Below are positions 1 to 64,000 of a stretch of DNA of 64,000 bases, piece by piece. The position numbers and the translations under genes were made by a program. The DNA comes from a phage. Positions within the stretch are counted from its first letter, which is position 1; every line of letters starts with the position of its first letter. Location of the stretch: the sequence record PV874203.1. One strand, 5' to 3'. The notes beneath the pieces are model-generated. The model was not told where the DNA came from. It worked only from the letters and a program-made list of their open reading frames with translations, and ran no database searches.

Positions 1-1
1 T

Positions 2-3000
2 GCTAACCCATTAGCTGCCGCCGCTATCATTGCAGGTCGTGAGACAGGTCGTGCATATGCAGACCAAACCCCTGAAGAGGGAGAAGATAAGTCTATTCTA
101 GATGCAGCCTTAGTTGGTGGTGCTAACTATGCGGCTCAGAGAATCCTTCCGGGTGCTGTTGGTACAGCTGAGTCCACACTTGGACGTATTGGTCAGAACG
201 TTGCTACTAACGCAGTGGCTGGTGCTAAAGGTGGTGCTCTTGTAGGTGCTGCTGAAGCTCAGAACAAGCATGGAGATGATACAACCTTTGCTAATGTATT
301 AGAGGGTGCTATCGAAGAAGGTGCTATGGGTGCTGCATTCGGTGGTGCAGTTGGTGGTGTTCATGGTTTGATTAGCCGTCCGGATTCTGCTGTCTTCAAG
401 AACACTCCAGAGTATGCGAAGACTGATATTGCTGCTGATGATGAACTGATTCGTAGTGCTAAGAATATTGATGAATTGAAAGAAGCTTACTCTAAAGCTG
501 AAACTGCTAACGCTGCTTCCGCTCTTAATCTTCTAGATGAGAATGGATTCCGTATCACAGATGCTGTTGCTGTAGATTCTCCTGCTGCCCAGCGTATTCT
601 TAATACAGACCAAGCTCGTGCTGAGAAAGCTGCTTCTGTTCAGAAAGAACATTCTAATATTCCTGGCCTCAATCCTTTGGCTTCTCCTGCTAAAGTTCGT
701 GGTAAAGCATTCGCTGATAACGAGCACAACCAGAAGCAAGCTGTTGCTATGAAAGATGCAATGGCTGATTACACAAAGGATAACACTAAAGCTCTTACAG
801 ATGTTCTGGATAATCTTGATCGTGAGTTAGTTTCTCTCCGAGCTTCTGGTGATTTTACTGGTAGTCCGATTGATATTAAGAATCGCACACAAGCTGATCG
901 TGACTTCATTGATGCTTACAAGACTTTCTATAATGAAGCAAACCGATTCAAAGCTCGTGATGGTGAAGACTTTAATAACTTTGTAGAGAAAGCTACTGAA
1001 CTACAGAAGATGGCTGACAATGTTTCTCCAGAGATGAAACAAGCTATTGGTGGGTTGAAGAAACTGAAAGGTATGCCTGAAGGTTTTAATCCTATCCAAG
1101 ACGCCTACACTCTGAACAACACAGCTAAGTTCATGAGCAACCAAGACCGTGGTTGGACTTCCCTTACTGATGATGGCTTCCGTGAGACTTCTTCTCCTAG
1201 TCTGGTTATGAACACCCTTGGTGCTGCTAAGTATGCTCTGAATCGCTTCTCTTCTCAGCGTGCTCGCTCTCAACGTGTTAAGCAACAAGAATCTAACAGT
1301 GAAGCTATCCGCTCTCTGGCTCGTGGTGATTTGGAAGTTGCTCGTGCTAAATCCACTGCTGATGAAGCTCGTGCTAAAATGGAAGAAGAACCAGTTGTTG
1401 ATGACATTAAATTTAAGACGCAAAATGACGTAGAAACCGAACCGGTTCGGGAGCCTTCTTCTAGTACTGTGACGGAAGAAAATCTTCCTTCTTCTGCTCC
1501 TCAAGAAACTCCTCTTACAGCTCGTGATTTAGTTGCGCAAAGACGTGCTATCCGTCAGGCTGAACAGCGTCGCGCTGAAGAAGAGGCAGCAGCTGCTCAA
1601 GAAGCTCCGGTCGAACAAGCTCCACAGGCTGAACCTCTCCCTGCTCGTAATCCTTTAGAGGAACGTCGTGCGATGGAACAGCAACGTGCTCAAGAAGAGG
1701 CCACACAGGCTCCAGAACCCACCGTAGAGGAACCAACAGTTAAAGCTGAGCCATTACCTGCTCGTGCTCCTAAAGCTCCTAAGGAAGCTGTACAGGACGT
1801 TAAACCGGCAAGTGGTGTAGAACGTTTAGCTGCTATGTCTAGTGCTGCTCGTCAGGCTACTAAAGATCGTGCAGAACGTTTTGCTCGTTCTCTGTATTCC
1901 AAGGCTGCTAAGGCTAAAGCTACTGCTGAAAACTTCTTGGCTTACAAGGGTGATCCTAAGGAACTGATGCGTCGCATTCGTCAGGAAGATAATGCTATCA
2001 ACACTGAACGTCATGAAGAAATGGCTCGTAACCAGTTAGCTTCTCAGCAAGGTATTGCTACTGCTAAGAACAACACTGTACGAACTAATTTTGCTGAATG
2101 GGTTAAGGAACGTGGTCTGCCAGAAGATATTGCTACTAAGGCATTACGTGCTGAAGAGAAAGGTTTAGGTGGGAACGTGACTAACTTGGATAGTTTGAAA
2201 CGTCGTGCTGAAAGGTTGTATCAGAAGCAGCGTGAGGCTGAGTTTGATAGACTGTACCAAGAAGCTCTGGAAGAGAACAAAGCTTTCGATAAGAAGGATG
2301 CTCCTAAACTGGTTGACCAGAAGAAAGAGCTTCAGTCTGAGATTGATACTTTGATTGATTCAGAACCTTTACGTCCTGCTCAGAAAGATGCTATGCGCAG
2401 GCTGATGAATGATTATGTAGATGGGAAGTTTAAATCTTCAGAGAAGGCTGGTAGGGAAGAGGCTTTGGAAGTTGGTCAGATGAAGGATATTTGGGATGGG
2501 TTCATTAACACCTATAACAGAGAAGTGAATGCCTTCAACAAAGCTAACAAGAACTCTCAATACGAAGCTGCTGCTAAACACTTGCAGGCTCGTGAAGAAC
2601 GTCTTGCTACTCTGAGAAATAAAGCTCAGGCTCGTTCAGATGCTAAAGCTGCTGTTGAAAATGAACGTAAAACTCTAGAGGCTATTGCAGCTCAGAAGAG
2701 TGAGATTGAGAAGATGATGGAAGGTTTACCTAAACCTGTTCGTGAGGCTCAGGAATCTCGTACATTGAAACAGTTGGCTGCTCACCATGATAAGAACTCT
2801 CCAGTTCCTCCAGAGAAGTTCCGTAGTTACATTGAACGTATCCATAACGCCGAGTCAGATTACCTTGATCGTCAGCGTCGTTTAACTGATGCAGAGGAAG
2901 ATGCTCGTCAGGCTAAGTGGAATAAGATGTATGAGCAAGCGGAAGAGATGGACCGTAAATTTGATATAGACAAAAGAGTTAAACGCAGTGAAGAGCTTAA

Positions 3001-4006
3001 AGCGGCTCAGAAGCGTGAGAATGATCTCATGGCAGTACAACGTCAACGTGACGACATTCATCGTCGCCTGATGCATACTTTGGAAGATAAAGGCATATCT
3101 AAAGAGGATGCTGAAGCATTTGCTGGTTCCTACATGGATAACCGTTATGCACTTCTTGATAAGCCTATGACTCCTACTGAACATCAGAATGCTCGTTCTC
3201 GTATCGAAGCTGATGTTGAGAAGTTTGCTAAGAAGTACGAATCAATGACTCCTATCGAGAAAGAGATTGTTAAGGTTACTGGAGATACTGAAGGTAAGCT
3301 TGATAACTTGGATGCGGATACTAGGAAGGCTATTGAGGAGGCTCAGAAGGTTGACTCTGATATTAAGAAATTGCAAGAGGAAGAGTTGGAGATGGAGAAG
3401 ATTCGTTCTGCTCTGCCTGATGATGAAAAATCTCAAGCAAATTCTGATATCTTGGAAAGTATCAAACAGCAGGAAGAAGTCTTTGCTGATAAAGTAGAGA
3501 AAGCTTTCTTGAGTGGGAAGAGCTTGGATGAGTTAGCTAGTGTGGCTGAAGTTTTAGACAGGGTTCATGGTGCAGATAAGGCTGGTAACAACCGTCGCTT
3601 TGTACGTGCATTGCAGACTGCTGCTGAAAACAAGAAGAAGTATGGTGATAATCCAGTAGCTTGGTTTAGTGCTGATGATTACTCTGCCATTGCTAAACTT
3701 GGCGCTTCTTCCGCAGGTGGTAACAAATCTAGAGCACTGGAGAAGATCTTTGGTTCTACAGCTGAACAGGCTAAGAGTAAGTTGCTTGGTAGGGATGATG
3801 TAGCGAAGATGAGACGTGTGATTGAAGAGAACCCTGATATTAAGATTCCTTCTTACAAGACAACGAATCGTACTGAGTACTTGCAGTTCTTGGAGAAGTT
3901 TAATGACGAAGGGAAGCCGAAGATTAAACGTGGCTCATTGTCAGAGAAGCTTGAACGCAGTAAGCGTCAATCGAGACTCCGTGTAAGAGTTCGACCTAAG
4001 GAGTGA
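2..4006 (+). CDS. Large virion-associated protein, 5'-partial (frame open from window start); Gly/Ala-rich N-terminal region then long charged helical region; putative internal virion/ejection protein or tape-measure-like protein
   Basis: Frame open from position 2 with no stop before 4006; first start codon in track at 215. N-terminus is GA-rich (GAKGGALVGAAEA, GAMGAAFGGAVGG), remainder is K/E/R/A-rich. Function inferred only from size, composition and position at the end of the late block. Confidence 0.6.
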   Translation, partial: ANPLAAAAIIAGRETGRAYADQTPEEGEDKSILDAALVGGANYAAQRILPGAVGTAESTLGRIGQNVATNAVAGAKGGALVGAAEAQNKHGDDTTFANVLEGAIEEGAMGAAFGGAVGGVHGLISRPDSAVFKNTPEYAKTDIAADDELIRSAKNIDELKEAYSKAETANAASALNLLDENGFRITDAVAVDSPAAQRILNTDQARAEKAASVQKEHSNIPGLNPLASPAKVRGKAFADNEHNQKQAVAMKDAMADYTKDNTKALTDVLDNLDRELVSLRASGDFTGSPIDIKNRTQADRDFIDAYKTFYNEANRFKARDGEDFNNFVEKATELQKMADNVSPEMKQAIGGLKKLKGMPEGFNPIQDAYTLNNTAKFMSNQDRGWTSLTDDGFRETSSPSLVMNTLGAAKYALNRFSSQRARSQRVKQQESNSEAIRSLARGDLEVARAKSTADEARAKMEEEPVVDDIKFKTQNDVETEPVREPSSSTVTEENLPSSAPQETPLTARDLVAQRRAIRQAEQRRAEEEAAAAQEAPVEQAPQAEPLPARNPLEERRAMEQQRAQEEATQAPEPTVEEPTVKAEPLPARAPKAPKEAVQDVKPASGVERLAAMSSAARQATKDRAERFARSLYSKAAKAKATAENFLAYKGDPKELMRRIRQEDNAINTERHEEMARNQLASQQGIATAKNNTVRTNFAEWVKERGLPEDIATKALRAEEKGLGGNVTNLDSLKRRAERLYQKQREAEFDRLYQEALEENKAFDKKDAPKLVDQKKELQSEIDTLIDSEPLRPAQKDAMRRLMNDYVDGKFKSSEKAGREEALEVGQMKDIWDGFINTYNREVNAFNKANKNSQYEAAAKHLQAREERLATLRNKAQARSDAKAAVENERKTLEAIAAQKSEIEKMMEGLPKPVREAQESRTLKQLAAHHDKNSPVPPEKFRSYIERIHNAESDYLDRQRRLTDAEEDARQAKWNKMYEQAEEMDRKFDIDKRVKRSEELKAAQKRENDLMAVQRQRDDIHRRLMHTLEDKGISKEDAEAFAGSYMDNRYALLDKPMTPTEHQNARSRIEADVEKFAKKYESMTPIEKEIVKVTGDTEGKLDNLDADTRKAIEEAQKVDSDIKKLQEEELEMEKIRSALPDDEKSQANSDILESIKQQEEVFADKVEKAFLSGKSLDELASVAEVLDRVHGADKAGNNRRFVRALQTAAENKKKYGDNPVAWFSADDYSAIAKLGASSAGGNKSRALEKIFGSTAEQAKSKLLGRDDVAKMRRVIEENPDIKIPSYKTTNRTEYLQFLEKFNDEGKPKIKRGSLSEKLERSKRQSRLRVRVRPKE

Positions 4007-4010
4007 TAAA

Positions 4011-4048
4011 AGAAAAGCCCTCAACCGAAAGGAAGAGGGCTTTATTAT
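4011..4048. terminator. Bidirectional rho-independent terminator at the convergence of plus and minus gene blocks
   Basis: Hairpin GCCCTC-12 nt loop-GAGGGC followed by TTTATTATTT on plus strand, and preceded by an A-rich run that gives a T-run on the minus strand. Confidence 0.6.
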
Positions 4049-4050
4049 TT

Positions 4051-4308
4051 CTAGATTAAATCGTAATACTGAATAATGTCAGAGAGTTTGAACTCTCGAA
4101 TCTCATCTTTCTCTACATCAATTGCTGTCATAATCCAACAAGGTTTGCCACCGTTATGAAAACGGGAGCTAGCAACGGAGGTTCGGAGTGGAATAACGGA
4201 CCGGTCAGCAACCTCGCCTCTCCAATTGCGATAGCGAAAGCGAAGCACTTGTTGCGTAGATTTTTGATCATCACTCATTTCCTTTTTTGAATTGTTTTCT
4301 TGCATCAT
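4051..4308 (-). CDS. Hypothetical protein
   Basis: 85-aa ORF in the minus-strand block, tightly packed against neighbours. Confidence 0.45.
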   Translation of the reverse strand: MMQENNSKKEMSDDQKSTQQVLRFRYRNWRGEVADRSVIPLRTSVASSRFHNGGKPCWIMTAIDVEKDEIREFKLSDIIQYYDLI

Positions 4309-4817
4309 TGGTATTCCCTAGCCATCAGATCTTCCTTAGCTTTAAGGTAGGCGTTATGTGCTTCTATTGGTGTGTTGAAACTACCTATATGTTTCCTTTT
4401 ACCTCTGAAGGTAATAGCGGCTACATAAGGATTACTCTTACTGGTCTTGTTGATAGTAACACCTTTCAATCCTGTTGAGAGGTTATCAACTCTAGGATTA
4501 CTCTTATTTAAATTCTGAAGAGATCCTTCTGCTATTCTAAGATTTTGAATAGTGTTGTTTGTCTTATTCTCATCGATATGATCCAGGCTATCTGGATATG
4601 TTCCATAAATGAGGAACCACGCCAGCCTATGAGCGAGCCAAGGCTTCCCATCAAATTGTATCCTCACATATCCATCATTACCTAGTGTCCCAGCCAAAGA
4701 ACCTTTTGAGGCTTTTCCTCCTCTTCTCACTTTCCAAAAGAAGTGACCTGTGTCTGCATTATAGTCTAACACTTCATGGAGATTGGCTAGTCTTTTTAAA
4801 CTGTTTTCGATCTTCAT
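4305..4817 (-). CDS. HNH homing endonuclease with AP2-like DNA-binding region
   Basis: Track ORF 4305..4928 trimmed to an internal ATG (MKIENS...) preceded by AAGGAA. Contains HRLAWFLIYG and DHID-N motifs typical of HNH_3 phage endonucleases. Confidence 0.7.
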   Translation of the reverse strand: MKIENSLKRLANLHEVLDYNADTGHFFWKVRRGGKASKGSLAGTLGNDGYVRIQFDGKPWLAHRLAWFLIYGTYPDSLDHIDENKTNNTIQNLRIAEGSLQNLNKSNPRVDNLSTGLKGVTINKTSKSNPYVAAITFRGKRKHIGSFNTPIEAHNAYLKAKEDLMAREYQ

Positions 4818-5181
4818 TTTCCTTCTTTGTTTTAATCTTATGACAAGGGTCTTTACACAGAACCTGAAAACCTTCTTTCTCACACAGAGCACGAGAGATG
4901 ATTTCATCCCAAGTTGCTTCATGGTCAAGAGGAACTATAGGTTCTATGTGGTCAATAGCCATATCCTTTACAGGGTGGTCAGAACCACACATGGCACACT
5001 TAAAGTGCATTGCCAGTCTGCCTGTCTTTGGATTAATCTTCTGCTCTGTCTTGGCGTCTGCTAGTGCATCGAACATGGGCTTCCACTTTCTAGTCAGAGA
5101 ACGAATCCCTGACTTGATAAAAGAGTTGTAACGAGCTTCAGTCCACATTCCAGAGCATCTAGTCTTCTCAGCCTTCGCCAT
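4774..5181 (-). CDS. HNH endonuclease family protein
   Basis: Motif CAMCG...DHIEPI...LCK-PCH matches the Cys/His HNH nuclease core. Confidence 0.6.
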   Translation of the reverse strand: MAKAEKTRCSGMWTEARYNSFIKSGIRSLTRKWKPMFDALADAKTEQKINPKTGRLAMHFKCAMCGSDHPVKDMAIDHIEPIVPLDHEATWDEIISRALCEKEGFQVLCKDPCHKIKTKKENEDRKQFKKTSQSP

Positions 5182-5359
5182 AACCTACACTCATATCATC
5201 TTCTTCCCATACACGTTTATCCACTCGGTGTGATACTTTTTCACGTTTTTCTTTAATATAGCGGTTGCCTAATTCGTGGCTATATTTAATACGCTGCTCT
5301 TTACGAGATTCACGGTTGGAGGAGTTTTCATCATATGAACGATAATCAAATTTACCCAT
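5168..5359 (-). CDS. Hypothetical small basic protein
   Basis: 63-aa ORF between two HNH genes. Confidence 0.3.
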   Translation of the reverse strand: MGKFDYRSYDENSSNRESRKEQRIKYSHELGNRYIKEKREKVSHRVDKRVWEEDDMSVGYGEG

Positions 5360-5382
5360 TATAATATCCTTATTACCAAGAT

Positions 5383-5892
5383 TTATTTGTGACGATGAAA
5401 GCCTAAGTGTAGGTCTTCTCTCTTTATTCTTAGGGCTTCTTCAGCCTCTTCTTTAGTTGCATAATACCCTAGATGGATAGATTTCCCAGACACTCCAATA
5501 ATAGCTCTCCACTTATTAGCTCTTTTATGGAAAGAGACTCCCTTGATTCCGGAAGTACAGTTTATAGAGATCTTTCTGTTCCACTGATTCTGACTTAAAG
5601 TGGCTTCTCTTAGATTACACCACTTGTTATTAGAAGGGTCCCCATCTATGTGATCTACACAATCGGGAATGTAACCTTCCATATAAAGGAATGCAAGTCT
5701 ATGAGATTGGTACAATATTCGATTTACCTTGATGCAGTGGTATTTATGTTTTCCATAAAAACATCCAGCCACATCTCCAACATTCTTCCTACCTTTCTTA
5801 ACTGTCCAAGTAAACTGACCAGTATTCGGGTCATACTTGAGAAGTCTTTTTAACTCTTCTCTATCCAAGATTACCATTCCTTGTTTAACCAT
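5383..5892 (-). CDS. HNH homing endonuclease (HNH_3 plus AP2-like domain)
   Basis: HRLAFLYMEGYIPDCVDHIDGDPSNNKWCNLR motif, then GVSF/KW-A AP2-like segment. Confidence 0.8.
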   Translation of the reverse strand: MVKQGMVILDREELKRLLKYDPNTGQFTWTVKKGRKNVGDVAGCFYGKHKYHCIKVNRILYQSHRLAFLYMEGYIPDCVDHIDGDPSNNKWCNLREATLSQNQWNRKISINCTSGIKGVSFHKRANKWRAIIGVSGKSIHLGYYATKEEAEEALRIKREDLHLGFHRHK

Positions 5893-6675
5893 GTCCAGTC
5901 GAACAGGTCTTCCGGAGTCTGACCAACAAAGAGCAGCCGAGCATTCTCAAGCATTTTCTCTTCATCTTCAGTATCGAACTTCTTATAATATTCCATTCGT
6001 ACTATATGATACATGGTCCACTTATCTGTAACACCAGCCAACAGTTTAGCTGCTGCTTTCTTCCCTACTCCTTGACGTCGAAGCTGGAGCTTACCACCCC
6101 ACATAACTTCTTTACGTTCTCCACATCCGGGGATATTATCTGTACCATCTCCAATCAACATCTGATAGAAGAAGTTTTGCCATGAAACTAAATCAGATAC
6201 GTAGTGAGGAGGAACCTCTTTTTGTCTTTCTCCACAAGCCCAACGGTAATGCCATCCGGGAGTTATTAACAAATCCTTGTCTCTTGTACAGATAATAGTG
6301 TTCTTATCCCTACGTTGCCTTTCAGCTAATGCATCATCAGCCTCTCTCCCAAATACATCAATGTATTCATACTTACTCTTAATGTAATCACCGACATTTT
6401 GCCAATGAAAAGGTCTTTCTCCGGGAGGTCTGTTTGCTTTGTAGTCTTGCTGCTTAGCAACATCAAAACGGAAATTACCACCTTCGCTGAAGTAGAATAC
6501 AACCTTACTACAACCCGAGCGAGCTATGATTGTATCAATCTTGTACTGAAGTCGTTCAATCATGAAATTGTAATCAACTGGAACACGTCCTGTGTCAAGG
6601 AAGGGATGCTCTTGAGTAAGAGCACCTACTTCATATCGAAGAACGTCAGCGTCCACTATAGCAACTTCAGGGAGC

Positions 6676-8212
<1,537 letters not shown>

Positions 8213-8460
8213 AATGCATCTCTTTATAAACAGTTTCCGTGTTCTTCTTCCAGTTAGATAAACTGGTAAGAACTCTCTGAGCAACTTCATCAGCTGCTCT
8301 ATTTCTTTCAATCTCTAACTCTTGTTGATGCTTTTCTTTATCCAGATTGTTACTGTCTGTTCTGTACTCATTAAACTTCATACCACCAAAGAATACAAGA
8401 GCTGAGAAAACGATAAACCCTAAGTTATCACTTAACGTGTTTTGCATGTTGTCTCCAACG

Positions 8461-8484
8461 AAAAAAAAGCCACCCGAAGGTGGC
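8461..8484 (-). terminator. Rho-independent terminator
   Basis: Perfect hairpin GCCACC-CGAA-GGTGGC followed by an 8-T run on the minus strand, downstream of the SSB-like gene. Confidence 0.6.
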
Positions 8485-8506
8485 TAAGCTATAACAAGGA
8501 GAGTTA

Positions 8507-9253
8507 TTAGAATGGGCTATCGTTGTCGTCTTCGTAAGTAGAAGCAGGCTCTTTATCAATCGTAGGGATTGAAGGAGTAGCTTCTTTCTGTTCTGTTTCA
8601 GAAGCACGAGTAATTTCACGACCAGCCAGAGGCATGTTCTTAGCATCATTAGCTTGAGTAAGCAGGTTGCGCTGGAACGGGAACATCAATTGATAGGATG
8701 CTACGTTCTCATCGGTTTCAGCATATGGTTCGAAGAATACCAGAGGACTACGAGCTTCACCAACTGCTGCACGATATTTGGTTGGGATTGGAGAAATGGT
8801 TTTGATGGAGTTTTTAACTTCACCGGCTTTGTTAGTGTAAGAGTTAACCAGAATGTTAACAGGCTGGCCTAACAGAACATCCTTGAACCAAGACAGATCA
8901 CCTTTCAGTGCTTGAATACTTGGGTCAATCATCTTGCAGAGATCAAGAATACCAGAGTTCTTAGCTCGTGGGTTTACATCATAGCTCTTGAACTGGCAAG
9001 CCGGACGTGGTTCTAATGCCTTACCATCGGAATCTTTACCAGTAGCATCAACACCAATCAGCTCGAAAGCCAAATCCATACGGAAAGCTGGATTCTTAGG
9101 AGTTACTGCTTTGGTCTTCGGGTCAATCCAAGGGTCTCGATTGTGAACACCCAAACCTACTACACGAACGATGCGTGCTTCGTACTCACCATCAGGGATG
9201 ATGTCGTAGTTGGATTTACGGGAAGAAGTTGCGATAGTTGGAATCATAGACAT
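8507..9253 (-). CDS. Putative ssDNA-binding protein (T7 gp2.5-like)
   Basis: Acidic C-terminal tail ending in Phe (YEDDNDSPF), as in SSB tails; sits in the replication neighbourhood. Fold not verified. Confidence 0.45.
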   Translation of the reverse strand: MSMIPTIATSSRKSNYDIIPDGEYEARIVRVVGLGVHNRDPWIDPKTKAVTPKNPAFRMDLAFELIGVDATGKDSDGKALEPRPACQFKSYDVNPRAKNSGILDLCKMIDPSIQALKGDLSWFKDVLLGQPVNILVNSYTNKAGEVKNSIKTISPIPTKYRAAVGEARSPLVFFEPYAETDENVASYQLMFPFQRNLLTQANDAKNMPLAGREITRASETEQKEATPSIPTIDKEPASTYEDDNDSPF

Positions 9254-9313
9254 ATTTTAATTTCCTTATTTAATTTTGAAAGATTGTTGCTCTCTTTGAG
9301 CGGTTATGTATAA

Positions 9314-9322
9314 TATACATTA
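9314..9322 (-). promoter_or_regulatory. TAATGTATA motif (putative phage promoter element) upstream of the SSB-like gene
   Basis: Minus-strand TTATAATGTATATTA about 60 nt upstream of the start at 9253; same 9-mer recurs in gene orientation at 16338-16346 and 60218-60226. Confidence 0.35.
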
Positions 9323-9687
9323 TAACTTTTGTAAGATAAGTATCATTTTATTGGTAGTAGATACTCACTAATGGTAATGTATATAAGGTAGAGTTAGAGA
9401 ATAACTCTTGCACGGGACTGACGACGATAAGGCGCAGACGACAATCTCTCATAAGTTTGTAAGAAATTGAGAGACTACCGGAAGGGCAGGAGCCACCTGC
9501 GAGATAAAAATAGAGAATTAAGGAATCCTTGATTTAGGTTGTAGGGACTCCTAGGGACTTTGATTCTCTATTTAAAAGAATATTAATTACTTACTACCTA
9601 AATAATTAACTAGCTTACTTAAACCAAATTCAAGAATAATAGATAAAAAGATTATTCCTAAGAAAGCTAAGAAGTAAAGGATATAAG

Positions 9688-9852
9688 TTACCATTCAAGT
9701 AAACCTTTAAAATTAGATTTTTCTACTATTCTCTGATAATGAAGATTAGAATCAGCTTGTTTCTTTAACATCTCATTATACCTATCTCTGATAGAGTCTT
9801 TATAAACTACAGGTTCTTTAAATAATGAGATCTTGTTCTTTTCTTCTTTCAT
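9688..9852 (-). CDS. Hypothetical small protein
   Basis: Track ORF 9688..9936 trimmed to an internal Met to avoid overlap with the phosphoesterase gene. Confidence 0.3.
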   Translation of the reverse strand: MKEEKNKISLFKEPVVYKDSIRDRYNEMLKKQADSNLHYQRIVEKSNFKGLLEW

Positions 9853-10321
9853 CGAAAACCTTCCTAATCTCTTGCAGAGAAACAGCTTTATAATTAATTT
9901 GCTCCATTGATGTACAGAAATATCTCCAATCATCAATTACATGGTTATGAGTATGAGCATAAATATTAAACTTCCCTCTCATCTCATCAGAGTGAATAGG
10001 AATATGAGTTACCCAAAACTCTTTATATTTAAAGTCACCAGAGATTCTACGGAAGACTTTCATCATATCAGGGAGAAGTTCTAATCTGTCATGATTTCCT
10101 AAGACCAGATGCTTCTCTCCTCTAACTTCAGCGATGATATCAAGGGCATACTTTTCAAACACCCAATCACCTGTAAAGAAAACTTTATCACGTTTGGTTA
10201 CGTGGTCAAAAGCAGCCAGAATTGCTTTGTCATGCTCTTCAATGTTTTTAAATTGCTTACGAAAACTACAGATGTTGCGATGGCCTAAGTGACCATCTCC
10301 TGCAAAATAAACTTCAGCCAT
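9818..10321 (-). CDS. Calcineurin-like metallophosphoesterase (Ser/Thr phosphatase-like)
   Basis: Motifs GDGHLGH, GDWVFE, LGNHD and HTH-H match the metallophosphatase signature. Confidence 0.7.
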   Translation of the reverse strand: MAEVYFAGDGHLGHRNICSFRKQFKNIEEHDKAILAAFDHVTKRDKVFFTGDWVFEKYALDIIAEVRGEKHLVLGNHDRLELLPDMMKVFRRISGDFKYKEFWVTHIPIHSDEMRGKFNIYAHTHNHVIDDWRYFCTSMEQINYKAVSLQEIRKVFDERRKEQDLII

Positions 10322-10330
10322 AAAGACCTC

Positions 10331-10546
10331 TTAAATCAAGCATCCATCACAGGTTAAGTCACCTAATAGGGACAGGGAGAGTAATCTGGATTGTTCATCG
10401 CTGTACAGTTGATCAATCTCTTCTTTGAGTTTTGCCAATTCCATAAAATTAATAAGCTGTCCATGTTCTAGACAGTCTGTTTTCAATATGAATAAAACAT
10501 CAGCGTCTTTTGAATCTTCACTTGAGTATTTATCAATGTATTCCAT
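10331..10546 (-). CDS. Hypothetical protein
   Basis: 71-aa acidic ORF. Confidence 0.4.
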   Translation of the reverse strand: MEYIDKYSSEDSKDADVLFILKTDCLEHGQLINFMELAKLKEEIDQLYSDEQSRLLSLSLLGDLTCDGCLI

Positions 10547-10548
10547 TT

Positions 10549-10770
10549 TTATGCCACATCTCCTTGTTTATTGTTAATAACATCCAGTGCTGTATATGCT
10601 TTACCTGTTCCTAAGTATTCTAGAACTGGAGGACTTTTCTTCTCCTCAGCGACTACATAAGGTGTGATCTTTCCTTTCAGTACAGCCTGAGATGCTTTAG
10701 CGCTGTCTTCAGATGTGTGAACAGTAGTAAACCCTTTCTTTCCAATTCTATAAGTGTGAATCCAAATCAT
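10549..10770 (-). CDS. Hypothetical protein
   Basis: 73-aa ORF. Confidence 0.4.
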   Translation of the reverse strand: MIWIHTYRIGKKGFTTVHTSEDSAKASQAVLKGKITPYVVAEEKKSPPVLEYLGTGKAYTALDVINNKQGDVA

Positions 10771-10782
10771 TTAATTTCCTTA

Positions 10783-11193
10783 TTAACGTATAACCAGAGG
10801 CTCTTCAGAGTACACAGGAGCGGCTATTTCTACAGGAGGTGCTGCCCTAAGGTCATTAAGTCTTACACCCTTCAGCATACCATCTAGGTGGTCCTTTTTG
10901 GGGATTCCAACAGGGAAATCGTCAATCCAGATATCTACAAAGAAACCTAACTGTCGACAAACCTCATCCTTCTGCACACCATTACAAAAGATGATAGGAA
11001 TTTGCAAACACTCTGCATCAATCTTAATGTCGTGATTATCATATCCATTAGGCTCTGCAAAGCGATAAGTTACAAAACGTACATCATAACCTTTAGCTTG
11101 CATTAATGTCACCACAGACCGCCACAGCTCCTTATCTGAGGTGTAAGTATCATCATAATCTAAACCGATATTCATGTCAAGTCCTTTAGACAA
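10783..11193 (-). CDS. Hypothetical protein, possible HAD-like phosphatase/nucleotidase
   Basis: N-terminal IGLDYDDT resembles HAD motif I (DxDxT); other motifs not confirmed. Confidence 0.4.
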   Translation of the reverse strand: MSKGLDMNIGLDYDDTYTSDKELWRSVVTLMQAKGYDVRFVTYRFAEPNGYDNHDIKIDAECLQIPIIFCNGVQKDEVCRQLGFFVDIWIDDFPVGIPKKDHLDGMLKGVRLNDLRAAPPVEIAAPVYSEEPLVIR

Positions 11194-11221
11194 GAAAAGC
11201 CGCCCTAAGGCAGCTTCTTAT

Positions 11222-11398
11222 TTAACTATTCACTTTAGCTTCAAGTGCTTCATTTTCGATACTCAAGTCAATCACTACGCCAGTAAGCTCAACGACTGCT
11301 TGGCGAAGGGCATCTTTACCCATAGAGTGTACTTGAGATAAGAAGAAAGCTTTACCTTCTTCAGTGGATAGGGTTTCTTTTAATTCAGAAGCAGTCAT
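11222..11398 (-). CDS. Hypothetical small protein (58 aa)
   Basis: Sub-threshold ORF (MTASELKETLSTEEGKAFF...) found by hand translation in an otherwise unexplained gap. Confidence 0.3.
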   Translation of the reverse strand: MTASELKETLSTEEGKAFFLSQVHSMGKDALRQAVVELTGVVIDLSIENEALEAKVNS

Positions 11399-11407
11399 TG
11401 ATATTCC

Positions 11408-11602
11408 TTATGTTATGTTATAAATTCGCATGATTGTACCACTATTGGCTTCAATAGCAGCAACCATTTGGTTTCGTTCTTCATCCGTGTAAACTAACAC
11501 ACTTCTAAACTCACCTGTTGCATCAGTATAAAGGATGTTGTATTTCGGAGGTGGCTTACGGTAGATACCTTCCATCATTCTTTCTCCTCTCGTTCTTTCC
11601 AC
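11408..11602 (-). CDS. Hypothetical protein
   Basis: 64-aa ORF. Confidence 0.4.
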   Translation of the reverse strand: MERTRGERMMEGIYRKPPPKYNILYTDATGEFRSVLVYTDEERNQMVAAIEANSGTIMRIYNIT

Positions 11603-11758
11603 AGTTCAGCAAGTTCTAAATAAAACTCAGCTTCATCAGGACGTCCTTGTTCATTACAGATGGCGCTCTGGCGATAACACCAATCCGATGGCATCTCTTC
11701 CACTTCAATCTCCTTGTTAAGAACCAATCAATAAGAATAGTTCATTCGTCTTATTTAT

Positions 11759-11953
11759 TCACTCTACCAATGCAGGTACTTCTATCCTTTTAACTGTGAA
11801 TGTTTTGTTTGGAAACTTTCGAACTAACTCTGCTGCTTTGGTTATTGCTAAGTTCTCTGTCTCAAAGATACACAGTTGACCATTTAATGCTACAAGAGTA
11901 GAGCCACCGCTGAAGACGGCCCAAGATTCATAATAACCACGAACACTCATCAC
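11759..11953 (-). CDS. Hypothetical protein
   Basis: 64-aa ORF. Confidence 0.4.
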   Translation of the reverse strand: MMSVRGYYESWAVFSGGSTLVALNGQLCIFETENLAITKAAELVRKFPNKTFTVKRIEVPALVE

Positions 11954-12315
11954 TCAACCTCAATATTATATAAAGATTTTAATGTATCTTTAACCCAAGA
12001 GATTCGTTTTTGGTTCTTATGATGTGCTCTGTTGTCCCTATCTCTGAAGTATTGATCACATCCAAAAGGATAAGTCTTGTCCAAGAATTTATCCTGAGTG
12101 AACATGTTTTTCATATCATCTATATCTAGATGTTTTGTGAAATAATAATACCTCTTATAACAACGGAAGTTGAAACATAATCCATGATCTTCGTTAAACC
12201 AAGGAGGGCACTCCTCTGTTTGAGTTATATGGTAGTATTGGAGGAGGAAGTCCTCCATCCCCCTCTCCTTGAATAAACACCTAAGTGTTCTGTAAACTAT
12301 ATTAGTTTCTTTCAT
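11950..12315 (-). CDS. Hypothetical Cys/His-rich protein
   Basis: Track ORF trimmed to its first ATG; several Cys/His residues. Confidence 0.45.
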   Translation of the reverse strand: MKETNIVYRTLRCLFKERGMEDFLLQYYHITQTEECPPWFNEDHGLCFNFRCYKRYYYFTKHLDIDDMKNMFTQDKFLDKTYPFGCDQYFRDRDNRAHHKNQKRISWVKDTLKSLYNIEVE

Positions 12316-12323
12316 CACCTACC

Positions 12324-12476
12324 TCAATGGGTATGCATCCAATTCAATCCAATCTGACAATCAGATGCCAGAGGACATTCCATGTTCAAATACTCACCAG
12401 CCTTCTTAACACAAAGCTCGGTGTGCTCTTTGAGTTTCTGTACATCGTTACGATTAGCTGAGAACTGACCCTCATC
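12324..12476 (-). CDS. DNA polymerase (family A, T7 gp5-like), exon 2: motif C (DE of HDE) and C-terminus
   Basis: Hand translation gives DEGQFSANRNDVQKL...MECPLASDCQIGLNWMHTH*, paralleling the T7 DNA polymerase C-terminus (HDE... PNWAICH) as I recall it. An in-frame stop sits immediately upstream. Confidence 0.7.
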   Translation of the reverse strand, partial: DEGQFSANRNDVQKLKEHTELCVKKAGEYLNMECPLASDCQIGLNWMHTH

Positions 12477-13083
12477 CATTTATGTTATTCCCAAATTACT
12501 TCGGGTATCGGACTATATCATAACAGCATAGCTAATTTGCTGTTGTTGGCGCTTCGAGGGTTTCCCTGTTAACCCCCTACTCCCGCAGGATAGTCTCTAC
12601 ACTTTCCACTTTCGAATCCATCTACAAGCGATTCCAAAGCTCACACCAAACCTTTCTGCAAGAGCAACACCAGTACATTCATTATTAAGCCAGAACTCTT
12701 TAGCAGCATCCTGTCTTTCTCTGTTTCTACCAGTATTTGATTCTATGGCATGTGCACTACCTTCTAAGATCTCTAGATGATCAGTGTTACAACATGCCCT
12801 ATTCTTGCATTTGTGGTTAACTTCGTAGCCGTCAGGAATGTTTCCAAACTTCTCTTCCATGACATACCTATGATACATGACCCATTTGCCATTTATCACT
12901 TTTCGAAAGTATCCATCTTTATTTAATTTGTGTGAGATAGGGATGATACATCCTGTGCTAGTTGTTTCTAGCACTAGATCTTTCTTAGCCATATCACCTC
13001 CTAATAGCTTAGCTCGGTATTGCCCTCAACTTAATGGTCGGGTTTCACCGAGTTCACCAACTTTTACATGCACAATGAAGTTT
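12477..13083 (-). mobile_element. Putative group I intron interrupting the DNA polymerase gene at motif C, carrying an HNH homing endonuclease ORF
   Basis: 607-nt insert between exon 1 ending ...VIDMH (codon CAU, so U precedes the 5' splice site) and exon 2 starting DE...; last insert nucleotide is G. Exon 1 frame runs into the insert for 9 codons then stops. Boundaries are plus or minus a few nt. Confidence 0.6.
12597..12992 (-). CDS. HNH homing endonuclease (insert-encoded)
   Basis: GYEVNHKCKNRACCNTDHLE motif (HNH_3); lies wholly inside the insert in the polymerase gene. Confidence 0.8.
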   Translation of the reverse strand: MAKKDLVLETTSTGCIIPISHKLNKDGYFRKVINGKWVMYHRYVMEEKFGNIPDGYEVNHKCKNRACCNTDHLEILEGSAHAIESNTGRNRERQDAAKEFWLNNECTGVALAERFGVSFGIACRWIRKWKV

Positions 13084-14775
13084 ATGCATATCAATTACCT
13101 TAGCACAACGAACCTTATCTCTCTCAATCCACTTGTTAAGGAACATCATAGCATATTTCATAACAACAGCACCAGCACATTGCAGGAGAGTGTTAAGTGC
13201 TTTATGAACCATAACCTTACCAGTGGCATCTCGTCTCATTGTAATCTTACGACCATCAACACCAATCAAGTACCCTTGAGCAGCTTTCTCTGTCATACGA
13301 TCAATGAGGATTGCAATACATGGGTTCTCTGCCAAGAAACGTGCTCGCATCACTGAACCTTCGTCAGCCCCACCACCTACAATTGAACCGAGCTTAGCAT
13401 CACCAGCACCATAGTTGAATGCGTAGATAAATGTCTTAGCGTTGTCACGAGTAGGAAGACCAGCAAGTTTCTGGTTGTGGGAGTGTATATCACCTTCAAG
13501 GAGAATATCACGATACATAATAGCAGAAGCTAAACCACGTTCTGCCAGAGCTTTCTTAGCTGGATTGTTTTCTTCTATTGCTTCAGCAAGCATATCCCTA
13601 CACTCTTTAATGAGGTAGTGTGCAAGCATACGCAACTCTAACCCAGAACCATCATACCCCAAGAATACTTCTTTACCAGCGGGTATGTAATATTTGTAAG
13701 CACCTACAGGTTTGTCTTTCTTCCCCGGCTTACCTTTCTCATAAATTACGTTAGTACCTTTTCGTATATAACAACCATCAGGAACAACGTTAGTAATAAC
13801 GAAAGGACGAGAGTGATCATCATCTGAGTTATAGTCAGATTCAAACAAACTGCGACACTCATGACCAAACAAACCACGGGAGGGAATATTAACCACGATA
13901 CGATGTTTGAATCGAAAAGTCGGCGTAGCGCAGCTGTTAGCTTCTGCCGAAAGTTTACCATCTTCGCGCTCCTTTGCTATAAGTCCACTAATAAGACCTA
14001 GCCTGTGAGCCGCTACAACGCGTCTCTTAAGCAAACTTCCGACACTCCCTAGCTCACCCCCTAACCCTTCTTCAAGAGTCTCCTCGAGGTTTGTAGGGGC
14101 TGTAGGCCACTTGTTTGAGGTAGCTAGTGCTATCTTAATCTCATCAAAAGTAATAGGTCTACGTCGGTTAGGATTTAAACCTAAACCAAACACATAAGCC
14201 TTCATGTAGTTCTTAGTTTTAAACCGAAAATGCTTCTCTAAGAACTTTCTAATATCAGCGTCAACCATCTCGGCTGTCTGCTTCTGTTTAGCATTACCTC
14301 GCATCCAAGCTGAATACCATGCTTGGTATGTTCCATACTTTCGCATATCTTTCTTGATTTCAAAAGTATTCCAAGGTTTCTTTGATACATTAAACTCTGG
14401 AGGAAGAAAACCCTCATCCATAAGGGCTTCTTTAACTCGGGCATCTTTCGATGGGTCAAAGGCTACGTACTCTACACAGGTGAATGCTCCACCAATGTCT
14501 TCTCTCTTAAGTCCAACCCTATCACAATAGGCTTGAGGCCACTTCTGTAAAGCTCCAGACTTCTTAAATGGCTTCATATAAGTAGAGCCATCTAATCTCA
14601 TCTTAGGTAAGAGAGGAATCAGTTCTTTGTCAATATTAACAATAATCTCTTTAAGGAGGTGAACATACCACCGAGCATTTCTTCGGTTGAAACTCACTCC
14701 GTGCTTCGCTTGCTTAGAGATTATATCAGCGACAGTCATCTCTGTCAAAAATGGGAGAGCGTCCGGGTTGCTCAC
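13084..14775 (-). CDS. DNA polymerase (family A, T7 gp5-like), exon 1: polymerase domain through motif B, no 3'-5' exonuclease domain
   Basis: Motif A GYDGSGLELRMLAHY, motif B RDNAKTFIYAFNYGAG, and ALNTLLQCAGA segment parallel T7 gp5. Track ORF ends at 13054 after reading 9 codons into the insert. Confidence 0.85.
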
Positions 14776-14791
14776 TTTATACTCCTTTAAA

Positions 14792-15214
14792 TTATTGGTA
14801 AAGTAAATCTGTAAATGCTTGGTTATCTTCTATCACATCTAACACGGTAGCTTCATAGCTGTAAGCCCTAACCGCCCCGTTAACAACTATCCGAGGAGTA
14901 GGTGGAGGTGGTGCATGGTTAGTCCTAGCTTCACGAGGTTGCTCTCGTACTAAATGAGCCACAACCCTTTGGTTAGCGACTTCTTCTCTTTCTCGGATAG
15001 CTCTCTGAATGTAAGCTAACTTCATACCCCAAGCTTCTTCAAACTCTTGAGGGTGCTTATCACTGATTACTACATACTGACGCTCAGGGATACCAGATCG
15101 AATCTCTGATAATAGCTCATGGAACAAATCCAGTTCATGTTCAGTGAGATTCATTTCAATATCATCCCACTTGAGAACTAAGAAACGGTTTTGATGTCTA
15201 GTCGGTAATGGCAT
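14792..15214 (-). CDS. Hypothetical protein
   Basis: 140-aa ORF upstream of the polymerase gene. Confidence 0.45.
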   Translation of the reverse strand: MPLPTRHQNRFLVLKWDDIEMNLTEHELDLFHELLSEIRSGIPERQYVVISDKHPQEFEEAWGMKLAYIQRAIREREEVANQRVVAHLVREQPREARTNHAPPPPTPRIVVNGAVRAYSYEATVLDVIEDNQAFTDLLYQ

Positions 15215-15371
15215 TCTACTCCACCTCTACTCTAACGTAAGTTCTCTCGCCCACATCATCTTTCCAGACCCATGCCTTGGCATCTTCTTCAGACTTAAAA
15301 ACTTTCACAACGATGTATCCACCTTCCCATTCATCACCGCTCTGTCCTACGTAAACATATTCTTTCATTAT

Positions 15372-15656
15372 TTAACCTTTTGGGAATGGCATTAAAGATT
15401 CCATAGCATTTTTGATATCACTATTGATTCGTGCATCTCGATAAGAGATAAACTTACCTTTGCTATCACGGAACGTCACATGAGTTCTGGCTGTTTCGTA
15501 AGGAAGTAATCTAACACTGGTTGGGATAACATCAATCTCCACATAGAACTTGTCAATAGTCTTACTCTTAGCTAACAGATAAGACCAAGTACGTGGTTTC
15601 TGATCTGGGCGATTTGGGTATGTGTCTCGAATCTGAACCATAGCTAACTTATTCAT
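15372..15656 (-). CDS. Hypothetical protein, paralog of adjacent ORF
   Basis: Shares ...DGKFISY...E(N/S)L(I/M)PFPKG C-terminal motif with 15658..15909. Confidence 0.5.
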   Translation of the reverse strand: MNKLAMVQIRDTYPNRPDQKPRTWSYLLAKSKTIDKFYVEIDVIPTSVRLLPYETARTHVTFRDSKGKFISYRDARINSDIKNAMESLMPFPKG

Positions 15657-15657
15657 A

Positions 15658-15909
15658 TTAAACTCCTTTAGGGAATGGGATGAGGTTTTCTACTGCAACA
15701 CGGAAATCTTTCTCTACATCTTTATTCTTATAAGAAATGAATTTACCATCAGCACCACGTAGGATTACGTTAGTACGAGCTGTTTTTGGGTTATGACTAA
15801 TCTGGTTTGCAATGATATTAGCAATGCCGTGATTATTGGTGAACTTCCATTTAACCATACGATTGTTAGACATTACATCAATGATATTTACAGATTTTAC
15901 AATAGACAT
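15658..15909 (-). CDS. Hypothetical protein, paralog of adjacent ORF
   Basis: Tandem duplicate of 15372..15656 by shared motifs. Confidence 0.5.
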   Translation of the reverse strand: MSIVKSVNIIDVMSNNRMVKWKFTNNHGIANIIANQISHNPKTARTNVILRGADGKFISYKNKDVEKDFRVAVENLIPFPKGV

Positions 15910-15977
15910 ATTTATTACCTAAGAAGTTTAATTTGGTTTATATAAAAGAAAAGGCCACCCATTTGGGTAGCCTTATA

Positions 15978-16301
15978 TTACGATGAGCTTAAAGCTCCTT
16001 TTCGCTTAGCAGCACCAGCTGCTTTTCCAGCTCGATTACCACTTTTGCCGCCGTTTGAACGGTTTGAGCTGACTGATTCAATACGTAAGTTGCTTGACGC
16101 ATTAGAGCCTCCAGACTTGACAGCTCGTTTGTGTCCAACATCTTTACCTCTGACAGCAGCTTTTCCATCGCGCTTTTCAACGATGCGACGTGCACGGTGG
16201 CGCTGAGCATCTCCGCTCTTGCTCCCAACGCCTGTCTCACCACGGGCAATTGCGGTACGTCTTTCTTGTGCATAATCTCTCTTTCCTACATGATCTGCCA
16301 T
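15978..16301 (-). CDS. Hypothetical basic Gly/Ser/Arg/Lys-rich protein (possible nucleic-acid-binding)
   Basis: ATG with AAGGAG 6 nt upstream and the TAATGTATA motif about 40 nt upstream. An alternative overlapping frame (15989..16273) exists. Confidence 0.4.
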   Translation of the reverse strand: MADHVGKRDYAQERRTAIARGETGVGSKSGDAQRHRARRIVEKRDGKAAVRGKDVGHKRAVKSGGSNASSNLRIESVSSNRSNGGKSGNRAGKAAGAAKRKGALSSS

Positions 16302-16337
16302 TTAAAACTCCTTAATATATCAGTGTACACTAAGGAG

Positions 16338-16346
16338 TATACATTA
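16338..16346 (-). promoter_or_regulatory. TAATGTATA motif (putative promoter element)
   Basis: Minus-strand CCATAATGTATACTCC about 40 nt upstream of the ATG at 16301. Confidence 0.35.
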
Positions 16347-16355
16347 TGGATGCTA

Positions 16356-16721
16356 TTAAAACTCTGCTAAGTATTTAATATCAGAGGCATATACCTCATC
16401 AAAGGAAATAACTTCTCCATTGTAAAGAAGTTCTATCTTCAATATACCAGAGCATTTGGTGTCTTTAGAATCAACCCTGATAGAGAGTTTATCAACTATC
16501 TGAGCTTTAATCTCTTCTATTTCTGGCTCTTGAGTATACTCACTCCACCCTCCCGGTGGTACAAAATCATCGGGAACGTCAATGATAGTAGGTTCTCCAT
16601 CATTCATGCAGGTATCTTCATTGAACTCTTCACACTCAAAGCATGCTCGTTCGATATTTTTGTAGAAGTCGATGGTTGCTGAACCATCACCACAATCTCG
16701 GATAACTAAAGCGACTTGCAT
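16356..16721 (-). CDS. Hypothetical protein
   Basis: 121-aa acidic Cys-containing ORF. Confidence 0.45.
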   Translation of the reverse strand: MQVALVIRDCGDGSATIDFYKNIERACFECEEFNEDTCMNDGEPTIIDVPDDFVPPGGWSEYTQEPEIEEIKAQIVDKLSIRVDSKDTKCSGILKIELLYNGEVISFDEVYASDIKYLAEF

Positions 16722-17461
16722 TTATCTTGTTCCTTTTCCATAGCTTTAACAATGGCCTTACAGAAACCAGAACGAACAATGTCATCCGATTCTCCGTCTA
16801 CAATCTCAGCGAACTCATATAGATCATGTTCATCAATAAAGTTAGTAGCCCAAGTAAGACCACTCTCACGACCACGCATATCATGCTGGTTAGTATCACC
16901 CATGCAGAACAGCTGAGAGGTTTCTCCCAATCTAGTCATGATTGAGAAGGCTTCATCTTTAGTGGTGTTCTGGAACTCATCAACGATAACGATAGCATCA
17001 TTGAAAGAACGACCACGGAGATATTCCAGAGGTACAAATTCAATGTTACTGTTACCGAGCTGGCATTCATAGAATCCCTTACCGTATCGCTGAGTAATAA
17101 CATCAATGATAGGCATCAGATAAGGTTCAAACTTCTCGCGCATTCCTCCCGGAAGTAAGCCAAGAGAGTTACCCATGCCGACCGAAGGGCGACTCAGGAT
17201 GATCTTCTGAATCTTACCACTCTTCAGTGCATCAATAACCGTGGAAGTGATTACAAAGGTCTTACCACAGCCCGCAGGAGCGTCTGTGAACACAACTTGC
17301 TTAGTCTTGATAGCATTGAGCAGCTCAGACTGGAACTGGTTCTGAGGGACTACAGGCTTTGCTAAAACCACCTCTTCAAACTCTCGCTTACCCTTACGAG
17401 TGACAAGTGCTTCCCGACGAAGGTCTTTCCGTGATTCTTTCCGTGATTGACGACGACTCAT
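16706..17461 (-). CDS. phoH: PhoH-like ATPase
   Basis: Walker A DAPAGCGKTF plus characteristic PhoH segments (GNS-GLLPG, EF-PLEYLRGRS, IVDEFQN, MGDTNQHD). Confidence 0.8.
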   Translation of the reverse strand: MSRRQSRKESRKDLRREALVTRKGKREFEEVVLAKPVVPQNQFQSELLNAIKTKQVVFTDAPAGCGKTFVITSTVIDALKSGKIQKIILSRPSVGMGNSLGLLPGGMREKFEPYLMPIIDVITQRYGKGFYECQLGNSNIEFVPLEYLRGRSFNDAIVIVDEFQNTTKDEAFSIMTRLGETSQLFCMGDTNQHDMRGRESGLTWATNFIDEHDLYEFAEIVDGESDDIVRSGFCKAIVKAMEKEQDKCKSL

Positions 17462-17655
17462 TTACGCTCTCCAATTTCTTCGTAATGACATTCAGTAGTT
17501 AAACAATCTTTACAGATTGCTGTGTAAACCCTGACGTTAGTAAATCGTTTGTTCTTCCCTTTGGTTGGAGAGCCTTTAGCAAGCTCTCTGATAACCTTGT
17601 TACTTAAATGAAGGTTTGTCCCTTCACATCTAGAGCACTTCACCACAATGTCCAT
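17458..17655 (-). CDS. Hypothetical zinc-ribbon protein
   Basis: CSRC ... CKDC pairs in a 65-aa ORF. Confidence 0.4.
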   Translation of the reverse strand: MDIVVKCSRCEGTNLHLSNKVIRELAKGSPTKGKNKRFTNVRVYTAICKDCLTTECHYEEIGERK

Positions 17656-17840
17656 TCAGTAAGAGACCACAGAGAGTCACCTATGCGGGCATTGTCATTC
17701 CTGATGAGATCTTTAATTTTATCCACATCAGTTAAGTGTGTTACGTTCAAGATATCCTTAACCTCTGGGGCATATTTAAATATGGCAACAATACTTTTAT
17801 GATCTTCAGCATATCTTTCTAGAACATAAACTACGCTCAT
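17640..17840 (-). CDS. Hypothetical protein
   Basis: 66-aa ORF. Confidence 0.4.
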   Translation of the reverse strand: MSVVYVLERYAEDHKSIVAIFKYAPEVKDILNVTHLTDVDKIKDLIRNDNARIGDSLWSLTEWTLW

Positions 17841-18160
17841 GCGACGTTAGCCTCTTTATGAAGTCTGTAAACAGCTGTCGCCATACAAGCAACAGCCTCA
17901 TTGTGTGGGAGATGCATCCCTGTAGAACCATCCCAATCTTTGAACTCATTGTCAAAGACTCCGGTAGGCTCTGGATATAAGGCTTGCAACTCAACCAAAT
18001 CATTAGCAACTTGTTGCCATTTATCATCAGACCAGATAGGGTCATCCAACCAGTAATACAAATAGGAATGGATGATCAATTGCCTTCTGTGCCGATTGAT
18101 TACTTCAGCGGGACTTATCTCACTTCCATTTGAAGTCCTAAATGTATCACTGTCAATCAT
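17837..18160 (-). CDS. Hypothetical protein resembling the N-terminal domain Ia of NAD-dependent DNA ligase
   Basis: LIIHSYLYYWLDDPIWSDDKW...LVELQALYPEP parallels the LigA N-terminal pattern (HH-YLYHV-D-P-I-D-EYD...LE...PE). Only about 107 aa, no adenylation domain. Confidence 0.35.
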   Translation of the reverse strand: MIDSDTFRTSNGSEISPAEVINRHRRQLIIHSYLYYWLDDPIWSDDKWQQVANDLVELQALYPEPTGVFDNEFKDWDGSTGMHLPHNEAVACMATAVYRLHKEANVA

Positions 18161-18162
18161 GA

Positions 18163-18819
18163 TTACTTATTCCAAGTAGTTGATAAGGCTTTCCAAGAGA
18201 TAGGATAAAGTTTCTTCATCTCTTCGTCAATAGTTTGTGCAAACAAACGAACTTCATATTGAGCGTGTTCTGATAGGCGTTGACGACATACTTCTGACCA
18301 GCCGTATAAGGATCCAGTCCAGATCCACTCTGTCGTCATTCCCTGAGGTAGGACAAACCGAGCTTGCTCAGGAGCAATTAGGTCAATCAATTTTTCATAA
18401 TTGCTAACAGCTACTTCATACGCCTCATTAATCAATGTGAGAGCCTCTACACGGGCTTCATCTTGTAAGATGATACCAGAACCCTTATGAAGGTCATCAG
18501 GTCGGGAGAAGATCTCTTGTGGGATAAATACCTCAACACCATCATCCTTGTACCTGCGGCTTTTCTCATTCCAGCTAAACCCTGATTGATGCTTCCCAAG
18601 TTGACGAGCGATGGCAATAGGAGCTACACAGCGGAAGGTTACTTGTGGGTGCCTAAAAGGAGTCACATGTTTTTCACGAGCAAGAAAGTTGATGAGACGC
18701 TCATCACGCTCATTTAAATCACCTTCACGGGTTACACCAAAGGATACACGAGCTGCATTAACAACGGTTTTATCCGAGCCCATTGCTTCTACTAATGTTA
18801 CTTTTAACTGATCAGACAT
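18163..18819 (-). CDS. thyX: Putative flavin-dependent thymidylate synthase (ThyX-like)
   Basis: Size and a KH-x7-S-RRY segment resembling the ThyX RHR-x7-S signature; not a perfect match. Confidence 0.5.
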   Translation of the reverse strand: MSDQLKVTLVEAMGSDKTVVNAARVSFGVTREGDLNERDERLINFLAREKHVTPFRHPQVTFRCVAPIAIARQLGKHQSGFSWNEKSRRYKDDGVEVFIPQEIFSRPDDLHKGSGIILQDEARVEALTLINEAYEVAVSNYEKLIDLIAPEQARFVLPQGMTTEWIWTGSLYGWSEVCRQRLSEHAQYEVRLFAQTIDEEMKKLYPISWKALSTTWNK

Positions 18820-18831
18820 TGATTATCCTTG

Positions 18832-19107
18832 TTATTTATTATTCAGAGCTGTATCTAAAAATGCTTTCAGGTTTGCTTCAGTCTGCATACCAGAGAGGCT
18901 GTAATGTGCACCACTGTTACGGTCAGGTACAACAAAAGCAGGGATGCTTCGTACACCATATTTAACAGCTTGTTCACGACCATCACCTTCAAGGATGTTA
19001 ATCTCTTCCACTTCTACATCAAACTCCTTAACAACCTTCTCAAAGGTAGGAGCCATTGCTTTACATGGAGCACACTGATCACTATAAAACTTAATTACTT
19101 TAGACAT
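18832..19107 (-). CDS. Thioredoxin
   Basis: CAPC active site in a 91-aa protein with thioredoxin-like flanking sequence. Confidence 0.8.
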   Translation of the reverse strand: MSKVIKFYSDQCAPCKAMAPTFEKVVKEFDVEVEEINILEGDGREQAVKYGVRSIPAFVVPDRNSGAHYSLSGMQTEANLKAFLDTALNNK

Positions 19108-19115
19108 GTAAATCC

Positions 19116-19295
19116 TTATGCAGTCAGGAGGTGAAGAATGAATGGGATAACAACAGCTACGACAACCATAATGGTTGATGCTGTTTGAATCTCACCTTTC
19201 TTGTCAGGGGTTTCTTCAATAAGCTTACCAGAAGCCCAATAAATACCACCACCAATAAAGATAGCCCAAATACCCCATACGATTGCTGATAACAT
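19116..19295 (-). CDS. Hypothetical small membrane protein (59 aa, two predicted TM helices)
   Basis: Sub-threshold ORF found by hand (MLSAIVWGIWAIFIGGGIYWASG...VVVAVVIPFILHLL). Confidence 0.35.
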   Translation of the reverse strand: MLSAIVWGIWAIFIGGGIYWASGKLIEETPDKKGEIQTASTIMVVVAVVIPFILHLLTA

Positions 19296-19352
19296 ATATC
19301 TATATCCTTATAAAGAGAAAACCCCGTCTATTCCTAGACAGGGCTTGAGTTT

Positions 19353-19916
19353 TTAGTAAGACACATCACCACTTGAGTGGGACATGTTGCTCTTGACGAA
19401 GTAGCAATACTTGCCGAGACCTTCATTGATTTCTTGAAGCATACTCTGATCAACTGGATAGGTGGCTAAATCACCATCAAACTCATCCATCTTCTCAATA
19501 ATACACATCAAGGTCATGCACATATCAGAGAGCATACCGTCCATATCTAGGTCAGCATTACCTTCTGAGAACCAAGCATGAGAAAGATAATTGGCTGCTG
19601 TAGCGTCCACTTTAACACAGTGGTAACGCATACGTTCAGCAATACGATCTCCTACTTGTCGTGCGTAATCTTCCAGCTCATCAAACATACCATGAACACC
19701 CTGAAATCCTGCACCAGAGACGTTCCAGTGGTAGTTTTTAGCTTTGATATGCAAGAGTTCCATGTTAGCTTGTAAGCAGCTCAGGATGTGTTCTAGGCTG
19801 TTTCCACTAATCATACCCTGCATAGTTTCAAGGCGAGAGATTGAAAGCTCAGATCGGTCTAACATGTTATATTCTGCACGACCGATTTCAGGTAAATCAA
19901 AGACATTCTTATGCAT
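19353..19916 (-). CDS. Dps/ferritin-like protein
   Basis: KAKNYHWNVSGAGFQGVHGMFDELEDYARQVGDRIAERM matches the Dps helix A/B ferroxidase-region pattern; length about 187 aa. Confidence 0.55.
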   Translation of the reverse strand: MHKNVFDLPEIGRAEYNMLDRSELSISRLETMQGMISGNSLEHILSCLQANMELLHIKAKNYHWNVSGAGFQGVHGMFDELEDYARQVGDRIAERMRYHCVKVDATAANYLSHAWFSEGNADLDMDGMLSDMCMTLMCIIEKMDEFDGDLATYPVDQSMLQEINEGLGKYCYFVKSNMSHSSGDVSY

Positions 19917-20403
19917 TATATTCCCTCCAAGTTTGATTAAGTAGAGCTTTTGACATCACTTGCTGAGAGACACCAAAACGTCTTGCAAGGGCAGAGCCTC
20001 CAAACTCTTTATCTCGAGGGATATAGACTCTCCTACAGTACTCTACATCTTCTAGAGTAAGTTTAGACTGTGGATTGTCTTCTCCAAACCTCTGTACCAT
20101 CAGACCTAATGATGATGCATGTTGAGAGTTTTCTCGGTGGGTACACCATTCAAGATTATCTTTATGATTGTTAAGTTTATTGCCATCCTTATGGTTGACA
20201 CATGGAAGATTATCAGGGTTCGGTATGTACTTACTAGCAACCAGCCTGTGGACATAGAAATTCTTTAATCCTTCAGGAAAGTAAATAGTAACTCTGTAAT
20301 AGGCACCATTAGTGTGGAGGGTTAAAAACCTTCCACTCTTTATAGTAAATACTCTACCATCTTCTGTTACATCAATCTTCCCTTCCAATTCTTTTGGAAT
20401 CAC
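19909..20403 (-). CDS. HNH homing endonuclease
   Basis: YVHRLVASKYI...VNHKDGNKLNNHKDNLEWCTHRENSQH (HNH_3). Confidence 0.8.
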   Translation of the reverse strand: MIPKELEGKIDVTEDGRVFTIKSGRFLTLHTNGAYYRVTIYFPEGLKNFYVHRLVASKYIPNPDNLPCVNHKDGNKLNNHKDNLEWCTHRENSQHASSLGLMVQRFGEDNPQSKLTLEDVEYCRRVYIPRDKEFGGSALARRFGVSQQVMSKALLNQTWREYNA

Positions 20404-20726
20404 TTAGGGTCTTCTCCTTCTAACTCAGTAGAGTTTGCTACATTTCTTTCTAGATTGCTTAGAATTTGCTGGGTAATTACGATGCAGTTCTGTGGGTCTA
20501 CTGACTTAGAACGCCCCATTTCAGGGTCATACACCTTAACACGCTTAGCAGTTGAACCTGTGACCTGAAGAACCTTCAACAGATATCCCTGATTACCGAT
20601 AGACCAAGCAACAACATCACGATTCTTGATAAAGCGACCAAGCATATCACGATGATAAAACTGTTGCATCACCTTGGATTTTGTAATCTCTTCAGTGGGC
20701 GGGGCCACTTTACTCAAATCTAACAT
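20400..20726 (-). CDS. Hypothetical protein
   Basis: 108-aa ORF. Confidence 0.45.
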   Translation of the reverse strand: MLDLSKVAPPTEEITKSKVMQQFYHRDMLGRFIKNRDVVAWSIGNQGYLLKVLQVTGSTAKRVKVYDPEMGRSKSVDPQNCIVITQQILSNLERNVANSTELEGEDPK

Positions 20727-20798
20727 AACTCTCTCCTGTAAAATACAAATTCTTATTGTACTCTATATACATTTGAGAGTTATCATATCTACTACCAA

Positions 20799-30532: not shown

Positions 30533-31636
30533 TTACAGCGCTTGCTCTAACTGATTTTCCAGATGATCTGGAATGTACCCTGTGATATTGCTATCACTGT
30601 GTCCTGACTCACGTAGCAAGTCAAAAATAGCACGGATACGTTGCTCTGGTGCAGATCGTACAGTAGATAAATCAGTTGTACGAAGCATAACCAGAATCTC
30701 TTGGTACAAGTTGTTAGCGTTCCCTCGGACATATCCAAGGAATCCGTAGAAGTCTGACATATAACGTAAGTCAACAAGAACATCTCCGTTGGAGTTGGTT
30801 CGACGTAAACGAATACGACCAGACTGCTCTACTCCATGAGAACGGCAATACAAAACATCACGGGCCATACAATAGCCTGAATGCAAATCCGACTCGTCCA
30901 GATTGTAATCCAGAGGAAGGTAAGGAAGCATCGGGGCAAATCGTACAGTATTTAAATGCTCAATAAACTGATCATTGCTCATCTCTGCGTTATCTAATGC
31001 CAGCTTCTTCAACATCAAGAAGCGGTTAACCAGATTGAGAAGTTGACCACGTTTCCACTTAGGCTCACTGATACGGAACTCAATCGAACCGTATTGGGCA
31101 AGTGGCAGAAGGTTCAGAGATGTATATTTATCCCATGAACGAACCAGACGGTTGAAGAACTCTTCATCGTCGTAGTTAAATGCGTCAGAGGCATTCATTA
31201 CCTGTGCTTGTACCACTGCGAAAGCAGGGCAGAAGTTGCTACGGTAACGATGGTAGCCTGAACACTTGAACAACATCTTTTCATAGAAGGTCCAAGCGAG
31301 AACGGTTTTCTTGAGGATATTACTATCAGCATCCCTCATATCCATATGAACGTGAGTAGAGCAACGCCAAGTCCCCTCGGCGTGCGATTCAGCTACTGCT
31401 TCACTCAGGTTGTTGATAGCGTCTAACAACTCCTGTCCGTTGTAAGGTCGTGAACATACCATTTCACAACCATTACGCAGGGAACCATCCTCTGTACAAT
31501 CCCACATATCTGCTTCGATATGATCGGAACCTTCGAGTTCAAGTTCAATACCGACACCGCACTGAAGTGCAATTGAACTATGCGCCTCAGTTAAACGACC
31601 TTCTCGATATCCAAAAGTTTGCGCTACAGTTGTCAT
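30533..31636 (-). CDS. Amidoligase (glutamine-synthetase-like fold, Amidoligase_2-type)
   Basis: GIELELEG and CSTHVHMD motifs consistent with carboxylate-amine ligases of the GS fold; assignment from memory of the family. Confidence 0.55.
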   Translation of the reverse strand: MTTVAQTFGYREGRLTEAHSSIALQCGVGIELELEGSDHIEADMWDCTEDGSLRNGCEMVCSRPYNGQELLDAINNLSEAVAESHAEGTWRCSTHVHMDMRDADSNILKKTVLAWTFYEKMLFKCSGYHRYRSNFCPAFAVVQAQVMNASDAFNYDDEEFFNRLVRSWDKYTSLNLLPLAQYGSIEFRISEPKWKRGQLLNLVNRFLMLKKLALDNAEMSNDQFIEHLNTVRFAPMLPYLPLDYNLDESDLHSGYCMARDVLYCRSHGVEQSGRIRLRRTNSNGDVLVDLRYMSDFYGFLGYVRGNANNLYQEILVMLRTTDLSTVRSAPEQRIRAIFDLLRESGHSDSNITGYIPDHLENQLEQAL

Positions 31637-32250
31637 AACGAATCCACCAACGTAATATTGTAATTGCTAAGGTTTTCAGAAATGTGATGAAAGTGTTCCA
31701 GAAGTCGCATCGGTTGCTGACCGTAAGAGTCACGAGGCGCTTCCAGATCTACTTGTCCTACCAGTGCACCTTTATAATGCACCTTACCATCAGTAGGGTT
31801 GATGTAAATATAACGAGTGACCAATCCTTCGAATTCAGGATTGAACAGACTGTAAACCATCTCCCCGGAGATAGCACGACCAACACCCGGAGCATTTCGA
31901 ATCTTGTTACCCATCAAACCCTTTGCTCTCTGACGAACAGGGTTAATATGAGTCCAGCTTACAGTGTTACCGTTATGGAACAGATAACCAACATCAGGTG
32001 ATTCAAGAATCAAGGTTGGGTCGAACACTGGAATACTTATCGTAGTGTTTCGAAGGTGCCCTTGCTCATTCTTGTACCACTGCTCTACAACAAAGTACAG
32101 AGCCTGTTCTGCTTCGTGAGAGAAGTCATCGCTGCGGAAGTTACCGCTCTGCTCGACACCGATCACAAAACACGGAAGGTTGATATTACCTGCTCGTTTA
32201 GCAATCCATGTACCATTATAGTAATGAGAAAAATCAGCTACTAAGCTCAC
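31633..32250 (-). CDS. Hypothetical protein
   Basis: 205-aa ORF, translationally coupled to neighbours. Confidence 0.5.
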   Translation of the reverse strand: MSLVADFSHYYNGTWIAKRAGNINLPCFVIGVEQSGNFRSDDFSHEAEQALYFVVEQWYKNEQGHLRNTTISIPVFDPTLILESPDVGYLFHNGNTVSWTHINPVRQRAKGLMGNKIRNAPGVGRAISGEMVYSLFNPEFEGLVTRYIYINPTDGKVHYKGALVGQVDLEAPRDSYGQQPMRLLEHFHHISENLSNYNITLVDSL

Positions 32251-32259
32251 GATAACCTC

Positions 32260-33066
32260 TTATGCTACCTGAAGGAGTTTGATCTGCTGGTCCGCTTCTT
32301 TAACGTTGTTGCCGTTAATGATTTCATGAAGCTTCTCAATCGGAAGGCGAGAGTGCAATGCCATCAGAGTGGACATATCACACTGCTGAACAACTTTGTC
32401 AACCTGATCATAAACAAACTTACGATTTTCACGATCACTAATCCAGAAGTTAGACAGTGAACGATATTCAATACCATAATCTTTATAACGGATTGCAGAC
32501 GCTTTACCGTAGAGTTCTTTACGGCGAGTATCTTTATCCATAATAACTGCTGGAAGGGACAGGAAGTAGTCACACAGCACACCCAACATCATCTGAGTTT
32601 GCAGGGTGATATCCAAAGCACCAACTACGCCAAGATGTACGTGACCGCCGGCAGTACGAAGTCCCTTATTCTGAGAAGTCGGGGATGGATTCTTCTGACC
32701 AGTGAAAGCGTTGAAATCAGGAGTACACCCGAAGATGAACGCTGATTCATTGAAAGTCTTCATCTCTTCTTCAGTGAAGATGTGAGAGCTAACACCCGGA
32801 GCTGCTTCCATGTCCAGTTTGTTCAGGACATTGTTGGTGAGATCGATACCACGTTGCATGTTATCGTTAAACGCTTCAAAACCGCTCTGTGGGTCGATAT
32901 CAAACTCAGCCAGTACGTTGTCCTCTTGAAGACGAACATCCTTAGCCAGAGTGATCTTATCGTCCTTAGAACAGCCTAACAGACCAGCCACAGAGGTGAT
33001 AATACCATTGCTGGTACGAACGAACATTTCAGGGTCAGAGCCAATAAGGAAAGCGCGCTTAGTCAT
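32260..33066 (-). CDS. Hypothetical protein, possibly a second GS-fold amidoligase-like enzyme (weak)
   Basis: LIGSDPEMF, SSHIF and GGHVHLGV are reminiscent of the E-x-E / H-x-H metal-site pattern. Confidence 0.45.
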   Translation of the reverse strand: MTKRAFLIGSDPEMFVRTSNGIITSVAGLLGCSKDDKITLAKDVRLQEDNVLAEFDIDPQSGFEAFNDNMQRGIDLTNNVLNKLDMEAAPGVSSHIFTEEEMKTFNESAFIFGCTPDFNAFTGQKNPSPTSQNKGLRTAGGHVHLGVVGALDITLQTQMMLGVLCDYFLSLPAVIMDKDTRRKELYGKASAIRYKDYGIEYRSLSNFWISDRENRKFVYDQVDKVVQQCDMSTLMALHSRLPIEKLHEIINGNNVKEADQQIKLLQVA

Positions 33067-34030
33067 TGTAATACTCCACTAATTCAGAAAAGAGAGATGA
33101 GATTGTGTTACCAACTTCTTCAGTAGTAAGGCCAGAGCTTGGGCCAGTACGCTGAATTAGTCGGGCTGTAAAGTTTTGTACTGTAATGTTTTCCAACTTA
33201 TTGTCTATTGCTTCACGTTTGTGACCATGACAGTTGGACCAGAGTTGTAACCACTCTGACATTGTTTGGTACTCGTCCGGGTCTTGATCTTTAGCTTGAG
33301 CAAAAGCAGTCAGAGCCTCTAGGTCGTGGTTTCGAACATAACCATTTTGGTTTCTACCTTCACCAAACATACCTTGCACCCACACCTGATCTGTATACTC
33401 ATCAGAGTCTACAACCAAAGGTAAGAATGCTGCTGCTGACATGTCACCATTAATGGCAACAGATGTACTTTCACTTGAGCTGTTAGCCCTTCCTCGTTGA
33501 GACCACCCACCGAAGAAGTCACGACCTAACCCAGCTAACACTAGAGCGATGCCGATGCGTTTACGCTTCAGCCACTCTTCCCTGTCTTCAATTCCTTCTG
33601 CTAGGAAATCCATTCCACGATACTGCCCTTCCAGAATACTACGGAAAAGCATAAGTCCTGTGAAGATCTGATCTGCTGGATGCTCACGGAGGTTGACAGC
33701 AACACTATTCGCTGAAGTGATTGTAAATACGTCACGATAGCAAGACATGGAGTTCATAATGTCTGCTGTTTCAACCAAGTTCTTTTCAATATCAGATGCA
33801 ACATGACCATGAAAAGAGTGAGTCCAGTAATTCAACATCTCCAATTGCAAGTTGATGTCACGGTTGAAGCGTCTATAACGTCCTTCTTCCGTGATAACTT
33901 CACCATTAATGTCACTTACGCATTGGCCTTGCATGTAGTTGTGGATACCGAAGCATCCACGACCTAAGAACTTCTGTTCCCCTAAATCTTGTTGAAGATT
34001 CAGAGGTACGATCGTTGTGGAGATTGACAT
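33059..34030 (-). CDS. Hypothetical protein
   Basis: 323-aa ORF. Confidence 0.5.
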   Translation of the reverse strand: MSISTTIVPLNLQQDLGEQKFLGRGCFGIHNYMQGQCVSDINGEVITEEGRYRRFNRDINLQLEMLNYWTHSFHGHVASDIEKNLVETADIMNSMSCYRDVFTITSANSVAVNLREHPADQIFTGLMLFRSILEGQYRGMDFLAEGIEDREEWLKRKRIGIALVLAGLGRDFFGGWSQRGRANSSSESTSVAINGDMSAAAFLPLVVDSDEYTDQVWVQGMFGEGRNQNGYVRNHDLEALTAFAQAKDQDPDEYQTMSEWLQLWSNCHGHKREAIDNKLENITVQNFTARLIQRTGPSSGLTTEEVGNTISSLFSELVEYYND

Positions 34031-34040
34031 AACTAACCTT

Positions 34041-35237
34041 TTATTTTCCTAAAAATAATCCGCTCATAACACCATCCCATTCAGAGGATGGAATCACTGA
34101 ATACACCGAACTTTGGTCCAGAGTTCCACTACTAAATCGCTGAACAATGTTATAAATGTTGAACAGATCTTTAGTCTCAGCACGAATGCCGTAGATTAGG
34201 CTGTTAGCTGTTCTTTCATCTTTAGACACTCGACGGGCAAAGTTAATCAGAAGGTTATCACATTTCAGGATTTCTGATTCACTCTCTACTAGATCAGGGT
34301 GCATCACCGGCAAGAACATCGAGTTATTAACTCGTAATTCTGCTGTTTCATCATTCTCATAATGAATCCACTTAAAGTCTTCATCACGGAAATGACCACA
34401 CCCCTCTCTGTACGACTGCTGACGCCAAGGAACTTGAAATGCTTCAGCATACTTATCAGCCATACCAACTGTAAATAACGACGCCGGGAAGATACAAGCA
34501 TCCCAATCATTACCAACCAGAGTTGCTTTCGTTTCCCCTAAGAGGTTAGTGTAAGTGCTAACCATTCGTGAGTAAACATAAGCCTGAAGGATTGTCCAGC
34601 CCTCAACCAACCATTTATGGAGGAAGGTTTCAACTTGACTCTCTTCATCTTCACAATAGAAGGTTCGGTCTAGCATTAAATAGAACAGACAACGATCAGC
34701 AGGAACGTTCTCAGTTGCTACGCCCATAAAACCTTTCTCGTGCCAGCGTAAACAGGAGGGACGATCTTTGTCCACAAATGCTTCCATAGCTTCCAGTACA
34801 GCACGAGGTGTGGTTCGATGCTCAGGGTTTTTACTATTCCAACGATCAATGTTATTCTTGGGAGGTGTGTCTTCATCTTCATATGAACACCAACCTAAAG
34901 CTGCGGATACAGGTTTTTCATCACGCCAACGTATAAAACCTAACATCTTCATGTGAGTTCCGGAGTTCCAGATATGCTTGATTTTACACATATCCATCTC
35001 TCGGCTTAACAGGAACTCTTCCCCATCAGCACTACGAACGTTAGCTTCTTCATGCCACACTCGAACGTGCATATTCCACCCATGAGTCGCCTCATACATG
35101 TTAGGGTCAAAGTATTCGTCTTCGTAATCATCTTCATCAACGCCACCGTTATAGTTGCGAAGCTGAAGGAACCCATAACAAGGAGGGTGGACCGTTAAAA
35201 CATTACCTTCAGTATCTTCTAATGTTACTGGAAACAT
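34041..35237 (-). CDS. Hypothetical protein
   Basis: 398-aa ORF rich in Trp/His/acidic residues. Confidence 0.5.
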   Translation of the reverse strand: MFPVTLEDTEGNVLTVHPPCYGFLQLRNYNGGVDEDDYEDEYFDPNMYEATHGWNMHVRVWHEEANVRSADGEEFLLSREMDMCKIKHIWNSGTHMKMLGFIRWRDEKPVSAALGWCSYEDEDTPPKNNIDRWNSKNPEHRTTPRAVLEAMEAFVDKDRPSCLRWHEKGFMGVATENVPADRCLFYLMLDRTFYCEDEESQVETFLHKWLVEGWTILQAYVYSRMVSTYTNLLGETKATLVGNDWDACIFPASLFTVGMADKYAEAFQVPWRQQSYREGCGHFRDEDFKWIHYENDETAELRVNNSMFLPVMHPDLVESESEILKCDNLLINFARRVSKDERTANSLIYGIRAETKDLFNIYNIVQRFSSGTLDQSSVYSVIPSSEWDGVMSGLFLGK

Positions 35238-35248
35238 TATACCAACCT

Positions 35249-35611
35249 CTATTGGTTTTTAATCAACTCAATCGACTTACGGATATAAAGAATATCTCGG
35301 AAGTTTCTGTAGTTGTTCATAAATTGGTGCTTCTGGAAAGTAGCTTCTTCCAGAGCTTTCTTTGCTTCTGCGTAGTTTTTACGGGCAAGATGTACAACCC
35401 GCTCTGGTAACGTGTTTGCACGACGGATGAGATACTTGTGAGCTTTCATGTTGCTTTGCTCACGAGAAATCTTACCTTTAGCAACTTTGATACCATTTGC
35501 AATCCAAGCAAGTTCTTGCTCAAGCTCACCGTTGGACATTCCACCGAGATTTGATGCAACCTTGTTCAGAGTTTCAATATTAACGTTGCCCTTGATGGGA
35601 CGTGTATTCAT
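35249..35611 (-). CDS. Hypothetical protein
   Basis: 120-aa ORF. Confidence 0.45.
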   Translation of the reverse strand: MNTRPIKGNVNIETLNKVASNLGGMSNGELEQELAWIANGIKVAKGKISREQSNMKAHKYLIRRANTLPERVVHLARKNYAEAKKALEEATFQKHQFMNNYRNFRDILYIRKSIELIKNQ

Positions 35612-35992
35612 ACTTACTCCTGTTGTTTACACTCGTCAATAACCCACTGATAAGTGGATTGCCCAGAAAAGAAACACTGAATAAATCCAGATGTTCTCTG
35701 CGTTACCAGTGCTAGTGCACAAATCACTACCGCTGCTGCTAGCAGTTTTAAATCTAATTTAGACATATTTCCTCTCATTGAATTTAAAAAAGGACTCTCC
35801 GAAAAGAGCCAAGCTTTAAATCCAAAAAAAGATATTACCCAATATCTGTGGATAACCTGCTCTTAAAATATCTATCCGACGGATGTTTGAGGAATACTCC
35901 TCGCCCTAGCATCGGCCCCATACGGGAAATATATTAAGATTAGGTTAGTTGAGTCAGAATAACTCACATAGCCCTCCGGAGGGCTATAGGCG

Positions 35993-36457
35993 TTACTCTA
36001 TCCTAACTGAAGGGCAGTATTTCTCTTTCTTGCTGCGATACATCACAACAATCCAGTTTGAATCACGACGCTCTTTCTTACGTCGTTTCTTTTCAGCACG
36101 AGTTTCATATGTGCTAGTTCTGTGGTCACGGTATATTCCACGAAGTTCATAAAATGCCCAACCACCACCAAACACTACACCAGCCAAAGCAGCCAAAGAC
36201 AAGGCACCAAGAGCAGGGGCAGTGAACCATGTCCACCAATTGAATGACAAAAAATTCTCATGCCCAAGTAAAGAGCCACCAATCATGGACAGTGCAGCGT
36301 ATACAACCCCTAACAGCAGCGTCAGTGCAATGAAGTGCATCACTGTACGCCAGAAGTATTCACAGAAGTTGGTCATGTTGTCCCAATGATAATTGGGTAG
36401 GCTTGACATGGCTTTGTTGAACTTGTGCAACCAGCCGTTCTTGTTAACCTTGATCAT
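35993..36457 (-). CDS. Hypothetical membrane protein (two predicted TM helices, basic C-terminus)
   Basis: Hydrophobic segments HFIALTLLLGVVYAALSMIGGSLLG and FTAPALGALSLAALAGVVFGGGWAF. Confidence 0.5.
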   Translation of the reverse strand: MIKVNKNGWLHKFNKAMSSLPNYHWDNMTNFCEYFWRTVMHFIALTLLLGVVYAALSMIGGSLLGHENFLSFNWWTWFTAPALGALSLAALAGVVFGGGWAFYELRGIYRDHRTSTYETRAEKKRRKKERRDSNWIVVMYRSKKEKYCPSVRIE

Positions 36458-36690
36458 TACTCACCTTTCTTGGCACGATCTTTGGCAGTTTTGCCAGTGC
36501 GGATACGATGGGAAACGTTAACCAGAGTGCCACCATCAACTACGGTAACACTCTTGTTTTTAGCCAGATCGAACACAGTTTTCTCCGTGCCACCCAAGCG
36601 AATTTGCTTAGGCTCACTGAAGGTTTGGGTTGATTTGGATTGGAACTGGAACGGTTGACGAATTGCATCGATTGCGCTTACTTTAGACAT
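36457..36690 (-). CDS. Hypothetical protein
   Basis: 77-aa ORF. Confidence 0.45.
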   Translation of the reverse strand: MSKVSAIDAIRQPFQFQSKSTQTFSEPKQIRLGGTEKTVFDLAKNKSVTVVDGGTLVNVSHRIRTGKTAKDRAKKGE

Positions 36691-36921
36691 AGGGGAAATT
36701 CCTTAAAAAGTTATGGCTGCGTAGAGGGAATTCCCTACGCAAATTGGGCCGCCCACAGAGAGGCGTCATAGTACTAAAAGGAGGAGAGAAGAGGGCTTAT
36801 TTAGCTACCTTTTTCTGTCCGTTTACGAACCAGATAATTGAACCGTCAGGCTGTCGTTGCCCGAAGCCTTTCTGGTTAATCATATCGTCATAAGAATATG
36901 CTTTGATTCTCATTTGTTTTC

Positions 36922-37164
36922 CTATGGAGTTAAGATAATTTCAGCCTTACTAAACTTCTCACCAACTTCAAGAGTATCAGCAACAGGACGGGGCACACCT
37001 GTACCCAAACAAACAGCCCTTCGATACCCTCCAGTCACAGGCATCATCAAATAGATGACCTGATTATCATCTTCTTTTAAAGTAAAGATATCAGCGATCG
37101 ATAGATCTTTAACAAAGAGTTTCTTTTCTTCTTCATGATGAACTTTGATATGTATTGTGCTCAT
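36922..37164 (-). CDS. Small protein, member of a paralogous family
   Basis: Shares the D(L/V)xxG(D/S)(V/I)F ... NL(x)TG pattern with at least 7 other small ORFs. Confidence 0.5.
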   Translation of the reverse strand: MSTIHIKVHHEEEKKLFVKDLSIADIFTLKEDDNQVIYLMMPVTGGYRRAVCLGTGVPRPVADTLEVGEKFSKAEIILTP

Positions 37165-37166
37165 AC

Positions 37167-37412
37167 CTACTCCTGAACAACTGACATACGAATCACTTCA
37201 ACAGGTGCATCACTTTTCATAACACCCAGTACGCCAGTAAGAAGATTAACGGTCGTAATCCAACCTTCTTCGACAGAGATTTTGTTGGATACATTATTAA
37301 CACGGATGTAATACTGAGGGGATGCTGTTCCTCTCTGAACTACGAAAGGGTTTCCGGGAATAATTGTAGCCAGTGAAACAGTGTTATCTTTAATCTTTGG
37401 GATAATCTTCAT
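37167..37412 (-). CDS. Small protein, probable member of the same paralogous family
   Basis: Similar size and LATIIPGNPF...LLTGV pattern. Confidence 0.45.
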   Translation of the reverse strand: MKIIPKIKDNTVSLATIIPGNPFVVQRGTASPQYYIRVNNVSNKISVEEGWITTVNLLTGVLGVMKSDAPVEVIRMSVVQE

Positions 37413-37420
37413 ATTGATTC

Positions 37421-37744
37421 CTATTTAAGTTTTAGGCTAATATTAAGGTGCATACATGCCCTGTTCTGTACAGCAGCATAACTTCTACCGAGCATGTCAG
37501 CCATTCTCTGAATAGACATGAACCCAGCATTACGGATAAGGAACTGGTCTTCTTCTTTAGACCACTTGACTCGGATTACAGCTCTAGAAATACCGAACTT
37601 AGTGCAAGCTGTATTAACTGCATTCTCCGTTACATTCATAATCTGAGCAACTTCTTGAACCGAGTACTCTTTGATTAGTCTCCGAAGATTTTCAATCTGC
37701 ATCGGAGTCCATATAGTTCTTCGAGCTTTCATTTTACCACCCAT
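37421..37744 (-). CDS. Putative DNA-binding protein with two tandem HTH-like repeats
   Basis: Two approx 50-aa repeats each with W...E...L...S..E.A..M........R. Confidence 0.45.
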   Translation of the reverse strand: MGGKMKARRTIWTPMQIENLRRLIKEYSVQEVAQIMNVTENAVNTACTKFGISRAVIRVKWSKEEDQFLIRNAGFMSIQRMADMLGRSYAAVQNRACMHLNISLKLK

Positions 37745-37955
37745 GTCGACTTTTAACTAACACACCATCAATTATCAGATAATGTAAATGTCTTATCATA
37801 TCTGAAGACAGATCTCCATGAGCGCTATTCCACTGAAGGAAGTTCATATCCTTCCAATCTGTGTAGTGCTTTTTGGCTTCTTCCTCTATCTGACTAAGAG
37901 TTACCCTTCTGAAAGGATATGGACTATACTTAATAAGTGTTTCACATTTTGTCAT
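37734..37955 (-). CDS. Hypothetical protein
   Basis: 73-aa ORF. Confidence 0.4.
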   Translation of the reverse strand: MTKCETLIKYSPYPFRRVTLSQIEEEAKKHYTDWKDMNFLQWNSAHGDLSSDMIRHLHYLIIDGVLVKSRHGW

Positions 37956-38245
37956 ATATCCTCCAATTAAATGTTTATGTAAGACTTGCTTAGATAAAGA
38001 TTCAATAAAATAGGGGGAGGGGACGAATCCTCCCTTATCCTATTAATTAATATTGCATGTAAGATCTAACAATCGGTTGCCTTTGTAGGAATAAGCGTTA
38101 TGCCAATCCAGCACTAAACTCCCGCCCCCTTAGTGGGCTGGGTTTATAAAGGGTAACGCCCTTATGGGCTAGTTACATGAATGTTAGTTTGATAGGGGAT
38201 CTGAAGTCCTATCTCAAAGGACTCTCGTAAGAATCCTTCACGATA

Positions 38246-38503
38246 TTACTTAAAGATGAAATGTATAACTGCATCATATGCTTTAGACAGAAGCCAACCT
38301 ATCGGATAACAGACTCCTGCCAGTATTGAGATGGGCCATAACATAATTAAGATCACAACCATCATCTCATCAGGTTCAGAGCTGGTAGACCCTGTTGTAA
38401 TGACCCCTTTTAGTAGACCTTTCTTGTATAGCAGTTTCAGCACTAAAACAGAAAGGAATACTCCAATAAAGTAAACTGAGATAAAAATATCAAGTAAACC
38501 CAT
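38246..38503 (-). CDS. Hypothetical small membrane protein (holin-like topology, unproven)
   Basis: 85 aa with 2-3 hydrophobic helices. Confidence 0.4.
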   Translation of the reverse strand: MGLLDIFISVYFIGVFLSVLVLKLLYKKGLLKGVITTGSTSSEPDEMMVVILIMLWPISILAGVCYPIGWLLSKAYDAVIHFIFK

Positions 38504-38654
38504 TTAATCACCTATTACTTATTCAACTTTCGTCTGCTATCTCGCCAAGCCAACCAAGTGTAGGTTTTCAGCTCTTCAAAGTCTTCTGGAGAGAATAGAT
38601 ATTCTTTGAAGGTATTTCCAAACCACTTTAAAAATTCTTCAGTCATAAAACCTC

Positions 38655-38828
38655 TTAACAAGACTGGTCACATGGCTGATCACCACATGTTTTACAAATC
38701 ACTGGTGAATAACTACAGGAAGGATATACTGACACACCGTCAAACGTCTCACACCCACAGTCAGGGCATGTACCATTGGATTCCATGTCATAATCATCAT
38801 CCACTTCACCACCACCATAACAGCTCAT
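38655..38828 (-). CDS. Hypothetical small Cys-rich protein (57 aa)
   Basis: Hand-translated ORF MSCYGGGEVDDDY...CPDCGCETF...CKTCGDQPCDQSC with AAGGAG upstream. Confidence 0.35.
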   Translation of the reverse strand: MSCYGGGEVDDDYDMESNGTCPDCGCETFDGVSVYPSCSYSPVICKTCGDQPCDQSC

Positions 38829-38837
38829 ATGAACTCC

Positions 38838-39059
38838 TTAGTAAACTAAACCTATAGCCTTTGCATCAGGCTGAGGGACTACTTTTGCATTAGGGCGATA
38901 ACCATCCACTGAACCATTCCAAAGGTTGACACAGGTGATATACCCATCGTTCAAGTAGTCTGTTTTAATCCAGAAGTGTTTATCGTGACCAAAGATACTT
39001 CCTTTTGGCAGTGTGGACAATTCAACAGTTTTAAGGGATTGTTTAGAATCTAATTTCAT
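38838..39059 (-). CDS. Small protein, member of paralogous family
   Basis: LSTLPKGSIFGHDKHFWIKTDYLNDGYITCVNLWNGSV fits the family pattern. Confidence 0.5.
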   Translation of the reverse strand: MKLDSKQSLKTVELSTLPKGSIFGHDKHFWIKTDYLNDGYITCVNLWNGSVDGYRPNAKVVPQPDAKAIGLVY

Positions 39060-39068
39060 ATAAGTTCC

Positions 39069-39266
39069 TTAATACACCAAGCCATGTAAGAGAAACACTC
39101 TCTTAGTTAACTCTGCTTTAGCTCTGTAATAAGCCTTAGAACCTAACAGGCGGCGTTTAACAAAGAACTTAATGTCATTGCTAACATCTTGTATTAAACG
39201 CTCCTGTACAGCTTCTGAGGAGCTATTAATTGAATCAATTAACACCTTTGTAGATGTATAATTCAT
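39069..39266 (-). CDS. Hypothetical protein
   Basis: 65-aa ORF. Confidence 0.35.
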   Translation of the reverse strand: MNYTSTKVLIDSINSSSEAVQERLIQDVSNDIKFFVKRRLLGSKAYYRAKAELTKRVFLLHGLVY

Positions 39267-39267
39267 A

Positions 39268-39567
39268 TCACCACTCCTTACCGGTTGTTGTTACAGAGCC
39301 ACCACACCACAACGCTGTATCAATCACAACATTATCTGGCGTAGACTTCTCTTCGTTGATAGAAGGGTTAGCATTGGAGCAGGTTGCTCCGTTCCAGCGC
39401 ATATCGATTTCACCAGAAGGAACCTTCTCACCTTTATGCCAGCGAGAAACACAAACACCTTCCACTGCTACTGCACACCATCCATCAGGACGGCTCTGTA
39501 CGCAGCCTGTAAGGGCCACACAGACAAGGAAGATACAGATTAAGGATATTACACCACCCCAACTCAT
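39268..39567 (-). CDS. Predicted lipoprotein (possible superinfection-exclusion / receptor-masking protein)
   Basis: Signal peptide with lipobox LTGC, then Cys-rich mature domain. Function inferred by analogy to phage lipoproteins such as T5 Llp. Confidence 0.5.
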   Translation of the reverse strand: MSWGGVISLICIFLVCVALTGCVQSRPDGWCAVAVEGVCVSRWHKGEKVPSGEIDMRWNGATCSNANPSINEEKSTPDNVVIDTALWCGGSVTTTGKEW

Positions 39568-39586
39568 AACTATCTCCTACGTTGAT

Positions 39587-39662
39587 TGGTGCACCCTACA
39601 GGACTCGAACCTGTAACCAACGACTTAGAAGGTCGCTGCTCTGTCCATTGAGCTAAGGGTGC
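39587..39662 (-). tRNA. tRNA-Arg (anticodon UCU), 76 nt with encoded CCA
   Basis: Hand-folded cloverleaf: acceptor GCACCCT/AGGGTGC, D-arm GCTC/GAGC, anticodon stem GCGAC/GTCGT with loop CTTCTAA, T-arm ACAGG/CCTGT with loop TTCGAGT, 3' ACCA. Confidence 0.8.
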
Positions 39663-39671
39663 TATATTTAT

Positions 39672-39980
39672 TTATAAGGAGAAAGACTTCTTACAATCCT
39701 TCTCTTCAAAAGTGTAGTAGCCTGTTGTATCAGGGAAGTAGGCATACTTTGTTTCTTTGCCATCAATAGCCATGACACGATTACCAGAAGTTGTTTCTAC
39801 AAACAGAAGCCCATCTCTTACCATACCATGAGATTCTTTGATACCAGTTAAGCTATGCTCTTTAAGAGTGCATTGCTGAACACTCTGATACTTAACTCCA
39901 ATCTCTGCACTATTAACAGAGATGATACCAATGGTTGTCATTAGTAGTAAGGTTGAGATGATAAAATGCTTTTGTTTCAC
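39672..39980 (-). CDS. Hypothetical secreted protein
   Basis: N-terminal signal-peptide-like segment (MKQKHFIISTLLLMTTIGIISVNSA). Confidence 0.45.
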   Translation of the reverse strand: MKQKHFIISTLLLMTTIGIISVNSAEIGVKYQSVQQCTLKEHSLTGIKESHGMVRDGLLFVETTSGNRVMAIDGKETKYAYFPDTTGYYTFEEKDCKKSFSL

Positions 39981-39998
39981 ATTAACCTCTGGATTTAT

Positions 39999-40208
39999 TT
40001 AACTGAAGATACGCAAGGCCACATCGTGATAGATATGACCGGGGACTTTGTGCTGTTCTATTTTCAAACAGCGTTTACAGACACGAGATACACGAGATTC
40101 TTTTCTCTCGACCGGAGTGTCTTTAGCGTGAGTAATATGTAAGTTTTCAGTGATCACCCACTCATGTTTACATCCAGAATCTTCGGGCTTTTTCTTACGA
40201 AAGAACAT
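39999..40208 (-). CDS. Hypothetical Cys-containing protein
   Basis: 69-aa ORF with CKHEW ... CKRC pattern. Confidence 0.4.
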   Translation of the reverse strand: MFFRKKKPEDSGCKHEWVITENLHITHAKDTPVERKESRVSRVCKRCLKIEQHKVPGHIYHDVALRIFS

Positions 40209-40217
40209 AACACCCCC

Positions 40218-40379
40218 TTAGATTACATCACGATGACTAACATCACCACACACCTTACACTGAATAACGTAACGTGTGCCCTTGTCATTATTCCCATCTG
40301 AATCTGTATAGACCAGAGGGCGAGTATTAATAATCTTCCAATCATGACAATGAAAGACACGCTTTAGCCACTTGAACAT
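40218..40379 (-). CDS. Hypothetical zinc-ribbon protein
   Basis: Track ORF trimmed to internal Met (MFKWLKRVFHCHDW...CKVCGD) to avoid overlap. Confidence 0.35.
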   Translation of the reverse strand: MFKWLKRVFHCHDWKIINTRPLVYTDSDGNNDKGTRYVIQCKVCGDVSHRDVI

Positions 40380-40386
40380 ATTAACC

Positions 40387-40638
40387 TCAAGCACAAGCAG
40401 GGAGAGTGATGATTTTATGCTTACCATCAAACTCTCCAAATAAACCTAAGAATGTAGGACTGTAAGTGCCAGTACAAACAAACTCATCAAACAGTGCGTT
40501 ATAGCTAGGCTTAATCTTCCAAGCCCATACATAACCCATCTTGTCAATTGCAATGTAACGAGTGTTCAGAGGAACAGTCATCATCACACCATCAACTTCA
40601 ATCACTTTAGTTATTGGTGCAGCTTGGAAGTTTTTCAT
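40387..40638 (-). CDS. Hypothetical protein
   Basis: 83-aa ORF. Confidence 0.4.
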   Translation of the reverse strand: MKNFQAAPITKVIEVDGVMMTVPLNTRYIAIDKMGYVWAWKIKPSYNALFDEFVCTGTYSPTFLGLFGEFDGKHKIITLPACA

Positions 40639-40865
40639 TACATTTCCTCTAACTTAAGAGTTGCTTTATATTCTTTAACCGGAGCGTCTTCAGGGAAAGA
40701 AAGTCTTTGAGAGGGTTGGGGTAATCGTACAGAAAACCCGCCACCAATCTTCATGTAGAAAGATTCTTGACTGGCAAGTTCTGTGTTGAATGTGAAAATA
40801 GAACCAATGCTCAAGTCTCGGAAAGTCTTTTGCTTTGGTTTAGTCGAGTCTAAAACGATATTCAT
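40638..40865 (-). CDS. Small protein, probable member of paralogous family
   Basis: FRDLSIGSIFTF pattern. Confidence 0.45.
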   Translation of the reverse strand: MNIVLDSTKPKQKTFRDLSIGSIFTFNTELASQESFYMKIGGGFSVRLPQPSQRLSFPEDAPVKEYKATLKLEEM

Positions 40866-41038
40866 ACTTTACCTTTGATAAAAATGTCATTACCACAGAC
40901 ACAGCATGAACGAACAACAGTAGCGCCACGCTGAACGATACGAACCTCTTCTTTAACCAGATTAACACGAGCACCACAGCAAGGAGAGTTAACATAAGAG
41001 TAACCAGCTTGCGTATTCTTGATTGTTTGCTTAGACAT
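40862..41038 (-). CDS. Hypothetical zinc-ribbon protein (58 aa)
   Basis: Hand-translated ORF with CC...CCVCG; start overlaps the upstream stop (ATGTCTAA). Confidence 0.35.
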   Translation of the reverse strand: MSKQTIKNTQAGYSYVNSPCCGARVNLVKEEVRIVQRGATVVRSCCVCGNDIFIKGKV

Positions 41039-41489
41039 TTGATTCGAGATCTCTTAGTTGTTCAGCCAATTGTTCGCACTCATTGATGCAGAACTCTTCT
41101 GTTCTTGGAACCCCATTAGGGTTGAACCGTGTCTTATCACACGCATGGGCACAATCAAACCCGATTGTATTTAAACCACCCATCTCTTCAAGAGTGTCTT
41201 GCCATGTTACACCACCGTGAACTCCAACATACCAAACAACCGCTTCCTCTCCGTTATATCCGGTGAAGTTTTTATGCTTTAAGCTGTCTGGTAGCTCTAC
41301 ATATCCACAAAGATGGGAGTCGTTCATGTGAATAATCACAGCACGAAGCCCTGATTTAGTTACCCAACCTTTAACCATGCGTCTCATATAAGCACCTCTT
41401 GTTAGTTTAAGTAAGAGTTGTCCCTTAATTAAAACAACAAAGGCCACCCGATTGGGCAGCCTTTTATCTATTAACTGTTGTATGTCCAA
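41031..41489 (-). CDS. Hypothetical protein
   Basis: 152-aa ORF; true start may be an internal Met. Confidence 0.45.
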   Translation of the reverse strand: MDIQQLIDKRLPNRVAFVVLIKGQLLLKLTRGAYMRRMVKGWVTKSGLRAVIIHMNDSHLCGYVELPDSLKHKNFTGYNGEEAVVWYVGVHGGVTWQDTLEEMGGLNTIGFDCAHACDKTRFNPNGVPRTEEFCINECEQLAEQLRDLESNV

Positions 41490-41969
41490 TTACCTTGCTT
41501 GTTACGGATAGCTGACATTGCATGAAGCCAGAAGCCTTCCAGTTTCAGAGCACCGTTAGCTACTGCATCCATACGTTCAGGGCGGTTCATAAGTTTGGTT
41601 GACACTTTCATACCTATATCTCTTTGTTAGTGGAGGCATTATTGCCAGTTGATATAAGGGATAGCCCTAGTCAGGAGACTAATTCTGACCGCGTACTCAT
41701 TGCCGACCTTCTCTGCCTAAGAGTTCAGGTTCTAGAGCTATCTCTTATTCCAACTGGTGAAGACTCCCTACCCCTAGGAAGTCTCCTGAATCCCAAACCG
41801 ATACGTACCCCTACATATCAGAAAGTCTTTCGAAAATTAACAGGTTTTAGTCTAACACCGGATGTTCGAGCAAGCTCTCCCTAGCGGTGTGGCATATGCC
41901 TGAGTTAATAAGTTAATGAGGAACACCCTCACATAGCCCTCTGATAGACACAAGGGCTATAAGTCGGTG

Positions 41970-42188
41970 TTACTTTTGAGTCAAACACAGATCAGGACGG
42001 GGCATAACAGTGGTTGATAGACCAAAGACTTCAACATAACCAGTGCCCAGATTGGCAGCCTTACGTAAACCGTCAGGGGTTTTATCTTCTAGCATCAGCC
42101 AGAAACGTTTATCGTAAGAGAAAACATCACCACCCTTAACGTCTTCTGCATTTGCATATTTAGGATAATCAACTACTTTAATTTCCAT
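41970..42188 (-). CDS. Small protein, member of paralogous family
   Basis: AEDVKGGDVFSYDKRFW...NLGTGYV. Confidence 0.5.
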   Translation of the reverse strand: MEIKVVDYPKYANAEDVKGGDVFSYDKRFWLMLEDKTPDGLRKAANLGTGYVEVFGLSTTVMPRPDLCLTQK

Positions 42189-42198
42189 TTACTTACCT

Positions 42199-42417
42199 TT
42201 ACTGATAGATGGAGAGGTGGATAAGTTTATTCACATGAGCGAAGTTAGGTAGGATTTGCATCTCATTGTTGAAGATATTAAAACAACGAACCCCACCCTC
42301 TACAGCATAAGCAGATTTCTGAAACAGACTACCTCCCCACACAAATACATCATGTGTTTCAAGAGATCGTAACTGAACAGCCTCGTCAACAACCTTCTTT
42401 TCAATGTTCATACTCAC
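42199..42417 (-). CDS. Small hypothetical protein in the paralog array
   Basis: 72-aa ORF inside the array; family membership weak. Confidence 0.4.
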   Translation of the reverse strand: MSMNIEKKVVDEAVQLRSLETHDVFVWGGSLFQKSAYAVEGGVRCFNIFNNEMQILPNFAHVNKLIHLSIYQ

Positions 42418-42668
42418 CCTTGATTAGTAATCACTACATCGTGAAACATGATAACACGGGTTGTAGAGTGTATCTTAATAACTTGCTTACTTCTCAGATT
42501 AAGAACAACGCAACCTCCATCAGAAGGCTTAGTCTCTTCTATCTGAGAAGTAAATAACTGAACAACCATGTAGAAATCTGCACGGGTATCCCTGATTTGG
42601 AATACATCTCCAAGTTTAAGATCACTGACATAAAGAGTTGGTTCATTTACCTTCAAATTAATCTTCAT
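42414..42668 (-). CDS. Small protein, member of paralogous family
   Basis: VSDLKLGDVFQIRD...VLNLRSKQV. Confidence 0.5.
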   Translation of the reverse strand: MKINLKVNEPTLYVSDLKLGDVFQIRDTRADFYMVVQLFTSQIEETKPSDGGCVVLNLRSKQVIKIHSTTRVIMFHDVVITNQG

Positions 42669-42894
42669 CCTTAGCCCCTATGTTAGTTATGTGGAGATCA
42701 CTACGTACTTGGCAGACTTCATCCCGTTTAAAAGGCATGAGCTTTCCAGTTACCACATCAACACAGTTTACATAGTTATCTGCGTATAGTGTGTCGGTTC
42801 TAATATAAAGAGAGTCTTTACGCTCAAATAGAACCCCCGGCTTCATATTATTTAATCGAAGCATTGTACGATCGGATTTAATATTAACTTTCAC
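42658..42894 (-). CDS. Small protein, member of paralogous family
   Basis: LNNMKPGVLFERKD...VDVVTGKL. Confidence 0.5.
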   Translation of the reverse strand: MKVNIKSDRTMLRLNNMKPGVLFERKDSLYIRTDTLYADNYVNCVDVVTGKLMPFKRDEVCQVRSDLHITNIGAKDED

Positions 42895-42896
42895 TG

Positions 42897-43154
42897 TTAA
42901 TCCGCCTTATTCGTGAGTCGAGCGTTAACTTTCTTAACAACTTCATGAGTGAAACCATCAGAAATCACACCAGTTGAAAGGTTAATATATTTTCTCTGAT
43001 CTCCTGATCTGTTATAAGCACTTGAGGACATATAATAATCACTCAGGTTCAGAGGGAACTGGAACACATCACCTGATTCTAAATCCCCAAGAGTCAAAAC
43101 CTTTGGGGCGTTGTTCATATCAATTATCACTGTTAATCTCCTGCTGCTTAGCAA
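42897..43154 (-). CDS. Small protein, member of paralogous family
   Basis: LGDLESGDVFQF...INLSTGVI. Confidence 0.5.
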   Translation of the reverse strand: MLSSRRLTVIIDMNNAPKVLTLGDLESGDVFQFPLNLSDYYMSSSAYNRSGDQRKYINLSTGVISDGFTHEVVKKVNARLTNKAD

Positions 43155-43416
43155 TAGCTACTCGCAAGTCTTCATTAGCACGAGCAAGGCGTAACACTTC
43201 ATGGTTGAGGTTCTGAAGACGCTTGTTTCTGTCTTCAACTTGCATAATAAGATCGTTAAGAGTTTCTTTAACTTTCTCATTGTACATCTCATCCACTCGG
43301 ACTAGAGATTTATACATTCTCTCCCAGCTTGCTGCTTTGTTTCTTAGAATAATAAATCCTATAACGCTGATAGTTAAACAGCTTACAAAAAGGAATTTAT
43401 ATACTTCTAAAGTCAT
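43120..43416 (-). CDS. Hypothetical membrane-anchored coiled-coil protein
   Basis: N-terminal hydrophobic helix then charged helical region. Confidence 0.4.
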   Translation of the reverse strand: MTLEVYKFLFVSCLTISVIGFIILRNKAASWERMYKSLVRVDEMYNEKVKETLNDLIMQVEDRNKRLQNLNHEVLRLARANEDLRVAIAKQQEINSDN

Positions 43417-43615
43417 ATTATTTACCCTTTATCAGAGATTAAAAGTAATATTATTTAAGTAAGTTATATTTAGTAAACTTATTTTCTAAGAAATTTTCAA
43501 AGGGTCTATATACAGAGCATTACCCATAGTCCCAGAATACTACCATCTTTTTCAATAAATTTACTAAGTGGTTGGTTTATAAAGGAATTTAGTTTGTCAA
43601 ATCTGGCACTAGTGA

Positions 43616-44005
43616 TTATTCCCTAGAGCTATTATCGAACACTAAATCACCACAATACATAGGATTGGCATACCATTTTGGCACCCCTTCGCTCTTACTC
43701 TGAAAGTAAGTCCCACTATACAGCGGAACATAATTCTTCTTAAGGGCACGTTTAGCCAGCCGCTCGCTTTCTCTAATGGCTTGCTTAGTCATCGGATTTT
43801 TATCACGAATCAGCTTTACATAACGTTTATAAGGTTTCTCCTGTTTTAATAGTACCGGAATCCACTCAAACTGGTTCTTTTGTCTTATCACCTGTTCAGC
43901 GGTCAGTTTTCGTTGAGCCATTCTATTTATCACGGTATCCGCAACCATAGCTTTACATGCGGTTGGCTGATTCCCTGCCTCATAATAAATAGTCAATGTC
44001 AACAT
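43616..44005 (-). CDS. Putative cell wall hydrolase (SleB/Hydrolase_2-like); candidate endolysin
   Basis: YYEAGNQ...AMVADTVINRM...NQFEW pattern resembles the Hydrolase_2 family. Confidence 0.5.
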   Translation of the reverse strand: MLTLTIYYEAGNQPTACKAMVADTVINRMAQRKLTAEQVIRQKNQFEWIPVLLKQEKPYKRYVKLIRDKNPMTKQAIRESERLAKRALKKNYVPLYSGTYFQSKSEGVPKWYANPMYCGDLVFDNSSRE

Positions 44006-44052
44006 TAGCTGGGCCGTTGTTATCAGAACTTGCTACCTCCTGTTTTACGGGC

Positions 44053-44080
44053 ATAAAAAAGCCCCAGCCGTAGCCGGGGC
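44053..44080 (-). terminator. Rho-independent terminator
   Basis: GC-rich hairpin (GCCCCAGCCGTAGCCGGGGC) followed by a 6-T run on the minus strand. Confidence 0.5.
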
Positions 44081-44140
44081 AAACCTGAAAGCAACATATG
44101 ACCGTTGCTATAAATACACTCGCAAATGCACTTACAGCAA

Positions 44141-44163
44141 CGCAAAAAGCCGCTCAAAGGCGG
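44141..44163 (-). terminator. Rho-independent terminator (tandem with previous)
   Basis: Hairpin GCCGC-CTTTGA-GCGGC followed by a 5-T run on the minus strand. Confidence 0.5.
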
Positions 44164-44245
44164 CTATGCGGAAGCTTCAAATGGGGAGAGGGCACGACGC
44201 GACAGAAAGAGCGTCATAGTACTAAAAGAGGGGGATATATTCCTA

Positions 44246-44689
44246 CTATTTAACCCTTGCCTCTTTGATGGGGTCAATGTATTTCTCAACGCCCCACTTG
44301 TGTTTACTATCTGCATAGAAAACATCAGGAGCACACTGGCTTGTCTTAGGAAAAGCCTGCGGGTCTTTCGTGCTACCCTTAAACTTCTGTTTACCACGGG
44401 TGCGACCATTACAGAAGATTTCTAACTTCTTCTCCTCTTCTGTTTTAGCTCCCCCGCTCTTTAACAAAGAACGTTTATGATCAGCTAACAACAACGCATC
44501 AGCACGATGGACACGATGGCCTACACGTTTTGCCACACTAGAAGGGATATGAGATTCAGCCTCAGCTTTTGCAGCACGGCGTTTTAAACTGCGCTTACTA
44601 ATGTAATTGGTTGCCTTCGGCTTCCCTTTCTCCAGTTCAGAGATAGAAAAACAACGCCCGCCCTTCATGCTGATTTTAGATTTAGTCAC
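44246..44689 (-). CDS. Hypothetical basic protein
   Basis: 147-aa Lys/Arg-rich ORF. Confidence 0.45.
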   Translation of the reverse strand: MTKSKISMKGGRCFSISELEKGKPKATNYISKRSLKRRAAKAEAESHIPSSVAKRVGHRVHRADALLLADHKRSLLKSGGAKTEEEKKLEIFCNGRTRGKQKFKGSTKDPQAFPKTSQCAPDVFYADSKHKWGVEKYIDPIKEARVK

Positions 44690-44758
44690 AATCTTATTCC
44701 TTTTAGTGATAAATTATATCGGGCAAGCCCATCAAGGCGACGGGCTTGAACAAATAGC

Positions 44759-44968
44759 TTAATCAAGTAAACCGAATGACTTCCAACTACGTAGCAGGAT
44801 TGTACCATCATCCATAGTTACACATAATTTTAGTAGTGTTTTGTTGGTACTACTCACCGTTGTAATTTGTCCGGTTGTACATTTACCTTTATTGCTATAA
44901 AGATACATAACACGACGGCCTAACAAACGAGATGGCGCTTTCTTAAATTCTGAAATGTTAGTGATCAT
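44759..44968 (-). CDS. Hypothetical protein
   Basis: 69-aa ORF. Confidence 0.4.
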   Translation of the reverse strand: MITNISEFKKAPSRLLGRRVMYLYSNKGKCTTGQITTVSSTNKTLLKLCVTMDDGTILLRSWKSFGLLD

Positions 44969-45189
44969 AATGCTTGATACCTTTGGATATGTTCAATACG
45001 GGTGGATTGAGCAAATGACGCTTTAACCGCCATCTTTCTAGCTTCTTCCTTACGTTGGTTAGTGTGTACAGTATCCCAATGATTGTTATCACGTTGGCGC
45101 TGTAATATCTTACTACATTTGCGATGGTTTCCCGTGCTGCGATGTTTCTCACAAATAGGGCACTTGCCAAAATTATTACTGAATATCAT
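44965..45189 (-). CDS. Hypothetical Cys/His small protein
   Basis: CPICEKH...H pattern; an overlapping alternative frame (44958..45170) exists. Confidence 0.4.
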   Translation of the reverse strand: MIFSNNFGKCPICEKHRSTGNHRKCSKILQRQRDNNHWDTVHTNQRKEEARKMAVKASFAQSTRIEHIQRYQAL

Positions 45190-45413
45190 TTTCTCAATCC
45201 CAGCTTTCTTAAGATACGGCCTAACGTTGTTTCTTGCGTGATAATATAGCTGATCGCCTCACGTTCCAACGTTTCAATTTTCATTGGCGACGGATACCAT
45301 TCACCAGTAATCACGCATTTACATTCAACGCCATACTTTTTAGATAGGCGGTAATGTTGACCGTTGACAAGATTCCTATAGATCGTGGTGTGTGTAATTA
45401 ACATGATCGTCAC
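45186..45413 (-). CDS. Hypothetical protein
   Basis: 75-aa ORF. Confidence 0.4.
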   Translation of the reverse strand: MTIMLITHTTIYRNLVNGQHYRLSKKYGVECKCVITGEWYPSPMKIETLEREAISYIITQETTLGRILRKLGLRK

Positions 45414-45516
45414 CTTTGATTATATTCTTTGATTAATGCACTGAATCAATGCACTGATAAAAGAAAAAGGCGATACCCGTTAAGATAGCGCCTCATGTTT
45501 ATTAGAATTATCTTAC

Positions 45517-46425
45517 TTATGCTGCCTGACGTGCCGCCATAATCTCAGCCGCTTTACGCAATACTTCCTCTTCTTCTTCTTTCGCAGCTTGTTCGGTACG
45601 GGTAGCAACCGTTGAAGAGATACGACCGCGCAGTCCTTCTAACTTCTCCTGCATAGCTGCGATAGTCTTTTCCATTTCATCAGCGTATGAATCGAGTGAT
45701 TCCAGTTCCTTGCTTGATGCGTTCATCAGATAATCGTCAGAGATCGCTACCGTTGAAGCCGTGACTTTCTTGATGAGTGAATCAAAGGACTTTTTAACCT
45801 TGCCCACTTCTTCACTCAGTGCGATCGTGTTATCGCTGGTAGCGCCGTTGCGCTCATCAGCCAGTAATTTGGCTTCAATACGGATTGCATTCAAGCGTTC
45901 AACCAAAGCGTAAATATCTTGGTTAAAGTCTTCTTTATTCTTTGCCGGAATTTGCAGGTGTGCCGCTACGTTGTCATTGCAACCTTTGAAGAAGTTAGGG
46001 TTATCGACTTCAATTTCACGACCTAAGGCAAAGTTTTCGAAAGCATTTGACCAGCGAGCGCGGTTTTGTTCCATTTTGGCCTTAATTTGCGCCTCTTTCG
46101 CATCTTCTTTCGCTTTCGCTTCACCTTCCAGATTAATCCACTTCTTACGGCCATTCGCCGCATCAGTGTTAAACTTGATAGGAGTTAAGAAAGTGATTGC
46201 AGTGGCGATCACGTCCATATCGCGGAAGCGTTCAGTTAACAGAAAGTCAACCGCCGTCTGCAATACTTCTAACTTTTTACCGTTACTGCGGAAGTGCTGC
46301 AAGTGCCCTAACAGAAAATTAGAAACATCTTGCTTGATCGCCGCGTTATTGCTACGAATGTTGTTAGCCAGTGCGTTAAAACCAGATTCTTTTACCAGAT
46401 TAAAAACTTTAGCCATGATATTCAC
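45517..46425 (-). CDS. Hypothetical protein (helical, Ala/Lys/Glu-rich C-terminus)
   Basis: 302-aa ORF; first gene downstream of the 1.7-kb ORF-poor region. Confidence 0.5.
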   Translation of the reverse strand: MNIMAKVFNLVKESGFNALANNIRSNNAAIKQDVSNFLLGHLQHFRSNGKKLEVLQTAVDFLLTERFRDMDVIATAITFLTPIKFNTDAANGRKKWINLEGEAKAKEDAKEAQIKAKMEQNRARWSNAFENFALGREIEVDNPNFFKGCNDNVAAHLQIPAKNKEDFNQDIYALVERLNAIRIEAKLLADERNGATSDNTIALSEEVGKVKKSFDSLIKKVTASTVAISDDYLMNASSKELESLDSYADEMEKTIAAMQEKLEGLRGRISSTVATRTEQAAKEEEEEVLRKAAEIMAARQAA

Positions 46426-47242
46426 CTTTCAATTGTAAGGGCACTATGCCCCGCTCTCTATGAGCTTGTTTAAGTCACTATTAACTTAACTATAACCACT
46501 CGTTGTTAAGTAGTTATAGGTAAGCGGGGCGGTCTTATCAGGAGTTAACCTTGCCGCCCCCTTATCCGTGATGTTTCATCTGGTACGCTTTAATTTTCCG
46601 CTATAAATAAAGCCGGATTGCGTAGCGATGATCAATCATCACAATAAGGCTATGCGTCCAACTCAATTTAATTACATTGCTGTAACCGTTGGCAATATCG
46701 TCTACTTTGCTTTCGCTCCCGCCTATCCTTTGTGCCAACTCCTAACCGCTAACCATCGCCCACTACGGGAGGTTATTGCGGAAAGAGATCATTGACCGCC
46801 TAATATTCCGGCGTTTTATATCTTTCGGCGGGTTTACTACATAACCCGACTATGTACTTCCGTCATAAGACGAATCTCAAGCCGTTCACATCGTAAACGT
46901 TCGCATTAAACCTTATTGTTAAATAGCAATTTGCCACTTTTTAACCACTCCCCGCCGCCCTCAATTGGGCGTTAATTCGTCGGACTTGTCTGCCCTGATT
47001 AGTTTCTTTCACTGTAGCACCGTGTTAGCGATGGCCGCCGCTACCCTTAACCGTGGGCGATTAGCTTAAACCTTTGCGTGTACTCAATGAATCCGCTTAT
47101 CAGTGGCGACTTTTCCAGTTAAGGGATTGTAAAACTGTTTACCCTGATGTTTTAGGGAGTTTTACGCCGTTTTATCTGGTATGCTGTCCGATGGTTATTA
47201 TCTTCCAGCATATTTAACCGATATATGGGAATGTTTAAATTG

Positions 47243-47868
47243 TTAAAGAGCGGTAAATCTGTCAGCGTGCTTTCTCACGCTACGCAACTGTTAGCCGTTG
47301 TTACGCTTTTCACTTAAGCGGTGATTTGCTTCAGTGATGCTCATTATGGACCATGATGTTTTTGCTGTCAACCGCTTTTTTAATCTTTTTCGTCGTTCCC
47401 GCTATTGGGAGGATATATCAACCCGCTTTATTGGGTTGAAGATTAAGCGATGAGGCTTAACCCATGATTCATATTGTTAAAGAGCGTTTAGCCTTTTATA
47501 GTGTCTGCTAATCACTGCATCATTAAAGGCTTACTTATTCATTAACGGGGCGCCTAATCCCGAACTACCCGCTGCACTATGTGCCACCTTTCCCGCGATA
47601 CGTTGATTTAGGAACTAGTTAACGTTGTTTTGTTAACTTGTGGTTAGTATGAACTACCTTAACCACGTTTGCAACCCTTTTTTATCATCTTCTTTTATTC
47701 TTTTCCCTTATCTCGCTTGAATCTATGCGAAAGGGCAAGATGATAAGTTTTTAAAGAGCGGGATGCTTTAAGTCATCGCTGACTATGCTCACTATATATC
47801 AGGCTATTTTCGGTGTCAATACTCTTTTTAAGAATATTTTCACTTTCTAGCCTGATTTTTAAAGAGCG
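47243..47868 (+). repeat. Four dispersed copies of TTAAAGAGCG(G) in an ORF-poor 1.7-kb region
   Basis: Copies at 47243, 47477, 47751 and 47859, in two subtypes (ATTGTTAAAGAGCG x2, TTTTTAAAGAGCGGG x2). Confidence 0.5.
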
Positions 47869-48204
47869 GGGCAATTTCTTGCCTTGTATGTTTTTCATCG
47901 TACCCGATGAATTGAAGTATACATTAATCAGTGAGGGATGCAATAGGGTAAAGCAAACTATTTTAAACTTTTTCACTATAGGGAAGATAAAGGAACGGGT
48001 GCGCGTGATACATCATAGAAAACGGCTTGTAAAGCGATATTTAGCGGCCTAAAACGCACTATAGCGAGCTAAAAGGGAGTAAGGTATACAATCACCTTAG
48101 AAACGATAAGAGCCTCACTAGGAGGCTTATAGGAAGGATTTAGAGCATTAGATAGATTATGACCATAGGCATGACTACGGCACAATATAGGAGAAAGATT
48201 AAGC

Positions 48205-48579
48205 CTATGGATTTACACACTGACCATTACCTGATGCCATTTCATTCATGGACTCATCAAAGAGCGTCAACGATGAGCGCATTAAGTGATCAACCGTAAC
48301 TTGTTTACCAGTGGTTTCATTCACTAATTGAATAGTTTTAGCGTATGATTGTACATGCTCGAAATCATTTACATGCAAAATAATAACCTTAGGTGACTTT
48401 TTACCAGTCTCATAATTCTCCACAAGATAGGTGCACTGTAAACCGTCAACCGTAGCAGGGGAAAACGTTGCAGCTTTAACGCTACCCATAGCAGATAGTA
48501 AGACACCCAACAGAAGAATGACCAGAAAGAAGCCTACAAATACTTTCACTACGAATTTAATAATACCCATGATAATCAA
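48205..48579 (-). CDS. Hypothetical membrane protein
   Basis: N-terminal hydrophobic helix (IIKFVVKVFVGFFLVILLLGVLLSAMG). Confidence 0.5.
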   Translation of the reverse strand: MIIMGIIKFVVKVFVGFFLVILLLGVLLSAMGSVKAATFSPATVDGLQCTYLVENYETGKKSPKVIILHVNDFEHVQSYAKTIQLVNETTGKQVTVDHLMRSSLTLFDESMNEMASGNGQCVNP

Positions 48580-48672
48580 CCTTTAGTTAGAGAATGTAAG
48601 AATACAGCATATCAGCGACGAATAACGCCACTGTAACAACGAACAAGCAACGCCAAAAATAATCACAGATCA

Positions 48673-48927
48673 TTAGTTGCACTTACCCTCAAAATATGCT
48701 ACGCTAAGTAGTTCGATCTCTTCCAGAGAAAGGAGAATCTCACGTTGCGCCAGATAACGACCAATTTCAGCGTCATCCATAGCTAGAGCGACAGCAGGAA
48801 ACTCAACCGCATCAGCCTTATCGCCACTAGTAAACAAGATTAGACACATGTCAGAACTGTCAGTGTATGAGAAATCAATATCCCCATAGTTGTGCGTAGA
48901 GATAGTGAAGCTATATTCTTTAGCCAT
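48673..48927 (-). CDS. Hypothetical protein
   Basis: 84-aa acidic ORF. Confidence 0.45.
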   Translation of the reverse strand: MAKEYSFTISTHNYGDIDFSYTDSSDMCLILFTSGDKADAVEFPAVALAMDDAEIGRYLAQREILLSLEEIELLSVAYFEGKCN

Positions 48928-49171
48928 GTATCAATCCCTCACTAAGCAGGTTAGCCAGAGTTAAATCACCGTCAATATAAATTGACTTGAAATCTTCACG
49001 GGTAATTTCAAAATTAGCAAAGGCTAACCAATCCTTAAGAGGTTGAAATTCCATCCTACAAAAAGTAATAACAGGTAACGTTATCTGACCATCAAGCGTG
49101 TTAAACATGATTTCAGAACGACCAACGAAACAGGAAAAACCATTAGCCAGCTTAATTTCTTTGATAGCCAT
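48920..49171 (-). CDS. Hypothetical protein
   Basis: 83-aa ORF. Confidence 0.45.
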   Translation of the reverse strand: MAIKEIKLANGFSCFVGRSEIMFNTLDGQITLPVITFCRMEFQPLKDWLAFANFEITREDFKSIYIDGDLTLANLLSEGLIHG

Positions 49172-49275
49172 AACCTACACTCCCAAAACAATAAGAACAT
49201 AATAAGCAATTGCAGTTGCAATCACCGTGAAAATCAAAGATAGCAAAAATGAACTAGTACTGCAAATTAATCTTC

Positions 49276-49767
49276 TCATTTGTTAGCCTTAATGCAGTTG
49301 GCTAGATTGATGTGAACAGTATAAACAGCGTTATCCGCATTATTGTAAACCGTAGTGGCGATCATCGACTCTTTAACCGGTCCATAACTCACTAGGTTGG
49401 TTACAGCTTTAACGTCTTCGTAACGTTGTACAGTGCCATACGTCACCATATCCGCATCGTTATCGGTACGCTTGAGAACTAGATCATTGTTAGGCTGATT
49501 GTCCAGTGTCTTAGACTGAAAGAGAACGCCTTCACTAGTTACGTTACTAAATTTCACTTTTAACACGATGTTATTGCTGTCACTATCCGCACCATTGCAA
49601 ATCATCCAACCCTTATTGATGGAACTAGCGAAAACATCAGCGGCATTAGTTGCAGGAGCTGGACTAGCGATAGCCTTATCAGAAAGAGATGTGACCAGTG
49701 CACTAACACCGATAGCTGCAACCAGTGCATAGCTTGCCAGATTTACTACCTGCATTGCCTTAGCCAT
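49276..49767 (-). CDS. Hypothetical secreted/periplasmic protein
   Basis: Signal-peptide-like N-terminus; first gene of the minus-strand block. Confidence 0.5.
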   Translation of the reverse strand: MAKAMQVVNLASYALVAAIGVSALVTSLSDKAIASPAPATNAADVFASSINKGWMICNGADSDSNNIVLKVKFSNVTSEGVLFQSKTLDNQPNNDLVLKRTDNDADMVTYGTVQRYEDVKAVTNLVSYGPVKESMIATTVYNNADNAVYTVHINLANCIKANK

Positions 49768-50435
49768 TTTTGTTACTCCTTATATAAATTCAATCAACTG
49801 TTACCAACTATATATTAAAGGAAAAGACCGTCAACCAATTATTTTCTAACTTTCTTGCATCCTACTGAAAACTAAAGGAATTTAATTTACCTAACTTTCT
49901 ACATTCAGGGGATTATCTTACTTCTTATTGTTACTTTATAACACTACGGATGTAACGCTATCGCTACGGGTAGCAGACCAACATACCAGGACACGGAGAG
50001 CACACAACCGCAGAACAGACCACGGGGAAACATAGCCAGATAGTGCGGTAATAATATACCACTTAAATAATTAGTTAACTCAAACATCAAAGACGTTCGC
50101 TACGCTCACAAAGGCACGCTGAAAAAGGAAAGAATAAACATCAATAAAAACAATCATTCTTAAAAGAATTATTAAAAGAAACATAATCATCCACTTAATT
50201 AATACATACATACGACGCTACTTCGTAGCTGTGCATTCCATGCACCCATCATATATTGCACTCATAATCATTACTATTGAAACTATTTACACTCAAACTA
50301 TGGGGAGTGGTGACCATCATTAATGGCTTTATTAGCAGACTAATCAGTTGGCCTGTACAGTGTTAGCCTTTCTCTCACTCTTTAAAGGGGTACTAAATAA
50401 ACGGGTAGGTAATGTAATGAGTAGTATACACGGGG

Positions 50436-50474
50436 AAAGAATAACGGGGAGTAGGCACGGGGAAAAGCTGGAAC
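50436..50474 (+). repeat. Three closely spaced ACGGGGA(A/G) direct repeats in the divergent intergenic region
   Basis: TATACACGGGGAAAGAATAACGGGGAGTAGGCACGGGGAAAAGC; a further CACGGGGAAA copy near 50021. Confidence 0.45.
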
Positions 50475-50617
50475 GTTGATAGGGATGTAAAGGCGTTGCC
50501 AATAACCCTTTTTTATTTGAGGACTCCCCCTTTTTTAACAATTCGCCGCGGAGGGCCTAGCCCCACTCGGTCAAATCAGAATTTTAAACACTTATATATA
50601 AGGTTGAAAGAGAACTT

Positions 50618-50782
50618 ATGTGGAAAATTAAGTTAATCATTAAGCAATTCAAATGTGATCATGAGTACTATCGGATACGCAAAGCTTACGGGGATGAAAG
50701 AGTTCACACCCTTTATAAGTCCACTTGGAGATGTAGTAAATGTGGTAAGCTTAAGCACAGCACATGGATGGATAGGCCTTAA
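50618..50782 (+). CDS. Hypothetical small zinc-ribbon protein (54 aa)
   Basis: Hand-translated ORF with CDHEYYR ... CSKCG; first ORF of the plus-strand block. Confidence 0.3.
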   Translation: MWKIKLIIKQFKCDHEYYRIRKAYGDERVHTLYKSTWRCSKCGKLKHSTWMDRP

Positions 50783-50910
50783 CATGACATAGCCTTTATG
50801 AAGGTGCCTTAACATGAAGACTCCTTTAAACCTCTTCCCTTTATCAGCGCACACGGGTTGTTGGTATGAAGGTGCCTTTACGGGTTGGTCTTATGATGTG
50901 CCCTTTATAC
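50775..50910 (+). repeat. Cluster of short direct repeats (GCCTTAACATGA x2, TATGAAGGTGCCTT x2, related TATGATGTGCCCTTTA)
   Basis: Read directly between two tiny ORFs at the start of the late block. Confidence 0.4.
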
Positions 50911-51064
50911 TTTTATTCAGAGGATAGAATATGAAGTTTTTAAAAGAACTACACTCCTTGATTTATAAGGACATAGTGTACTCAGTATCCCGCAATGCAT
51001 GGTTCTACCAAAAAGGTGGCAACGGTGAATGGGTAGATTGAATCTTATTCAGAGGAGATGAATT

Positions 51065-51319
51065 ATGAATTTAGTATTAGATTTTTTATCAGAGTTGGTG
51101 CCTCGGTTTAGAACGGAGACATATGCTTTCGTAGTCAACAGTGACTCTGAAGAAGGGATGGAAGCTACGTGCTTAGGTCGTCTTGTTGACCTAGATGATG
51201 ATACAGATTTCGATATTACAATTGATGTGAGTAGTTTAGGTTGGCTCTTCTTCAGAGCATTCCTCACTTACAAAGTAGAAACGTATAAAGATTACAGCAA
51301 GGGAGATACAGATGAATAA
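51065..51319 (+). CDS. Hypothetical acidic protein
   Basis: 84-aa ORF. Confidence 0.45.
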   Translation: MNLVLDFLSELVPRFRTETYAFVVNSDSEEGMEATCLGRLVDLDDDTDFDITIDVSSLGWLFFRAFLTYKVETYKDYSKGDTDE

Positions 51320-51881
51320 TTTAATCAAAGCGATGGATCTTAATGAGTATAATTCACAGCTATGTCGCTCTGGTTGTAGCTTACAACATTTAGAAACTAT
51401 GGGAAATGTTTCAGGGTTAGCTGTACAAGATTTATATAGTGGAAGTATTCTTAAACCAAATATTACGGAGAACAAAAACATGTTAGATTTGATTCATACT
51501 ACTCGCCCTGATTCTAAAACTAAAAAACAACCATCTACTCTGGAAGTAGTTGAATACGAATCTACTAAACATGATCACCTCCCTGACTATGCTCGTGCAA
51601 TGATTGAGATGATTGAAGAAGCTGAATATGAAATGCTCCATGATTACATTACCTCCAAAGATGAGTGGCATCGTGATGTTCGAATCGAAGAAGACGGTAC
51701 AGAAACAATTACGTGGATTCACAAGAGTGAGTTAGTAGACGACGCACTGCGAGACTACGAAAAATTTTTGGTCGACGGCTCTATTGTTTTAGAGGGAGAG
51801 AAGGGTGTAGAACTTCCGTGGGAGGGTGAGACGATTGCTTTAGGTAAGATGTTCAACCTGTCCGTTGGTGATTGTAAGTAA
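51312..51881 (+). CDS. Hypothetical protein
   Basis: 189-aa ORF. Confidence 0.5.
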   Translation: MNNLIKAMDLNEYNSQLCRSGCSLQHLETMGNVSGLAVQDLYSGSILKPNITENKNMLDLIHTTRPDSKTKKQPSTLEVVEYESTKHDHLPDYARAMIEMIEEAEYEMLHDYITSKDEWHRDVRIEEDGTETITWIHKSELVDDALRDYEKFLVDGSIVLEGEKGVELPWEGETIALGKMFNLSVGDCK

Positions 51882-51887
51882 TGTTTA

Positions 51888-51909
51888 CCTCCCTTGGGAG
51901 GCTTTTTGT
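51888..51909 (+). terminator. Putative rho-independent terminator / attenuator
   Basis: Hairpin CCTCCC-TT-GGGAGG followed by CTTTTTGTG. Confidence 0.4.
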
Positions 51910-51937
51910 GTTGTTGATAATGTAGAAGGAGTATAAA

Positions 51938-52411
51938 ATGTTTGGAGAAAACGGAGAACTCACGCCTGCACAGGTAGCTGAGATTACAGGAAGATTGCCC
52001 GGAGTAACGGAAGAACTTGAAAGCCGTGGTATGAACCCAAGCAATGGGAAGTTTCAAAAGGGAAATAAATTCGGACGACCCAGAGGTAGTAGAGGTAAAC
52101 TGACACAATTAATGTTGGACCGTGTTGCTGCAAGTCATTTGTCTCCTGATGAAGTGTTAATTCAAATTTACGAAGATCCTAATATTCCACCTGATCTTAG
52201 ATTCAAGGCTGCATCAAAAGTTGCAGATCTGGTATATCCTAAGGCGGCCTCTGTTGAAGTTAAGATTGAGGAAGAGAATGTAATCAACGAAGAATCATTG
52301 AATGCACAAATCAAGGACTTCTTGACTGGAGCACTTGGTATCGACGTTATGCCTCCAGAAGAAGACAACTCTGAGGACGCTGAAAAGGGGGAGGAAGCGG
52401 ACGAGAGTTAA
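51938..52411 (+). CDS. Putative terminase small subunit
   Basis: Immediately upstream of the large terminase; HTH-like LTPAQVAEITG, basic Gly-rich segment, acidic C-terminus. Assignment by position and composition. Confidence 0.4.
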   Translation: MFGENGELTPAQVAEITGRLPGVTEELESRGMNPSNGKFQKGNKFGRPRGSRGKLTQLMLDRVAASHLSPDEVLIQIYEDPNIPPDLRFKAASKVADLVYPKAASVEVKIEEENVINEESLNAQIKDFLTGALGIDVMPPEEDNSEDAEKGEEADES

Positions 52412-52529
52412 TTAAAGGAAGCTGTATGGATGCTGGATTCCTAAGTTAACCAGATATGCAGCGAATAAGAGAGGGGGAGGTTCTTTGACGAAGGGACTTT
52501 CCCTTTTCTATTTTTAAACTGGAGGAAGT

Positions 52530-52736
52530 ATGTCATTAGATAAACAAATTTATGAAGCTCTAACTGGTAACAATCTTAGTGTAGAGGAAAAGAAAGCACT
52601 ATTGAATATGTTGAAAGAGCGTGACCAATGGAGGAAGTATAATAGGATTTTGTCTTTCAAGGCGTATGACTTCCAAAAGAAATTTTATGCAGCAGGATTG
52701 AAGCATCGCTTTAGGTTCTTGTGTGCGGCTAACCGT
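52530..52736 (+). CDS. Terminase large subunit (T7 gp19-like), exon 1, ending inside the Walker A motif
   Basis: GGAGG RBS, ATG; translation ends ...YDFQKKFYAAGLKHRFRFLCAANR then an in-frame TAA. Confidence 0.65.
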
Positions 52737-53558
52737 TAACTGTTATTCACCAAGATAACCAACACGAATCTGTCGCAGTATACAAAAGAGATTATCACCT
52801 AAGGCTTAGCTATGGTGGAGCGGTTTAAAAAGTGTGCTAATTGCTGGAAGGCTGTTACGAAAGTTATGCTAATCAGCAGCGAAGCTTAATGTGGGAAACC
52901 TATTAAGAACGTTCAACGACCAGAGATTATTCTCGTAGGGTAAAGTTACCCGAAACGCACACCCCAGAGTGGGATGATATGGTCTATTCTTTTCGGAAAC
53001 GTAAAGCAGGAGAAATTAAAAATATGTTTTTATATCACATCCGTCGTCCGGGTATGTCTTTAGAAGAGGGCTACATCGGAATCACGACAAACACTACAAA
53101 ACGTTTTGCTCAGCATCACAGAGACACTCGAAATAACAACCGACATAATAGGAACTGGCATCTCTATAACGCTCTTCGTAAATATGATGATATAGAGTTC
53201 GTTATCATAGAAGAAGGGGAAGATGAAGTAATTCGACAGAGAGAGTTTGAATTACGCTCGAAACCTAATATGGGTTGGAATCAAGCAGTAGGAGGTTCTC
53301 ATAATGGTGGCAACACTTGGAAAGGCAAACAACGACCTGAACACTCAGAGCTGATGAAGAAGATAGGTTTCCAGAAAGGTAATACCACTGGATCACATCA
53401 TCCAATCATGGCTGAAGGTCAAATATTTGAGAATAAACGTTTAGCGTCAGAAGCTCTTGGAATAAACCCTAAGACAATCTATAATAGATGCAAGAGAGGT
53501 GTTGATGGTTATAAATTTCTCCGGGATGACACTGTTACGGGTGCATCTGAATAAAGAG
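52737..53558 (+). mobile_element. Putative group I intron in the terminase large subunit gene, carrying a GIY-YIG homing endonuclease ORF
   Basis: About 822-nt insert splitting the P-loop: exon 1 ...AANR (last nt U) and exon 2 VGKSYSEA... give AANRVGKS (AxxxxGKS); insert ends in G. An alternative junction (52731/53550) is also rule-compatible. P1-P9 structure not verified. Confidence 0.55.
52979..53554 (+). CDS. GIY-YIG homing endonuclease (insert-encoded)
   Basis: N-terminal YHIRRPGMSLEEGYIGITTNTTKRFAQH matches the GIY-YIG core; basic C-terminal DNA-binding region. Confidence 0.75.
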   Translation: MVYSFRKRKAGEIKNMFLYHIRRPGMSLEEGYIGITTNTTKRFAQHHRDTRNNNRHNRNWHLYNALRKYDDIEFVIIEEGEDEVIRQREFELRSKPNMGWNQAVGGSHNGGNTWKGKQRPEHSELMKKIGFQKGNTTGSHHPIMAEGQIFENKRLASEALGINPKTIYNRCKRGVDGYKFLRDDTVTGASE

Positions 53559-54893
53559 GTTGGTAAATCTTACAGCGAGGCATACGAGTTTGCTTGTCAT
53601 GTCACAGGTCGCTACCCAACTTGGTGGACAGGATATAAATTTAAAAGACCTATCTTAGCATGGGCAGTTGGTATTACAGGGGATTCCACAAGGAAAGTAT
53701 TGCAAAAGGAATTGTTTGGTACACCTATCGGAAAGGATACAAATTTATTAGGGACAGGTGTCATTCCTCGTGATGCTATCGTCATTGATACGATAGAACG
53801 AGATGGTAACAAACTTCAAATCGTACAAATCAAACATCAAAATGAGAGAGGAGAATTTGACGGTTTAAGTACATTAGAATTCCGTTCAACCCAACAGGGT
53901 GAACACACATTGATGGGTGCAACAGTTGACTACATTTGGTTAGACGAAGAAGATCCATATGAGTCTATGGCTATATTCGCACAGTGCGTCACACGTACAC
54001 TCACAACTAAAGGTCTAGTTACAATTACAGCTACACCAGAGAACGGTTTAACTGAACTGGTAGATAAATTTATGAAAGGTGAAGGGGATGAGAACACAGG
54101 TTCTCTATATTTCCAGAATGCTTCTTGGTGGGATGCTCATGCAGACCTAGGTGGACACATCACTGACCAAGATATAAAAGATATGACTGAGGGTATTCCA
54201 GCGTGGCAATTAGAGATGCGTTCAAAAGGTATGCCATTGTTAGGAAGTGGTTTGATATATGATGTATCGGATGACACAATTAAATGTGAACCATTCGAAA
54301 TTCCTGATACGTGGAAACGTGTCTGTGCAATTGATATTGGTATTGATCACCCAACTGCTGCTGTTTGGACAGCTTACGATGCAAACACGGATACTATCTA
54401 TGTTTACGACTCATATAAAGAAGGTGGCTTTACTCCAGTGTATCATGCTCCAGCTATTAATGGTCGTGGTCAGTGGATTCCTGTCATCCTACCGCATGAT
54501 GCGGACAATACTGAGAAAGGTAGTGGTTCATCTGTTGCTCAATTCTATAAGAATGCAGGAGTTAACGTACAGAGTGAGACCTTCTACAACAAAATTGGAA
54601 TGGATGGTAAAAAGAACTTCTTTGTAGAACCGGGAATCACAGATATCCGAGAAAGAATGATGAGTGGACGCTTTAAAGTCTTTAACACAGCCGCTAACGC
54701 TAAGCTATTCGAAGAGAAAGCTAGATATCACCGTAAGGTTGGTAAGATTATTAAAGAACATGATGACTTAATGGATGCAATGCGTTATTCAGCGTGCTCT
54801 GTTACACATCGTGGTCGCTCTAAGCATGATGTTAGCTACGGAAGCGCTTCTTTGTATGAGGCAAACGTAAGCAGATGGAATCAGAGCTACTAA
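53559..54893 (+). CDS. Terminase large subunit (T7 gp19-like), exon 2: rest of ATPase domain and nuclease domain
   Basis: Begins VGKSYSEAYEF (completing Walker A), Walker B VDYIWLDEED. Track ORF starts at a GTG at 53499 inside the insert. Confidence 0.7.
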   Translation, partial: VGKSYSEAYEFACHVTGRYPTWWTGYKFKRPILAWAVGITGDSTRKVLQKELFGTPIGKDTNLLGTGVIPRDAIVIDTIERDGNKLQIVQIKHQNERGEFDGLSTLEFRSTQQGEHTLMGATVDYIWLDEEDPYESMAIFAQCVTRTLTTKGLVTITATPENGLTELVDKFMKGEGDENTGSLYFQNASWWDAHADLGGHITDQDIKDMTEGIPAWQLEMRSKGMPLLGSGLIYDVSDDTIKCEPFEIPDTWKRVCAIDIGIDHPTAAVWTAYDANTDTIYVYDSYKEGGFTPVYHAPAINGRGQWIPVILPHDADNTEKGSGSSVAQFYKNAGVNVQSETFYNKIGMDGKKNFFVEPGITDIRERMMSGRFKVFNTAANAKLFEEKARYHRKVGKIIKEHDDLMDAMRYSACSVTHRGRSKHDVSYGSASLYEANVSRWNQSY

Positions 54894-54954
54894 AGTAAGG
54901 GGGAGGTTTGTCCTCCCTTCTTTTATTTAAGCTATCAACCGAGGGAGAGAATAG

Positions 54955-57198
54955 ATGGCTAAGCAAAAATATAGTGAAGAGGTGTTGGACGAGTTACGTG
55001 TTGACCTTCAACGTCGTTTTAATTACGCTCAAGGTTACGTTGACATGGCTGTTAAGGGCTATGCTCGTGAAGCTTGGGAATATTTCTATGGTAACTTACC
55101 TGCACCAGTAACTGCTGGCAGCTCTAGTTGGGTAGATCGTACTGTTTGGGAATCTGTTAACGGTACACTGCAAGATATTATTAACGTATTCTGTTCTGGT
55201 GATGAAGCGGTTACTTTCGTAGCTGACAACCAACAGGATTCTGATGCTGCTGATGTAGCAACTAAATTAGTTAACCAAATTCTTCTGCGTGACAATCCGG
55301 GATACAACATTATCTCTTCTGCTGCACAAGAATGTCTGGTTACTCGTAACTCTTTTATCAAGTATTATTGGGATGAACAAACTTCTACTCAAACTGAAGA
55401 AGCTGAAGGTGTACCACCGGAAGCGTTGGCTGCATATGTTCAGGGATTAGAAGCTGGTGGACTCAAGAATCTGGAAATCTTCACTGAAGAAAATGAAGAC
55501 GGTACAGTAGATGTTAAAGTTACTTACGAACAAACTGTTAAACGTGTGAAAGTTGAATATGTTCCTTCAGAGCAAATCTTTGTTGATGAACATGCTACCT
55601 CTTTTGCAGATGCACAATATTTCTGCCATCGTGTACGTCGTTCTAAAGAAGATCTGGTTGCTATGGGCTTCCCTAAAGATGAGATTGAAGCATTCAACGA
55701 CTGGACAGACACGATGGATACCACTCAATCTACAGTTGCTTGGTCTCGTACTGACTGGCGTCAGGACATTGATGCTGATATTGGTGTCGACACTGAAGAC
55801 ATCTCTTCTATGGTTTGGGTTTATGAGCACTACATCCGTACTGGTGTTCTAGATAAGAATAAAGAGTCTAAACTCTATCAGGTTATTCAAGCTGGTGAGC
55901 ATATACTTCACACTGAAGAAGTAACTCACATTCCGTTTGTAACCTTCTGTCCATATCCGATTCCGGGTTCCTTCTATGGTCAATCTGTTTATGACATTAC
56001 GAAAGATATTCAGGATTTACGCACCGCGCTAGTTCGTGGTTACATTGATAACGTCAACAATGCTAACTATGGTCGATACAAAGCTCTTGTTGGTGCATAC
56101 GATCGTCGCTCTCTGCTTGATAACCGTCCCGGTGGAGTGGTTGAAATGGAACGTCAGGACGCTATTGACCTGTTCCCATACCATAACCTACCTCAAGGTA
56201 TTGACGGCCTCCTAGGCATGTCTGAGGAGCTTAAAGAGACACGTACTGGTGTAACTAAACTTGGCATGGGTATCAACCCTGATGTGTTTAAGAATGATAA
56301 CGCTTATGCAACCGTAGGCTTGATGATGAATGCTGCACAGAACCGTCTCCGTATGGTATGTCGTAACATTGCTCACAACGGTATGGTTGAATTGATGCGT
56401 GGTATTTACAACCTTATCAGAGAAAATGGTGAAGTTCCTATTGAGGTACAAACCCCTCGTGGTATGATTCAGGTTAATCCGAAACAATTACCAGCTCGTC
56501 ATAATCTTCAAGTTGTTGTAGCTATCTCTCCTAATGAGAAAGCAGAACGTGCACAGAAACTGATTAGCTTGAAACAGCTGATTGCAGCAGATGCACAGTT
56601 AGCACCTCTCTTCGGTTTGGAGCAAGACCGTTACATGACTGCACAGATCTTTGAGTTGATGGGTATTAAGGACACTCATAAATACCTTCTGCCTCTGGAA
56701 CAGTATCAGCCTCCGCAGCCTTCTCCGATGGAAATCCTTCAGCTTGAGATGACTAAAGCACAGGTTGAGAACGTACAGGCTTCTTCTCAGAAGATGATTG
56801 CTGATGCATTCGACCAGCGTGAACGTACTACATTCGAACAGCAGAAAGCTGCGGATGAGTTAAGTCTGCGTCAGGAAGAGTTGCAGTTTAAGCAAGAAAA
56901 TGCAGCAGATGCTATGACTCTGGAAAACCGTAAAGAAGATAACAATGCTACTCTGGAACAAGCTAAGCACAAGTTAGCTCTTATGCAACAGCAGGTCCGT
57001 CAGTATGAATCTGTACTGAAAGAATTGCAGATGGTTATGGAACATCAGGTTGACCAAGAGAAGATTGTTCATCAATCTCGTGTTCAGGATAAAACTTTGG
57101 AACTCCAAAAGAAAGAAGCTAATGTAACTAAGAAAGAGCAACAAGCTTCTCTCAAAGATTCACGGATTCCAGGCAAACGTCTTGGAAGTAAAAAGTAA
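54955..57198 (+). CDS. Portal protein (putative)
   Basis: 747-aa protein directly after the terminase and before scaffold and capsid; assignment by synteny and size. Confidence 0.6.
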   Translation: MAKQKYSEEVLDELRVDLQRRFNYAQGYVDMAVKGYAREAWEYFYGNLPAPVTAGSSSWVDRTVWESVNGTLQDIINVFCSGDEAVTFVADNQQDSDAADVATKLVNQILLRDNPGYNIISSAAQECLVTRNSFIKYYWDEQTSTQTEEAEGVPPEALAAYVQGLEAGGLKNLEIFTEENEDGTVDVKVTYEQTVKRVKVEYVPSEQIFVDEHATSFADAQYFCHRVRRSKEDLVAMGFPKDEIEAFNDWTDTMDTTQSTVAWSRTDWRQDIDADIGVDTEDISSMVWVYEHYIRTGVLDKNKESKLYQVIQAGEHILHTEEVTHIPFVTFCPYPIPGSFYGQSVYDITKDIQDLRTALVRGYIDNVNNANYGRYKALVGAYDRRSLLDNRPGGVVEMERQDAIDLFPYHNLPQGIDGLLGMSEELKETRTGVTKLGMGINPDVFKNDNAYATVGLMMNAAQNRLRMVCRNIAHNGMVELMRGIYNLIRENGEVPIEVQTPRGMIQVNPKQLPARHNLQVVVAISPNEKAERAQKLISLKQLIAADAQLAPLFGLEQDRYMTAQIFELMGIKDTHKYLLPLEQYQPPQPSPMEILQLEMTKAQVENVQASSQKMIADAFDQRERTTFEQQKAADELSLRQEELQFKQENAADAMTLENRKEDNNATLEQAKHKLALMQQQVRQYESVLKELQMVMEHQVDQEKIVHQSRVQDKTLELQKKEANVTKKEQQASLKDSRIPGKRLGSKK

Positions 57199-57207
57199 GG
57201 ACGTCGA

Positions 57208-57444
57208 ATGAACATTAGGCATCAATTCAATAAAGAGCACGCCGCCGCTTTGGCGGCTCTCAATCTTAACGGCAGTCTTGACGCAGCATTAGAGGCATTG
57301 AAAGAAAGACTCATGACAGAGATAGTTCAAACTGAACCTCATGAGAATAAGAAACGCGAAGATTGTTATCAAAAGTATAAAATGGTGGGTAGCTTAAAAG
57401 AGGTCATAAAAGCTGCTATCAATAGTGCAGGAGATGTTTCATAA
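57208..57444 (+). CDS. Hypothetical protein
   Basis: 78-aa ORF between portal and scaffold. Confidence 0.45.
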   Translation: MNIRHQFNKEHAAALAALNLNGSLDAALEALKERLMTEIVQTEPHENKKREDCYQKYKMVGSLKEVIKAAINSAGDVS

Positions 57445-58529
57445 TGCCACAAGATAATTATATTGACCCGAACGATTTTAAATCTTTCCTCCAACTGGAT
57501 GACCTGAAAGGTTCTTTTAAAGAAGAGCTTGGTCGATTAGAATCTGAACAAGAACCAGAAGTGGACATTGACGATGAGTTCCCGGAACAAACCGGTGACG
57601 AATTCGACTTTGATACCGACCTTCTCGGTGAAAGCGATGTGCTTAAGTTCGAAGATGAAGATGGTTGGGAAGATCATGATGAGGAAGGCGAAGTCGAAGA
57701 AGATGAGGACGACTCTGATGAAGGTGCTGAAGACACTGAAGTAGAAGAGGAAGACTCAAGCGATGCAGGGTATGAAGATGATTCTGCTGACGGTGATGGT
57801 GAAGTCTTTGATGTAGACTACGAAACCGTTATCACCCTTCCTGATGGACGTGAGATGACTATTGAAGAACTCTCCAATGGCTATCTTACTGGTGCTGATA
57901 TGACAGAACGAGAAACAACTCTTCAGCGTCATATGGAAGCATTTGAGGAACGTGTAGTAGGTTTGAAGGATGTATTAGAATTAGCGTCTTTAGAAGCAGA
58001 CCGAGTAATTGAAGATTACAACGGATTTGATTGGGACAAGCTTGCAGTAGAAGATCCTCAAGCATATGTTGAAAACAAACGTTTCCTAGAGAAGTACACA
58101 GCTCGTCGTAACCAGCTTGAACAGGCTCAGGTCCGTATTAAGCAGGAAGCAGCAGCTAAAGAGCAGGAAGCTTTCCAAGCCAAGAGCATTGAATGTGTTA
58201 ATATTCTGAAACGTGAGATTCCAAATTGGGATGAAAACTTATATCAAAACTTAATGCAATACGCAATTGACTTAGGTGCTACTGAAGAAGAAGTATTGAA
58301 GGAAAACCGTCCGTCTATTTTCCTAGCTCTCCACAAAGCATACCAATTTGATAAAGGTAAGCAACAGGTGATGGCTAAGATTAAACGTCCCGGTGCTCCA
58401 CGCAAGGTTGTGAAGTCTGATGCTGCAAAGTCTCGTACTTCCAATAAGCCAGACAACGCTAAGGTTGCCAAGGCATTCGCAGAGGGTCGCGTTAGTCACG
58501 AAGACGCATTCAAATTCCTCGTAGATTAA
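57444..58529 (+). CDS. Scaffolding protein (putative)
   Basis: Highly acidic N-terminal half, helical C-terminal half, immediately upstream of the capsid gene. Confidence 0.55.
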   Translation: MPQDNYIDPNDFKSFLQLDDLKGSFKEELGRLESEQEPEVDIDDEFPEQTGDEFDFDTDLLGESDVLKFEDEDGWEDHDEEGEVEEDEDDSDEGAEDTEVEEEDSSDAGYEDDSADGDGEVFDVDYETVITLPDGREMTIEELSNGYLTGADMTERETTLQRHMEAFEERVVGLKDVLELASLEADRVIEDYNGFDWDKLAVEDPQAYVENKRFLEKYTARRNQLEQAQVRIKQEAAAKEQEAFQAKSIECVNILKREIPNWDENLYQNLMQYAIDLGATEEEVLKENRPSIFLALHKAYQFDKGKQQVMAKIKRPGAPRKVVKSDAAKSRTSNKPDNAKVAKAFAEGRVSHEDAFKFLVD

Positions 58530-58570
58530 TCGACAAATTAATTATTTAATAGTATAGGAGCTAACATAAC

Positions 58571-59629
58571 ATGGCTAATCCAACTTTATTTGTATCGTAT
58601 GACCAGAATGGTAAAAAACTTTCTTTTGCTAACTGGATTTCTGTTCTGTCCCCTCAGGATACCCCGTTCGTATCCATGACCGGTAAAGAGTCTATCAACC
58701 AGACTATCTTTAGCTGGCAGACCGATGCACTGGCAAGCGTTGACGCTAATAACGCACACATTGAAGGTTCTCGTGCGGTTGATGGTGAAATGCAACCTAC
58801 CGTAATCAAATCCAACGTTACTCAGATTCTGCGTAAGGTTGTTAAAGTTTCTGATACCGCTAACACCACCGCTAACTACGGTCGTGGTCGTGAACTGATG
58901 TACCAGCTGGAGAAGAAAGGTAAAGAGATCAAACGCGACCTCGAGAAAATTCTTCTGTCTGGTCAGGCTCGTACCGACGTTCTGGCTGACCAGTACCTGA
59001 CTAACTCTGCCGCTGATCCGACTCAGATTGGTAAGAACGACACCCATGCAGCTCGTAAGACTGGTGCATTCCAGTTCCTGTGTGCTCACGGCGGTCTGGC
59101 TGGTGGTGTTGTTGACAAAACCAAGAATGGTCCTGCTGATCCGGATACCGGTGCAGTAACTGTTAAGGTTGCACAGAACGCATCTAACCCGGCTACTAAC
59201 ATCGGCTTTGATGAAGCAGATATCTTTGATATGACTCTGCAACTGTATACCGCTGGTTCTGAAGCAGATATCATCATGATTAACCCGGCTCATGCTAAGA
59301 TCTTCGCTGGTCTGCAAGAAAATACTCAGGGTTCACGTAAGCGTATCTTTGAGAACACCAAGCAGTTCATCTACGAAGTTAACAGCATCACTGACCCGCT
59401 GGGCCAGAGCTACAAAATCATCGTTAACCGTTGGATGCCTACCGATGCAGTTTACTTCTTCCGTAGCGCTGACTGGACCCAGATGGTTCTGCGTGCTCCG
59501 AAACGTACTGAACTGGCGAAAGATGGTTCTTACGAGAAGTGGATGATTGAGATGGAAGTTGGTCTGCGTCACCGCAACCCGTATGCTTCCGGCGTTCTGT
59601 TCACTGCTGCGGGAAAGGCGGCGGCGTAA
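58571..59629 (+). CDS. Major capsid protein (putative), zero-frame product
   Basis: 352-aa protein after scaffold, followed by a terminator; assignment by synteny. Confidence 0.6.
   Translation: MANPTLFVSYDQNGKKLSFANWISVLSPQDTPFVSMTGKESINQTIFSWQTDALASVDANNAHIEGSRAVDGEMQPTVIKSNVTQILRKVVKVSDTANTTANYGRGRELMYQLEKKGKEIKRDLEKILLSGQARTDVLADQYLTNSAADPTQIGKNDTHAARKTGAFQFLCAHGGLAGGVVDKTKNGPADPDTGAVTVKVAQNASNPATNIGFDEADIFDMTLQLYTAGSEADIIMINPAHAKIFAGLQENTQGSRKRIFENTKQFIYEVNSITDPLGQSYKIIVNRWMPTDAVYFFRSADWTQMVLRAPKRTELAKDGSYEKWMIEMEVGLRHRNPYASGVLFTAAGKAAA
59611..59617 (+). other. Candidate -1 programmed ribosomal frameshift slippery heptamer G_GGA_AAG
   Basis: GGGAAAG lies 10 nt before the capsid stop; the -1 frame is open from here to 60156. 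Confidence 0.5.
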
Positions 59630-60156
59630 CAGTAGACAGTGTAACTGTTAGCCCTGCGTCTTTATCAAGTCTAGAGACAGGGGCTACTCGGCAGTTCACT
59701 GCAAGCGCGGAGAAAAGTGATGGTTCTACCGAAACAACTGGCTTTACTTGGTCAGTGACAGGAGGTGGTACTATCACTCAGTCGGGTTTGTATACTGCTC
59801 CGAGTGCGTCTCAATCCACTGATGTATCCATTACTGCAACTTTAGAAGGTGTTTCTGGTACAGCAACCATTTCTGAAATTGTTGATCCTACTCCTACTAT
59901 TGTAGCTAAAGGTCCAATTACTGGTAAGGTAGGCGGTTCTACTACAGCTTTCACTACAATGTTTACCGTTACCAATTCAGCTGCTTCTAACTATACTTTC
60001 GTAGTAACTCCTCCGGAAGCTGGTTCTGTAAGTGCTGCCGGTCTGCTGACCTTGGCTGATGCTGCTTCTGGTGCTGTAAGTGTTAAAGCCACCCACTCTA
60101 CGGTTTCGAGTGTTACGGCTACTTGTGAATTTACAGGTGTAACTCCAAAAGAGTAA
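59617..60156 (+). CDS. Capsid C-terminal extension in the -1 frame: Ig-like (BIG2-type) domains, probable decoration
   Basis: -1 frame reads GKGGGVTVDSVTVSPASLSSLETGATRQFTASAEKSDGS...TWSVTGGGTITQSG...; pattern resembles bacterial Ig-like domain 2. Track lists only 59755..60156. Confidence 0.5.
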   Translation, partial: GGGVTVDSVTVSPASLSSLETGATRQFTASAEKSDGSTETTGFTWSVTGGGTITQSGLYTAPSASQSTDVSITATLEGVSGTATISEIVDPTPTIVAKGPITGKVGGSTTAFTTMFTVTNSAASNYTFVVTPPEAGSVSAAGLLTLADAASGAVSVKATHSTVSSVTATCEFTGVTPKE

Positions 60157-60165
60157 AACTATAAA

Positions 60166-60190
60166 GGCTGCCTTCGGGTGGCCTTTTCTT
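60166..60190 (+). terminator. Rho-independent terminator after the capsid region
   Basis: Hairpin GGCTGCC-TTCG-GGTGGCC followed by TTTTCTT. Confidence 0.55.
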
Positions 60191-60217
60191 GTTTTAAGAC
60201 CTATACAAGCTAGTGTG

Positions 60218-60226
60218 TAATGTATA
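60218..60226 (+). promoter_or_regulatory. TAATGTATA motif (putative promoter element)
   Basis: GTGTAATGTATATTC 34-42 nt upstream of the ATG at 60260, followed by AAGGAGG. Confidence 0.35.
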
Positions 60227-60259
60227 TTCTTTGTCTACATATAACAAGGAGGACAACCT

Positions 60260-61012
60260 ATGGCAATGCCAGATGTTCAATACCCCATCAATACCTATGG
60301 GTGGCTAAAGAAGGCCGTGGCCCTCTGGGCAGATAGGGACGATGATGAATTTGTTAATCAGATTCCAAACTTTATTAACTTTGCAGAGAAAGAGATTTAT
60401 CGTAACTTACGTATCCCTCCTCTGGAAAAAGAAGTGTATTTAGATATTAAAGATGGAGTAGCTTATATTCCTCCTGATTACTTAGAAGCTCAATGGATGA
60501 TGAGAGCCAAAGATGGCACAATCTTCCAAGTAACATCTCCTGAAGAGATTAGCTATCGTAGACAGCATGGAACAATTAGCCCATCTCATTGGAATAACCA
60601 ACCTGTTAACTTTGCTCGTTTCGGTAGTCGTTTCATTTTCTATCCTAGCATCGAAGCAGACACTCCGTATTATCCGGATGATGGAAGTCCTTTGATTCCA
60701 GCAGAAAACTCAGTAATTCTTAGTTATTATGCAGACCCACCGGAATTCCATGAAGATACAGATACTAGTGCTATTCTTACTATTGCACCAGAACTTCTTC
60801 TGTATTTCACTCTACGTCATGCTTGCTTGTTTGTTCAAGATGATAATGGAGTTCAGAAATGGTCTGCATTAGGAAAATCTATCCTTGATGAAATGGTAGA
60901 GCAGAATAAGAAACAAGAGTACTCAGGTTCACCTATCGCAATTCCGAATAACATGACTCGACTTCAGAGCAGCTTGCCTGATATTTATGGTATTCGTACT
61001 TCTCGTGTATAA
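60260..61012 (+). CDS. Putative virion structural protein
   Basis: 250-aa ORF between capsid and tail fibre genes with own promoter-like motif and strong RBS. Confidence 0.5.
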   Translation: MAMPDVQYPINTYGWLKKAVALWADRDDDEFVNQIPNFINFAEKEIYRNLRIPPLEKEVYLDIKDGVAYIPPDYLEAQWMMRAKDGTIFQVTSPEEISYRRQHGTISPSHWNNQPVNFARFGSRFIFYPSIEADTPYYPDDGSPLIPAENSVILSYYADPPEFHEDTDTSAILTIAPELLLYFTLRHACLFVQDDNGVQKWSALGKSILDEMVEQNKKQEYSGSPIAIPNNMTRLQSSLPDIYGIRTSRV

Positions 61013-61021
61013 GGAGATAAT

Positions 61022-63865
61022 ATGATCGTTTATAATAACCAAGCACCTGATGCAGTGAATAACGTTGGGCAGTTTGGTGCTACGGAAGGCTCTATCGGAG
61101 CTTATAAGCAAGCAGCAGAATACGCAGCTGACTCCAAATATTGGGCACTGCTAGCAGAGTCTAAGTTTGGTACAATTGATGACTTGATCGCTGAAGTAGA
61201 ACGTCTGTATCAACAAGGTGTTCTGATGAAGCAGGATATTGAAGATCTTAAGCAGGATTTTAAAGATCAAGATGCTCGTTTGATGACCCTGATTGCTCAA
61301 ACTAACGCAGCGGTCTCTGATGCTAATAACGCTGTTGCTCTTATTAACCAGAAACTTATTGAAGTCCAGAAACAGCTTGATGTTCTGTTGGGAATGTCTG
61401 TTGATGTAACTACCCTTCCTCCGGGAACTCCAGCTACTGGCTCTTTTAATCCGAGCACTGGTGTAATCTCTTTAGGTATTCCAGAAGGGGATCCCGGAAA
61501 GGATGGCTCTGTTAAGGATTTGGATACAGCACCTACTGGTGTTCCAGAGTTGGGCGACTTAGGTTTCTATGTTGACAAAGATGATAACACTGTTCACAAA
61601 ACCACTCTAGAGAGTATTGCTAACTTAATCCCGTCTGTTCGTTCTGTTTCTGTTAACGGCGGCCCGGCTCTTGATGGAGAGGTTGCTCTAACAATCAACA
61701 AAGAGACAGTAGGTTTAGGAAATGTTCTGAACGTCGCTCAGTACAGTCGTCAAGAGATTAATGACAAATTTGACAAGACTACCAAGACATACCAATCAAA
61801 AGCAGAAGCTGATGCTGATGCTCAGTATCGTCAAGTAGGTGAGAAAGTTTTAGTTTGGGAAGCTACTAAGTATGAATTTTATACTGTTGCTGCTAACAAA
61901 ACATTAACTCCTGTTAAGACTGAAGGTAGAATCCTTACTGTTAACTCTCGCTCTCCAGACTCAAGTGGTAACATTGATATTACCATTCCAACAGGAAACC
62001 CATCTCTGTATCTTGGTGAGATGGTGATGTTCCCTTACGACCCAACTAAGAATATCTCATATCCGGGAGTTCTCCCTGCTGATGGTCGTCTGGTATCAAA
62101 AGAGTCTGCTCTAGATTTAGGCCCATCACTTGTTAGTGGTCAGCTTCCTGTGGTCTCTGAAACAGAATGGCAGGCTGGTGCTCGTCAGTATTTCTCTTGG
62201 GGTAAGTTAGCAGATGGGGTTACTGATGCAGATTCTACTAATTTTATTAGCATTCGACTTCCCGACTGGACTGGTGGTGAGGCTATCCGCTCTCCTGACT
62301 CAGGTAAGGATTCCAATTACAAAGGGCGTGTTCAATCTCAGATTCCTTACATTGTAACAGTAAATGGAAAAGCTCCTGATGACGCTAATGGTAACGTAGT
62401 CCTCACAGCTGATACTGTTGGGGCTTTTAGTGTATCTAATAACTTGTCTGAGATTACGAACACAAGTCAAGCTATTAAGAACATAGGACTTGCTGATTAT
62501 GGTATTGGTAGCCCTTCATTAACTGTTAAAAGAAACTTTGATTGGCAAACTTATGAGTTCAAGAATACAGAGAAAATGTTAGTGGATGCGGAAACATGGC
62601 TAAACCCTCCAGTAATGATTAATGAGGGGTGGGTATGGGTTGAGGTTATTGGGGTAACTGTCAATACGTCTACTCAGAACCTTTCTGCTGAGGTTCGGCT
62701 GGTTAAATCAACAGGGAGTGATACTACATATAAAACCTACTCGGTTCGTATTCTTGGTCCGGTAGGCAGTCGCACATTTCTAGCACGGGAAGAGTTATCT
62801 TCTGCTATCCCGGTAACTCTTGCACAGGGTGGTACAGGCGCAAAAACTGCTGATGGTGCTCGACTGGCACTAATTGCAGCTAAAAGTGGGGATAATTATG
62901 ATATCACATCCCTCCACAATCTCACTACAGCGTTATCAATAGGACAGGGTGGGACAGGAGCTACTACAGATGCGGCAGCACGTGTTAACCTAAAAGTTGA
63001 TAAACTTGTCCAAAGTTCAACTGACACTAAACTTTTAGATGGTTCAGGAGACCACACATTCTTTATTACAGATACTGATTGGGGGTATTTCAATAATTCT
63101 GATTCTTCTAGAATTGCCCTACCAGTAATCAGTGGTGGTACAGGAGGGAAAACCCCAGCAGAAGGTTCTGAGAAACTAGGGGCAATGCATTGTTGGTATG
63201 GTCAATCAACATTCTATGGTAGTGAGGATTTGCCAACCGGCATTGGATTCTATAGCCAAGACACTTCTCCATTCCCAGGAGGTAACGGAGCACCTTATTC
63301 TTATGCAGAAATAATGACCATATCGGAAGGTGGGCGTGGAGGTAACTGGTCTCAAATAGGGTTCTCTACTATCACGAACCAAGCCCCTCGTTATAGACAA
63401 AGAACTAACGACCCTGCTTTGATCACAAACTGGAGAGATTTCTTAGTAAGAGATTTAAATACGACTGTAGATGTTAATGGTTTTGTTAAGATTGCATCAC
63501 CTATAGTCAAACTAAAATCTGATGGCTCTTCTGAAGTTAATGACCAAGCCCAAGGAGTAACAACCGAAAGACTAGATGTTGGTGTTTACAAGATATCCGG
63601 AACTTTAGGGTTTAACTCGGATGCATCTTGGGGCGGTATTGAAGGTGGTTTTTCTATTCCACAAAACTCCAACGGACTACCTCTTCTTTGGGTTGATTAT
63701 GAAGTTGATGAAAAAGGTGACATTACTTTGAAGACTTATCATCGAACCCATGAGGGAGTTCCTTCTTTTGCTAGTAATGTAATAGAGGGTGTAGTAGATG
63801 GAGAGCCTATTGATATCCCTGTTGGAAGATGGATTGACCTTCGTGTTGAAATGCCTTCTAAATGA
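61022..63865 (+). CDS. Tail fibre protein
   Basis: 947 aa with three copies of the fibre repeat (LAQGGTGAKTADGARLALIAA, IGQGGTGATTDAAARVNLKV, ISGGTGGKTPAEGSEKLGA) and a Gly-rich beta-type C-terminal region. Confidence 0.7.
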   Translation: MIVYNNQAPDAVNNVGQFGATEGSIGAYKQAAEYAADSKYWALLAESKFGTIDDLIAEVERLYQQGVLMKQDIEDLKQDFKDQDARLMTLIAQTNAAVSDANNAVALINQKLIEVQKQLDVLLGMSVDVTTLPPGTPATGSFNPSTGVISLGIPEGDPGKDGSVKDLDTAPTGVPELGDLGFYVDKDDNTVHKTTLESIANLIPSVRSVSVNGGPALDGEVALTINKETVGLGNVLNVAQYSRQEINDKFDKTTKTYQSKAEADADAQYRQVGEKVLVWEATKYEFYTVAANKTLTPVKTEGRILTVNSRSPDSSGNIDITIPTGNPSLYLGEMVMFPYDPTKNISYPGVLPADGRLVSKESALDLGPSLVSGQLPVVSETEWQAGARQYFSWGKLADGVTDADSTNFISIRLPDWTGGEAIRSPDSGKDSNYKGRVQSQIPYIVTVNGKAPDDANGNVVLTADTVGAFSVSNNLSEITNTSQAIKNIGLADYGIGSPSLTVKRNFDWQTYEFKNTEKMLVDAETWLNPPVMINEGWVWVEVIGVTVNTSTQNLSAEVRLVKSTGSDTTYKTYSVRILGPVGSRTFLAREELSSAIPVTLAQGGTGAKTADGARLALIAAKSGDNYDITSLHNLTTALSIGQGGTGATTDAAARVNLKVDKLVQSSTDTKLLDGSGDHTFFITDTDWGYFNNSDSSRIALPVISGGTGGKTPAEGSEKLGAMHCWYGQSTFYGSEDLPTGIGFYSQDTSPFPGGNGAPYSYAEIMTISEGGRGGNWSQIGFSTITNQAPRYRQRTNDPALITNWRDFLVRDLNTTVDVNGFVKIASPIVKLKSDGSSEVNDQAQGVTTERLDVGVYKISGTLGFNSDASWGGIEGGFSIPQNSNGLPLLWVDYEVDEKGDITLKTYHRTHEGVPSFASNVIEGVVDGEPIDIPVGRWIDLRVEMPSK

Positions 63866-63872
63866 AACAAGA

Positions 63873-63895
63873 ATGCTCCCTTCGGGGAGCTTTAA
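63873..63895 (+). terminator. Putative terminator / attenuator
   Basis: Hairpin GCTCCC-TTCG-GGGAGC followed by TTT. Confidence 0.45.
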
Positions 63896-63906
63896 GGAGA
63901 AATAAA

Positions 63907-64000
63907 TGTCTAGAGAATTAATGCCCAAATCTGGCATAATGATGCCTCACGTAGTTGTGACCAGAGATGCGGCTGTTGTTGGTGTTTCTACAGTAGATGG
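63907..64000 (+). CDS. Hypothetical protein, 3'-partial (runs off the window)
   Basis: AAGGAGA RBS then ATG at 63907; frame open to window end (MSRELMPKSGIMMPHVVVTRDAAVVGVSTVDG...). Confidence 0.45.

What the first reader, a model, noticed from the sequence alone, without database searches (positions are those of the whole stretch)
39268..39662. Lipoprotein gene directly beside the tRNA-Arg(UCU) gene
A predicted lipoprotein (lipobox LTGC) with a Cys-rich mature domain is encoded next to the tRNA inside the accessory array. Small phage lipoproteins in virulent phages are classically receptor-masking exclusion factors (T5 Llp is the textbook case). The tRNA reads AGA, a rare E. coli codon, suggesting codon-usage compensation.
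Basis: partly seen in the sequence, partly recalled or inferred. Interest (0 to 1): 0.45.

Follow-up and report, generated by a model that had tools for sequence, protein, structure and literature searches.

The report
Phage lipoprotein that masks LptD receptor
A small early gene of this phiEco32-like coliphage encodes an outer-membrane lipoprotein related to Rtp45, a phage protein known to clamp the bacterial LPS exporter LptDE, which hints that LptD is an unrecognised receptor for this phage group; the tRNA beside it is an ordinary supplement for a rare arginine codon.

Summary
A 99-aa ORF (39268-39567, minus strand) carries a lipoprotein signal peptide with lipobox LTGC (Cys22). Its start codon lies 19 nt downstream of a tRNA-Arg(UCU) gene (39587-39662, minus strand). 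The window is a Kuravirus (phiEco32/SU10-like podovirus).

The lipoprotein is not related to T5 Llp or T1 Cor. It belongs to Pfam PF24052 (E=1e-35). Its only solved relative is Rtp45 (PDB 9RPS), the superinfection-exclusion lipoprotein of siphophage Rtp. Cryo-EM shows Rtp45 bound to LptDE, displacing the LptD loop that the phage receptor-binding protein (RBP) needs. The Rtp45 disulfide pair, the C-terminal KEW end and the predicted fold are conserved. The Kuravirus protein adds a variable loop bounded by a second Cys pair.

Kuraviruses also encode a homologue of the LptD-binding RBP (Pfam DUF6453; SU10 gp19), next to the tail-needle gene and about 5 kb outside this window.

Best reading: an early LptDE-masking exclusion factor. 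Whether Kuraviruses themselves use LptD is unproven, and gp19 was not found in SU10 virions by mass spectrometry.

The tRNA claim holds. AGA is about 8-fold more frequent here than in a sample of E. coli K-12 genes. The lipoprotein gene itself contains no AGA or AGG codon.

The parts
39268..39567 (-). Lipoprotein gene (99 aa, stop codon included), Rtp45 family (PF24052)
   Evidence: ORF listed. PF24052 at E=1.1e-35, 121.8 bits against a cutoff of 27. PDB 9rps_D (Rtp45) at E=9.4e-14. AlphaFold2 model with pLDDT 82, whose only significant PDB fold match is 9rps_D.
39505..39567 (-). Signal peptide, residues 1-21 (MSWGGVISLICIFLVCVALTG); no Lys or Arg in the n-region
   Evidence: Hydropathy and lipobox scan. 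Predicted as a helix, residues 3-23, in the model.
39502..39513 (-). Lipobox L-T-G-C (residues 19-22). Cys22 is the predicted lipidated N-terminus of the mature protein. Residue +2 is Val, which predicts outer-membrane sorting.
   Evidence: G21 and C22 are nearly invariant and invariant, respectively, in 94 family members.
39451..39477 (-). Conserved Cys31...Cys39 mini-loop, equivalent to the Cys30-Cys38 disulfide of Rtp45. Rtp45 residues 30-35 form a beta-sheet with LptD residues 318-323.
   Evidence: Both Cys are invariant in 94 of 94 sequences. Alignment to Rtp45. Structural facts from PMC12685063, section 8.
39304..39381 (-). Cys63...Cys88 variable insertion (24 aa between the two Cys here), absent from Rtp45. 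In the model it sits at the tip of the long C-terminal beta-hairpin.
   Evidence: The two Cys columns occur together in 20 of 94 sequences, are both absent in 74 of 94, and never occur singly. Loop length ranges from 8 to 33 aa. Model strands are 52-65 and 86-98, with lower pLDDT in between. Kuravirus variants of 93, 99 and 108 aa differ only in this loop.
39271..39303 (-). Conserved C-terminal strand GGSVTTTGKEW, ending in the family's (K/R)EW motif
   Evidence: G90, E98 and W99 are nearly invariant. The tail GTVTTTGKEW occurs in Klebsiella phage Solomon. Rtp45 ends in GSKW and the Oekolampad exclusion protein in SREW.
39574..39578 (-). Ribosome-binding site AGGAG, 6 nt upstream of the ATG
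   Evidence: Read directly from the sequence.
39587..39662 (-). tRNA-Arg(UCU) gene with encoded CCA; anticodon at 39627-39629. A separate function, co-oriented with the lipoprotein gene and probably co-transcribed with it.
   Evidence: ARAGORN. Rfam RF00005 at 71.9 bits. Cloverleaf fold. 84% identical to the host's tRNA-Arg gene (argU by my reading; the record says only tRNA-Arg), which is single-copy in most genomes, with an identical anticodon stem-loop.

Best explanation
The ORF encodes a small lipoprotein that I predict is exported, lipidated at Cys22 and anchored in the inner leaflet of the outer membrane.

Proposed mechanism, by homology with Rtp45:
- The lipoprotein docks on the periplasmic side of the LptDE lipopolysaccharide translocon.
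- It pushes its long beta-hairpin up the LptD lumen.
- This holds an extracellular loop (EL4 in the Rtp45 complex) in a position that phage receptor-binding proteins cannot use.
- An infected cell, and its membrane debris after lysis, then stops adsorbing phages that need LptD.

The gene lies in the block that corresponds to the phiEco32 early class, so masking would begin soon after infection.

The phages excluded are most likely the phage's own kind. Kuraviruses also carry a homologue of the LptD-binding RBP (gp19, Pfam DUF6453), encoded directly after the tail-needle gene.

The Cys63-Cys88 loop at the hairpin tip is a group-specific, variable elaboration of the part that would reach toward the cell surface.

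The adjacent tRNA-Arg(UCU) is an independent gene that supplements decoding of AGA and AGG, which the phage uses far more than its host.

What is shown: homology, conserved motifs, fold similarity, gene contexts and codon counts. What is inferred: lipidation, binding to LptDE, the exclusion phenotype, early expression and self-targeting. I put self-targeting alone at about 0.4.
For: Family and fold
- PF24052 at E=1.1e-35.
- The only meaningful PDB sequence hit is Rtp45, 9rps_D, at E=9.4e-14. The remaining hits in that list are low-complexity matches to designed armadillo repeats.
- BLASTP to Rtp45 gives 41% identity over 63 residues at E=2e-17.
- The window protein is about 40% identical to the exclusion protein at a Dhillonvirus locus predicted to target LptD. 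The two reference exclusion proteins are only 35% identical to each other (PMC12685063).
- The alignment is full-length. The lipobox, R26, G29, C31, G37, C39, G46, V49, G52, G60 and the C-terminal W are conserved.
- The AlphaFold2 model (pLDDT 82) has a single significant PDB fold match, Rtp45, with probability 1.0 and TM 0.80 on the target.

Mechanism of the reference protein
- Cryo-EM shows Rtp45 bound to LptDE(M). EL4 is displaced by up to 20 A and the change blocks the RBP (PMC12685063 section 8).

Specificity of the module
- In siphophages Bas84, mEp021 and ACG-M12 the lipoprotein gene lies immediately upstream of a DUF6453 RBP gene. That gene follows a J-like protein ending in PF09327.
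- All seven LptD-dependent phages of the BASEL phage collection share this module (PMC8594841).
- FhuA-dependent T1 lacks DUF6453, and its Cor protein scores below the PF24052 cutoff.
- Phage records holding the lipoprotein (384) and those holding the RBP (427) have parallel host breakdowns. For example, E. coli DSM 12242 is 43 against 43, and Campylobacter-labelled records are 7 against 7.

Partner in Kuravirus
- SGF2 gp19 (343 aa) matches DUF6453 at E=6e-23 over profile positions 15-290 of 291.
- Its only PDB hit is the Oekolampad RBP in complex with LptDE, 9rpt_C, at E=2e-9.
- It follows the tail needle gp18, which contains PF09327.
- It is present in the closest relative, 172-1, and across Kuraviruses.

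tRNA
-.
Against: - No experiment on this protein or on any Kuravirus orthologue exists.
- For Rtp45 itself, binding is shown structurally. I found no plating or adsorption assay for it in PMC12685063.
- Kuraviruses are described as strictly dependent on O-antigen, with a glycan assumed as terminal receptor by analogy. No LptD dependence has been reported (PMC11990801; literature searches).
- SU10 gp19 was not detected in virions. It was absent from gel-band mass spectrometry (PMC9509320 Supplementary Table 1). It was also absent from shotgun mass spectrometry, which did detect gp18 and even one terminase peptide (PMC4281155 Table 2).
- gp19 is only about 25% identical to validated LptD RBPs, so its receptor specificity cannot be read from homology.
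- The lipoprotein gene is about 45 kb from gp19, not adjacent as in siphophages. gp19 is outside this window.
- The 24-aa insertion sits exactly where the hairpin would engage LptD and could alter or retarget binding.
- The n-region lacks a positive charge, which is atypical for a lipoprotein signal peptide.
- Two strong terminator-like hairpins (about 44.06-44.17 kb) lie between the best sigma70-like promoters (47.3-49.8 kb) and the gene. Its promoter and timing are therefore not established.
- Related loop-bearing homologues sit as orphans in other large phage-like contigs with no DUF6453 gene nearby.
Confidence: 0.6

Rival explanations
1. The lipoprotein masks LptDE but works only against competitors. 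It protects the infected cell from LptD-dependent siphophages (Rtp-like, Dhillonvirus, Queuovirinae) that share the same hosts. Kuraviruses themselves finish adsorption on glycans, and gp19 is not a virion RBP.
For: - gp19 was not detected in SU10 virions by two mass-spectrometry studies.
- Kuravirus infection is reported as strictly dependent on O-antigen, with no protein receptor known.
- The lipoprotein gene sits among early accessory genes rather than with the tail genes.
- Loop-bearing homologues occur as orphan accessory genes in other large phage-like contigs.
Against: - A full-length DUF6453 homologue is conserved across Gordonclarkvirinae inside the tail module. It lies directly after a tail needle that carries the same PF09327 tip domain that precedes the RBP gene in siphophages. 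That is hard to explain if the protein has no role in host recognition.
- gp19 diverges strongly within the group, from 100% down to 47% identity. That is a larger spread than the well-conserved short tail fibre reported in PMC11990801 (61% of 267 sites fully identical across the subfamily).
- A one-copy, non-covalently bound tip protein could escape mass spectrometry.
- LptD is essential, so resistance screens would yield O-antigen loss rather than lptD mutants.
Confidence: 0.2
2. The protein is a member of the same family but has been retargeted. The Cys-bounded insertion at the hairpin tip lets it bind a different outer-membrane protein, or a different part of the envelope, and so mask another receptor.
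For: - The insertion (8-33 aa, variable) is at the tip of the hairpin that enters LptD in Rtp45.
- Receptor specificity cannot be derived from 41% identity.
- T1 Cor, a FhuA blocker, shows faint sub-threshold similarity to the family (17.7 bits). This hints that related scaffolds can serve other receptors.
Against: - The scaffold that makes the main LptD contact in Rtp45 is highly conserved. This covers the disulfide mini-loop (residues 30-35) and the hairpin strands.
- The only RBP-like partner in the genome belongs to the LptD-linked family.
- In the family sampled (94 sequences), I found no member beside an RBP type that targets a different receptor.
Confidence: 0.1
3. It is the outer-membrane spanin subunit (Rz1-like) or another lysis accessory. 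No spanin is annotated beside the Kuravirus holin and endolysin genes.
For: - It is an outer-membrane lipoprotein of spanin-like size.
- The annotated Kuravirus lysis cassette holds only a holin and an endolysin.
- No other convincing lipobox ORF exists in the window.
Against: - The Pfam o-spanin model matches only the signal peptide (E=0.67).
- There is no adjacent or embedded inner-membrane spanin partner. The downstream 65-aa protein has no transmembrane segment. The upstream 102-aa protein is separated by the tRNA and is absent from most relatives.
- The gene is in the early block, not in the late lysis cassette.
- There is no C-terminal transmembrane segment, so it is not a unimolecular spanin.
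- By my recollection, T1-like siphophages that carry a PF24052 gene have their own spanin elsewhere. I saw a spanin only in T1 itself, which lacks a true PF24052 gene.
- The protein is homologous to a structurally characterised LptDE binder.
Confidence: 0.03
4. The protein binds LptDE, but its purpose is host manipulation rather than exclusion. One example would be throttling LPS and O-antigen export or altering outer-membrane biogenesis during infection.
For: - In Rtp45 the hairpin occupies the LptD lumen.
- Early placement among host-takeover genes.
- Kuraviruses depend on O-antigen as primary receptor, so cutting off new LPS could itself reduce later adsorption.
Against: - This is purely speculative.
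- The paper reports good expression of Rtp45 and reports no transport block.
- The tight genomic pairing of the family with an RBP gene in siphophages points to exclusion.
Confidence: 0.05

Closest known systems
Rtp45, superinfection-exclusion lipoprotein of siphophage Rtp (UniProt Q333D9; PDB 9RPS chain D; Dunbar et al., PNAS 2025, PMC12685063)
   Same: - Same Pfam family, PF24052.
- Lipobox Cys.
- RPDGWC...G.C disulfide mini-loop.
- VP(A/S)GE(V/I)D.R hairpin strand.
- C-terminal (K/E)W end.
- 41% identity in the core.
- The predicted fold matches the experimental structure.
   Different: - 99 aa rather than 75 aa.
- An extra disulfide-bounded variable loop (C63-C88) at the hairpin tip.
- No charged n-region in the signal peptide.
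- Encoded in a podovirus, in the early accessory block beside a tRNA gene. It is about 45 kb from the RBP homologue, not immediately upstream of it.
Exclusion lipoprotein of Dhillonvirus Oekolampad (bas18_0026) and its Bas84 orthologue
   Same: - Same family.
- About 40% identity to the window protein.
- The associated RBP is shown (Oekolampad) or predicted (Bas84) to bind LptD.
   Different: - A 73-aa protein with two Cys and no inserted loop.
- Its gene is adjacent to the RBP gene, downstream of the J-like protein.
Webervirus (Klebsiella T1-like) lipoproteins, for example phage Solomon 'receptor blocking protein'
   Same: - Closest relatives outside Gordonclarkvirinae (E=6e-16).
- C-terminal tail GTVTTTGKEW, against GSVTTTGKEW in the window protein.
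- The gene is likewise unlinked from the DUF6453 gene, which lies about 10 kb away in phage 066039.
   Different: - No Cys-bounded loop.
- A siphovirus with a Klebsiella host.
- The receptor is not established.
   Same: - The same functional idea: a small periplasm-facing outer-membrane lipoprotein of a virulent phage. It binds the phage receptor from inside and changes the receptor's outer loops.
- By my recollection, llp is also an early gene.
   Different: - No sequence or fold relationship.
- The target is the TonB-dependent transporter FhuA.
- It works by long-range allostery, whereas Rtp45 physically displaces a loop (PMC12685063).
Cor of T1, phi80 and N15 (FhuA-directed exclusion lipoprotein)
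   Same: - A small lipoprotein encoded beside the host-recognition genes.
- Faint similarity to PF24052 in the N-terminal half.
   Different: - It scores below the family cutoff (17.7 bits against 27).
- The window protein has no hit in the T1 genome.
- Different receptor.
Phage-encoded tRNAs for rare codons
   Same: - A single tRNA-Arg(UCU) in a phage whose genes use AGA about 8 times more often than the host's.
- The anticodon stem-loop is identical to that of the host's tRNA-Arg(UCU) gene, argU by my reading.
   Different: Nothing unusual, except that phage Paul carries an unrelated tRNA-Arg(UCU) sequence at the same locus.

Membership tests
PF24052 / Rtp45-like LptDE-directed exclusion lipoproteins | Matches the family profile above the curated threshold | tested here: met
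   121.8 bits against a cutoff of 27, E=1.1e-35, over profile positions 1-80 of 80. Also PHROG 4281.
PF24052 / Rtp45-like LptDE-directed exclusion lipoproteins | Lipoprotein signal peptide with a lipobox Cys | tested here: met
   LTGC with Cys22 after a 14-residue hydrophobic core. The Cys is invariant in 94 of 94 members. Caveat: no Lys or Arg in the n-region. Actual lipidation cannot be tested here.
PF24052 / Rtp45-like LptDE-directed exclusion lipoproteins | Conserved Cys pair that forms the Cys30-Cys38 disulfide in Rtp45 | tested here: met
   C31 and C39 align with Rtp45 C30 and C38. Both are invariant in the family.
PF24052 / Rtp45-like LptDE-directed exclusion lipoproteins | Fold like the experimental Rtp45 structure (disulfide mini-loop plus long beta-hairpin) | tested here: met
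   The AlphaFold2 model (pLDDT 82) has a single significant Foldseek hit in the PDB, 9rps_D: E=9e-4, probability 1.0, TM 0.80 on the target. The rmsd is 6 A and pLDDT is lower in the inserted loop, so agreement is at the level of topology.
PF24052 / Rtp45-like LptDE-directed exclusion lipoproteins | Gene immediately upstream of a DUF6453 RBP gene, downstream of the J-like tail-tip gene | tested here: not met
   There is no DUF6453 homologue anywhere in the window. In Kuravirus genomes the homologue (gp19) is about 45 kb away in the tail module. The same unlinked arrangement occurs in Webervirus. Adjacency is therefore typical of the family but not universal.
PF24052 / Rtp45-like LptDE-directed exclusion lipoproteins | Co-occurrence with a DUF6453 RBP in the same genome | tested here: met
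   SGF2 gp19 matches DUF6453 at E=6e-23 and has 9rpt_C as its only PDB hit. It is present in 172-1, the closest relative of the window, and in about 90 or more Gordonclarkvirinae records. It is not verifiable for this exact phage because the gene lies outside the window.
PF24052 / Rtp45-like LptDE-directed exclusion lipoproteins | Physical binding to LptDE, and exclusion of LptD-dependent phages | not testable with these tools
   This needs co-purification or cryo-EM, plus plating and adsorption assays.
T5 Llp family (FhuA-directed) | Sequence or profile similarity to Llp | tested here: not met
   hhalign of the family profile against Llp aligns only 24 columns of signal peptide, at 45% probability. 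Llp chains are in the PDB set but are not hit at E<=10.
T5 Llp family (FhuA-directed) | Fold similarity to Llp (7QJF, 8A60) | tested here: not met
   Neither chain appears among the Foldseek PDB matches at E<=10.
Cor family (T1, phi80, N15; FhuA-directed) | Sequence similarity to Cor | tested here: not met
   The window protein has no tblastn hit in the T1 genome at E<=0.01. T1 Cor scores 17.7 bits on PF24052, below the cutoff of 27.
o-spanin (Rz1-like) | Paired with an adjacent or embedded i-spanin gene inside the lysis cassette | tested here: not met
   The neighbouring genes are a tRNA and a 65-aa protein with no transmembrane segment. The holin and endolysin genes are in the late module outside the window.
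o-spanin (Rz1-like) | Match to spanin profiles beyond the signal peptide | tested here: not met
   PF17531 at E=0.67, covering residues 8-23 only.
tRNA (Rfam RF00005), Arg-UCU isoacceptor | Covariance-model score above gathering, cloverleaf fold, UCU anticodon | tested here: met
   71.9 bits against 29. ARAGORN gives anticodon tct. Cloverleaf minimum-free-energy fold, z=-3.0. Anticodon stem-loop identical to that of the E. coli tRNA-Arg gene it matches.

The most novel reading that the evidence does not exclude
Kuraviruses and the wider Gordonclarkvirinae are currently described as glycan-dependent podoviruses with no known protein receptor. [quoted passage not shown]

On this reading:
- gp19 (DUF6453), unassigned in the SU10 virion structure, would be a low-copy RBP docked on the PF09327 tip domain of the tail needle.
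- The early lipoprotein in this window would be its cognate exclusion factor.
- The three-part siphophage module (J-type tip domain, RBP, exclusion lipoprotein) would then have been transplanted onto a podovirus tail needle and its genes dispersed.
- The hypervariable disulfide-stapled loop at the hairpin tip would be the surface-proximal element that blocks the RBP.
Probability: 0.4. Interest if true: 0.75.

Novelty: new member of a known kind. Interest (0 to 1): 0.55.

Why it matters
The gene itself is an ordinary member of a family whose mechanism was solved in 2025, so the lipoprotein alone is a modest finding.

Its value is as a pointer. Taken with the unassigned gp19, it gives a concrete and cheap-to-test hypothesis for an open question. 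That question is the terminal receptor of Kuraviruses, which are widely isolated and used as therapeutic candidates (for example ES17) and as a structural model (SU10).

- LptD is essential and conserved. It would therefore be missed by spontaneous-resistance screens, which return O-antigen loss.
- If confirmed, LptD targeting would extend from small siphophages to podoviruses.
- It would also assign a role to a conserved tail-module gene and to the needle tip in SU10 genome delivery.
- It would provide a second, loop-bearing class of natural LptDE ligands.

For phage cocktails, it predicts cross-exclusion between Kuraviruses and LptD-dependent siphophages.

Tried and rejected
- **T5 Llp homology.** Rejected. 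No sequence, profile or fold similarity beyond the signal peptide.
- **Cor homology.** Rejected. It scores below threshold and the window protein has no hit in T1.
- **Spanin.** Rejected as unlikely.
- **Defence-system and NCBIfam libraries.** No hits for the lipoprotein, the 102-aa neighbour or gp19.
- **An Rtp44-type RBP gene inside the window.** None. It lies in the roughly 13 kb of genome that the window does not cover.
- **Co-variation of the lipoprotein loop type with the gp19 type.** Not seen. ES17 and SGF2 have 97%-identical gp19 but 93-aa and 99-aa lipoproteins respectively. Paul has a 70%-identical gp19 and the 93-aa type.
- **RBP genes beside orphan loop-bearing homologues in two metagenomic contigs.** The flanking 316-aa and 208-aa proteins are not DUF6453.
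- **A functional link between the tRNA and the lipoprotein.** None. The gene has no AGA or AGG codon, and the adjacency is interrupted in other Kuraviruses.
- **Evasion of anticodon nucleases by the phage tRNA.** No support. The anticodon stem-loop is identical to that of the host's tRNA-Arg(UCU) gene.
- **A promoter for the gene.** Not identified. Only weak sigma70-like matches lie nearby, and the nearest phiEco32 gp36-type TAATGTATA motif is at 47.9 kb.
- **The original Rtp paper** (Wietzorrek et al. 2006, PMC1367250). It could not be read. My recollection that it only proposed the exclusion role is from memory.
Full report
**What the window is.** The region around the finding is 94% identical at DNA level to Escherichia phages 172-1, XT73 and NJ01 and to Shigella phage SGF2. 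All of these are Kuravirus (Gordonclarkvirinae), the phiEco32/SU10-like podoviruses with prolate heads. The window covers 64 kb of a genome of about 77 kb. Late structural genes are on the plus strand at both ends. A long minus-strand block, from about 4.3 to 50 kb, holds the middle and early genes. By offset to phage 172-1, the window begins inside gp24 and ends near gp12. The missing 13 kb or so contains gp13 to gp23, that is, the lysis genes, short tail fibre, nozzle, needle, gp19 and ejection proteins.

**Checking the observation.** The ORF at 39268-39567 (minus strand, 99 aa) begins MSWGGVISLICIFLVCVALTG-C. It has one lipobox, LTGC, with Cys22, and an AGGAG site 6 nt upstream of the ATG. 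Residue +2 is Val, so the Lol pathway should send it to the outer membrane; this follows from established knowledge. The n-region has no Lys or Arg, which is atypical, but the feature is shared by all Kuravirus orthologues. It is the only credible lipobox ORF in the window. The mature chain has four further Cys. The tRNA-Arg(UCU) at 39587-39662 (minus strand) is confirmed by ARAGORN, by Rfam (71.9 bits) and by its fold.

**What the lipoprotein is.**
- It matches Pfam PF24052 'Phage lipoprotein family' at E=1e-35.
- Against all PDB sequences, the only meaningful hit is 9rps_D at E=9e-14. The other hits in that list are low-complexity matches to designed armadillo repeats, each with no stretch passing on its own.
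- 9RPS is the cryo-EM structure of Shigella LptDE-LptM with Rtp45, the superinfection-exclusion lipoprotein of siphophage Rtp (PMC12685063).
- In that structure Rtp45 sits on the periplasmic side of LptD between LptE and LptM. Residues 30-35 pair with LptD 318-323, it has a Cys30-Cys38 disulfide, and it sends a long hairpin up the lumen. The effect is to push extracellular loop EL4 outward by up to 20 A, which the authors conclude prevents RBP binding.
- The window protein aligns with Rtp45 and with the Oekolampad exclusion protein from the lipobox to the last residue. R26, G29, C31, G37, C39, G46, V49, G52, G60 and the terminal W are invariant in a 9-sequence alignment, and the pattern holds in 94 sequences.
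- It is 41% identical to Rtp45 and about 40% identical to the Dhillonvirus protein. The two reference proteins are only 35% identical to each other.
- An AlphaFold2 model built on the 94-sequence alignment (pLDDT 82) has one significant PDB fold match, Rtp45 (probability 1.0, TM 0.80 on the target).
- The family is narrow. There are 20 representatives at 50% identity among 1.84 billion proteins, all from enterobacterial phages or prophages.

**What differs from Rtp45.** Kuravirus proteins carry an insertion between the two strands of the C-terminal hairpin, bounded by Cys63 and Cys88. Across the family these two Cys columns are either both present (20 of 94) or both absent (74 of 94), and never single. 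The enclosed loop ranges from 8 to 33 residues. This is good covariation evidence for a second disulfide. Within Kuravirus the first 62 residues and the last 11 are almost invariant, while the loop defines 93-, 99- and 108-aa variants. In the model the loop is the tip of the long hairpin, formed by strands 52-65 and 86-98. If that hairpin is the one that enters the LptD lumen in Rtp45, the variable loop is the part closest to the cell surface. This is an inference, because I could not inspect coordinates.

**Context in other phages.** In Bas84 (Dhillonvirus), mEp021 (lambdoid) and ACG-M12 (Rtp-like), the lipoprotein gene lies immediately upstream of a gene of about 320 aa. That gene encodes a Pfam DUF6453 protein (E about 1e-120 to 1e-140), the Rtp44 / Oekolampad RBP family. 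The pair lies next to a J-like protein whose C-terminus is a PF09327 tail-tip domain. All seven LptD-dependent phages of the BASEL phage collection share this module, and Rtp was predicted to target LptD from it (PMC8594841). As a negative control, FhuA-dependent T1 has no DUF6453 gene, and its Cor protein scores below the PF24052 cutoff. T5 Llp shows nothing beyond a signal-peptide match. Records holding the lipoprotein (384) and records holding the RBP (427) show closely parallel host breakdowns. I could not intersect the two lists.

**The unexpected part.**
- A tblastn search with the ACG-M12 RBP also hits Kuravirus genomes over 84-91% of its length (172-1 at E=4e-9).
- The gene is SU10 gp19 (343 aa). 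It lies directly after the tail needle gp18 and before the transglycosylase gp20.
- SGF2 gp19 matches DUF6453 at E=6e-23 across the whole profile.
- Its only PDB hit is the Oekolampad RBP from the LptDE complex, 9rpt_C, at E=2e-9.
- The reciprocal search recovers Webervirus, Cronobacter-phage and Dhillonvirus RBPs.
- The needle gp18 itself contains PF09327 (E=4e-27).
- Kuraviruses therefore hold all three parts of the siphophage LptD-recognition module, with the exclusion gene moved about 45 kb away into the early block. Webervirus phages show a similar uncoupling.
- No paper in the held library connects Kuravirus or Gordonclarkvirinae with LptD.
- The BASEL completion paper reports strict O-antigen dependence. 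It suggests, by analogy with T-even phages, that the short tail fibres bind the LPS core.

**Evidence against over-reading this.**
- gp19 is listed as not detected in SU10 virions (PMC9509320 Supplementary Table 1).
- It is also absent from a shotgun proteome that found gp18 with 12 peptides (PMC4281155 Table 2).
- A single non-covalently bound copy could be lost or missed. The needle map imposed C3 symmetry at low resolution. Even so, this is a real negative.
- gp19 is only about 25% identical to validated RBPs.
- I found no plating or adsorption assay for Rtp45 in the 2025 paper.
- Some loop-bearing homologues sit as orphans in other large phage-like contigs. That fits a competitor-directed role as well as a self-directed one.
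- Loop type and gp19 type do not co-vary.

**Expression.** The gene lies in the block that corresponds to the phiEco32 early class, as described in PMC8948821; this is an inference from synteny. It is tightly packed with its neighbours, with 1 nt between its stop codon and the next start, and it follows the tRNA by 19 nt. It is therefore probably part of a polycistronic transcript from which the tRNA is processed. The best sigma70-like promoters are at 47.3-49.8 kb. Two strong terminator-like hairpins at about 44.1 kb lie in between, so the actual promoter is unknown.

**The tRNA.** AGA accounts for 10.2 per 1000 codons (18% of Arg) in 111 window ORFs. The rate is 6.8 per 1000 in the plus-strand late genes and 11.5 per 1000 in the minus-strand genes. 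In 42 annotated E. coli K-12 genes it is 1.2 per 1000, or 2% of Arg (odds ratio 8.4, p=2e-29). AGG is enriched as well. The tRNA is 84% identical to the host's tRNA-Arg gene, which is single-copy in most genomes and which I take to be argU from its position beside fimZ and an integrase remnant. The anticodon stem-loop is identical, so there is no sign of nuclease evasion. Phage Paul carries a different tRNA-Arg(UCU) sequence at the same locus. HNH endonuclease genes sit next to the tRNA in Paul and O18-011. The lipoprotein gene uses only CGT and CGC for Arg. The adjacency is synteny, not a functional unit.

**Verdict.** The gene is a new, loop-bearing member of the Rtp45 / PF24052 exclusion lipoproteins. 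Its most likely mechanism is masking of LptDE from the periplasmic side (confidence 0.6). The more novel implication is that Kuraviruses use LptD through gp19 on the needle tip. I put that at about 0.4; it is directly testable.

Noticed in passing
outside the window, about 5 kb before its start; L008:5902-6933 (SGF2 gp19); 172-1 29986-30822: Kuravirus gp19 (343 aa) is labelled 'hypothetical' or 'membrane protein' and is unassigned in the SU10 virion structure. It is a full-length DUF6453 protein, homologous to the LptD-binding RBP of Oekolampad and Rtp. It is encoded directly after the tail needle gp18, which carries a J-type PF09327 tip domain.
   Followed up: yes
window 39672-39980 (-): A 102-aa ORF just upstream of the tRNA has a Sec-type signal peptide (MKQKHFIISTLLLMTTIGIISVNSA/E) and two Cys. 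It matches PHROG 23590, of unknown function, and has no Pfam, NCBIfam or PADLOC hit. Most Kuravirus relatives lack this segment; their DNA matches stop at about 39675. It is a variable periplasmic accessory protein of unknown role.
   Followed up: partly
L007:5350-5969 (phage Paul); L002:3765-4745 (phage O18-011): HNH homing-endonuclease genes lie between or beside the tRNA-Arg gene and the lipoprotein gene in other Kuraviruses. Phage Paul carries a quite different tRNA-Arg(UCU) sequence at the same locus. The tRNA locus looks like a hot spot for homing and replacement, while an AGA decoder is always retained.
   Followed up: partly
window 38655-38828, 39999-40208, 40218-40439, 40862-41038 (all -): A run of small early ORFs (57-73 aa) with paired CxxC motifs, which look like zinc-ribbon proteins. 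They match PHROGs of unknown function.
   Followed up: no
window 44061-44080 and 44148-44165 (-); 47343-47371, 47791-47819, 49807-49834 (-): Two strong intrinsic-terminator-like hairpins lie inside the early block, downstream of near-consensus sigma70 promoters. The lipoprotein-tRNA segment therefore needs read-through or an unidentified promoter. The phiEco32 gp36-type motif TAATGTATA occurs 5 times in the window against 0.75 expected, including at 47918-47926 (-).
   Followed up: partly
window 27005-27199 (-): A short ORF with a TTG start and a lipobox-like LTSC is embedded out of frame inside the 398-aa ORF 26781-27977. It is probably a chance match. It is noted only because no spanin pair is annotated in Kuraviruses.
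   Followed up: no
L011:6001-6264; L013:6001-6285: PF24052 homologues with the Cys-bounded loop occur as isolated accessory genes in 100-kb and 50-kb phage-like metagenomic contigs. Their neighbours include KilA-N, TerB, NAMPT and PRPP-synthetase genes, and no DUF6453 gene lies within 6 kb.
   Followed up: partly
L003:3495-3722 (Klebsiella phage Solomon): In Webervirus phages the lipoprotein gene sits between a VRR-NUC gene and the Dam methylase gene, about 10 kb from the DUF6453 gene. This is an independent case of the exclusion gene being uncoupled from the RBP gene.
   Followed up: partly
L009:3050-3789 (phage Paul lysis cassette): The annotated Kuravirus lysis cassette holds only a holin and an endolysin, with no spanin genes between the endolysin and gp16. 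A separate 'cell wall hydrolase' (PF07486) sits in the early block (window 43616-44005).
   Followed up: no

What the first reader, a model, noticed from the sequence alone, without database searches (positions are those of the whole stretch)
46440..48200. 1.7-kb ORF-poor, GC-richer island with four TTAAAGAGCG(G) repeats inside the early operon
No ORF of 60 aa or more with a convincing start spans this region, which is unusual for a phage genome this dense. It contains four copies of TTAAAGAGCG in two subtypes at irregular spacing (47243, 47477, 47751, 47859) plus GC-rich inverted repeats such as GGGGCGG...CCGCCCC near 46525-46560. Possibilities are a promoter or regulatory cluster, a replication origin, a packaging or terminal-repeat region, or several structured non-coding RNAs.
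Basis: seen in the sequence. Interest (0 to 1): 0.6.

Follow-up and report, generated by a model that had tools for sequence, protein, structure and literature searches.

The report
Phage rRNA-operon mimic: BoxA plus giant RNA
These lead into a conserved, highly folded non-coding RNA of about 840 bases that matches no known RNA family.

Summary
The window is a Kuravirus (phiEco32-like podovirus). The finding is the 1,788-bp spacer (46417-48204) between the homologues of phi32_124 and phi32_125, and it is transcribed leftwards on the minus strand.

**Confirmed:**
- No real ORF is present.
- Four exact TTAAAGAGCG copies lie at the stated coordinates.
- The GGGGCGG/CCGCCCC inverted repeat is real.

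**Not confirmed:** the region is not GC-richer (0.415 against 0.417 for the window).

**The repeat.** On the transcribed strand it reads CGCTCTTTAA(C/A)A. That is a perfect match to the gamma-proteobacterial BoxA consensus GYTCTTTAANA. Copy A is identical over 16 nt to the E. coli rrnB leader. In 11 relatives, 45 of 45 copies lie on the transcribed strand, and promoter-then-BoxA modules recur in each spacer.

**The RNA.** Downstream of the last BoxA, about 840 nt (47258-46420) are as conserved as the neighbouring gene but show no codon periodicity. They fold into roughly 40 helices. Of about 250 base pairs, 75-76 show compensatory changes, against 4-11 in slid controls. Rfam has no match.

**Best reading:** an rRNA-operon-like cassette of strong promoters, a boxB-like hairpin and BoxA that recruits host Nus factors. 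This would let RNA polymerase cross a long untranslated structured RNA and reach the early genes. The RNA's own function is unknown. A terminal repeat is excluded and coding is very unlikely; a replication origin has no positive evidence.

The parts
48205..48579 (-). Upstream flanking gene, homologue of phi32_125 (124 aa, N-terminal hydrophobic segment). It is the last gene of the first early operon.
   Evidence: PHROG 13168; the 'terminase' label looks like a mis-annotation. Intact in 10 of 11 relatives.
48111..48127 (-). Intrinsic-terminator-like hairpin (AGCCTC-CTAGT-GAGGCT) after the phi32_125 homologue. In this phage the U-tract is degraded (CTTATCGTTTCT).
   Evidence: Appears to correspond by sequence similarity to the terminator listed for SU10 at 74441 (PMC4281155 Table S2).
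47918..47926 (-). Exact match to the phage sigma factor (gp36) middle/late promoter consensus TAATGTATA. It lies about 50 nt upstream of BoxA D. Among the relatives examined it is shared only with CHD5UKE1. It sits where phiEco32, Paul, EP335 and E20-1 instead carry a sigma-70 promoter cassette (P0).
   Evidence: Consensus from PMC8948821 and PMC4281155.
47870..47883 (-). Hairpin GGCAA-GAAA-TTGCC, 2 nt upstream of BoxA D (boxB-like position). A second hairpin lies at 47894-47911.
   Evidence: 58-nt fold, z = -3.6. Sequence.
47857..47867 (-). BoxA copy D (GCTCTTTAAAA).
47791..47819 (-). Early sigma-70 promoter P1 (TTGACA-17-TATAGT, 11 of 12 matches), with an A/T-rich upstream stretch.
   Evidence: Appears to correspond by sequence similarity to the SU10 promoter at 73996.
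47771..47784 (-). Small hairpin AGTCA-GCGA-TGACT between the predicted P1 start site and BoxA C.
47749..47759 (-). BoxA copy C (GCTCTTTAAAA). It lies about +25 to +35 from the predicted P1 start site.
47680..47748 (-). The most conserved block of the spacer (94-96% column identity), directly 3' of BoxA C in all relatives. It is predicted to form an extended hairpin (CUUAUCAUCUU...AAGAUGAUAA). Its role is unknown.
47646..47674 (-). Weak P2-like promoter (TTGCAA-17-CATACT, 8 of 12). In the window and in 4E8 a 30-nt insertion lies directly after the TTG of the -35 hexamer that the other relatives carry (predicted as TTGACA-16-TAGAAT in five of them).
   Evidence: Sequence. Probable SU10 P2 counterpart at 73668.
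47491..47663 (-). Variable cassette. It is present in the window, in 4E8 and partly in TH34, and is replaced or absent in the other relatives. No significant fold was found (z = -1.0).
47475..47485 (-). BoxA copy B (GCTCTTTAACA). Thirteen nt are identical to the rrnB leader.
47343..47371 (-). Early sigma-70 promoter P3 (TTGACA-17-CATAAT, 11 of 12), preceded by an A-rich UP-like stretch. TTGACA-17-CATAAT is found at the same place in all 11 GenBank relatives scanned, and the -10 is invariant in all 22 aligned sequences. The predicted start site is about 47336.
   Evidence: Appears to correspond by sequence similarity to the SU10 promoter at 73511.
47263..47282 (-). boxB-like hairpin (UAGCGUG-AGAAAG-CACGCUG), 11 nt upstream of BoxA A. 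Three of its pairs show compensatory changes.
   Evidence: helix 4: columns 128/144 GC:15 AU:7; columns 129/142 CG:10 UA:10.
47241..47251 (-). BoxA copy A (GCTCTTTAACA). GCTCTTTAACAATTTA is identical over 16 nt to the E. coli rrnB leader BoxA.
46420..47258 (-). Large conserved structured non-coding RNA or leader, about 840 nt. Its parts are: domain I 47239-46940; a hairpin 46939-46921; domain II 46919-46641; domain III 46640-46570; and 3' hairpins at 46560-46526, 46519-46490, 46488-46471 and 46452-46438.
   Evidence: conservation without coding; structure and covariation; no Rfam family.
46526..46560 (-). It is a hairpin with a near-invariant 21-nt loop, CAAGGUUAACUCCUGAUAAGA.
   Evidence: helix 39: 5 of 7 pairs compensatory.
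46453..46460 (-). 'Anti-BoxA' UAGAGAGC. It is nearly invariant and is predicted to pair with BoxA A. Together with AUUUACC (47258-47252) pairing to the Shine-Dalgarno region GGUGAAU (46426-46420), it would close the whole RNA.
   Evidence: (I2, I3). There is no covariation because both strands are invariant, so the pairing is unproven.
45517..46416 (-). Downstream flanking gene, homologue of phi32_124 (299 aa, unknown function). It starts at the ATG at 46416 with the Shine-Dalgarno AAGGTG at 46428-46423.
   Evidence: PHROG 13018.

Best explanation
The spacer is an early-transcribed, non-coding control and RNA locus built like a bacterial ribosomal-RNA operon leader. All parts lie on the minus strand.

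Strong host-type (sigma-70) promoters sit in tandem. In this phage they are P1 and P3, plus a weakened P2.

Inferred mechanism: as each polymerase transcribes a BoxA, the host NusB-NusE(S10) pair binds it. With NusA, NusG and SuhB it converts the polymerase into a processive, Rho-resistant and faster elongation complex, as happens on rrn operons and CRISPR arrays. This is needed because the next ~840 nt are an untranslated, highly structured RNA, which would otherwise be prey for Rho. It is also needed because these few promoters, with the one at the genome end, must serve the long early gene cluster beyond it.

Every promoter needs its own downstream BoxA. That explains the four copies, their irregular spacing and their single orientation.

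The 5' strand of the first long-range helix starts 2 nt after BoxA A. This fits the rrn model, in which BoxA tethered to the polymerase holds a 5' strand ready for a distant 3' partner.

The ~840-nt RNA itself is real and under selection, but its function is not established. My preferred guess is that it is a functional RNA product or scaffold made early in infection. It may also gate translation of the next gene through a closing helix that buries the Shine-Dalgarno sequence.

Shown here: the sequence identity of the motif, its conservation and orientation, the absence of coding, and the RNA structure. Inferred: Nus binding, antitermination, transcript ends, and the RNA's function.
For: Motif identity. 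All four copies match the BoxA consensus GYTCTTTAANA perfectly on the transcribed strand. The window has 7 matches against 0.65 expected, and 0 of 100 shuffles reach that. The consensus comes from Baniulyte et al. 2017 (PMC5725501). Copy A shares 16 identical nt and copy B 13 nt with the E. coli rrnB leader BoxA.

Conservation and orientation. Every relative has 3-5 copies in its spacer, and 45 of 45 lie on the transcribed strand. Promoter-then-BoxA modules recur in every relative's spacer, with 1-3 promoters passing my threshold in each.

Promoters. P1 and P3 score 11 of 12. They match the promoters predicted for SU10, which that paper describes as 'like phiEco32' (PMC4281155).

Hairpins. A covarying hairpin precedes BoxA A, in the boxB-then-boxA order seen in rrn. 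Local folds leave the BoxA of copies D, C and A essentially unpaired behind a hairpin.

Non-coding but constrained. 41% of columns are variable, against 77% at codon position 3 and about 21% at positions 1 and 2 of the adjacent gene. There is no periodicity (p = 0.47 against 7e-35), and indels break the reading frame. In SU7 the RNA (85% identity) is more conserved than the adjacent gene (75%).

Structure. The RNAalifold consensus has 249 pairs, and 99.1% of cells are paired against 34-47% in slid controls. 76 pairs show compensatory changes, against 31.5 +/- 3.2 in shuffles (0 of 500 reach 76) and 4-11 in slid controls. The fold of the window sequence alone, which uses no comparative information, gives 75 of 264 compensatory pairs. 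There are 635 G.U cells against 14 A.C cells, so the fold belongs to the transcribed strand. The z-score is -8.7 for the minus strand and -5.2 for the plus strand.

Rationale. BoxA protects long untranslated RNAs from Rho (Stringer et al. 2020, PMC7665894). The rrn BoxA-tethering model is described in PMC10250234. Tandem intrinsic terminators lie further down the early unit at 44165-44148 and 44080-44061, and no strong sigma-70 promoter follows them on that strand.
Against: - No experimental datum here shows NusB/NusE binding, antitermination, or even the transcript ends. The promoters and start sites are predictions. The phiEco32 transcription papers by Pavlova (2012) and Savalia (2008) could not be read.
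- No rrn-type boxC (UGUGUGGG) follows any copy.
- From general knowledge, rrn-type complexes counter Rho much better than they counter intrinsic terminators. The downstream terminators may therefore need something more.
- In this particular phage, BoxA D has no evident sigma-70 promoter upstream, and P2 is weak at 8 of 12.
- The closing helix between BoxA and anti-BoxA and over the Shine-Dalgarno region has no covariation, and two sequences carry a mismatch.
- The 22 aligned sequences are 73-92% identical and related by descent. Counts of compensatory cells are therefore not counts of independent events.
- The related phage 7-11 has no BoxA in its early region, so the device is not general to phiEco32-like phages in the wide sense.
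- The RNA's function remains a guess.
Confidence: 0.72

Rival explanations
1. The conserved structured region is a replication origin or primer RNA. In this reading, transcripts from P1-P3 fold and prime, or activate, DNA synthesis. The models are ColE1 RNA II and the promoter-dependent primary origin of T7.
For: Strong promoters lie directly upstream. The RNA is conserved and structured, with strand-specific covariation. The locus is about 2-4 kb from a genome end. As far as I know, no origin is known for these phages.
Against: I saw no iterons, AT-rich unwinding block or DnaA-box-like repeats. The only repeat family is BoxA. The RNA runs without a break or terminator into the Shine-Dalgarno and start of the next gene. 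BoxA is a transcription-elongation signal and is not known at origins. GC skew shows no switch here.
Confidence: 0.08
2. The CGCTCTTTAA repeats act on double-stranded DNA, as binding sites (operators) for a phage or host protein that regulates the early promoters. In this reading they are not RNA BoxA elements.
For: The copies cluster around promoters, and one lies upstream of P1. Phage early regions often carry operator arrays (general knowledge).
Against: 45 of 45 copies in 11 relatives share one orientation relative to transcription. Distances from the promoters vary widely. The match to BoxA covers 11 of 11 consensus positions, and it extends to 16 nt of the rrnB leader, beyond any plausible operator core. 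There is no dyad symmetry.
Confidence: 0.06
3. The ~840-nt RNA is only a cis-acting 5' leader. In this reading it is a translational or stability switch for the phi32_124 homologue and the early polycistronic mRNA, with no function in trans.
For: It is continuous with the gene. A predicted closing helix buries the Shine-Dalgarno GGUGAAU against AUUUACC next to BoxA A, both in the consensus fold and in the single-sequence fold. In two sequences a U.G pair becomes U-A there.
Against: About 40 helices, many with compensatory changes, and three multi-branch domains are far more than any known Shine-Dalgarno-sequestering leader needs (general knowledge). The closing helix itself lacks covariation. 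Loops such as the 21-nt CAAGGUUAACUCCUGAUAAGA are near-invariant, which suggests a binding partner.
Confidence: 0.25
4. The region encodes ordinary small proteins that ORF-length filters missed.
For: Some GenBank records annotate 1-11 tiny ORFs here.
Against: Those annotations disagree with one another in strand and position. Every ORF of 45 aa or more has stops or truncations in relatives. There is no third-position excess in any 150-nt window, and indels of 1-2 nt dominate.
Confidence: 0.03

Closest known systems
E. coli rrn operon leader (tandem P1/P2 promoters, boxB-boxA-boxC, the rrn antitermination complex of NusA/B/E/G, SuhB and S4)
   Same: Both have tandem near-consensus sigma-70 promoters with A/T-rich upstream stretches. 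Both place a hairpin before BoxA. BoxA is identical over 13-16 nt for copies A and B. Both are followed by a long, untranslated, highly structured RNA whose long-range helices begin right after BoxA (PMC10250234).
   Different: No boxC sequence is present. There are four BoxA copies, spread over about 620 nt behind separate promoters. The cargo is an ~840-nt RNA unrelated to rRNA (no Rfam hit), followed by protein genes. The element is carried by a virulent phage. Nus binding was not tested.
Lambda and lambdoid nutL/nutR sites (BoxA plus boxB, N protein)
   Same: A phage early promoter is followed by BoxA and a small hairpin with a purine-rich loop (GAAA, GCGA, AGAAAG). Terminators lie downstream in the early unit.
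   Different: The order is hairpin then BoxA (the rrn order), not BoxA then boxB. BoxA is the full rrn-type consensus rather than lambda's weaker CGCUCUUA (the lambda sequence is from memory). No N-like protein was recognised among the four products of the first early operon (Pfam). The phage is not lambdoid and is strictly lytic.
BoxA upstream of CRISPR arrays and in the suhB leader (Stringer 2020; Baniulyte 2017)
   Same: The same consensus is used outside rRNA to shield a long untranslated transcript from Rho, or to affect translation of a nearby start (PMC7665894, PMC5725501).
   Different: Those are chromosomal and single-copy. This one is phage-borne, multi-copy and precedes a structured RNA.
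Large 'ornate' bacterial and phage non-coding RNAs (GOLLD, ROOL, OLE, raiA)
   Same: The size class is similar (about 600-850 nt). Both have many covarying helices in multi-branch domains and unknown or only recently glimpsed functions. GOLLD and ROOL are also phage-associated (general knowledge).
   Different: There is no sequence or structure match to any of them (Rfam cmscan at E<=1). The distribution seen here is confined to Gordonclarkvirinae coliphages. The RNA is fused to a BoxA cassette and to an mRNA.
T7 early promoter cluster A1-A2-A3 at the genome end that enters first
   Same: Several strong host-polymerase promoters are packed into a gene-free stretch a few kb from a terminal repeat, ahead of the early genes (general knowledge).
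   Different: As far as I know, T7 has no BoxA and no long conserved structured RNA behind these promoters.

Membership tests
BoxA (NusB/NusE loading site for processive antitermination) | RNA sequence matching the gamma-proteobacterial consensus GYUCUUUAANA on the transcribed strand | tested here: met
   Four of four copies match perfectly, all on the minus strand. In relatives, 45 of 45 lie on the transcribed strand.
BoxA (NusB/NusE loading site for processive antitermination) | Location in the promoter-proximal transcribed region | tested here: inconclusive
   By promoter prediction, copies C and A lie about +25 and +85 from P1 and P3. Copy B lies behind a weak P2, and copy D has no sigma-70 promoter in this phage. 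No 5'-end data are available.
BoxA (NusB/NusE loading site for processive antitermination) | Conservation of the element while the flanks vary | tested here: met
   The motif is invariant in mosaic, otherwise unalignable surroundings.
BoxA (NusB/NusE loading site for processive antitermination) | Binding of the NusB-NusE heterodimer and Nus- and SuhB-dependent read-through of Rho terminators | not testable with these tools
   This needs binding assays, ChIP or RIP, boxA mutants, and bicyclomycin.
rrn-type antiterminator (boxB-boxA-boxC) | Stem-loop immediately 5' of BoxA | tested here: met
   Copy A has the hairpin at 47282-47263 with three compensatory pairs. Copies D and C have predicted hairpins without a covariation test.
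rrn-type antiterminator (boxB-boxA-boxC) | GU-rich boxC (UCUGUGUGGG) 18-19 nt after BoxA, forming the 5' strand of a leader-trailer helix | tested here: not met
   No such sequence follows any copy. The function may be mimicked, because the 5' strand of a covarying long-range helix (47239-47226 pairing with 46954-46940) starts 2 nt after BoxA A (helix 7).
Lambda-type nut site | BoxA followed by a boxB hairpin bound by a phage N protein | tested here: not met
   The hairpins precede BoxA. No N-like Pfam domain was found in the four neighbouring early proteins.
Known RNA families (Rfam 15: GOLLD, ROOL, OLE, group I/II introns, RNase P, tmRNA, 6S, phage pRNA, etc.) | Covariance-model match | tested here: not met
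   No match at E<=1 in window 45000-50000 or in four diverse relatives. No tRNA or tmRNA was found in the region.
Structured non-coding RNA (generic) | Conservation without coding signal, plus strand-specific compensatory base-pair changes above controls | tested here: met
Direct terminal repeat / packaging region | Homology to the mapped 193-bp phiEco32 terminal repeat | tested here: not met
   The terminal-repeat homologue maps to 50365-50535, outside the region.

The most novel reading that the evidence does not exclude
The ~840-nt RNA is a new class of large functional RNA, made early by a virulent coliphage from a counterfeit rRNA operon. In this reading the phage borrows the host's rrn promoter-boxB-BoxA machinery both to protect a long untranslated RNA and to chaperone its folding. 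The RNA then acts in trans, for example as a scaffold, a decoy or sponge for a host factor (Nus factors, ribosomal proteins, RNases or a defence sensor), or a catalyst, during host takeover.
Probability: 0.35. Interest if true: 0.9.

Novelty: new variant of a known kind. Interest (0 to 1): 0.74.

Why it matters
1. It would give a concrete, testable answer to how these phages transcribe a very long early gene cluster from a handful of promoters. The authors of the 7-11 study left antitermination 'to be defined' for that more distant relative (PMC8948821), although 7-11 itself lacks BoxA in its early region.

2. It would extend BoxA/Nus antitermination to a strictly lytic, non-lambdoid phage. 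Until now it has been known from rRNA operons, lambdoid nut sites, CRISPR arrays and a few genes. Here it appears without an N protein, as a multi-copy design with one BoxA per promoter.

3. Large structured RNAs with dozens of covarying pairs are rare. Those that have been solved proved mechanistically new. This one sits in a genetically tractable E. coli phage family with about 100 sequenced members, so deletions, SHAPE, cryo-EM and pull-downs are straightforward.

4. In practice, genome annotators currently fill this gap with contradictory tiny 'hypothetical proteins'. Phage engineers who use Kuraviruses for therapy should also know that this spacer is not dispensable filler.

Tried and rejected
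- **Known RNA families.** tRNA/tmRNA scan of the window: only tRNA-Arg at 39587-39662. Rfam at a permissive threshold on the window region and on four relatives: nothing.
- **Similarity to E. coli.** blastn, 5,426 genomes: none.
- **Wider distribution.**
  - Pattern scans of viral, metagenome and genome collections returned only close Kuravirus-like contigs.
  - They also returned one 21-mer hit in a Muribaculaceae MAG, which an nhmmer profile of the RNA did not match. It is probably a chance match.
  - The protein-anchored scan found only five near-identical loci.
  - Salmonella phage 7-11 has no BoxA in its last 10 kb.
- **Neighbouring proteins.** Pfam and PHROG give no function and no RNA-binding, reverse transcriptase, nuclease or N-like domain.
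- **Coding hypothesis.** Rejected by codon-phase counts, indel lengths and ORF integrity in relatives.
- **Terminal repeat.** Rejected by mapping the phiEco32 and 4E8 repeats.
- **GC island.** Rejected by direct counts.
- **Literature.**
  - The two primary phiEco32 papers (PMC3275717, PMC2587145) are not held.
  - Searches combining phiEco32 or Kuravirus with boxA, antitermination or non-coding RNA found no paper that links them.
  - One broad search was uninformative.
- **Leads considered and dropped.**
  - A pseudoknot between the near-invariant 21-nt loop and AGGAGUU at about 46730: the partner varies without compensation.
  - CsrA-type GGA enrichment: about 10 GGA in 820 nt by eye, which is not enriched.
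  - A 12-nt complementarity between the repeated UACCAGAU(A/G)AAA motif and codons 5-8 of the next gene: there is no compensating change where the gene varies.
  - The variable cassette 47491-47663 shows no significant fold.
Full report
**What the window is**

The 1.85-kb query around the finding matches 98 phage records. All are E. coli or Shigella podoviruses of the phiEco32 group (Gordonclarkvirinae: Kuravirus, Suseptimavirus, Nieuwekanaalvirus). The best match is 92% identical, and 78-79 records cover at least 80% of the query.

The finding is the spacer between the homologues of phi32_124 (299 aa) and phi32_125 (124 aa). Both flanking genes lie on the minus strand, so everything must be read on that strand. 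phiEco32 has the same gap at 72787-74730, and the annotated relatives I fetched show an equivalent one.

The annotated direct terminal repeat of phage 4E8 and the last 193 bp of phiEco32 map to window 50365-50535. The spacer therefore lies 2.2 kb inside the genome's right end, within the early region.

[quoted passage not shown] It also noted a terminator after gene 121 (PMC4281155). I found nothing further about this spacer in the searchable literature. The two primary phiEco32 papers could not be read.

**Checking the observation**

The GGGGCGG/CCGCCCC inverted repeat is at 46526-46560.

The absence of genes is real:
- The ORFs of 45 aa or more in the spacer carry stops or are truncated in relatives, while the flanking gene is intact.
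- Variable alignment columns fall 144/135/156 over the three codon phases, against 79/51/232 in the adjacent gene.
- Indels are mostly 1-2 nt.

The true left boundary is the ATG at 46416. The mechanical ORF list extended the gene to a GTG at 46425.

The 'GC-richer' part is not borne out. GC is 0.416 for the region and 0.417 for the window.

**What the repeat is**

On the transcribed strand the repeat reads CGCTCTTTAACAA (copies A and B) or CGCTCTTTAAAAA (copies C and D). All four match the BoxA consensus derived for gamma-proteobacteria, GYTCTTTAANA (PMC5725501). The window has seven matches against 0.65 expected.

I fetched the E. coli K-12 rrnB leader for comparison. Copy A shares the 16-mer GCTCTTTAACAATTTA with it, and copy B shares 13 nt.

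In 11 GenBank relatives the spacer holds 3-5 copies each. All 45 are on the transcribed strand. The copies stay invariant even where the surrounding DNA is mosaic and unalignable.

Scanning each relative for near-consensus promoters shows one recurring module: TTGACA-16/17-TATAAT-like, then a BoxA 25-150 nt further on, repeated along each spacer.

In this window the arrangement is:
- P1 (47819-47791) and P3 (47371-47343) both score 11 of 12.
- P2 is weakened by a 30-nt insertion next to its -35 hexamer.
- The P0 cassette of phiEco32, Paul, EP335 and E20-1 is missing. In its place stands an exact copy of the phage sigma-factor promoter consensus TAATGTATA.

Each BoxA is preceded by a small hairpin. 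The hairpin before copy A has three pairs with compensatory changes. This is the boxB-then-boxA order of rrn leaders, not the order of lambda nut sites. No boxC sequence follows.

**What lies downstream**

From BoxA B leftwards to the start codon (47490-46417), the DNA aligns without breaks in all relatives. It is conserved as well as the protein gene next to it, or better: SU7 shows 85% against 75%, and Bas88 79-85% against 74%. Its variability is 41% of columns. That sits between codon position 3 (77%) and positions 1 and 2 (about 21%) of that gene, so it is non-coding but under selection.

I assembled 22 distinct sequences (GenBank, IMG/VR and metagenomes) and aligned them with MAFFT, which uses no structure information.

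- **Consensus fold.** RNAalifold predicts 249 pairs in 43 helices.
  - 99.1% of cells are standard pairs, against 34-47% when partners are slid by 1-3 columns.
  - 76 pairs carry compensatory double changes, against 31.5 +/- 3.2 in shuffles (0 of 500 reach 76) and 4-11 in slid controls.
- **Single-sequence fold.** To avoid circularity, I also mapped the minimum-energy fold of the window sequence alone onto the alignment.
  - 75 of 264 pairs are compensatory and 96.4% of cells are paired.
- **Long-range helices.** Several are supported: 47239-47226 with 46954-46940; a helix of about 26 bp in domain I; the stem closing domain II (46919-46892 with 46700-46641); and an inner helix with 6 of 6 pairs covarying.
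- **Strand.** G.U cells outnumber A.C cells 635 to 14, so the complementary strand would pair only 87.8%. The minus-strand RNA is 30 kcal/mol more stable, with z = -8.7 against -5.2. The folded molecule is therefore the transcript.
It is one hairpin of this RNA, with five covarying pairs and a near-invariant 21-nt loop.

No Rfam family matches at E<=1 in the window or in four diverse relatives. E. coli genomes hold nothing similar. A profile search finds a single copy in the window and none in phage 7-11.

**How it most likely works**

The sequence facts above are shown. The mechanism is inferred from what BoxA does elsewhere.

On rrn operons and upstream of CRISPR arrays, nascent BoxA RNA is bound by NusB-NusE. 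With NusA, NusG and SuhB it makes RNA polymerase resistant to Rho, which otherwise terminates long untranslated transcripts (PMC7665894, PMC10250234).

Here, strong promoters are followed by about 920 nt of untranslated RNA before the first start codon. According to the SU10 paper, a long series of early genes is then served by just these promoters and the one at the genome end. My scan finds no further sigma-70 match of 10 of 12 or better on that strand in 36000-46500. It does find two good intrinsic terminators at 44165-44148 and 44080-44061.

A polymerase can only be modified by a BoxA that it has itself transcribed. Each promoter therefore needs one downstream, which accounts for the copy number, the irregular spacing and the single orientation.

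The rrn model also holds that BoxA, tethered to the polymerase, keeps the adjacent 5' strand in place until its distant partner emerges. In this RNA the 5' strand of a covarying long-range helix begins 2 nt after BoxA A.

Both folds additionally pair BoxA A with a nearly invariant 'anti-BoxA' (UAGAGAGC, 46460-46453). They also pair the preceding AUUUACC with the Shine-Dalgarno region of the next gene. This would close the whole RNA and could couple Nus release to translation. Both strands are invariant, however, so there is no covariation and I treat it as a hypothesis.

What the RNA itself does is not known. I rank the options in this order: a trans-acting product (scaffold or decoy), a purely cis-acting leader, and a replication primer. 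The experiments that would separate them are listed under next steps.

**Comparison and novelty**

The closest known system is the rrn leader. The two share the promoters, the hairpin-BoxA order, the BoxA sequence, and a structured untranslated cargo with long-range helices. This locus differs in lacking boxC, in having one BoxA per promoter, in its cargo, and in being carried by a lytic phage.

It is not a lambda-type nut site: the order of elements is wrong, and no N-like protein was detected. It is not a member of any Rfam family.

I therefore file the BoxA elements as new members of a known kind. I file the whole arrangement, a phage 'pseudo-rRNA operon' driving an undescribed ~840-nt structured RNA, as a new variant of a known kind. 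There remains a substantial chance that the RNA is something new in its own right.

**Limits**

- All promoter, start-site and Nus claims are predictions.
- The aligned phages are 73-92% identical, so compensatory counts overstate the number of independent events. The slid controls, which preserve relatedness, are nonetheless far lower.
- The upstream, mosaic half of the spacer (47490-48204) was analysed only by eye and by local folds.

Noticed in passing
window 50365-50535: A single homologue of the 193-bp phiEco32 direct terminal repeat lies inside the window (87% identity over 171 nt). The window therefore runs across the junction of the physical genome ends, so the assembly is circularly permuted or concatemer-like. 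The gene strand switches from minus to plus just here.
   Followed up: partly
window 47918-47926 (-): An exact gp36 (phage sigma factor) promoter consensus TAATGTATA sits inside the 'early' spacer. It is shared only with CHD5UKE1 and lies where other relatives have a sigma-70 promoter cassette. It would let the BoxA cassette and the big RNA also be transcribed at middle or late times in this lineage. Other exact copies are at 9314-9322 (-), 9375-9383 (+), 16338-16346 (-) and 60218-60226 (+).
   Followed up: partly
window 44456-44466 (+) and 39857-39867 (+): Two further perfect BoxA-consensus matches lie on the plus strand, antisense to the minus-strand early genes. One is inside the phi32_120 homologue. 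Only about 0.65 matches are expected in the whole window, so these are unexplained. They could be chance, or antisense transcription could occur there.
   Followed up: no
window 44148-44165 (-) and 44061-44080 (-): Two strong intrinsic-terminator-like hairpins lie in tandem (AGCCGC...GCGGCT+TTTT and GCCCCGGC...GCTGGGGC+TTTTTT), downstream of the phi32_120 homologue in the middle of the early unit. 4E8 and SU7 annotate terminators in this part of the early unit.
   Followed up: partly
window 47491-47663 and the relatives' insertion after BoxA C (e.g. L002 4199-4383): The promoter zone is mosaic. Cassettes of about 170-185 nt are present in some phages and absent or replaced in others, and they cut across genus boundaries. 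P1 and P3 cassettes are weakly similar to each other (nhmmer E = 0.02). This suggests duplication and exchange of promoter-BoxA modules.
   Followed up: partly
window 47680-47748 (-): A 70-nt block directly after BoxA C is the most conserved stretch of the whole spacer (94-96%). It is predicted to form a long irregular hairpin ending in an A-run. Its function is unknown; a processing site or a factor-binding site are possibilities.
   Followed up: partly
window 47169-47185 (-) and 46573-46589 (-); also 46393-46404: A 17-nt motif, AGC(A/G)UACCAGAU(A/G)AAAC, occurs twice inside the large RNA, both times highly conserved. It is 11 of 12 complementary to codons 5-8 of the downstream gene. No compensating change was seen where the gene varies, so the complementarity may be chance.
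   Followed up: partly
window 48205-48579 (-): The 124-aa protein is labelled 'terminase' in many GenBank records and in PHROG 13168. It is small, has an N-terminal hydrophobic segment and sits in the first early operon, so the label looks like a propagated mis-annotation. Several records also fill the spacer with mutually inconsistent tiny ORFs (1-11 per genome).
   Followed up: partly
window 39587-39662 (-): The single tRNA of the window is tRNA-Arg (anticodon TCT), embedded among early or middle genes.
   Followed up: no
window 47974-47993 and 48057-48076 (+): Two copies of CACTATAG(G/C)GA... on the plus strand superficially resemble the 3' half of T7-type promoters. On the minus strand they read ...TATAGTG, like the -10 of P1, but without a usable -35. 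Unexplained, and possibly relics of promoter cassettes.
   Followed up: no

What the first reader, a model, noticed from the sequence alone, without database searches (positions are those of the whole stretch)
49768..50617. Divergent 850-bp ORF-free control region with ACGGGGA iterons between the early and late blocks
This is the switch between the leftward and rightward gene blocks. It is A-rich and holds three ACGGGGA(A/G) repeats within 40 bp (50436-50474) plus another CACGGGGAAA near 50021. Iteron-like repeats at a divergent junction suggest a replication origin or binding sites for a transcription factor, possibly the phage sigma factor.
Basis: seen in the sequence. Interest (0 to 1): 0.5.

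Follow-up and report, generated by a model that had tools for sequence, protein, structure and literature searches.

The report
Phage genome-end repeat with heptamer array
The "control region" is the place where the two physical ends of a phiEco32-like coliphage genome were joined by assembly, and the ACGGGGA repeats sit inside its known 193-bp terminal repeat, where they most likely mark the DNA for cutting and packaging rather than serving as a replication origin or sigma-factor site.

Summary
The repeats are real and far from chance: ACGGGGA at 50430, 50444 and 50457, and CACGGGGAAA at 50021. The framing needs correcting. The window is a permuted assembly of a Kuravirus (phiEco32-like podophage). 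Positions 50365-50558 are the single collapsed copy of the family's 193-bp direct terminal repeat (DTR), whose ends were determined experimentally in phiEco32 and YF01. So 49768-50617 is the concatemer junction. It runs from the right-end non-coding DNA with the early sigma-70 promoter, through the DTR, to the leader of gene 1.

The heptamers occupy DTR positions 37-99. All seven or eight AYGGGKA copies in the junction lie on one strand. They vary less than the rest of the DTR. They change in concert between lineages (ACGGGGA, CACGGG, ATGGGTAGG) while keeping their positions.

The phage sigma factor gp36 recognises tAATGTAtA, not this motif. No DnaA or IHF sites and no RNA structure were found. 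T7 has the same layout: CCTAAAG heptamers in and beside its terminal repeat.

My best reading (about 0.5) is that these are recognition sites for the terminase small subunit or another junction-processing protein. Binding is untested. This is a new member of a known kind, of modest interest.

The parts
49276..49767 (-). First gene of the leftward (early) block. It is the homologue of the C-terminal part of phiEco32 gp128; function unknown.
   Evidence: ORF list. PHROG 36409 and 21410 hits.
49807..49834 (-). Sigma-70-type early promoter-like site, TTGACG-16-TATAGT, pointing into the early block.
   Evidence: Scan gave 10 of 12 matches. Same position and sequence as the promoter predicted upstream of SU10 CDS125. 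Conserved in YF01, SU10, phiEco32 and Bas88.
49966..50030 (+). Upstream (right-end) cluster of the repeat: ACGGGTA at 49966, degenerate ACGGAGA at 49993, CACGGGGAAA at 50021. Spacing is 27 and 29 bp.
   Evidence: In phiEco32 the three copies lie at -348, -319 and -290 from the DTR start. In TH43 and Bas88 the copies at these positions read ATGGGTA.
50050..50300 (.). AT-rich spacer (28-35% GC). It contains two copies of ATA..CCACTTAAWTAAT, at 50051-50071 and 50183-50203.
   Evidence: Composition. Repeat D3. Both copies read CCAGTC(A/T)AAT in Bas88.
50212..50250 (.). Insertion absent from the seven relatives aligned here. It carries two small hairpins: GCTAC-TTC-GTAGC and GTGCAT-TCC-ATGCAC.
   Evidence: Absent from those seven aligned relatives.
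50300..50306 (+). ATGGGGA copy 64 bp before the DTR start.
   Evidence: ACTATGGGGAG is conserved in most relatives.
50365..50558 (.). Single collapsed copy of the direct terminal repeat, 194 bp here and 193 bp in relatives. The inferred genome ends are at 50364|50365 and 50558|50559. Both boundaries read T|AGCC...CACTC.
   Evidence: Alignment to both ends of phiEco32, SU10 and YF01. Those records have exact 193-bp terminal repeats. Among the records listed, 8 phages (10 rows, counting RefSeq duplicates) begin at the base aligned to 50365. DTRs were determined experimentally in phiEco32 and YF01 (PMC9965538).
50401..50407 (+). ACGGGTA copy at DTR position 37. This is the most widely conserved copy (AAACGGGT in all lineages).
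50430..50463 (+). The three ACGGGGA heptamers of the finding, at DTR positions 66, 80 and 93. Spacing is 14 and 13 bp.
   Evidence: Across 8 Kuravirus DTRs, 1 of 21 motif columns varies against 68 of 173 other columns (p=0.0012).
50501..50536 (.). Most conserved block of the repeat, AATAACCCTTTTTTAWWTGAGGACTCCCCCTTTT, 22 bp before the right boundary.
   Evidence: GAGGACTCCCCCTTTT is kept in relatives whose TerS is only 62-86% identical. It matches the 'conserved region ~130-170' noted in PMC9965538.
50580..50603 (+). Conserved leader element AATTTTAAAC..CTTATATATAAGG upstream of gene 1. SU10's authors suggested a sigma-70 promoter here.
   Evidence: My consensus scan found no promoter here at its threshold.
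50618..50782 (+). First rightward gene: a 54-aa protein with Cys/His pairs; function unknown.
51938..52411 (+). Putative small terminase (gp6 homologue), the candidate reader of the repeats.
   Evidence: It lies immediately upstream of the TerL gene. It is annotated as putative TerS in YF01. A family profile hits PDB small terminases 7joq (E=0.0025) and 6w7t (E=0.053).

Best explanation
**Shown.** The window is a circularly permuted assembly of a phiEco32-like (Kuravirus) podophage. The interval 49768-50617 is the concatemer junction. It runs from the right-end non-coding DNA, through one copy of the direct terminal repeat (DTR, 50365-50558), to the leader of gene 1. The ACGGGGA heptamers lie inside the DTR, 66-99 bp from its left boundary. 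They belong to a larger same-strand array of AYGGGKA sites at +37, +66, +80 and +93, with further copies at about -400, -370, -340 and -64. The array is conserved in position across the family. Its core sequence changes in concert between lineages.

**Inferred.** The array is a cis-acting recognition signal for the machinery that processes concatemers. The most likely reader is the small terminase (gp6 homologue, 51938-52411), bound as a ring whose subunits contact successive direct repeats about 14 bp apart or at twice that. Binding would place the large terminase to nick at the two yT|AGCC boundaries. The repeat would then be duplicated by strand-displacement synthesis, as proposed for T7. 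Packaging would proceed rightward from the left end, next to the terminase genes. The invariant GAGGACTCCCCCTTTT block would be the family-wide part of the signal. The G-rich heptamers would be the lineage-specific part.
For: Identity of the region:
- DTR identity and boundaries (PMC9965538).

The repeats behave like constrained sites:
- They are confined to the junction and to one strand.
- Within 8 Kuravirus DTRs averaging 85.5% identity, 1 of 21 heptamer columns varies against 68 of 173 other columns (p=0.0012).
- Copy positions are conserved between lineages.
- ACGGGGA becomes ATGGGTA in parallel at the positionally matching upstream copies (both classes lie within about 290-400 bp of the DTR start) and at DTR position +66 in Suseptimavirus-type genomes.
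- The same layout, with other G-rich cores, occurs in contigs whose TerS is 62-86% identical.

Fit to a terminase signal:
- Both DTR boundaries share T|AGCC..CACTC. A shared core at both cut sites was also proposed for the DTR phage tf (PMC3517423).
- The gp6 family profile matches solved small terminases, and the gene sits directly upstream of TerL.
- T7 has three same-strand CCTAAAG copies inside its 160-bp DTR and 10-11 more beside it, spaced at 13 bp and its multiples. In T7 the small terminase recognises PacB in the concatemer (PMC9860248).
- The DTR has no single-strand structure (z=+2.64), which favours protein recognition of duplex DNA.
Against: - No binding or packaging data exist for this family.
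- Covariation with TerS is weak. Kuravirus and Suseptimavirus TerS are 90-92% identical although their cores differ.
- One residue does track core type: N36 with CACGGGG-type cores, T or S36 with GGGT-type. This may reflect a single evolutionary event.
- The N-terminal helix that looks like a helix-turn-helix is absent from distant TerS homologues that keep similar repeats.
- The AlphaFold monomer gave no significant structural match.
- The function of T7's CCTAAAG repeats is itself not established in anything I could read.
Confidence: 0.5

Rival explanations
1. Replication origin. The direct repeats would be iterons for a phage or host initiator, and the adjacent AT-rich 50050-50300 stretch would be the unwinding element.
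For: - Same-orientation repeats lie next to a 250-bp stretch of 28-35% GC.
- The cumulative GC-skew minimum falls at about 50 kb.
- The distant relative GAP52 has three consensus DnaA boxes in its left-end non-coding DNA.
Against: - The skew minimum coincides with the switch of coding strand, so it carries no independent information.
- There is no cluster of DnaA boxes and no IHF site in the junction.
- The units are 7-10 bp at 13-14 and 29 bp spacing, not the 17-22 bp helically phased units typical of iterons (that typical form is from my own knowledge).
- The part of the Bas91 annotation I read (1-50 kb) lists polymerase, primase/helicase, exonuclease and ligase but no initiator. That is a T7-like set.
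- The repeats are part of the sequence duplicated at both genome ends.
Confidence: 0.15
2. Transcriptional control. The repeats would bind a regulator of the divergent early promoters. Alternatively, a gp36-type promoter inside the DTR would drive transcription across them, for example to couple transcription to junction processing.
For: - A sigma-70 promoter-like site lies at 49834..49807.
- TAATGTAAT at 50410 is one mismatch from the gp36 element, and Bas92 and Bas94 have AATGTATA at the same place.
- T7 has an RNA-polymerase pause/termination site, the concatemer junction (CJ) site (bioRxiv 10.64898/2026.02.12.705533).
Against: - The gp36 consensus is tAATGTAtA and its six mapped promoters lie elsewhere (PMC8948821).
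- One-mismatch matches are not enriched in the window: 52 found against 44 expected.
- phiEco32, SU10 and YF01 carry TAATGAATA at that position, and its columns vary among close relatives.
- The repeats lie about 600 bp from the early promoter and about 160 bp from the gene 1 ATG.
- The motif occurs at no other promoter in 64 kb.
- No terminator or RNA structure was found.
Confidence: 0.1
3. Signals for DNA entry or end protection. A phage or host protein would bind the repeats at the leading end, either to pause genome internalisation or to shield the ends from exonucleases.
For: - The array lies within 100 bp of both physical ends.
- The early promoters point inward from the right end, which suggests that end enters the cell first (the step to entry order is my inference).
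Against: There is no direct evidence. No candidate protein has been identified. The upstream cluster lies 340-400 bp from the repeat, which end protection does not obviously explain.
Confidence: 0.08
4. No function. The repeats would be slippage or duplication remnants that persist because the terminal repeat is conserved for other reasons.
For: A 27-bp duplication-like unit is detectable at 50415-50438 and 50442-50465, 79% identical.
Against: - Heptamer columns are much less variable than the neighbouring DTR columns.
- Copies change in parallel at separate sites between lineages.
- The layout persists in distant relatives with different cores.
Confidence: 0.05

Closest known systems
193-bp direct terminal repeat of phiEco32, SU10, Paul and YF01 (Kuravirus, Gordonclarkvirinae)
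   Same: Homologous sequence at 87-92% identity, with the same boundaries and the same gene neighbours. The conserved block at repeat positions ~130-170 has already been noted (PMC9965538).
   Different: - Here the two copies are collapsed into one by assembly, and the repeat is 194 bp.
- The heptamer array, its parallel changes between lineages and the shared boundary motif are not described in the papers I could read.
T7 concatemer junction: 160-bp terminal repeat with CCTAAAG short repeats, PacB/PacC signals, and the RNA-polymerase pause site CJ
   Same: - Three same-strand heptamers lie inside the repeat, with more copies in the flanks.
- Spacings are about 13 bp and its multiples.
- Similar sequences occur at both repeat boundaries.
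- The set of replication genes is T7-like.
- In T7 the small terminase recognises PacB (PMC9860248).
   Different: - There is no sequence similarity between the motifs.
- T7's extra copies lie mainly to the right of the left repeat; here they lie to the left of the repeat.
- This phage uses host RNA polymerase with its own sigma factor.
- Whether T7's heptamers are part of PacB was not checked here.
Lambda cosB (R3, R2 and R1 sites bound by gpNu1) and the phage P1 pac site (hexamer clusters)
   Same: Several short sub-sites lie next to the terminase cut site, on the side that carries the terminase genes (from my own knowledge; PMC7672466 cites repetitive cos sub-sites for gpNu1).
   Different: Those are cohesive-end and headful systems with different site lengths and orientations, plus an IHF site. 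No IHF consensus was found here.
PaP3 and NV1 small terminases (PDB 6w7t, 7joq), and the DTR phage tf of the LUZ24 group
   Same: The gp6 family profile matches their oligomerisation core. The LUZ24-group phage tf has a 186-bp DTR, and a shared core sequence was proposed for its two cut sites (PMC3517423).
   Different: The match is marginal (E=0.0025 and 0.053) and the structure comparison was not significant. No heptamer arrays are reported for those phages in the papers I read.

Membership tests
Kuravirus direct terminal repeat (DTR) | Sequence homology to a DTR whose ends were determined experimentally | tested here: met
   Positions 50365-50558 align end to end with the exact 193-bp repeats of phiEco32, SU10 and YF01. 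Of 83 phage records with a match, 66 cover at least 80% of the query.
Kuravirus direct terminal repeat (DTR) | Boundaries coincide with the physical ends of related genomes | tested here: met
   Among the records listed, 8 phages start at the base aligned to 50365: IMEP8, LAMP, Paul, YF01, SU10, WFI101126, phiEco32 and CHD5UKE1. The right ends of phiEco32, SU10 and YF01 align to 50558.
Kuravirus direct terminal repeat (DTR) | Two copies at the termini of this phage's own virion DNA | not testable with these tools
   The window holds only one copy. Testing this needs reads or virion DNA.
Terminase recognition site (pac/cosB-like) | Lies next to the terminase cut sites and the terminase genes | tested here: met
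   The heptamers lie 37-99 bp from the inferred left cut. The TerS and TerL genes begin 1.5 kb downstream.
Terminase recognition site (pac/cosB-like) | Repeated sub-sites under selective constraint | tested here: met
   Fisher p=0.0012 for the three ACGGGGA copies and 3e-5 when the ACGGGTA copy is included. Positions are conserved and cores change in parallel between lineages.
Terminase recognition site (pac/cosB-like) | Site sequence covaries with the small terminase | tested here: inconclusive
   TerS residue 36 tracks core type across about 12 lineages, but this may be a single event. Overall TerS identity is 90-92% between the ACGGGGA and ATGGGTA classes.
Terminase recognition site (pac/cosB-like) | Specific binding by TerS and a requirement for packaging | not testable with these tools
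   This needs gel-shift or footprinting assays and packaging assays.
Iteron-type replication origin | Long (about 17-22 bp) direct repeats in helical phase | tested here: not met
   The cores are 7-10 bp with spacings of 14, 13 and 29 bp.
Iteron-type replication origin | Adjacent AT-rich unwinding region | tested here: met
   Positions 50050-50300 are 28-35% GC.
Iteron-type replication origin | Host factor sites (DnaA boxes, IHF) or a cognate initiator gene | tested here: not met
   There is one 1-mismatch DnaA box, at the gene 1 start, and no IHF consensus. No initiator is annotated in the first 50 kb of Bas91, the stretch that carries its replication genes; the remaining 26 kb was not read.
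phiEco32 gp36 (phage sigma) promoter | Single element tAATGTAtA with the transcription start 6-8 bp downstream | tested here: not met
   ACGGGGA is unrelated to this element. The nearest match, TAATGTAAT at 50410, has one mismatch and is not conserved. Such matches are not enriched (PMC8948821).
T7-type short repeats around the terminal repeat | The same heptamer repeated on one strand inside the repeat and in its flanks | tested here: met
   T7 has CCTAAAG at 17, 41 and 60 inside the repeat, at 175-332 on the left flank, and at 39671 and 39700 on the right flank, all on the + strand. The window has AYGGGKA at 49966-50457, all on the + strand.
T7-type short repeats around the terminal repeat | Sequence homology to the T7 junction | tested here: not met
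   The motifs are different and no similarity is visible. The resemblance is in layout only.

The most novel reading that the evidence does not exclude
Same-strand heptamers phased at about 13-14 bp and its multiples would form a general code read by ring-shaped small terminases of short-terminal-repeat podophages. The examples are AYGGGKA here and CCTAAAG in T7. Successive subunits would contact successive repeats. Lineage-specific cores would set packaging specificity between co-infecting relatives: ACGGGGA with TerS N36, and GGGTAGG-type cores with T36.
Probability: 0.25. Interest if true: 0.55.

Novelty: new member of a known kind. Interest (0 to 1): 0.3.

Why it matters
How small terminases pick out viral DNA is still debated; wrapping, threading and interdigitation models are all current (PMC7672466, PMC11331095). 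For phages with short direct terminal repeats the recognition sites are poorly defined.

This family offers a compact natural experiment. The scaffold is fixed: the boundaries, an AAACGGGT copy and the GAGGACTCCCCCTTTT block. Between them sit heptamer cores that differ by lineage. That makes it easy to design gel-shift, footprinting or packaging-specificity tests, or packaging cassettes for these therapeutic coliphages.

There is also a practical point. The result flags that this assembly is permuted and that its ends were joined. The genome should be re-oriented to start at 50365.

Tried and rejected
- **Known RNA families.** Rfam found nothing across 48000-52000.
- **Single-strand or RNA structure.** The DTR folds worse than shuffled sequence (z=+2.64). 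The 525-bp right-end spacer gave z=0.64 and -0.20 on the two strands. The long-range pairing GGGGAGT/ACTCCCC (pair I13) is lost in Suseptimavirus, so I rejected it.
- **Terminator scan.** No sites were found.
- **Generic triple-ACGGGGA search of IMG/VR.** It returned mostly unrelated tandem repeats and was uninformative.
- **GC skew as origin evidence.** It is confounded by gene orientation.
- **TerS fold.** The AlphaFold monomer (pLDDT 71) gave no significant PDB match. Only the sequence profile hit was usable.
- **G-quadruplex.** Loops of 9-10 nt or more, and only three GGGG runs, make this unlikely. I judged this from the sequence and did not model it.
- **Literature.** The two primary phiEco32 papers (PMC2587145, PMC3275717) are not held. 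Searches for T7 heptamer literature found nothing useful. A paper on Kuravirus and a prophage small RNA was irrelevant.

Full report
**1. Observation.**
ACGGGGA occurs five times in the 64-kb window. All copies are on the + strand and all fall within 50022-50694. Three start at 50430, 50444 and 50457.

The 10-mer CACGGGGAAA is exact at 50021, 50429 and 50456. CACGGGGA is found nowhere else on either strand. Three same-strand copies within 40 bp would be expected about 2e-6 times per window.

The 850 bp between the leftward start codon (49767) and the rightward ATG (50618) has no ORF above 65 aa. It is richer in A than the window as a whole, 34.9% against 29.0%. Relatives differ there by single-base indels.

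**2. What the region is.**
The interval matches 89 Escherichia and Shigella phage records of the phiEco32 group, Kuravirus, Gordonclarkvirinae. No record is closer than about 92% over 12.5 kb.

Aligned with both ends of phiEco32, SU10 and YF01, window 50365-50558 corresponds end to end to their terminal repeats. Those repeats are exact 193-bp duplications in the records. Among the records listed, eight phages begin at the base aligned to 50365.

The DTR was determined experimentally in phiEco32 (restriction mapping, primer walking) and in YF01 (full-length nanopore reads). In Paul it was predicted with PhageTerm (PMC9965538).

The window contains only one copy. It is therefore a permuted assembly in which the two ends are joined. 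The "divergent control region" is the concatemer junction. From left to right it consists of:
- the right-end non-coding DNA (49768-50364);
- the DTR (50365-50558);
- the 59-bp leader of gene 1.

**3. Anatomy of the junction.**
- **Early promoter.** A sigma-70-type site, TTGACG-16-TATAGT, lies at 49834..49807 on the minus strand. It matches the promoter predicted upstream of SU10 CDS125.
- **The heptamer array.** With the core relaxed to AYGGGKA there are seven + strand copies, at 49966, 50022, 50300, 50401, 50430, 50444 and 50457, and a degenerate ACGGAGA at 49993. There are none on the minus strand, against 0.14 expected. The motif was defined after seeing the data.
- **Copy positions.** Relative to the DTR start, phiEco32 has copies at -348, -319, -290, +37, +66, +80 and +93. 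The spacings are 29, 29, 29, 14 and 13 bp.
- **Most conserved block.** AATAACCCTTTTTTAWWTGAGGACTCCCCCTTTT lies at 50501-50536, which is DTR positions 137-172. This reproduces the published remark about positions ~130-170 (PMC9965538).
- **Boundaries.** Both read T|AGCC followed by CACTC: TGTT|AGCCTTTCTCTCACTC on the left and GCCT|AGCCCCACTCGG on the right. This suggests a shared cut-site element. A shared core at both cut sites was also proposed for the DTR phage tf (PMC3517423).
- **Second repeated element.** CCACTTAAWTAAT occurs at 50059 and 50191, inside an AT-rich spacer of 28-35% GC.

**4. Evidence that the heptamers are functional sites.**
*Constraint.* Among eight Kuravirus DTRs with a mean pairwise identity of 85.5%, 1 of 21 heptamer columns varies against 68 of 173 other columns (Fisher p=0.0012). 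Including the ACGGGTA copy gives p=3e-5.

*Parallel change at conserved positions.* The array keeps its layout while the core sequence shifts:
- The LAMP, Bas92 and Bas94 group has CACGGG(G)A at the same three DTR positions.
- Suseptimavirus-type genomes (ECBP2, PAS59, 101114UKE3, Bas88, TH43) have ATGGGTA(G/A) at +66, +94 and +109.
- In Bas88 and TH43 the upstream cluster also reads ATGGGTA, while the +37 copy stays ACGGGTAGG in most genomes.

The same two substitutions therefore appear at separate, positionally matching sites.

*Persistence in distant relatives.* In metagenomic relatives whose TerS is only 62-86% identical, with contigs of about 40-100 kb, the scaffold is kept. It comprises:
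- a GCGCCTTTC start-like sequence;
- AAACGGGT about 35 bp further in;
- several G-rich repeats;
- the GAGGACTCCCCCTTTT block;
- about 20 bp further on, a CT|AG-like site in most of these contigs;
- the CTTATATATAAGG leader.

The repeat cores differ between these relatives: ATGGGTAGG, ACGGGTG, ATAGGGTG or GGGGGTAGGGG.

*No structure.* The DTR has less single-strand structure than shuffled sequence (z=+2.64). The spacer shows no RNA-structure signal, and Rfam finds nothing. Recognition of duplex DNA by a protein is the natural reading.

**5. Which protein, and which process.**
*Phage sigma factor: excluded.* Its promoters have the single element tAATGTAtA and lie upstream of genes 6, 13, 26, 40, 58 and 68 (PMC8948821; PMC4281155). 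TAATGTAAT at 50410 is a one-mismatch match. Such matches are not enriched (52 found, 44 expected), and phiEco32 itself has TAATGAATA at that position.

*Origin: no positive support.*
- The GC-skew minimum at about 50 kb coincides with the switch of coding strand.
- There is no DnaA-box cluster and no IHF consensus in the junction.
- The repeats are short and not helically phased.
- The first 50 kb of the related Bas91 annotation shows a T7-like set of replication genes with no initiator.

*Terminase: the best candidate.*
- gp6 (51938-52411) lies directly upstream of the TerL gene.
- It is annotated as putative small terminase in YF01.
- A profile of 64 homologues matches the solved small terminases 7joq (E=0.0025) and 6w7t, which is PaP3 (E=0.053).
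- The AlphaFold monomer was only moderate (pLDDT 71) and gave no significant structural match.

*Covariation: suggestive but weak.* Residue 36 is N in the three CACGGGG-type lineages (Kuravirus proper, the LAMP group, KBNP1711). It is T or S in all GGGT-type lineages. This may be a single historical event. The TerS proteins of the two main classes are 90-92% identical. The HTH-like N-terminal helix is missing in distant homologues. The neighbouring gp1, gp4 and gp5 homologues diverge much more, so they are not excluded as readers.

**6. Comparison with known systems.**
T7 (NC_001604) has a 160-bp DTR. CCTAAAG lies at positions 17, 41 and 60 inside it. Eight or nine more copies lie at 175-332 just inside the left end, and two lie before the right repeat. 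All are on one strand, spaced at 13 bp and its multiples. Similar sequences (TCT..ACAGT) occur at both T7 boundaries.

In T7 the small terminase recognises PacB and the large subunit cuts at PacC (PMC9860248). Lambda cosB and P1 pac are further examples of multi-site terminase signals, cited here from my own knowledge.

The present array therefore works, by inference, like a T7-type junction signal. It is not homologous to T7's in sequence.

The spacing of about 14 bp, or twice that, fits successive subunits of a TerS ring contacting wrapped DNA. This is an inference from general ring dimensions and was not tested.

**7. Verdict.**
- The region is the already-known Kuravirus terminal repeat and genome-end junction. 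I put this at about 0.95.
- The ACGGGGA array is a conserved feature that changes in concert between lineages and is probably protein-bound.
- Its most likely role is terminase or junction-processing recognition (about 0.5).
- The rivals are an origin (0.15), transcriptional control (0.1), entry or end protection (0.08), and no function (0.05).
- Novelty: a new member of a known kind. Interest: modest.

Noticed in passing
window 52530-54893: The large-terminase gene is split by a group I intron. Exon 1 is 52530-52736 (aa 1-69) and exon 2 is 53559-54890 (aa 70-513). The 822-bp insert matches Rfam RF00028 at 52734-53006 (74.6 bits, E=7.5e-19). It carries a GIY-YIG-like homing endonuclease ORF at 52979-53554. 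LAMP, ECBP2 and PAS59 have an uninterrupted 1542-nt gene, and phiEco32 is annotated the same way.
   Followed up: yes
L136 (Cronobacter phage GAP52) 462-633: The 1.7-kb unannotated left end of this distant relative holds three copies of ACTTATCCACAGG, which contains the E. coli DnaA-box consensus TTATCCACA, plus related CTTATC repeats. The junction regions of the wider family may therefore recruit different factors.
   Followed up: no
window 50212-50250: An insertion of about 39 bp, absent from the seven aligned relatives, forms two adjacent perfect hairpins: GCTAC-TTC-GTAGC and GTGCAT-TCC-ATGCAC. SU10 has a different small hairpin, GTACTTCGTAC, about 100 bp upstream.
   Followed up: partly
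window 50051-50071 and 50183-50203: A second repeated element, CCACTTAAWTAAT, occurs twice in the AT-rich spacer. Both copies read CCAGTC(A/T)AAT in Bas88. This is a second case of parallel change and may mark another binding site.
   Followed up: partly
window 49778-49786 and 50595-50603; also L159-L170: The two divergent first genes are each preceded by TATATAAGG (the arms are perfectly complementary to each other). The palindrome CTTATATATAAGG, preceded by TTTGAAATTxAAAC, is conserved upstream of gene 1 even in relatives with 62% TerS identity. SU10's authors suggested a sigma-70 promoter there, but my scan found none.
   Followed up: partly
window 46739-47772: This 1034-bp ORF-free gap in the early block is larger than the junction itself. 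It corresponds to the SU10 spacer between CDS120 and CDS121, which holds three predicted sigma-70 early promoters.
   Followed up: no
window 41301-41335 and 42216-42235: Two pairs of near-consensus DnaA boxes (one mismatch each) lie about 0.9 kb apart inside the leftward block. One-mismatch DnaA boxes are mildly over-represented in the window, 26 found against 18 expected.
   Followed up: no
L160 9477-10317: A 100-kb metagenomic relative has its portal gene interrupted by a GIY-YIG ORF. Homing elements appear to target the packaging genes repeatedly in this family.
   Followed up: no
L133 / L140 (phage PAS59) 1-275: The 275-bp repeat_region annotated at the end of the PAS59 record does not coincide with the DTR as placed by homology, which starts at about locus position 226. 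The annotated repeat may be an assembly overlap rather than the true terminal repeat.
   Followed up: no

Follow-up and report, generated by a model that had tools for sequence, protein, structure and literature searches.

The DNA analysed here, a 64-kb stretch of sequence record PV874203.1 (the window), derives from a phiEco32-like (Kuravirus) podophage. A direct terminal repeat (DTR) of 193 bp is present in the window as a single copy, in a layout resembling a concatemer junction: base 1 of phiEco32, Paul and YF01, phages whose 193-bp DTRs are annotated or published, aligns to window position 50365; the first 193 nt of phiEco32 equal its last 193 nt; and window positions 49805-50535 are colinear with the right end of phiEco32. 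The DTR contains CCCTTTTTTA twice and a C-run/T-run element, CCCCCTTTTTT, at 50526, which lies approximately 31 nt from the DTR edge. Internal repeats of the terminal repeat were described in the SU10 paper.

Genes and signals of the left-end unit

A short unit occupies the left genome end (Table 1). Its putative sigma70 promoter was missed by a simple consensus scan. The gp1-like gene was found in 20/20 relatives, with 60-100% identity, and in 95 phage records by tblastn; its product matches PHROG 7696, a family with no assigned function. The last four codons and the stop codon of this gene (ATGGATAGGCCTTAA) are at the same time the first copy of the repeat described below. Further downstream, a 36-aa ORF is flanked by two copies of the linker TTATTCAGAGGA. 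No PHROG or Pfam match was obtained for this ORF. The cassette is not present in phiEco32, Paul, YF01 and LAMP, whose sequences join at the repeated linker. The second linker copy has its homologue in phages GAP52 and A24, in the ribosome-binding context of their terS-like gene. The genes gp4 and gp5 separate the array from the terS-like gene in kuraviruses only, and are not found upstream of terS in 7-11, GAP52 and Privateer.

The left-end unit closes with an intrinsic terminator, annotated at the same place in Paul, followed by a gp36-type late promoter whose AATGTA element, at 51919, is kept ahead of gp6 by most of the relatives checked. Supplementary Table S2 of the SU10 paper and the study of phage 7-11 (PMC8948821) both place a late promoter before gene 6. 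In the phiEco32 promoter mapping, late or middle promoters are located before genes 6, 13, 26, 40, 58 and 68, and none before genes 1-5.

The product of gp6, encoded directly upstream of TerL, is probably the small terminase subunit (TerS), judging from its sequence profile: built from 29 homologues, the profile matches the TerS proteins of NV1 (7joq, E = 0.002) and PaP3 (6w7t, E = 0.04), and the same similarity to PaP3 was found by HMM-HMM comparison in the YF01 paper. An AlphaFold2 model of gp6 (pLDDT 68) gave no significant Foldseek match.

Table 1. Features of the terminal repeat, the left-end unit and the repeat array in the window
Feature	Position	Strand	Basis or remark
Direct terminal repeat (DTR), 193 bp	50365..50557	.	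Single copy; concatemer-junction-like layout
Putative sigma70 promoter and leader of the left-end unit	50570..50610	+	Prediction only
gp1-like gene, 54 aa, CxH...CxxC zinc-ribbon-like pattern	50618..50782	+	tblastn; PHROG 7696
Motif copy 1, ATGGATAGGCCTTAA	50768..50782	+	PWM 19.4 bits; one-mismatch pattern match
Motif copy 2, ATGACATAGCCTTTA	50784..50798	+	PWM 18.8 bits; exact pattern match
Motif copy 3, ATGAAGGTGCCTTAA	50798..50812	+	PWM 19.3 bits; exact pattern match
Motif copy 4, ATGAAGACTCCTTTA, weaker, T at the S position	50814..50828	+	PWM 11.0 bits; one-mismatch match
Motif copy 5, degenerate, 3' half-site CCCTTTA alone kept	50829..50843	+	Core match at 50837
27-nt tandem duplication, ACGGGTTGTTGGTATGAAGGTGCCTTT / ACGGGTTGGTCTTATGATGTGCCCTTT, holding copies 6 and 7	50853..50906	+	Repeat search
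Motif copy 6, ATGAAGGTGCCTTTA	50866..50880	+	PWM 20.4 bits; exact match
Motif copy 7, ATGATGTGCCCTTTA	50893..50907	+	PWM 20.1 bits; exact match
Linker TTATTCAGAGGA, first copy, with Shine-Dalgarno sequence	50913..50924	+	Repeat search
36-aa ORF cassette, variably present among relatives	50931..51041	+	
Linker TTATTCAGAGGA, second copy, directly before gp4	51045..51056	+	Repeat search
gp4-like gene	51065-51319	+	PHROG 12698 / 12176 (gp4-like, gp5-like pair)
gp5-like gene	51312-51881	+	PHROG 12698 / 12176 (gp4-like, gp5-like pair)
Intrinsic terminator, end of the left-end unit	51888..51911	+	Terminator scan
gp36-type late promoter, GATAATGTAGAAGGAG..., directly before gp6	51916..51937	+	
gp6, probable small terminase subunit	51938..52411	+	

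An array of two-part direct repeats

A 15-nt two-part motif, RTGR-N4-SCCTTWA, recurs at positions 50768-50907 in six strong copies and a degenerate one, arranged head-to-tail and all on the plus strand. The two constrained halves of the unit are about one helical turn apart; the spacing of the units is 14-16 nt at first and 27 and 37 nt thereafter. An earlier sequence-only reading of this DNA had listed GCCTTAACATGA and TATGAAGGTGCCTT, twice each, and a degenerate TATGATGTGCCCTTTA within 50775-50910: these exact repeats were recovered there, GCCTTAACATGA at 50776 and 50806, TATGAAGGTGCCTT at 50797 and 50865, and TATGATGTGCCCTTTA at 50892, and the three word pairs are pieces of one motif family. 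Its description of the repeats as lying between two tiny ORFs was roughly right, the left ORF being the conserved gp1-like gene and the right one the cassette that several relatives lack. Its placement of the repeats at the start of the late operon could not be upheld, since the array sits in the short left-end unit, upstream of the terminator and of the late promoter consensus, which is 1 kb downstream.

The clustering of the repeats is far above expectation. Eight repeated 10-mers in a 136-nt region gave the top value among 1,879 overlapping 136-nt windows of the 64 kb (mean 0.054), and the core SCCTTWA occurs six times on one strand within 132 nt, against 0.035 expected (Poisson P = 2.5e-12; ~2e-9 when corrected for windows). 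The window matches the 14-nt pattern TGANNNNSCCTTWA exactly at four places, all on the plus strand within 50785-50907, and with one mismatch at 50769 and 50815. A weight matrix (PWM) trained on relatives alone was scanned over 128 kb of strand length: the five best matches (18.8-20.4 bits) were all on the plus strand within 50767-50908, with a background maximum of ~10.8 bits. One reverse-strand match (13.4 bits) lies inside the DTR; no match above background was found on the right-end side of the DTR (49770-50364). RTGR-N4-SCCTTWA is a single-locus motif, absent elsewhere in the 64 kb.

Copies of the motif were found in 21/21 kuravirus-like genomes, which belong to three genera and keep 3-7 copies each, usually 5-7 and never fewer than 3. 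In these genomes 107 full copies lie inside the gp1-gp4 interval, all on the plus strand, versus one in ~100 kb outside it. The profile of 96 distinct copies showed that the R-T-G-R and S-CCTTWA halves are constrained and that the four central positions are free. Among orthologues, three of four variable columns fall in N4 and none in the 22 constrained columns. The degenerate copy 5, whose orthologous unit is absent in YF01 and NJ01, is followed by TCAGCG, similar to the TCAG(T/A)G units that distant relatives carry. Between copies, the relatives have gained and lost repeat units as well as small ORF cassettes, and the array region flanks variable ORF cassettes at indel breakpoints. A search of IMG/VR for further kuravirus loci returned three, two of them already known.

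In 11 distant loci, the 500 nt ahead of the terS-like gene contain related arrays, of the form RTGR-N4-SC(A/C)(T/C), with 42 copies versus 3.45 expected (P ~1e-30). The sequence-only reading is borne out in part: the cluster is an array of repeated sites, kept in the 21 kuravirus-like genomes and, in variant form, in 11 distant phages. The TerS proteins of the distant array-bearing phages are only 42-50% identical, and the arrays reach from kuravirus-like phages and Grimontviridae to phages of Aeromonas, Vibrio and Pantoea. The 3' half of the motif varies by clade (SCCTTWA, SCCATC, GGCATG, SCCACAC). A C-run/T-run element precedes the array by 90-310 nt in 10/11 distant loci, giving the order C-run/T-run element, array, terS. 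Downstream of the arrays of the distant phages, at a distance of 40-120 bp, is a match to GTAAtg-16-aCTA, the late-promoter consensus mapped in 7-11; Privateer has this pairing of array and promoter twice. In 7-11, the sole cluster in 50 kb is located before gene 1. A MEME search of intergenic regions in the 7-11 study, in which eight late promoters were mapped, gave no over-represented motif (PMC8948821), and the kuravirus and 7-11 papers that we read do not mention the array.

Coding, RNA and promoter readings of the array

A small protein gene over the array was rejected. The array block differs in length by -2, -1, +1 and +16 nt among relatives, indels that are not multiples of three, and reading frames are not kept: Paul, YF01 and SGF2 have truncated or frameshifted versions of the 37-aa and 22-aa ORFs found in the window. 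Several copies carry TAG at their "codon 3", the 37-aa ORF has no PHROG match, and a period-3 substitution pattern is absent, the variable columns falling in N4. The sequence-only reading had named as grounds for its own dismissal repeats that are not conserved in relatives and lie within a translated small ORF; comparison with related phages gave the opposite picture, with the repeats conserved and the candidate ORFs over the array losing their frame. Its suggestion that the repeats are remnants of a duplicated small gene does not agree with the fixed two-part architecture, nor with the presence of the motif in phages that have no ORFs there.

A structured RNA or riboswitch was discarded, as the predicted fold was no better than that of shuffled sequences (z-score -0.36) and the covariation term was +1.89, with one compensatory pair; no Rfam match was obtained for 50768-50907 even at E <= 1. 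The prophage sRNA svsR, described in a paper that mentions kuraviruses, was found to have no bearing on the array.

A gp36-type late promoter inside the array was excluded by the absence of AATGTA from it. The SU10 text locates a promoter "between CDSs 3 and 4"; according to SU10 Table S2, this is the promoter directly before the terS-like gene. Neither a sigma70 promoter consensus nor a terminator consensus was found in the array. A general accessory to late promoters was discarded as well, the motif being absent from the other late and middle promoter regions of the window and of 50 kb of 7-11. A scan for DnaA boxes found none in the array and a lone DnaA-type match at 50627, on the reverse strand; inspection of the array for IHF-type sites found none. 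The zinc-ribbon protein gp1 was rejected as the conserved binder: gp1 is confined to kuraviruses of E. coli and Shigella, and the arrays extend to phages that have no gp1.

The array is, in summary, real, conserved and restricted to a single locus, and has no signatures of coding or of RNA structure.

A candidate packaging site and competing explanations

The array starts 211 nt from the right edge of the DTR, just inside the left genome end, and the order DTR-array-terS is kept in kuraviruses. Strong early sigma70 promoters lie at the right genome end, opposite the array, for which reason the right end is probably the leading end at ejection and the left end was assumed to be packaged first. 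We favour, tentatively and at somewhat less than even confidence, the reading of the array as a set of DNA sites that act in cis at the genome end packaged first, probably in recognition by the terminase or the packaging machinery. Several observations argue for it: the specificity and conservation of a motif that lies at the genome end and is neither coding nor structured RNA; the tie of the arrays, throughout the family, to the genome end and to a terS-like gene; the single cluster in 50 kb of 7-11, a genome with eight mapped late promoters, which shows that the motif is not a general late-promoter accessory; the probable identity of gp6 as TerS; and the precedents of SPP1 pac and T7.

In this proposal the units would be candidate binding sites for an oligomeric phage DNA-binding protein, and the packaging machinery, TerS-like gp6 together with TerL, would recognise the genome end on concatemers through the array, in a role comparable to that of lambda cosB or of pac-type repeats. 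The ancestral layout would have been terminal-repeat edge, array, terS; in kuraviruses, gp1 may have been inserted on one side of the array, and gp4, gp5, the terminator and the late promoter on the other.

The array compares most closely with that of T7 and with the pac and cosB repeats. In the T7 sequence we found 12-13 same-strand copies of CCTAAAG with a 13-nt period at positions 175-338. The arrays of T7 and of the kuraviruses share a same-strand 7-bp core at a short fixed period (13 versus 14-16 nt), a position just internal to a short left-end DTR in podophages that package from concatemers, and uniqueness in the genome region. They differ in the core itself (CCTAAAG versus SCCTTWA) and in the RTGR 5' half, which T7 units lack. 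The T7 array starts 15 bp after the terminal repeat, whereas that of the window starts 211 bp after it, behind a gene. T7 has a matching array beyond the terminal repeat at its right end, for which the window phage has no counterpart, and the early promoters of T7 are at the left end, whereas those of the window phage are at the end opposite the array. To our knowledge, neither repeat array has an established function.

In lambda, the R sites of cosB are short direct repeats between the DNA end and the small-terminase gene. Like cosB and the SPP1 pac boxes a, b and c, the array consists of several direct repeats of the same orientation, placed between the end or cleavage site and terS, at the start of the morphogenesis block; it adjoins the genome end on the terS side and its sites are repeated, oriented and unique, binding by TerS being putative. 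Unlike those sites, the kuravirus array is separated from terS by two genes, a terminator and a promoter, and the ends of the window phage are exact 193-bp terminal repeats, in place of cohesive ends or headful packaging. Direct repeats in SPP1 pac form three sets, which extend over the promoters and the beginning of terS (PMC4737164).

Other observations weaken the packaging reading. The pac repeats did not drive binding by the isolated TerS DNA-binding domain of SPP1/SF6 (PMC4737164). The TerS of PaP3, the closest solved homologue of gp6, prefers the PaP3 "cos" sequence, a C-run/T-run 20-mer, GCCGGCCCCTTTCCGCGTTA, near the genome end (PMC7672466). This is a single site, whose look-alike in the window phage is CCCCCTTTTTT in the DTR, not the array; the TerS site may therefore be the DTR element. 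The kuravirus array belongs to a predicted early transcript and is separated from terS by 1 kb, its 14-16-bp spacing is not a helical repeat, and the TerS identity of gp6 comes from weak profile matches with a non-significant fold search. Packaging also does not explain the regular pattern of RTG and in-frame TAA or TGA in kuraviruses.

The units could instead be operators, as the sequence-only reading had suggested, roadblocks or activator sites, occupied by a DNA-binding regulator of the phage (or host) that controls the left-end early unit (by shut-off, or by halting read-through to the late genes) or the first late promoter. The two-part direct-repeat architecture would suit a cooperative DNA binder, the distant arrays, with the two pairs of Privateer, lie close upstream of late-promoter matches, and the kuravirus array starts at the stop codon of gp1, whose zinc ribbon could bind nucleic acid. 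We nevertheless regard such a regulatory array as unlikely, as no promoter overlaps the kuravirus array (~170 nt separate it from the predicted sigma70 promoter upstream, and the terminator stands between it and the late promoter), the other late and middle promoter regions of the window and of 50 kb of 7-11 are devoid of the motif, gp1 does not occur in the distant phages that retain the array and no other candidate regulator was found, and the 7-11 late promoters, including P1, are transcribed in vitro by core RNA polymerase and the phage sigma factor alone (PMC8948821). The array might also have no dedicated function, being a duplication prone to slippage and recombination, made of the scars left by the turnover of small early-gene cassettes that share start, end and linker sequences, and kept by ongoing unequal crossing-over. 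Changes in unit number do map to the repeats: Bas90 has copy 2 fused to copy 6 at GCCTTTA, exactly one 16-nt unit is absent from MN05, and one 15-nt unit is absent from YF01. Local duplications of 27 and 30 nt are present, insertions between or inside copies comprise three different ORF cassettes and an 18-nt palindrome, and the linkers around the 36-aa ORF fit the same picture. A precedent exists in the PeSLs of T4-type phages, promoter and stem-loop cassettes dispersed over several regions, which form mosaic junctions and share with the array short conserved motifs flanking small variable ORFs, a hyperplastic early region and indel breakpoints (PMC2839356). Unlike PeSLs, the array has no promoter consensus or stem-loop, is confined to a single locus, is tandem with no intervening ORFs, and persists where ORFs are missing. 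That the array is mere scarring seems quite improbable: neutral scars would not hold a two-part consensus with a free centre across 96 copies and three genera, with constrained positions invariant among orthologues, nor a minimum copy number, nor a related motif at the same position in phages with such divergent TerS.

The start and stop codons within the repeats could point to a device acting at the level of translation, formed by coupled mini-ORFs, RTG-x-x-CCT-TAA or RTG-x-x-CCT-TTA-TGA with ATGA overlaps, in the early mRNA. Such a chain would hand ribosomes from gp1 to the downstream genes, shield the RNA from Rho or RNases, or mimic the lambda bar minigenes through peptidyl-tRNA drop-off or Pro-stop stalling. 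Position -9 is A (70) or G (24) in the 96 copies, followed by an invariant TG; as this RTG stands exactly 9 nt before CCT-TWA, every copy reads start-x-x-Pro-Leu/stop. The spacing, 16 nt after CCTTAA and 14 nt after CCTTTA(TGA), creates stop-start overlaps or 1-nt gaps, and in the window an unbroken chain of short ORFs joins gp1 to gp4. The in-frame relation, however, follows automatically from the fixed motif spacing, the copies have no preceding Shine-Dalgarno sequence, several carry the TAG already mentioned, copies fuse into longer ORFs in other frames in relatives, and gp4 has a strong ribosome-binding site of its own. In distant phages the homologous units lack a stop codon close by. They occupy stretches without annotated genes (7-11, GAP52) and are mostly upstream of the best late-promoter-consensus match, so that they are probably untranslated there; a translational device has, in our view, little probability. 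The bar minigenes of lambda are single elements with a Shine-Dalgarno sequence. They resemble the array in being very short ORFs (start, few codons, stop) in an early phage transcript, and differ from it in that the array is tandem, has no Shine-Dalgarno sequence and does not keep its mini-ORF character in distant relatives. An equally slight chance was given to some other function of the genome end or of a decoy RNA: origin iterons, an ejection or entry signal (like the repeat-rich injection-stop region of T5), a titrating early repeat RNA, or a type III antitoxin mimic. A tandem direct-repeat array does adjoin the genome end, four perfect DnaA boxes precede the GAP52 array by ~900 bp, and the kuravirus array is probably transcribed early. 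Against this, neither DnaA boxes nor an AT-rich unwinding element lie beside the array in the window, the leading end is more likely the right one, no RNA structure, stable or covarying, was found, and the 14-16-nt units are unlike the repeats of type III antitoxins, which are 34-45 nt long. Most improbable of all, in our estimate, is a combination of both kinds of role, in which kuraviruses captured an ancestral DNA site array in an early mRNA, where it gained a second role as RNA. Head-to-tail mini-ORFs (AUG-x-x-Pro-stop or Pro-Leu-stop), or else the repeat RNA as such, would then cause ribosome stalling or peptidyl-tRNA drop-off, or act as a decoy for host RNA-binding or toxin proteins during host takeover. 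If this were true, one sequence would hold a dual code and serve for packaging as DNA and for host takeover as RNA.

The array also marks a hotspot of gain and loss of small early genes. Recognition by terminase of exact ends with short direct terminal repeats is poorly understood, even in T7. The array offers a concrete and mutable candidate for end recognition in kuraviruses, phages widely isolated for therapy, and its clade-specific 3' halves provide natural specificity variants for swaps.

The repeat array and its genome setting

The source of the DNA is a podophage like phiEco32 (Kuravirus, Gordonclarkvirinae) that is 85-90% identical to SGF2, NJ01, DE5 and others at the nucleotide level. 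For phiEco32, Paul and YF01, 193-bp direct terminal repeats (DTRs) are annotated or published, and base 1 of each of these genomes aligns to position 50365 of the window. The first 193 nt of phiEco32 are identical to its last 193 nt, and its right end, running into the DTR, is colinear with 49805-50535. From this alignment and colinearity it follows that the window has a single DTR copy, with right-end sequence on its left side and left-end sequence on its right. Genes are on the minus strand throughout left of 49767 and on the plus strand throughout right of 50618.

The array starts 211 nt inward of the DTR, at the 3' end of the gp1-like zinc-ribbon gene, which is 60-100% identical across 95 E. 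coli/Shigella phage records and whose final four codons and stop codon form copy 1. The 36-aa ORF, the gp4-like and gp5-like genes, a terminator, a late promoter and gp6, a terS-like gene, follow in this order. The sequence-only reading had put the cluster where the late operon begins; the array is instead part of a short unit of the left end that precedes this operon, since phiEco32's promoters of the middle and late classes were mapped before genes 6, 13, 26, 40, 58 and 68 (PMC8948821) and the SU10 paper assigns CDS 1-3 to the early class, with CDS1 preceded by one putative sigma70 promoter only.

Features of the array, the terminal repeat and their surroundings
Feature	Position	Strand	Remarks
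tRNA-Arg gene	39587-39662	-	anticodon TCT; only tRNA gene of the window
Hairpin-like ACGACGCTACTTCGTAGCTGTG	50213-50234		right-end side of terminal repeat
DTR copy	50365-50557
24-nt pair TAATGAGTAGTATACACGGGGAAA / TAACGGGGAGTAGGCACGGGGAAA	50415-50465		in terminal repeat; 27 nt apart, with ACGGGG three times
Array-motif match ATTGGCAACGCCTTTAC	50487-50503	-	in terminal repeat; single, 13.4 bits, above background maximum
CCCTTTTTTA, twice	50506-50537		in terminal repeat; known from SU10
gp1-like gene	50618-50782	+	54 aa; CxH...CxxC pattern
Array	50768-50907	+	copies 1-4 ATGGATAGGCCTTAA, ATGACATAGCCTTTA, ATGAAGGTGCCTTAA, ATGAAGACTCCTTTA; degenerate unit keeping CCCTTTA alone; then ATGAAGGTGCCTTTA, ATGATGTGCCCTTTA
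36-aa ORF	50931-51041	+	first item 3' of array; lacking in several relatives
Intrinsic terminator	51888-51911		3' of gp4-like and gp5-like genes
gp36-type late promoter	51919		AATGTA; directly before gp6, kept in most relatives checked
Group I intron	52734-53006		in large terminase gene; Rfam RF00028, 74.6 bits
ORF	52979-53554		GIY-YIG endonuclease domain
Following ORF	within 52979-54893		Terminase_6N/6C

The repeat words of the sequence-only reading were found where it had placed them, GCCTTAACATGA at 50776 and 50806, TATGAAGGTGCCTT at 50797 and 50865, and the degenerate TATGATGTGCCCTTTA at 50892, and are pieces of a single repeat family with the 15-base motif RTGR-N4-SCCTTWA. Their clustering far exceeds chance: the array region contains eight repeated 10-mers and ranks above 1,879 other 136-nt windows (mean 0.054). 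The SCCTTWA core shows no overall enrichment in the window (28 observed against 31 expected); six copies lie in the array on one strand within 132 nt, where 0.035 are expected (P = 2.5e-12). All four exact matches in 64 kb to the 14-nt pattern TGANNNNSCCTTWA are in the array region, and a weight matrix trained on relatives only gave its five top scores in the array (18.8-20.4 bits); the background did not go above about 10.8 bits. ACGGGT, a word of the terminal repeat, occurs twice more in the array (50853, 50880).

In SGF2, phiEco32 and similar phages the large terminase (TerL) gene starts about 70 nt past gp6, without the insertion found in the window.

Conservation, indels and coding potential in kuravirus-like genomes

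The interval from the gp1-like stop to the gp4-like start was compared in 20 relatives of the genera Kuravirus, Suseptimavirus and Nieuwekanaalvirus. This comparison, proposed in the sequence-only reading, showed the array to be kept in all kuravirus-like genomes examined, with three to seven CCTTWA cores in every one, on the plus strand throughout. The full motif has 107 copies within these intervals and a single copy in approximately 100 kb beyond them. Among 96 distinct copies, for which CCTTWA was the search criterion, position -9 has A in 70 and G in 24, -8 has T in 88, -7 has G in 90 and -6 has A in 60 and G in 30; -5 to -2 are nearly free, and at -1 there are 63 G and 27 C. The motif is therefore a two-part site with constrained halves about one helical turn apart. 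Cores are spaced by 14 nt (24 cases), 16 nt (33) or 15 nt (5), and further by 25-27 and 37-40 nt, with inserts accounting for larger gaps.

The gp1-gp4 interval is a hotspot of insertions and deletions. SGF2, ECBP2 and KBNP1711 have an inserted 26-aa hydrophobic ORF 3' of copy 1, the acidic phi32_2 ORF is carried by phiEco32, ES17, PH444, 1-6af and HC-25922, and entire units were lost through copy-to-copy recombination in Bas90, MN05, YF01 and NJ01. Some kuraviruses carry the 36-aa ORF, for which no family match was found, and others lack it cleanly. Direct repeats of the linker TTATTCAGAGGA, which bears a Shine-Dalgarno sequence, flank this ORF on both sides and make it a case of cassette gain or loss via short linker homology. 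The 18-nt palindrome GTAGTCATCAAAGATGAC splits a different copy in each of SGF2, ES17 and KBNP1711. Its arms (GTCATC/GATGAC) are the 5' half of the motif inverted, and the full motif is restored at the 3' side of the insert, which could be a mobile mini-element or a template-switch product. In LAMP and Bas94, AGCTACTACGTAGCGTCG adjoins the array on its gp4 side and resembles the reverse complement of the hairpin-like ACGACGCTACTTCGTAGCTGTG.

Neither a coding nor an RNA role of the array is supported. One counter-sign named in the sequence-only reading was placement within a translated small ORF; the overlapping 37-aa and 22-aa ORFs are cut short or thrown out of frame in Paul, YF01 and SGF2, and the best-conserved 59-nt block shifts in length by -2, -1, +1 and +16 nt between relatives. 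In the indel-free alignment three of the four variable columns fall in N4 and none in 22 constrained positions, with no period-3 bias, and several copies have TAG as third "codon". RNA folds of the array were not more stable than those of shuffled sequences (z = -0.36), the consensus fold of eight relatives had a positive covariation term with one compensatory pair, and an Rfam search of the array gave no match even at E <= 1. In the 7-11 locus (L021, 1515-1600) three copies spaced exactly 27 nt share one frame (MTSHQ... / MTSHQ... / MISHL...), with both TCC and AGC serine codons, a curiosity that hints at a peptide-level reading; other phages do not reproduce the pattern.

The motif family in distant phages

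In the distant C3-type podophages 7-11, GAP52, A24 and Privateer (Grimontviridae) gp1-gp5 are missing; the terS-like gene is shared, at about 50% identity. Same-strand repeats such as ATGACCTCCCATC and ATGACATGGCAT occur 60-350 bp upstream of this gene in all four, followed by T-rich T(A/T)TCAG(T/A)G units; the repeat-bearing DNA is unannotated in 7-11 and GAP52. The picture is alike, with repeats of the form ATGAnnnnGGCATG, in Aeromonas LAh_6, Vibrio SJSY21 and Pantoea TacPo2. As a prediction test, metagenomic contigs with the most divergent TerS homologues (42-50% identity) were analyzed and also carry arrays, in one lineage of the form ATGA-N4-S(C/G)CACAC. Within 500 nt upstream of the terS-like gene in 11 loci, RTGR-N4-SC(A/C)(T/C) occurs 42 times where 3.45 copies would be expected, a 12-fold excess (P about 1e-30).

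A C-run/T-run element, CCCC(C)TTTT, precedes the array by 90-310 nt in 10 of the 11 loci; in kuraviruses an element of this kind (SU10 paper) lies at 50526, about 31 nt from the right edge of the DTR. In GAP52 and A24 the context of the terS ribosome-binding site (TTCAGTGAGGAGAAGTATCATG) matches that of kuravirus gp4 (TTCAGAGGAGAAGAATTATG), which suggests that repeat edge, array, linker and terS ancestrally followed one another in this order. Kuraviruses would then have inserted gp1 to one side, and to the other gp4 and gp5 together with the terminator and the late promoter.

Eight late promoters have been mapped in the 7-11 genome (PMC8948821), and the only motif cluster in the 50 kb of 7-11 scanned is the one before gene 1. 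The motif is likewise absent from the other promoter regions of the window. A late-promoter accessory role was therefore rejected, and the array is regarded as a left-end element.

A long unannotated region of GAP52 contains a group of four perfect DnaA boxes (TTATCCACA; L022, 443-633), which lies some 900 bp upstream of the GAP52 array and may be an origin-like element. Two stretches were singled out in Privateer (L023, 1849-1985 and 2122-2228).

A candidate packaging site

The array is a unique, orientation-fixed tandem set of two-part sites, conserved at the nucleotide level and adjoining the terminal repeat on its terS side. Most economically, its units would be sites bound by an oligomeric DNA-binding protein of the phage in recognizing the genome end for packaging, a tentative model to which we give somewhat less than an even chance. 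The small terminase is probably gp6, which lies directly upstream of TerL: a profile of 29 gp6 homologues matched the TerS structures of NV1 (E = 0.002) and PaP3 (E = 0.04), a similarity also reported by the YF01 authors. Foldseek gave nothing significant for the gp6 AlphaFold2 model (pLDDT 68). Strong sigma70 early promoters near the right end suggest, by analogy with T7, that ejection is led by this end and that packaging begins with the left end. Sites of the cosB or pac type are usually located at the end packaged first, where left-end-first packaging would put the array. In T7, 12-13 CCTAAAG copies, verified in the T7 sequence record, recur with a 13-nt period at positions 175-338, just inside the terminal repeat, and SPP1 pac has three direct-repeat sets across promoters and the terS start (PMC4737164).

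Several observations argue against the packaging model. PaP3 TerS prefers a C-run/T-run 20-mer (PMC7672466) which resembles the DTR-internal element and not the array, and the SF6 TerS DNA-binding domain ignores pac repeats (PMC4737164). The unit spacing is not a helical repeat, and the kuravirus array lies 1 kb from terS, within a probable early transcript. An array of regulatory sites would fit the pairing of the array with a late-promoter-like match in distant phages, twice in Privateer, but is unlikely given the kuravirus layout and the transcription of 7-11 late promoters in vitro without an activator (PMC8948821). That the copies are functionless recombination scars is quite unlikely: scars account for the indels but not for a consensus fixed at this evolutionary depth. 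A chain of coupled mini-ORFs, which would explain the regular RTG and in-frame TAA/TGA in kuraviruses, lacks Shine-Dalgarno sequences, is not kept in distant relatives and is very unlikely. Origin, ejection-signal and decoy-RNA functions have little specific support and, even taken jointly, a low probability.

Short repeat arrays by phage genome ends and pac/cos repeats are already known kinds of element. No mention of this motif family, its two-part architecture, clade-specific 3' halves or breadth was found in the kuravirus or 7-11 literature examined, and MEME analysis of 7-11 intergenic regions had returned no over-represented motif (PMC8948821). The array, with its putative function, is a concrete and testable candidate for end recognition in short-terminal-repeat phages.
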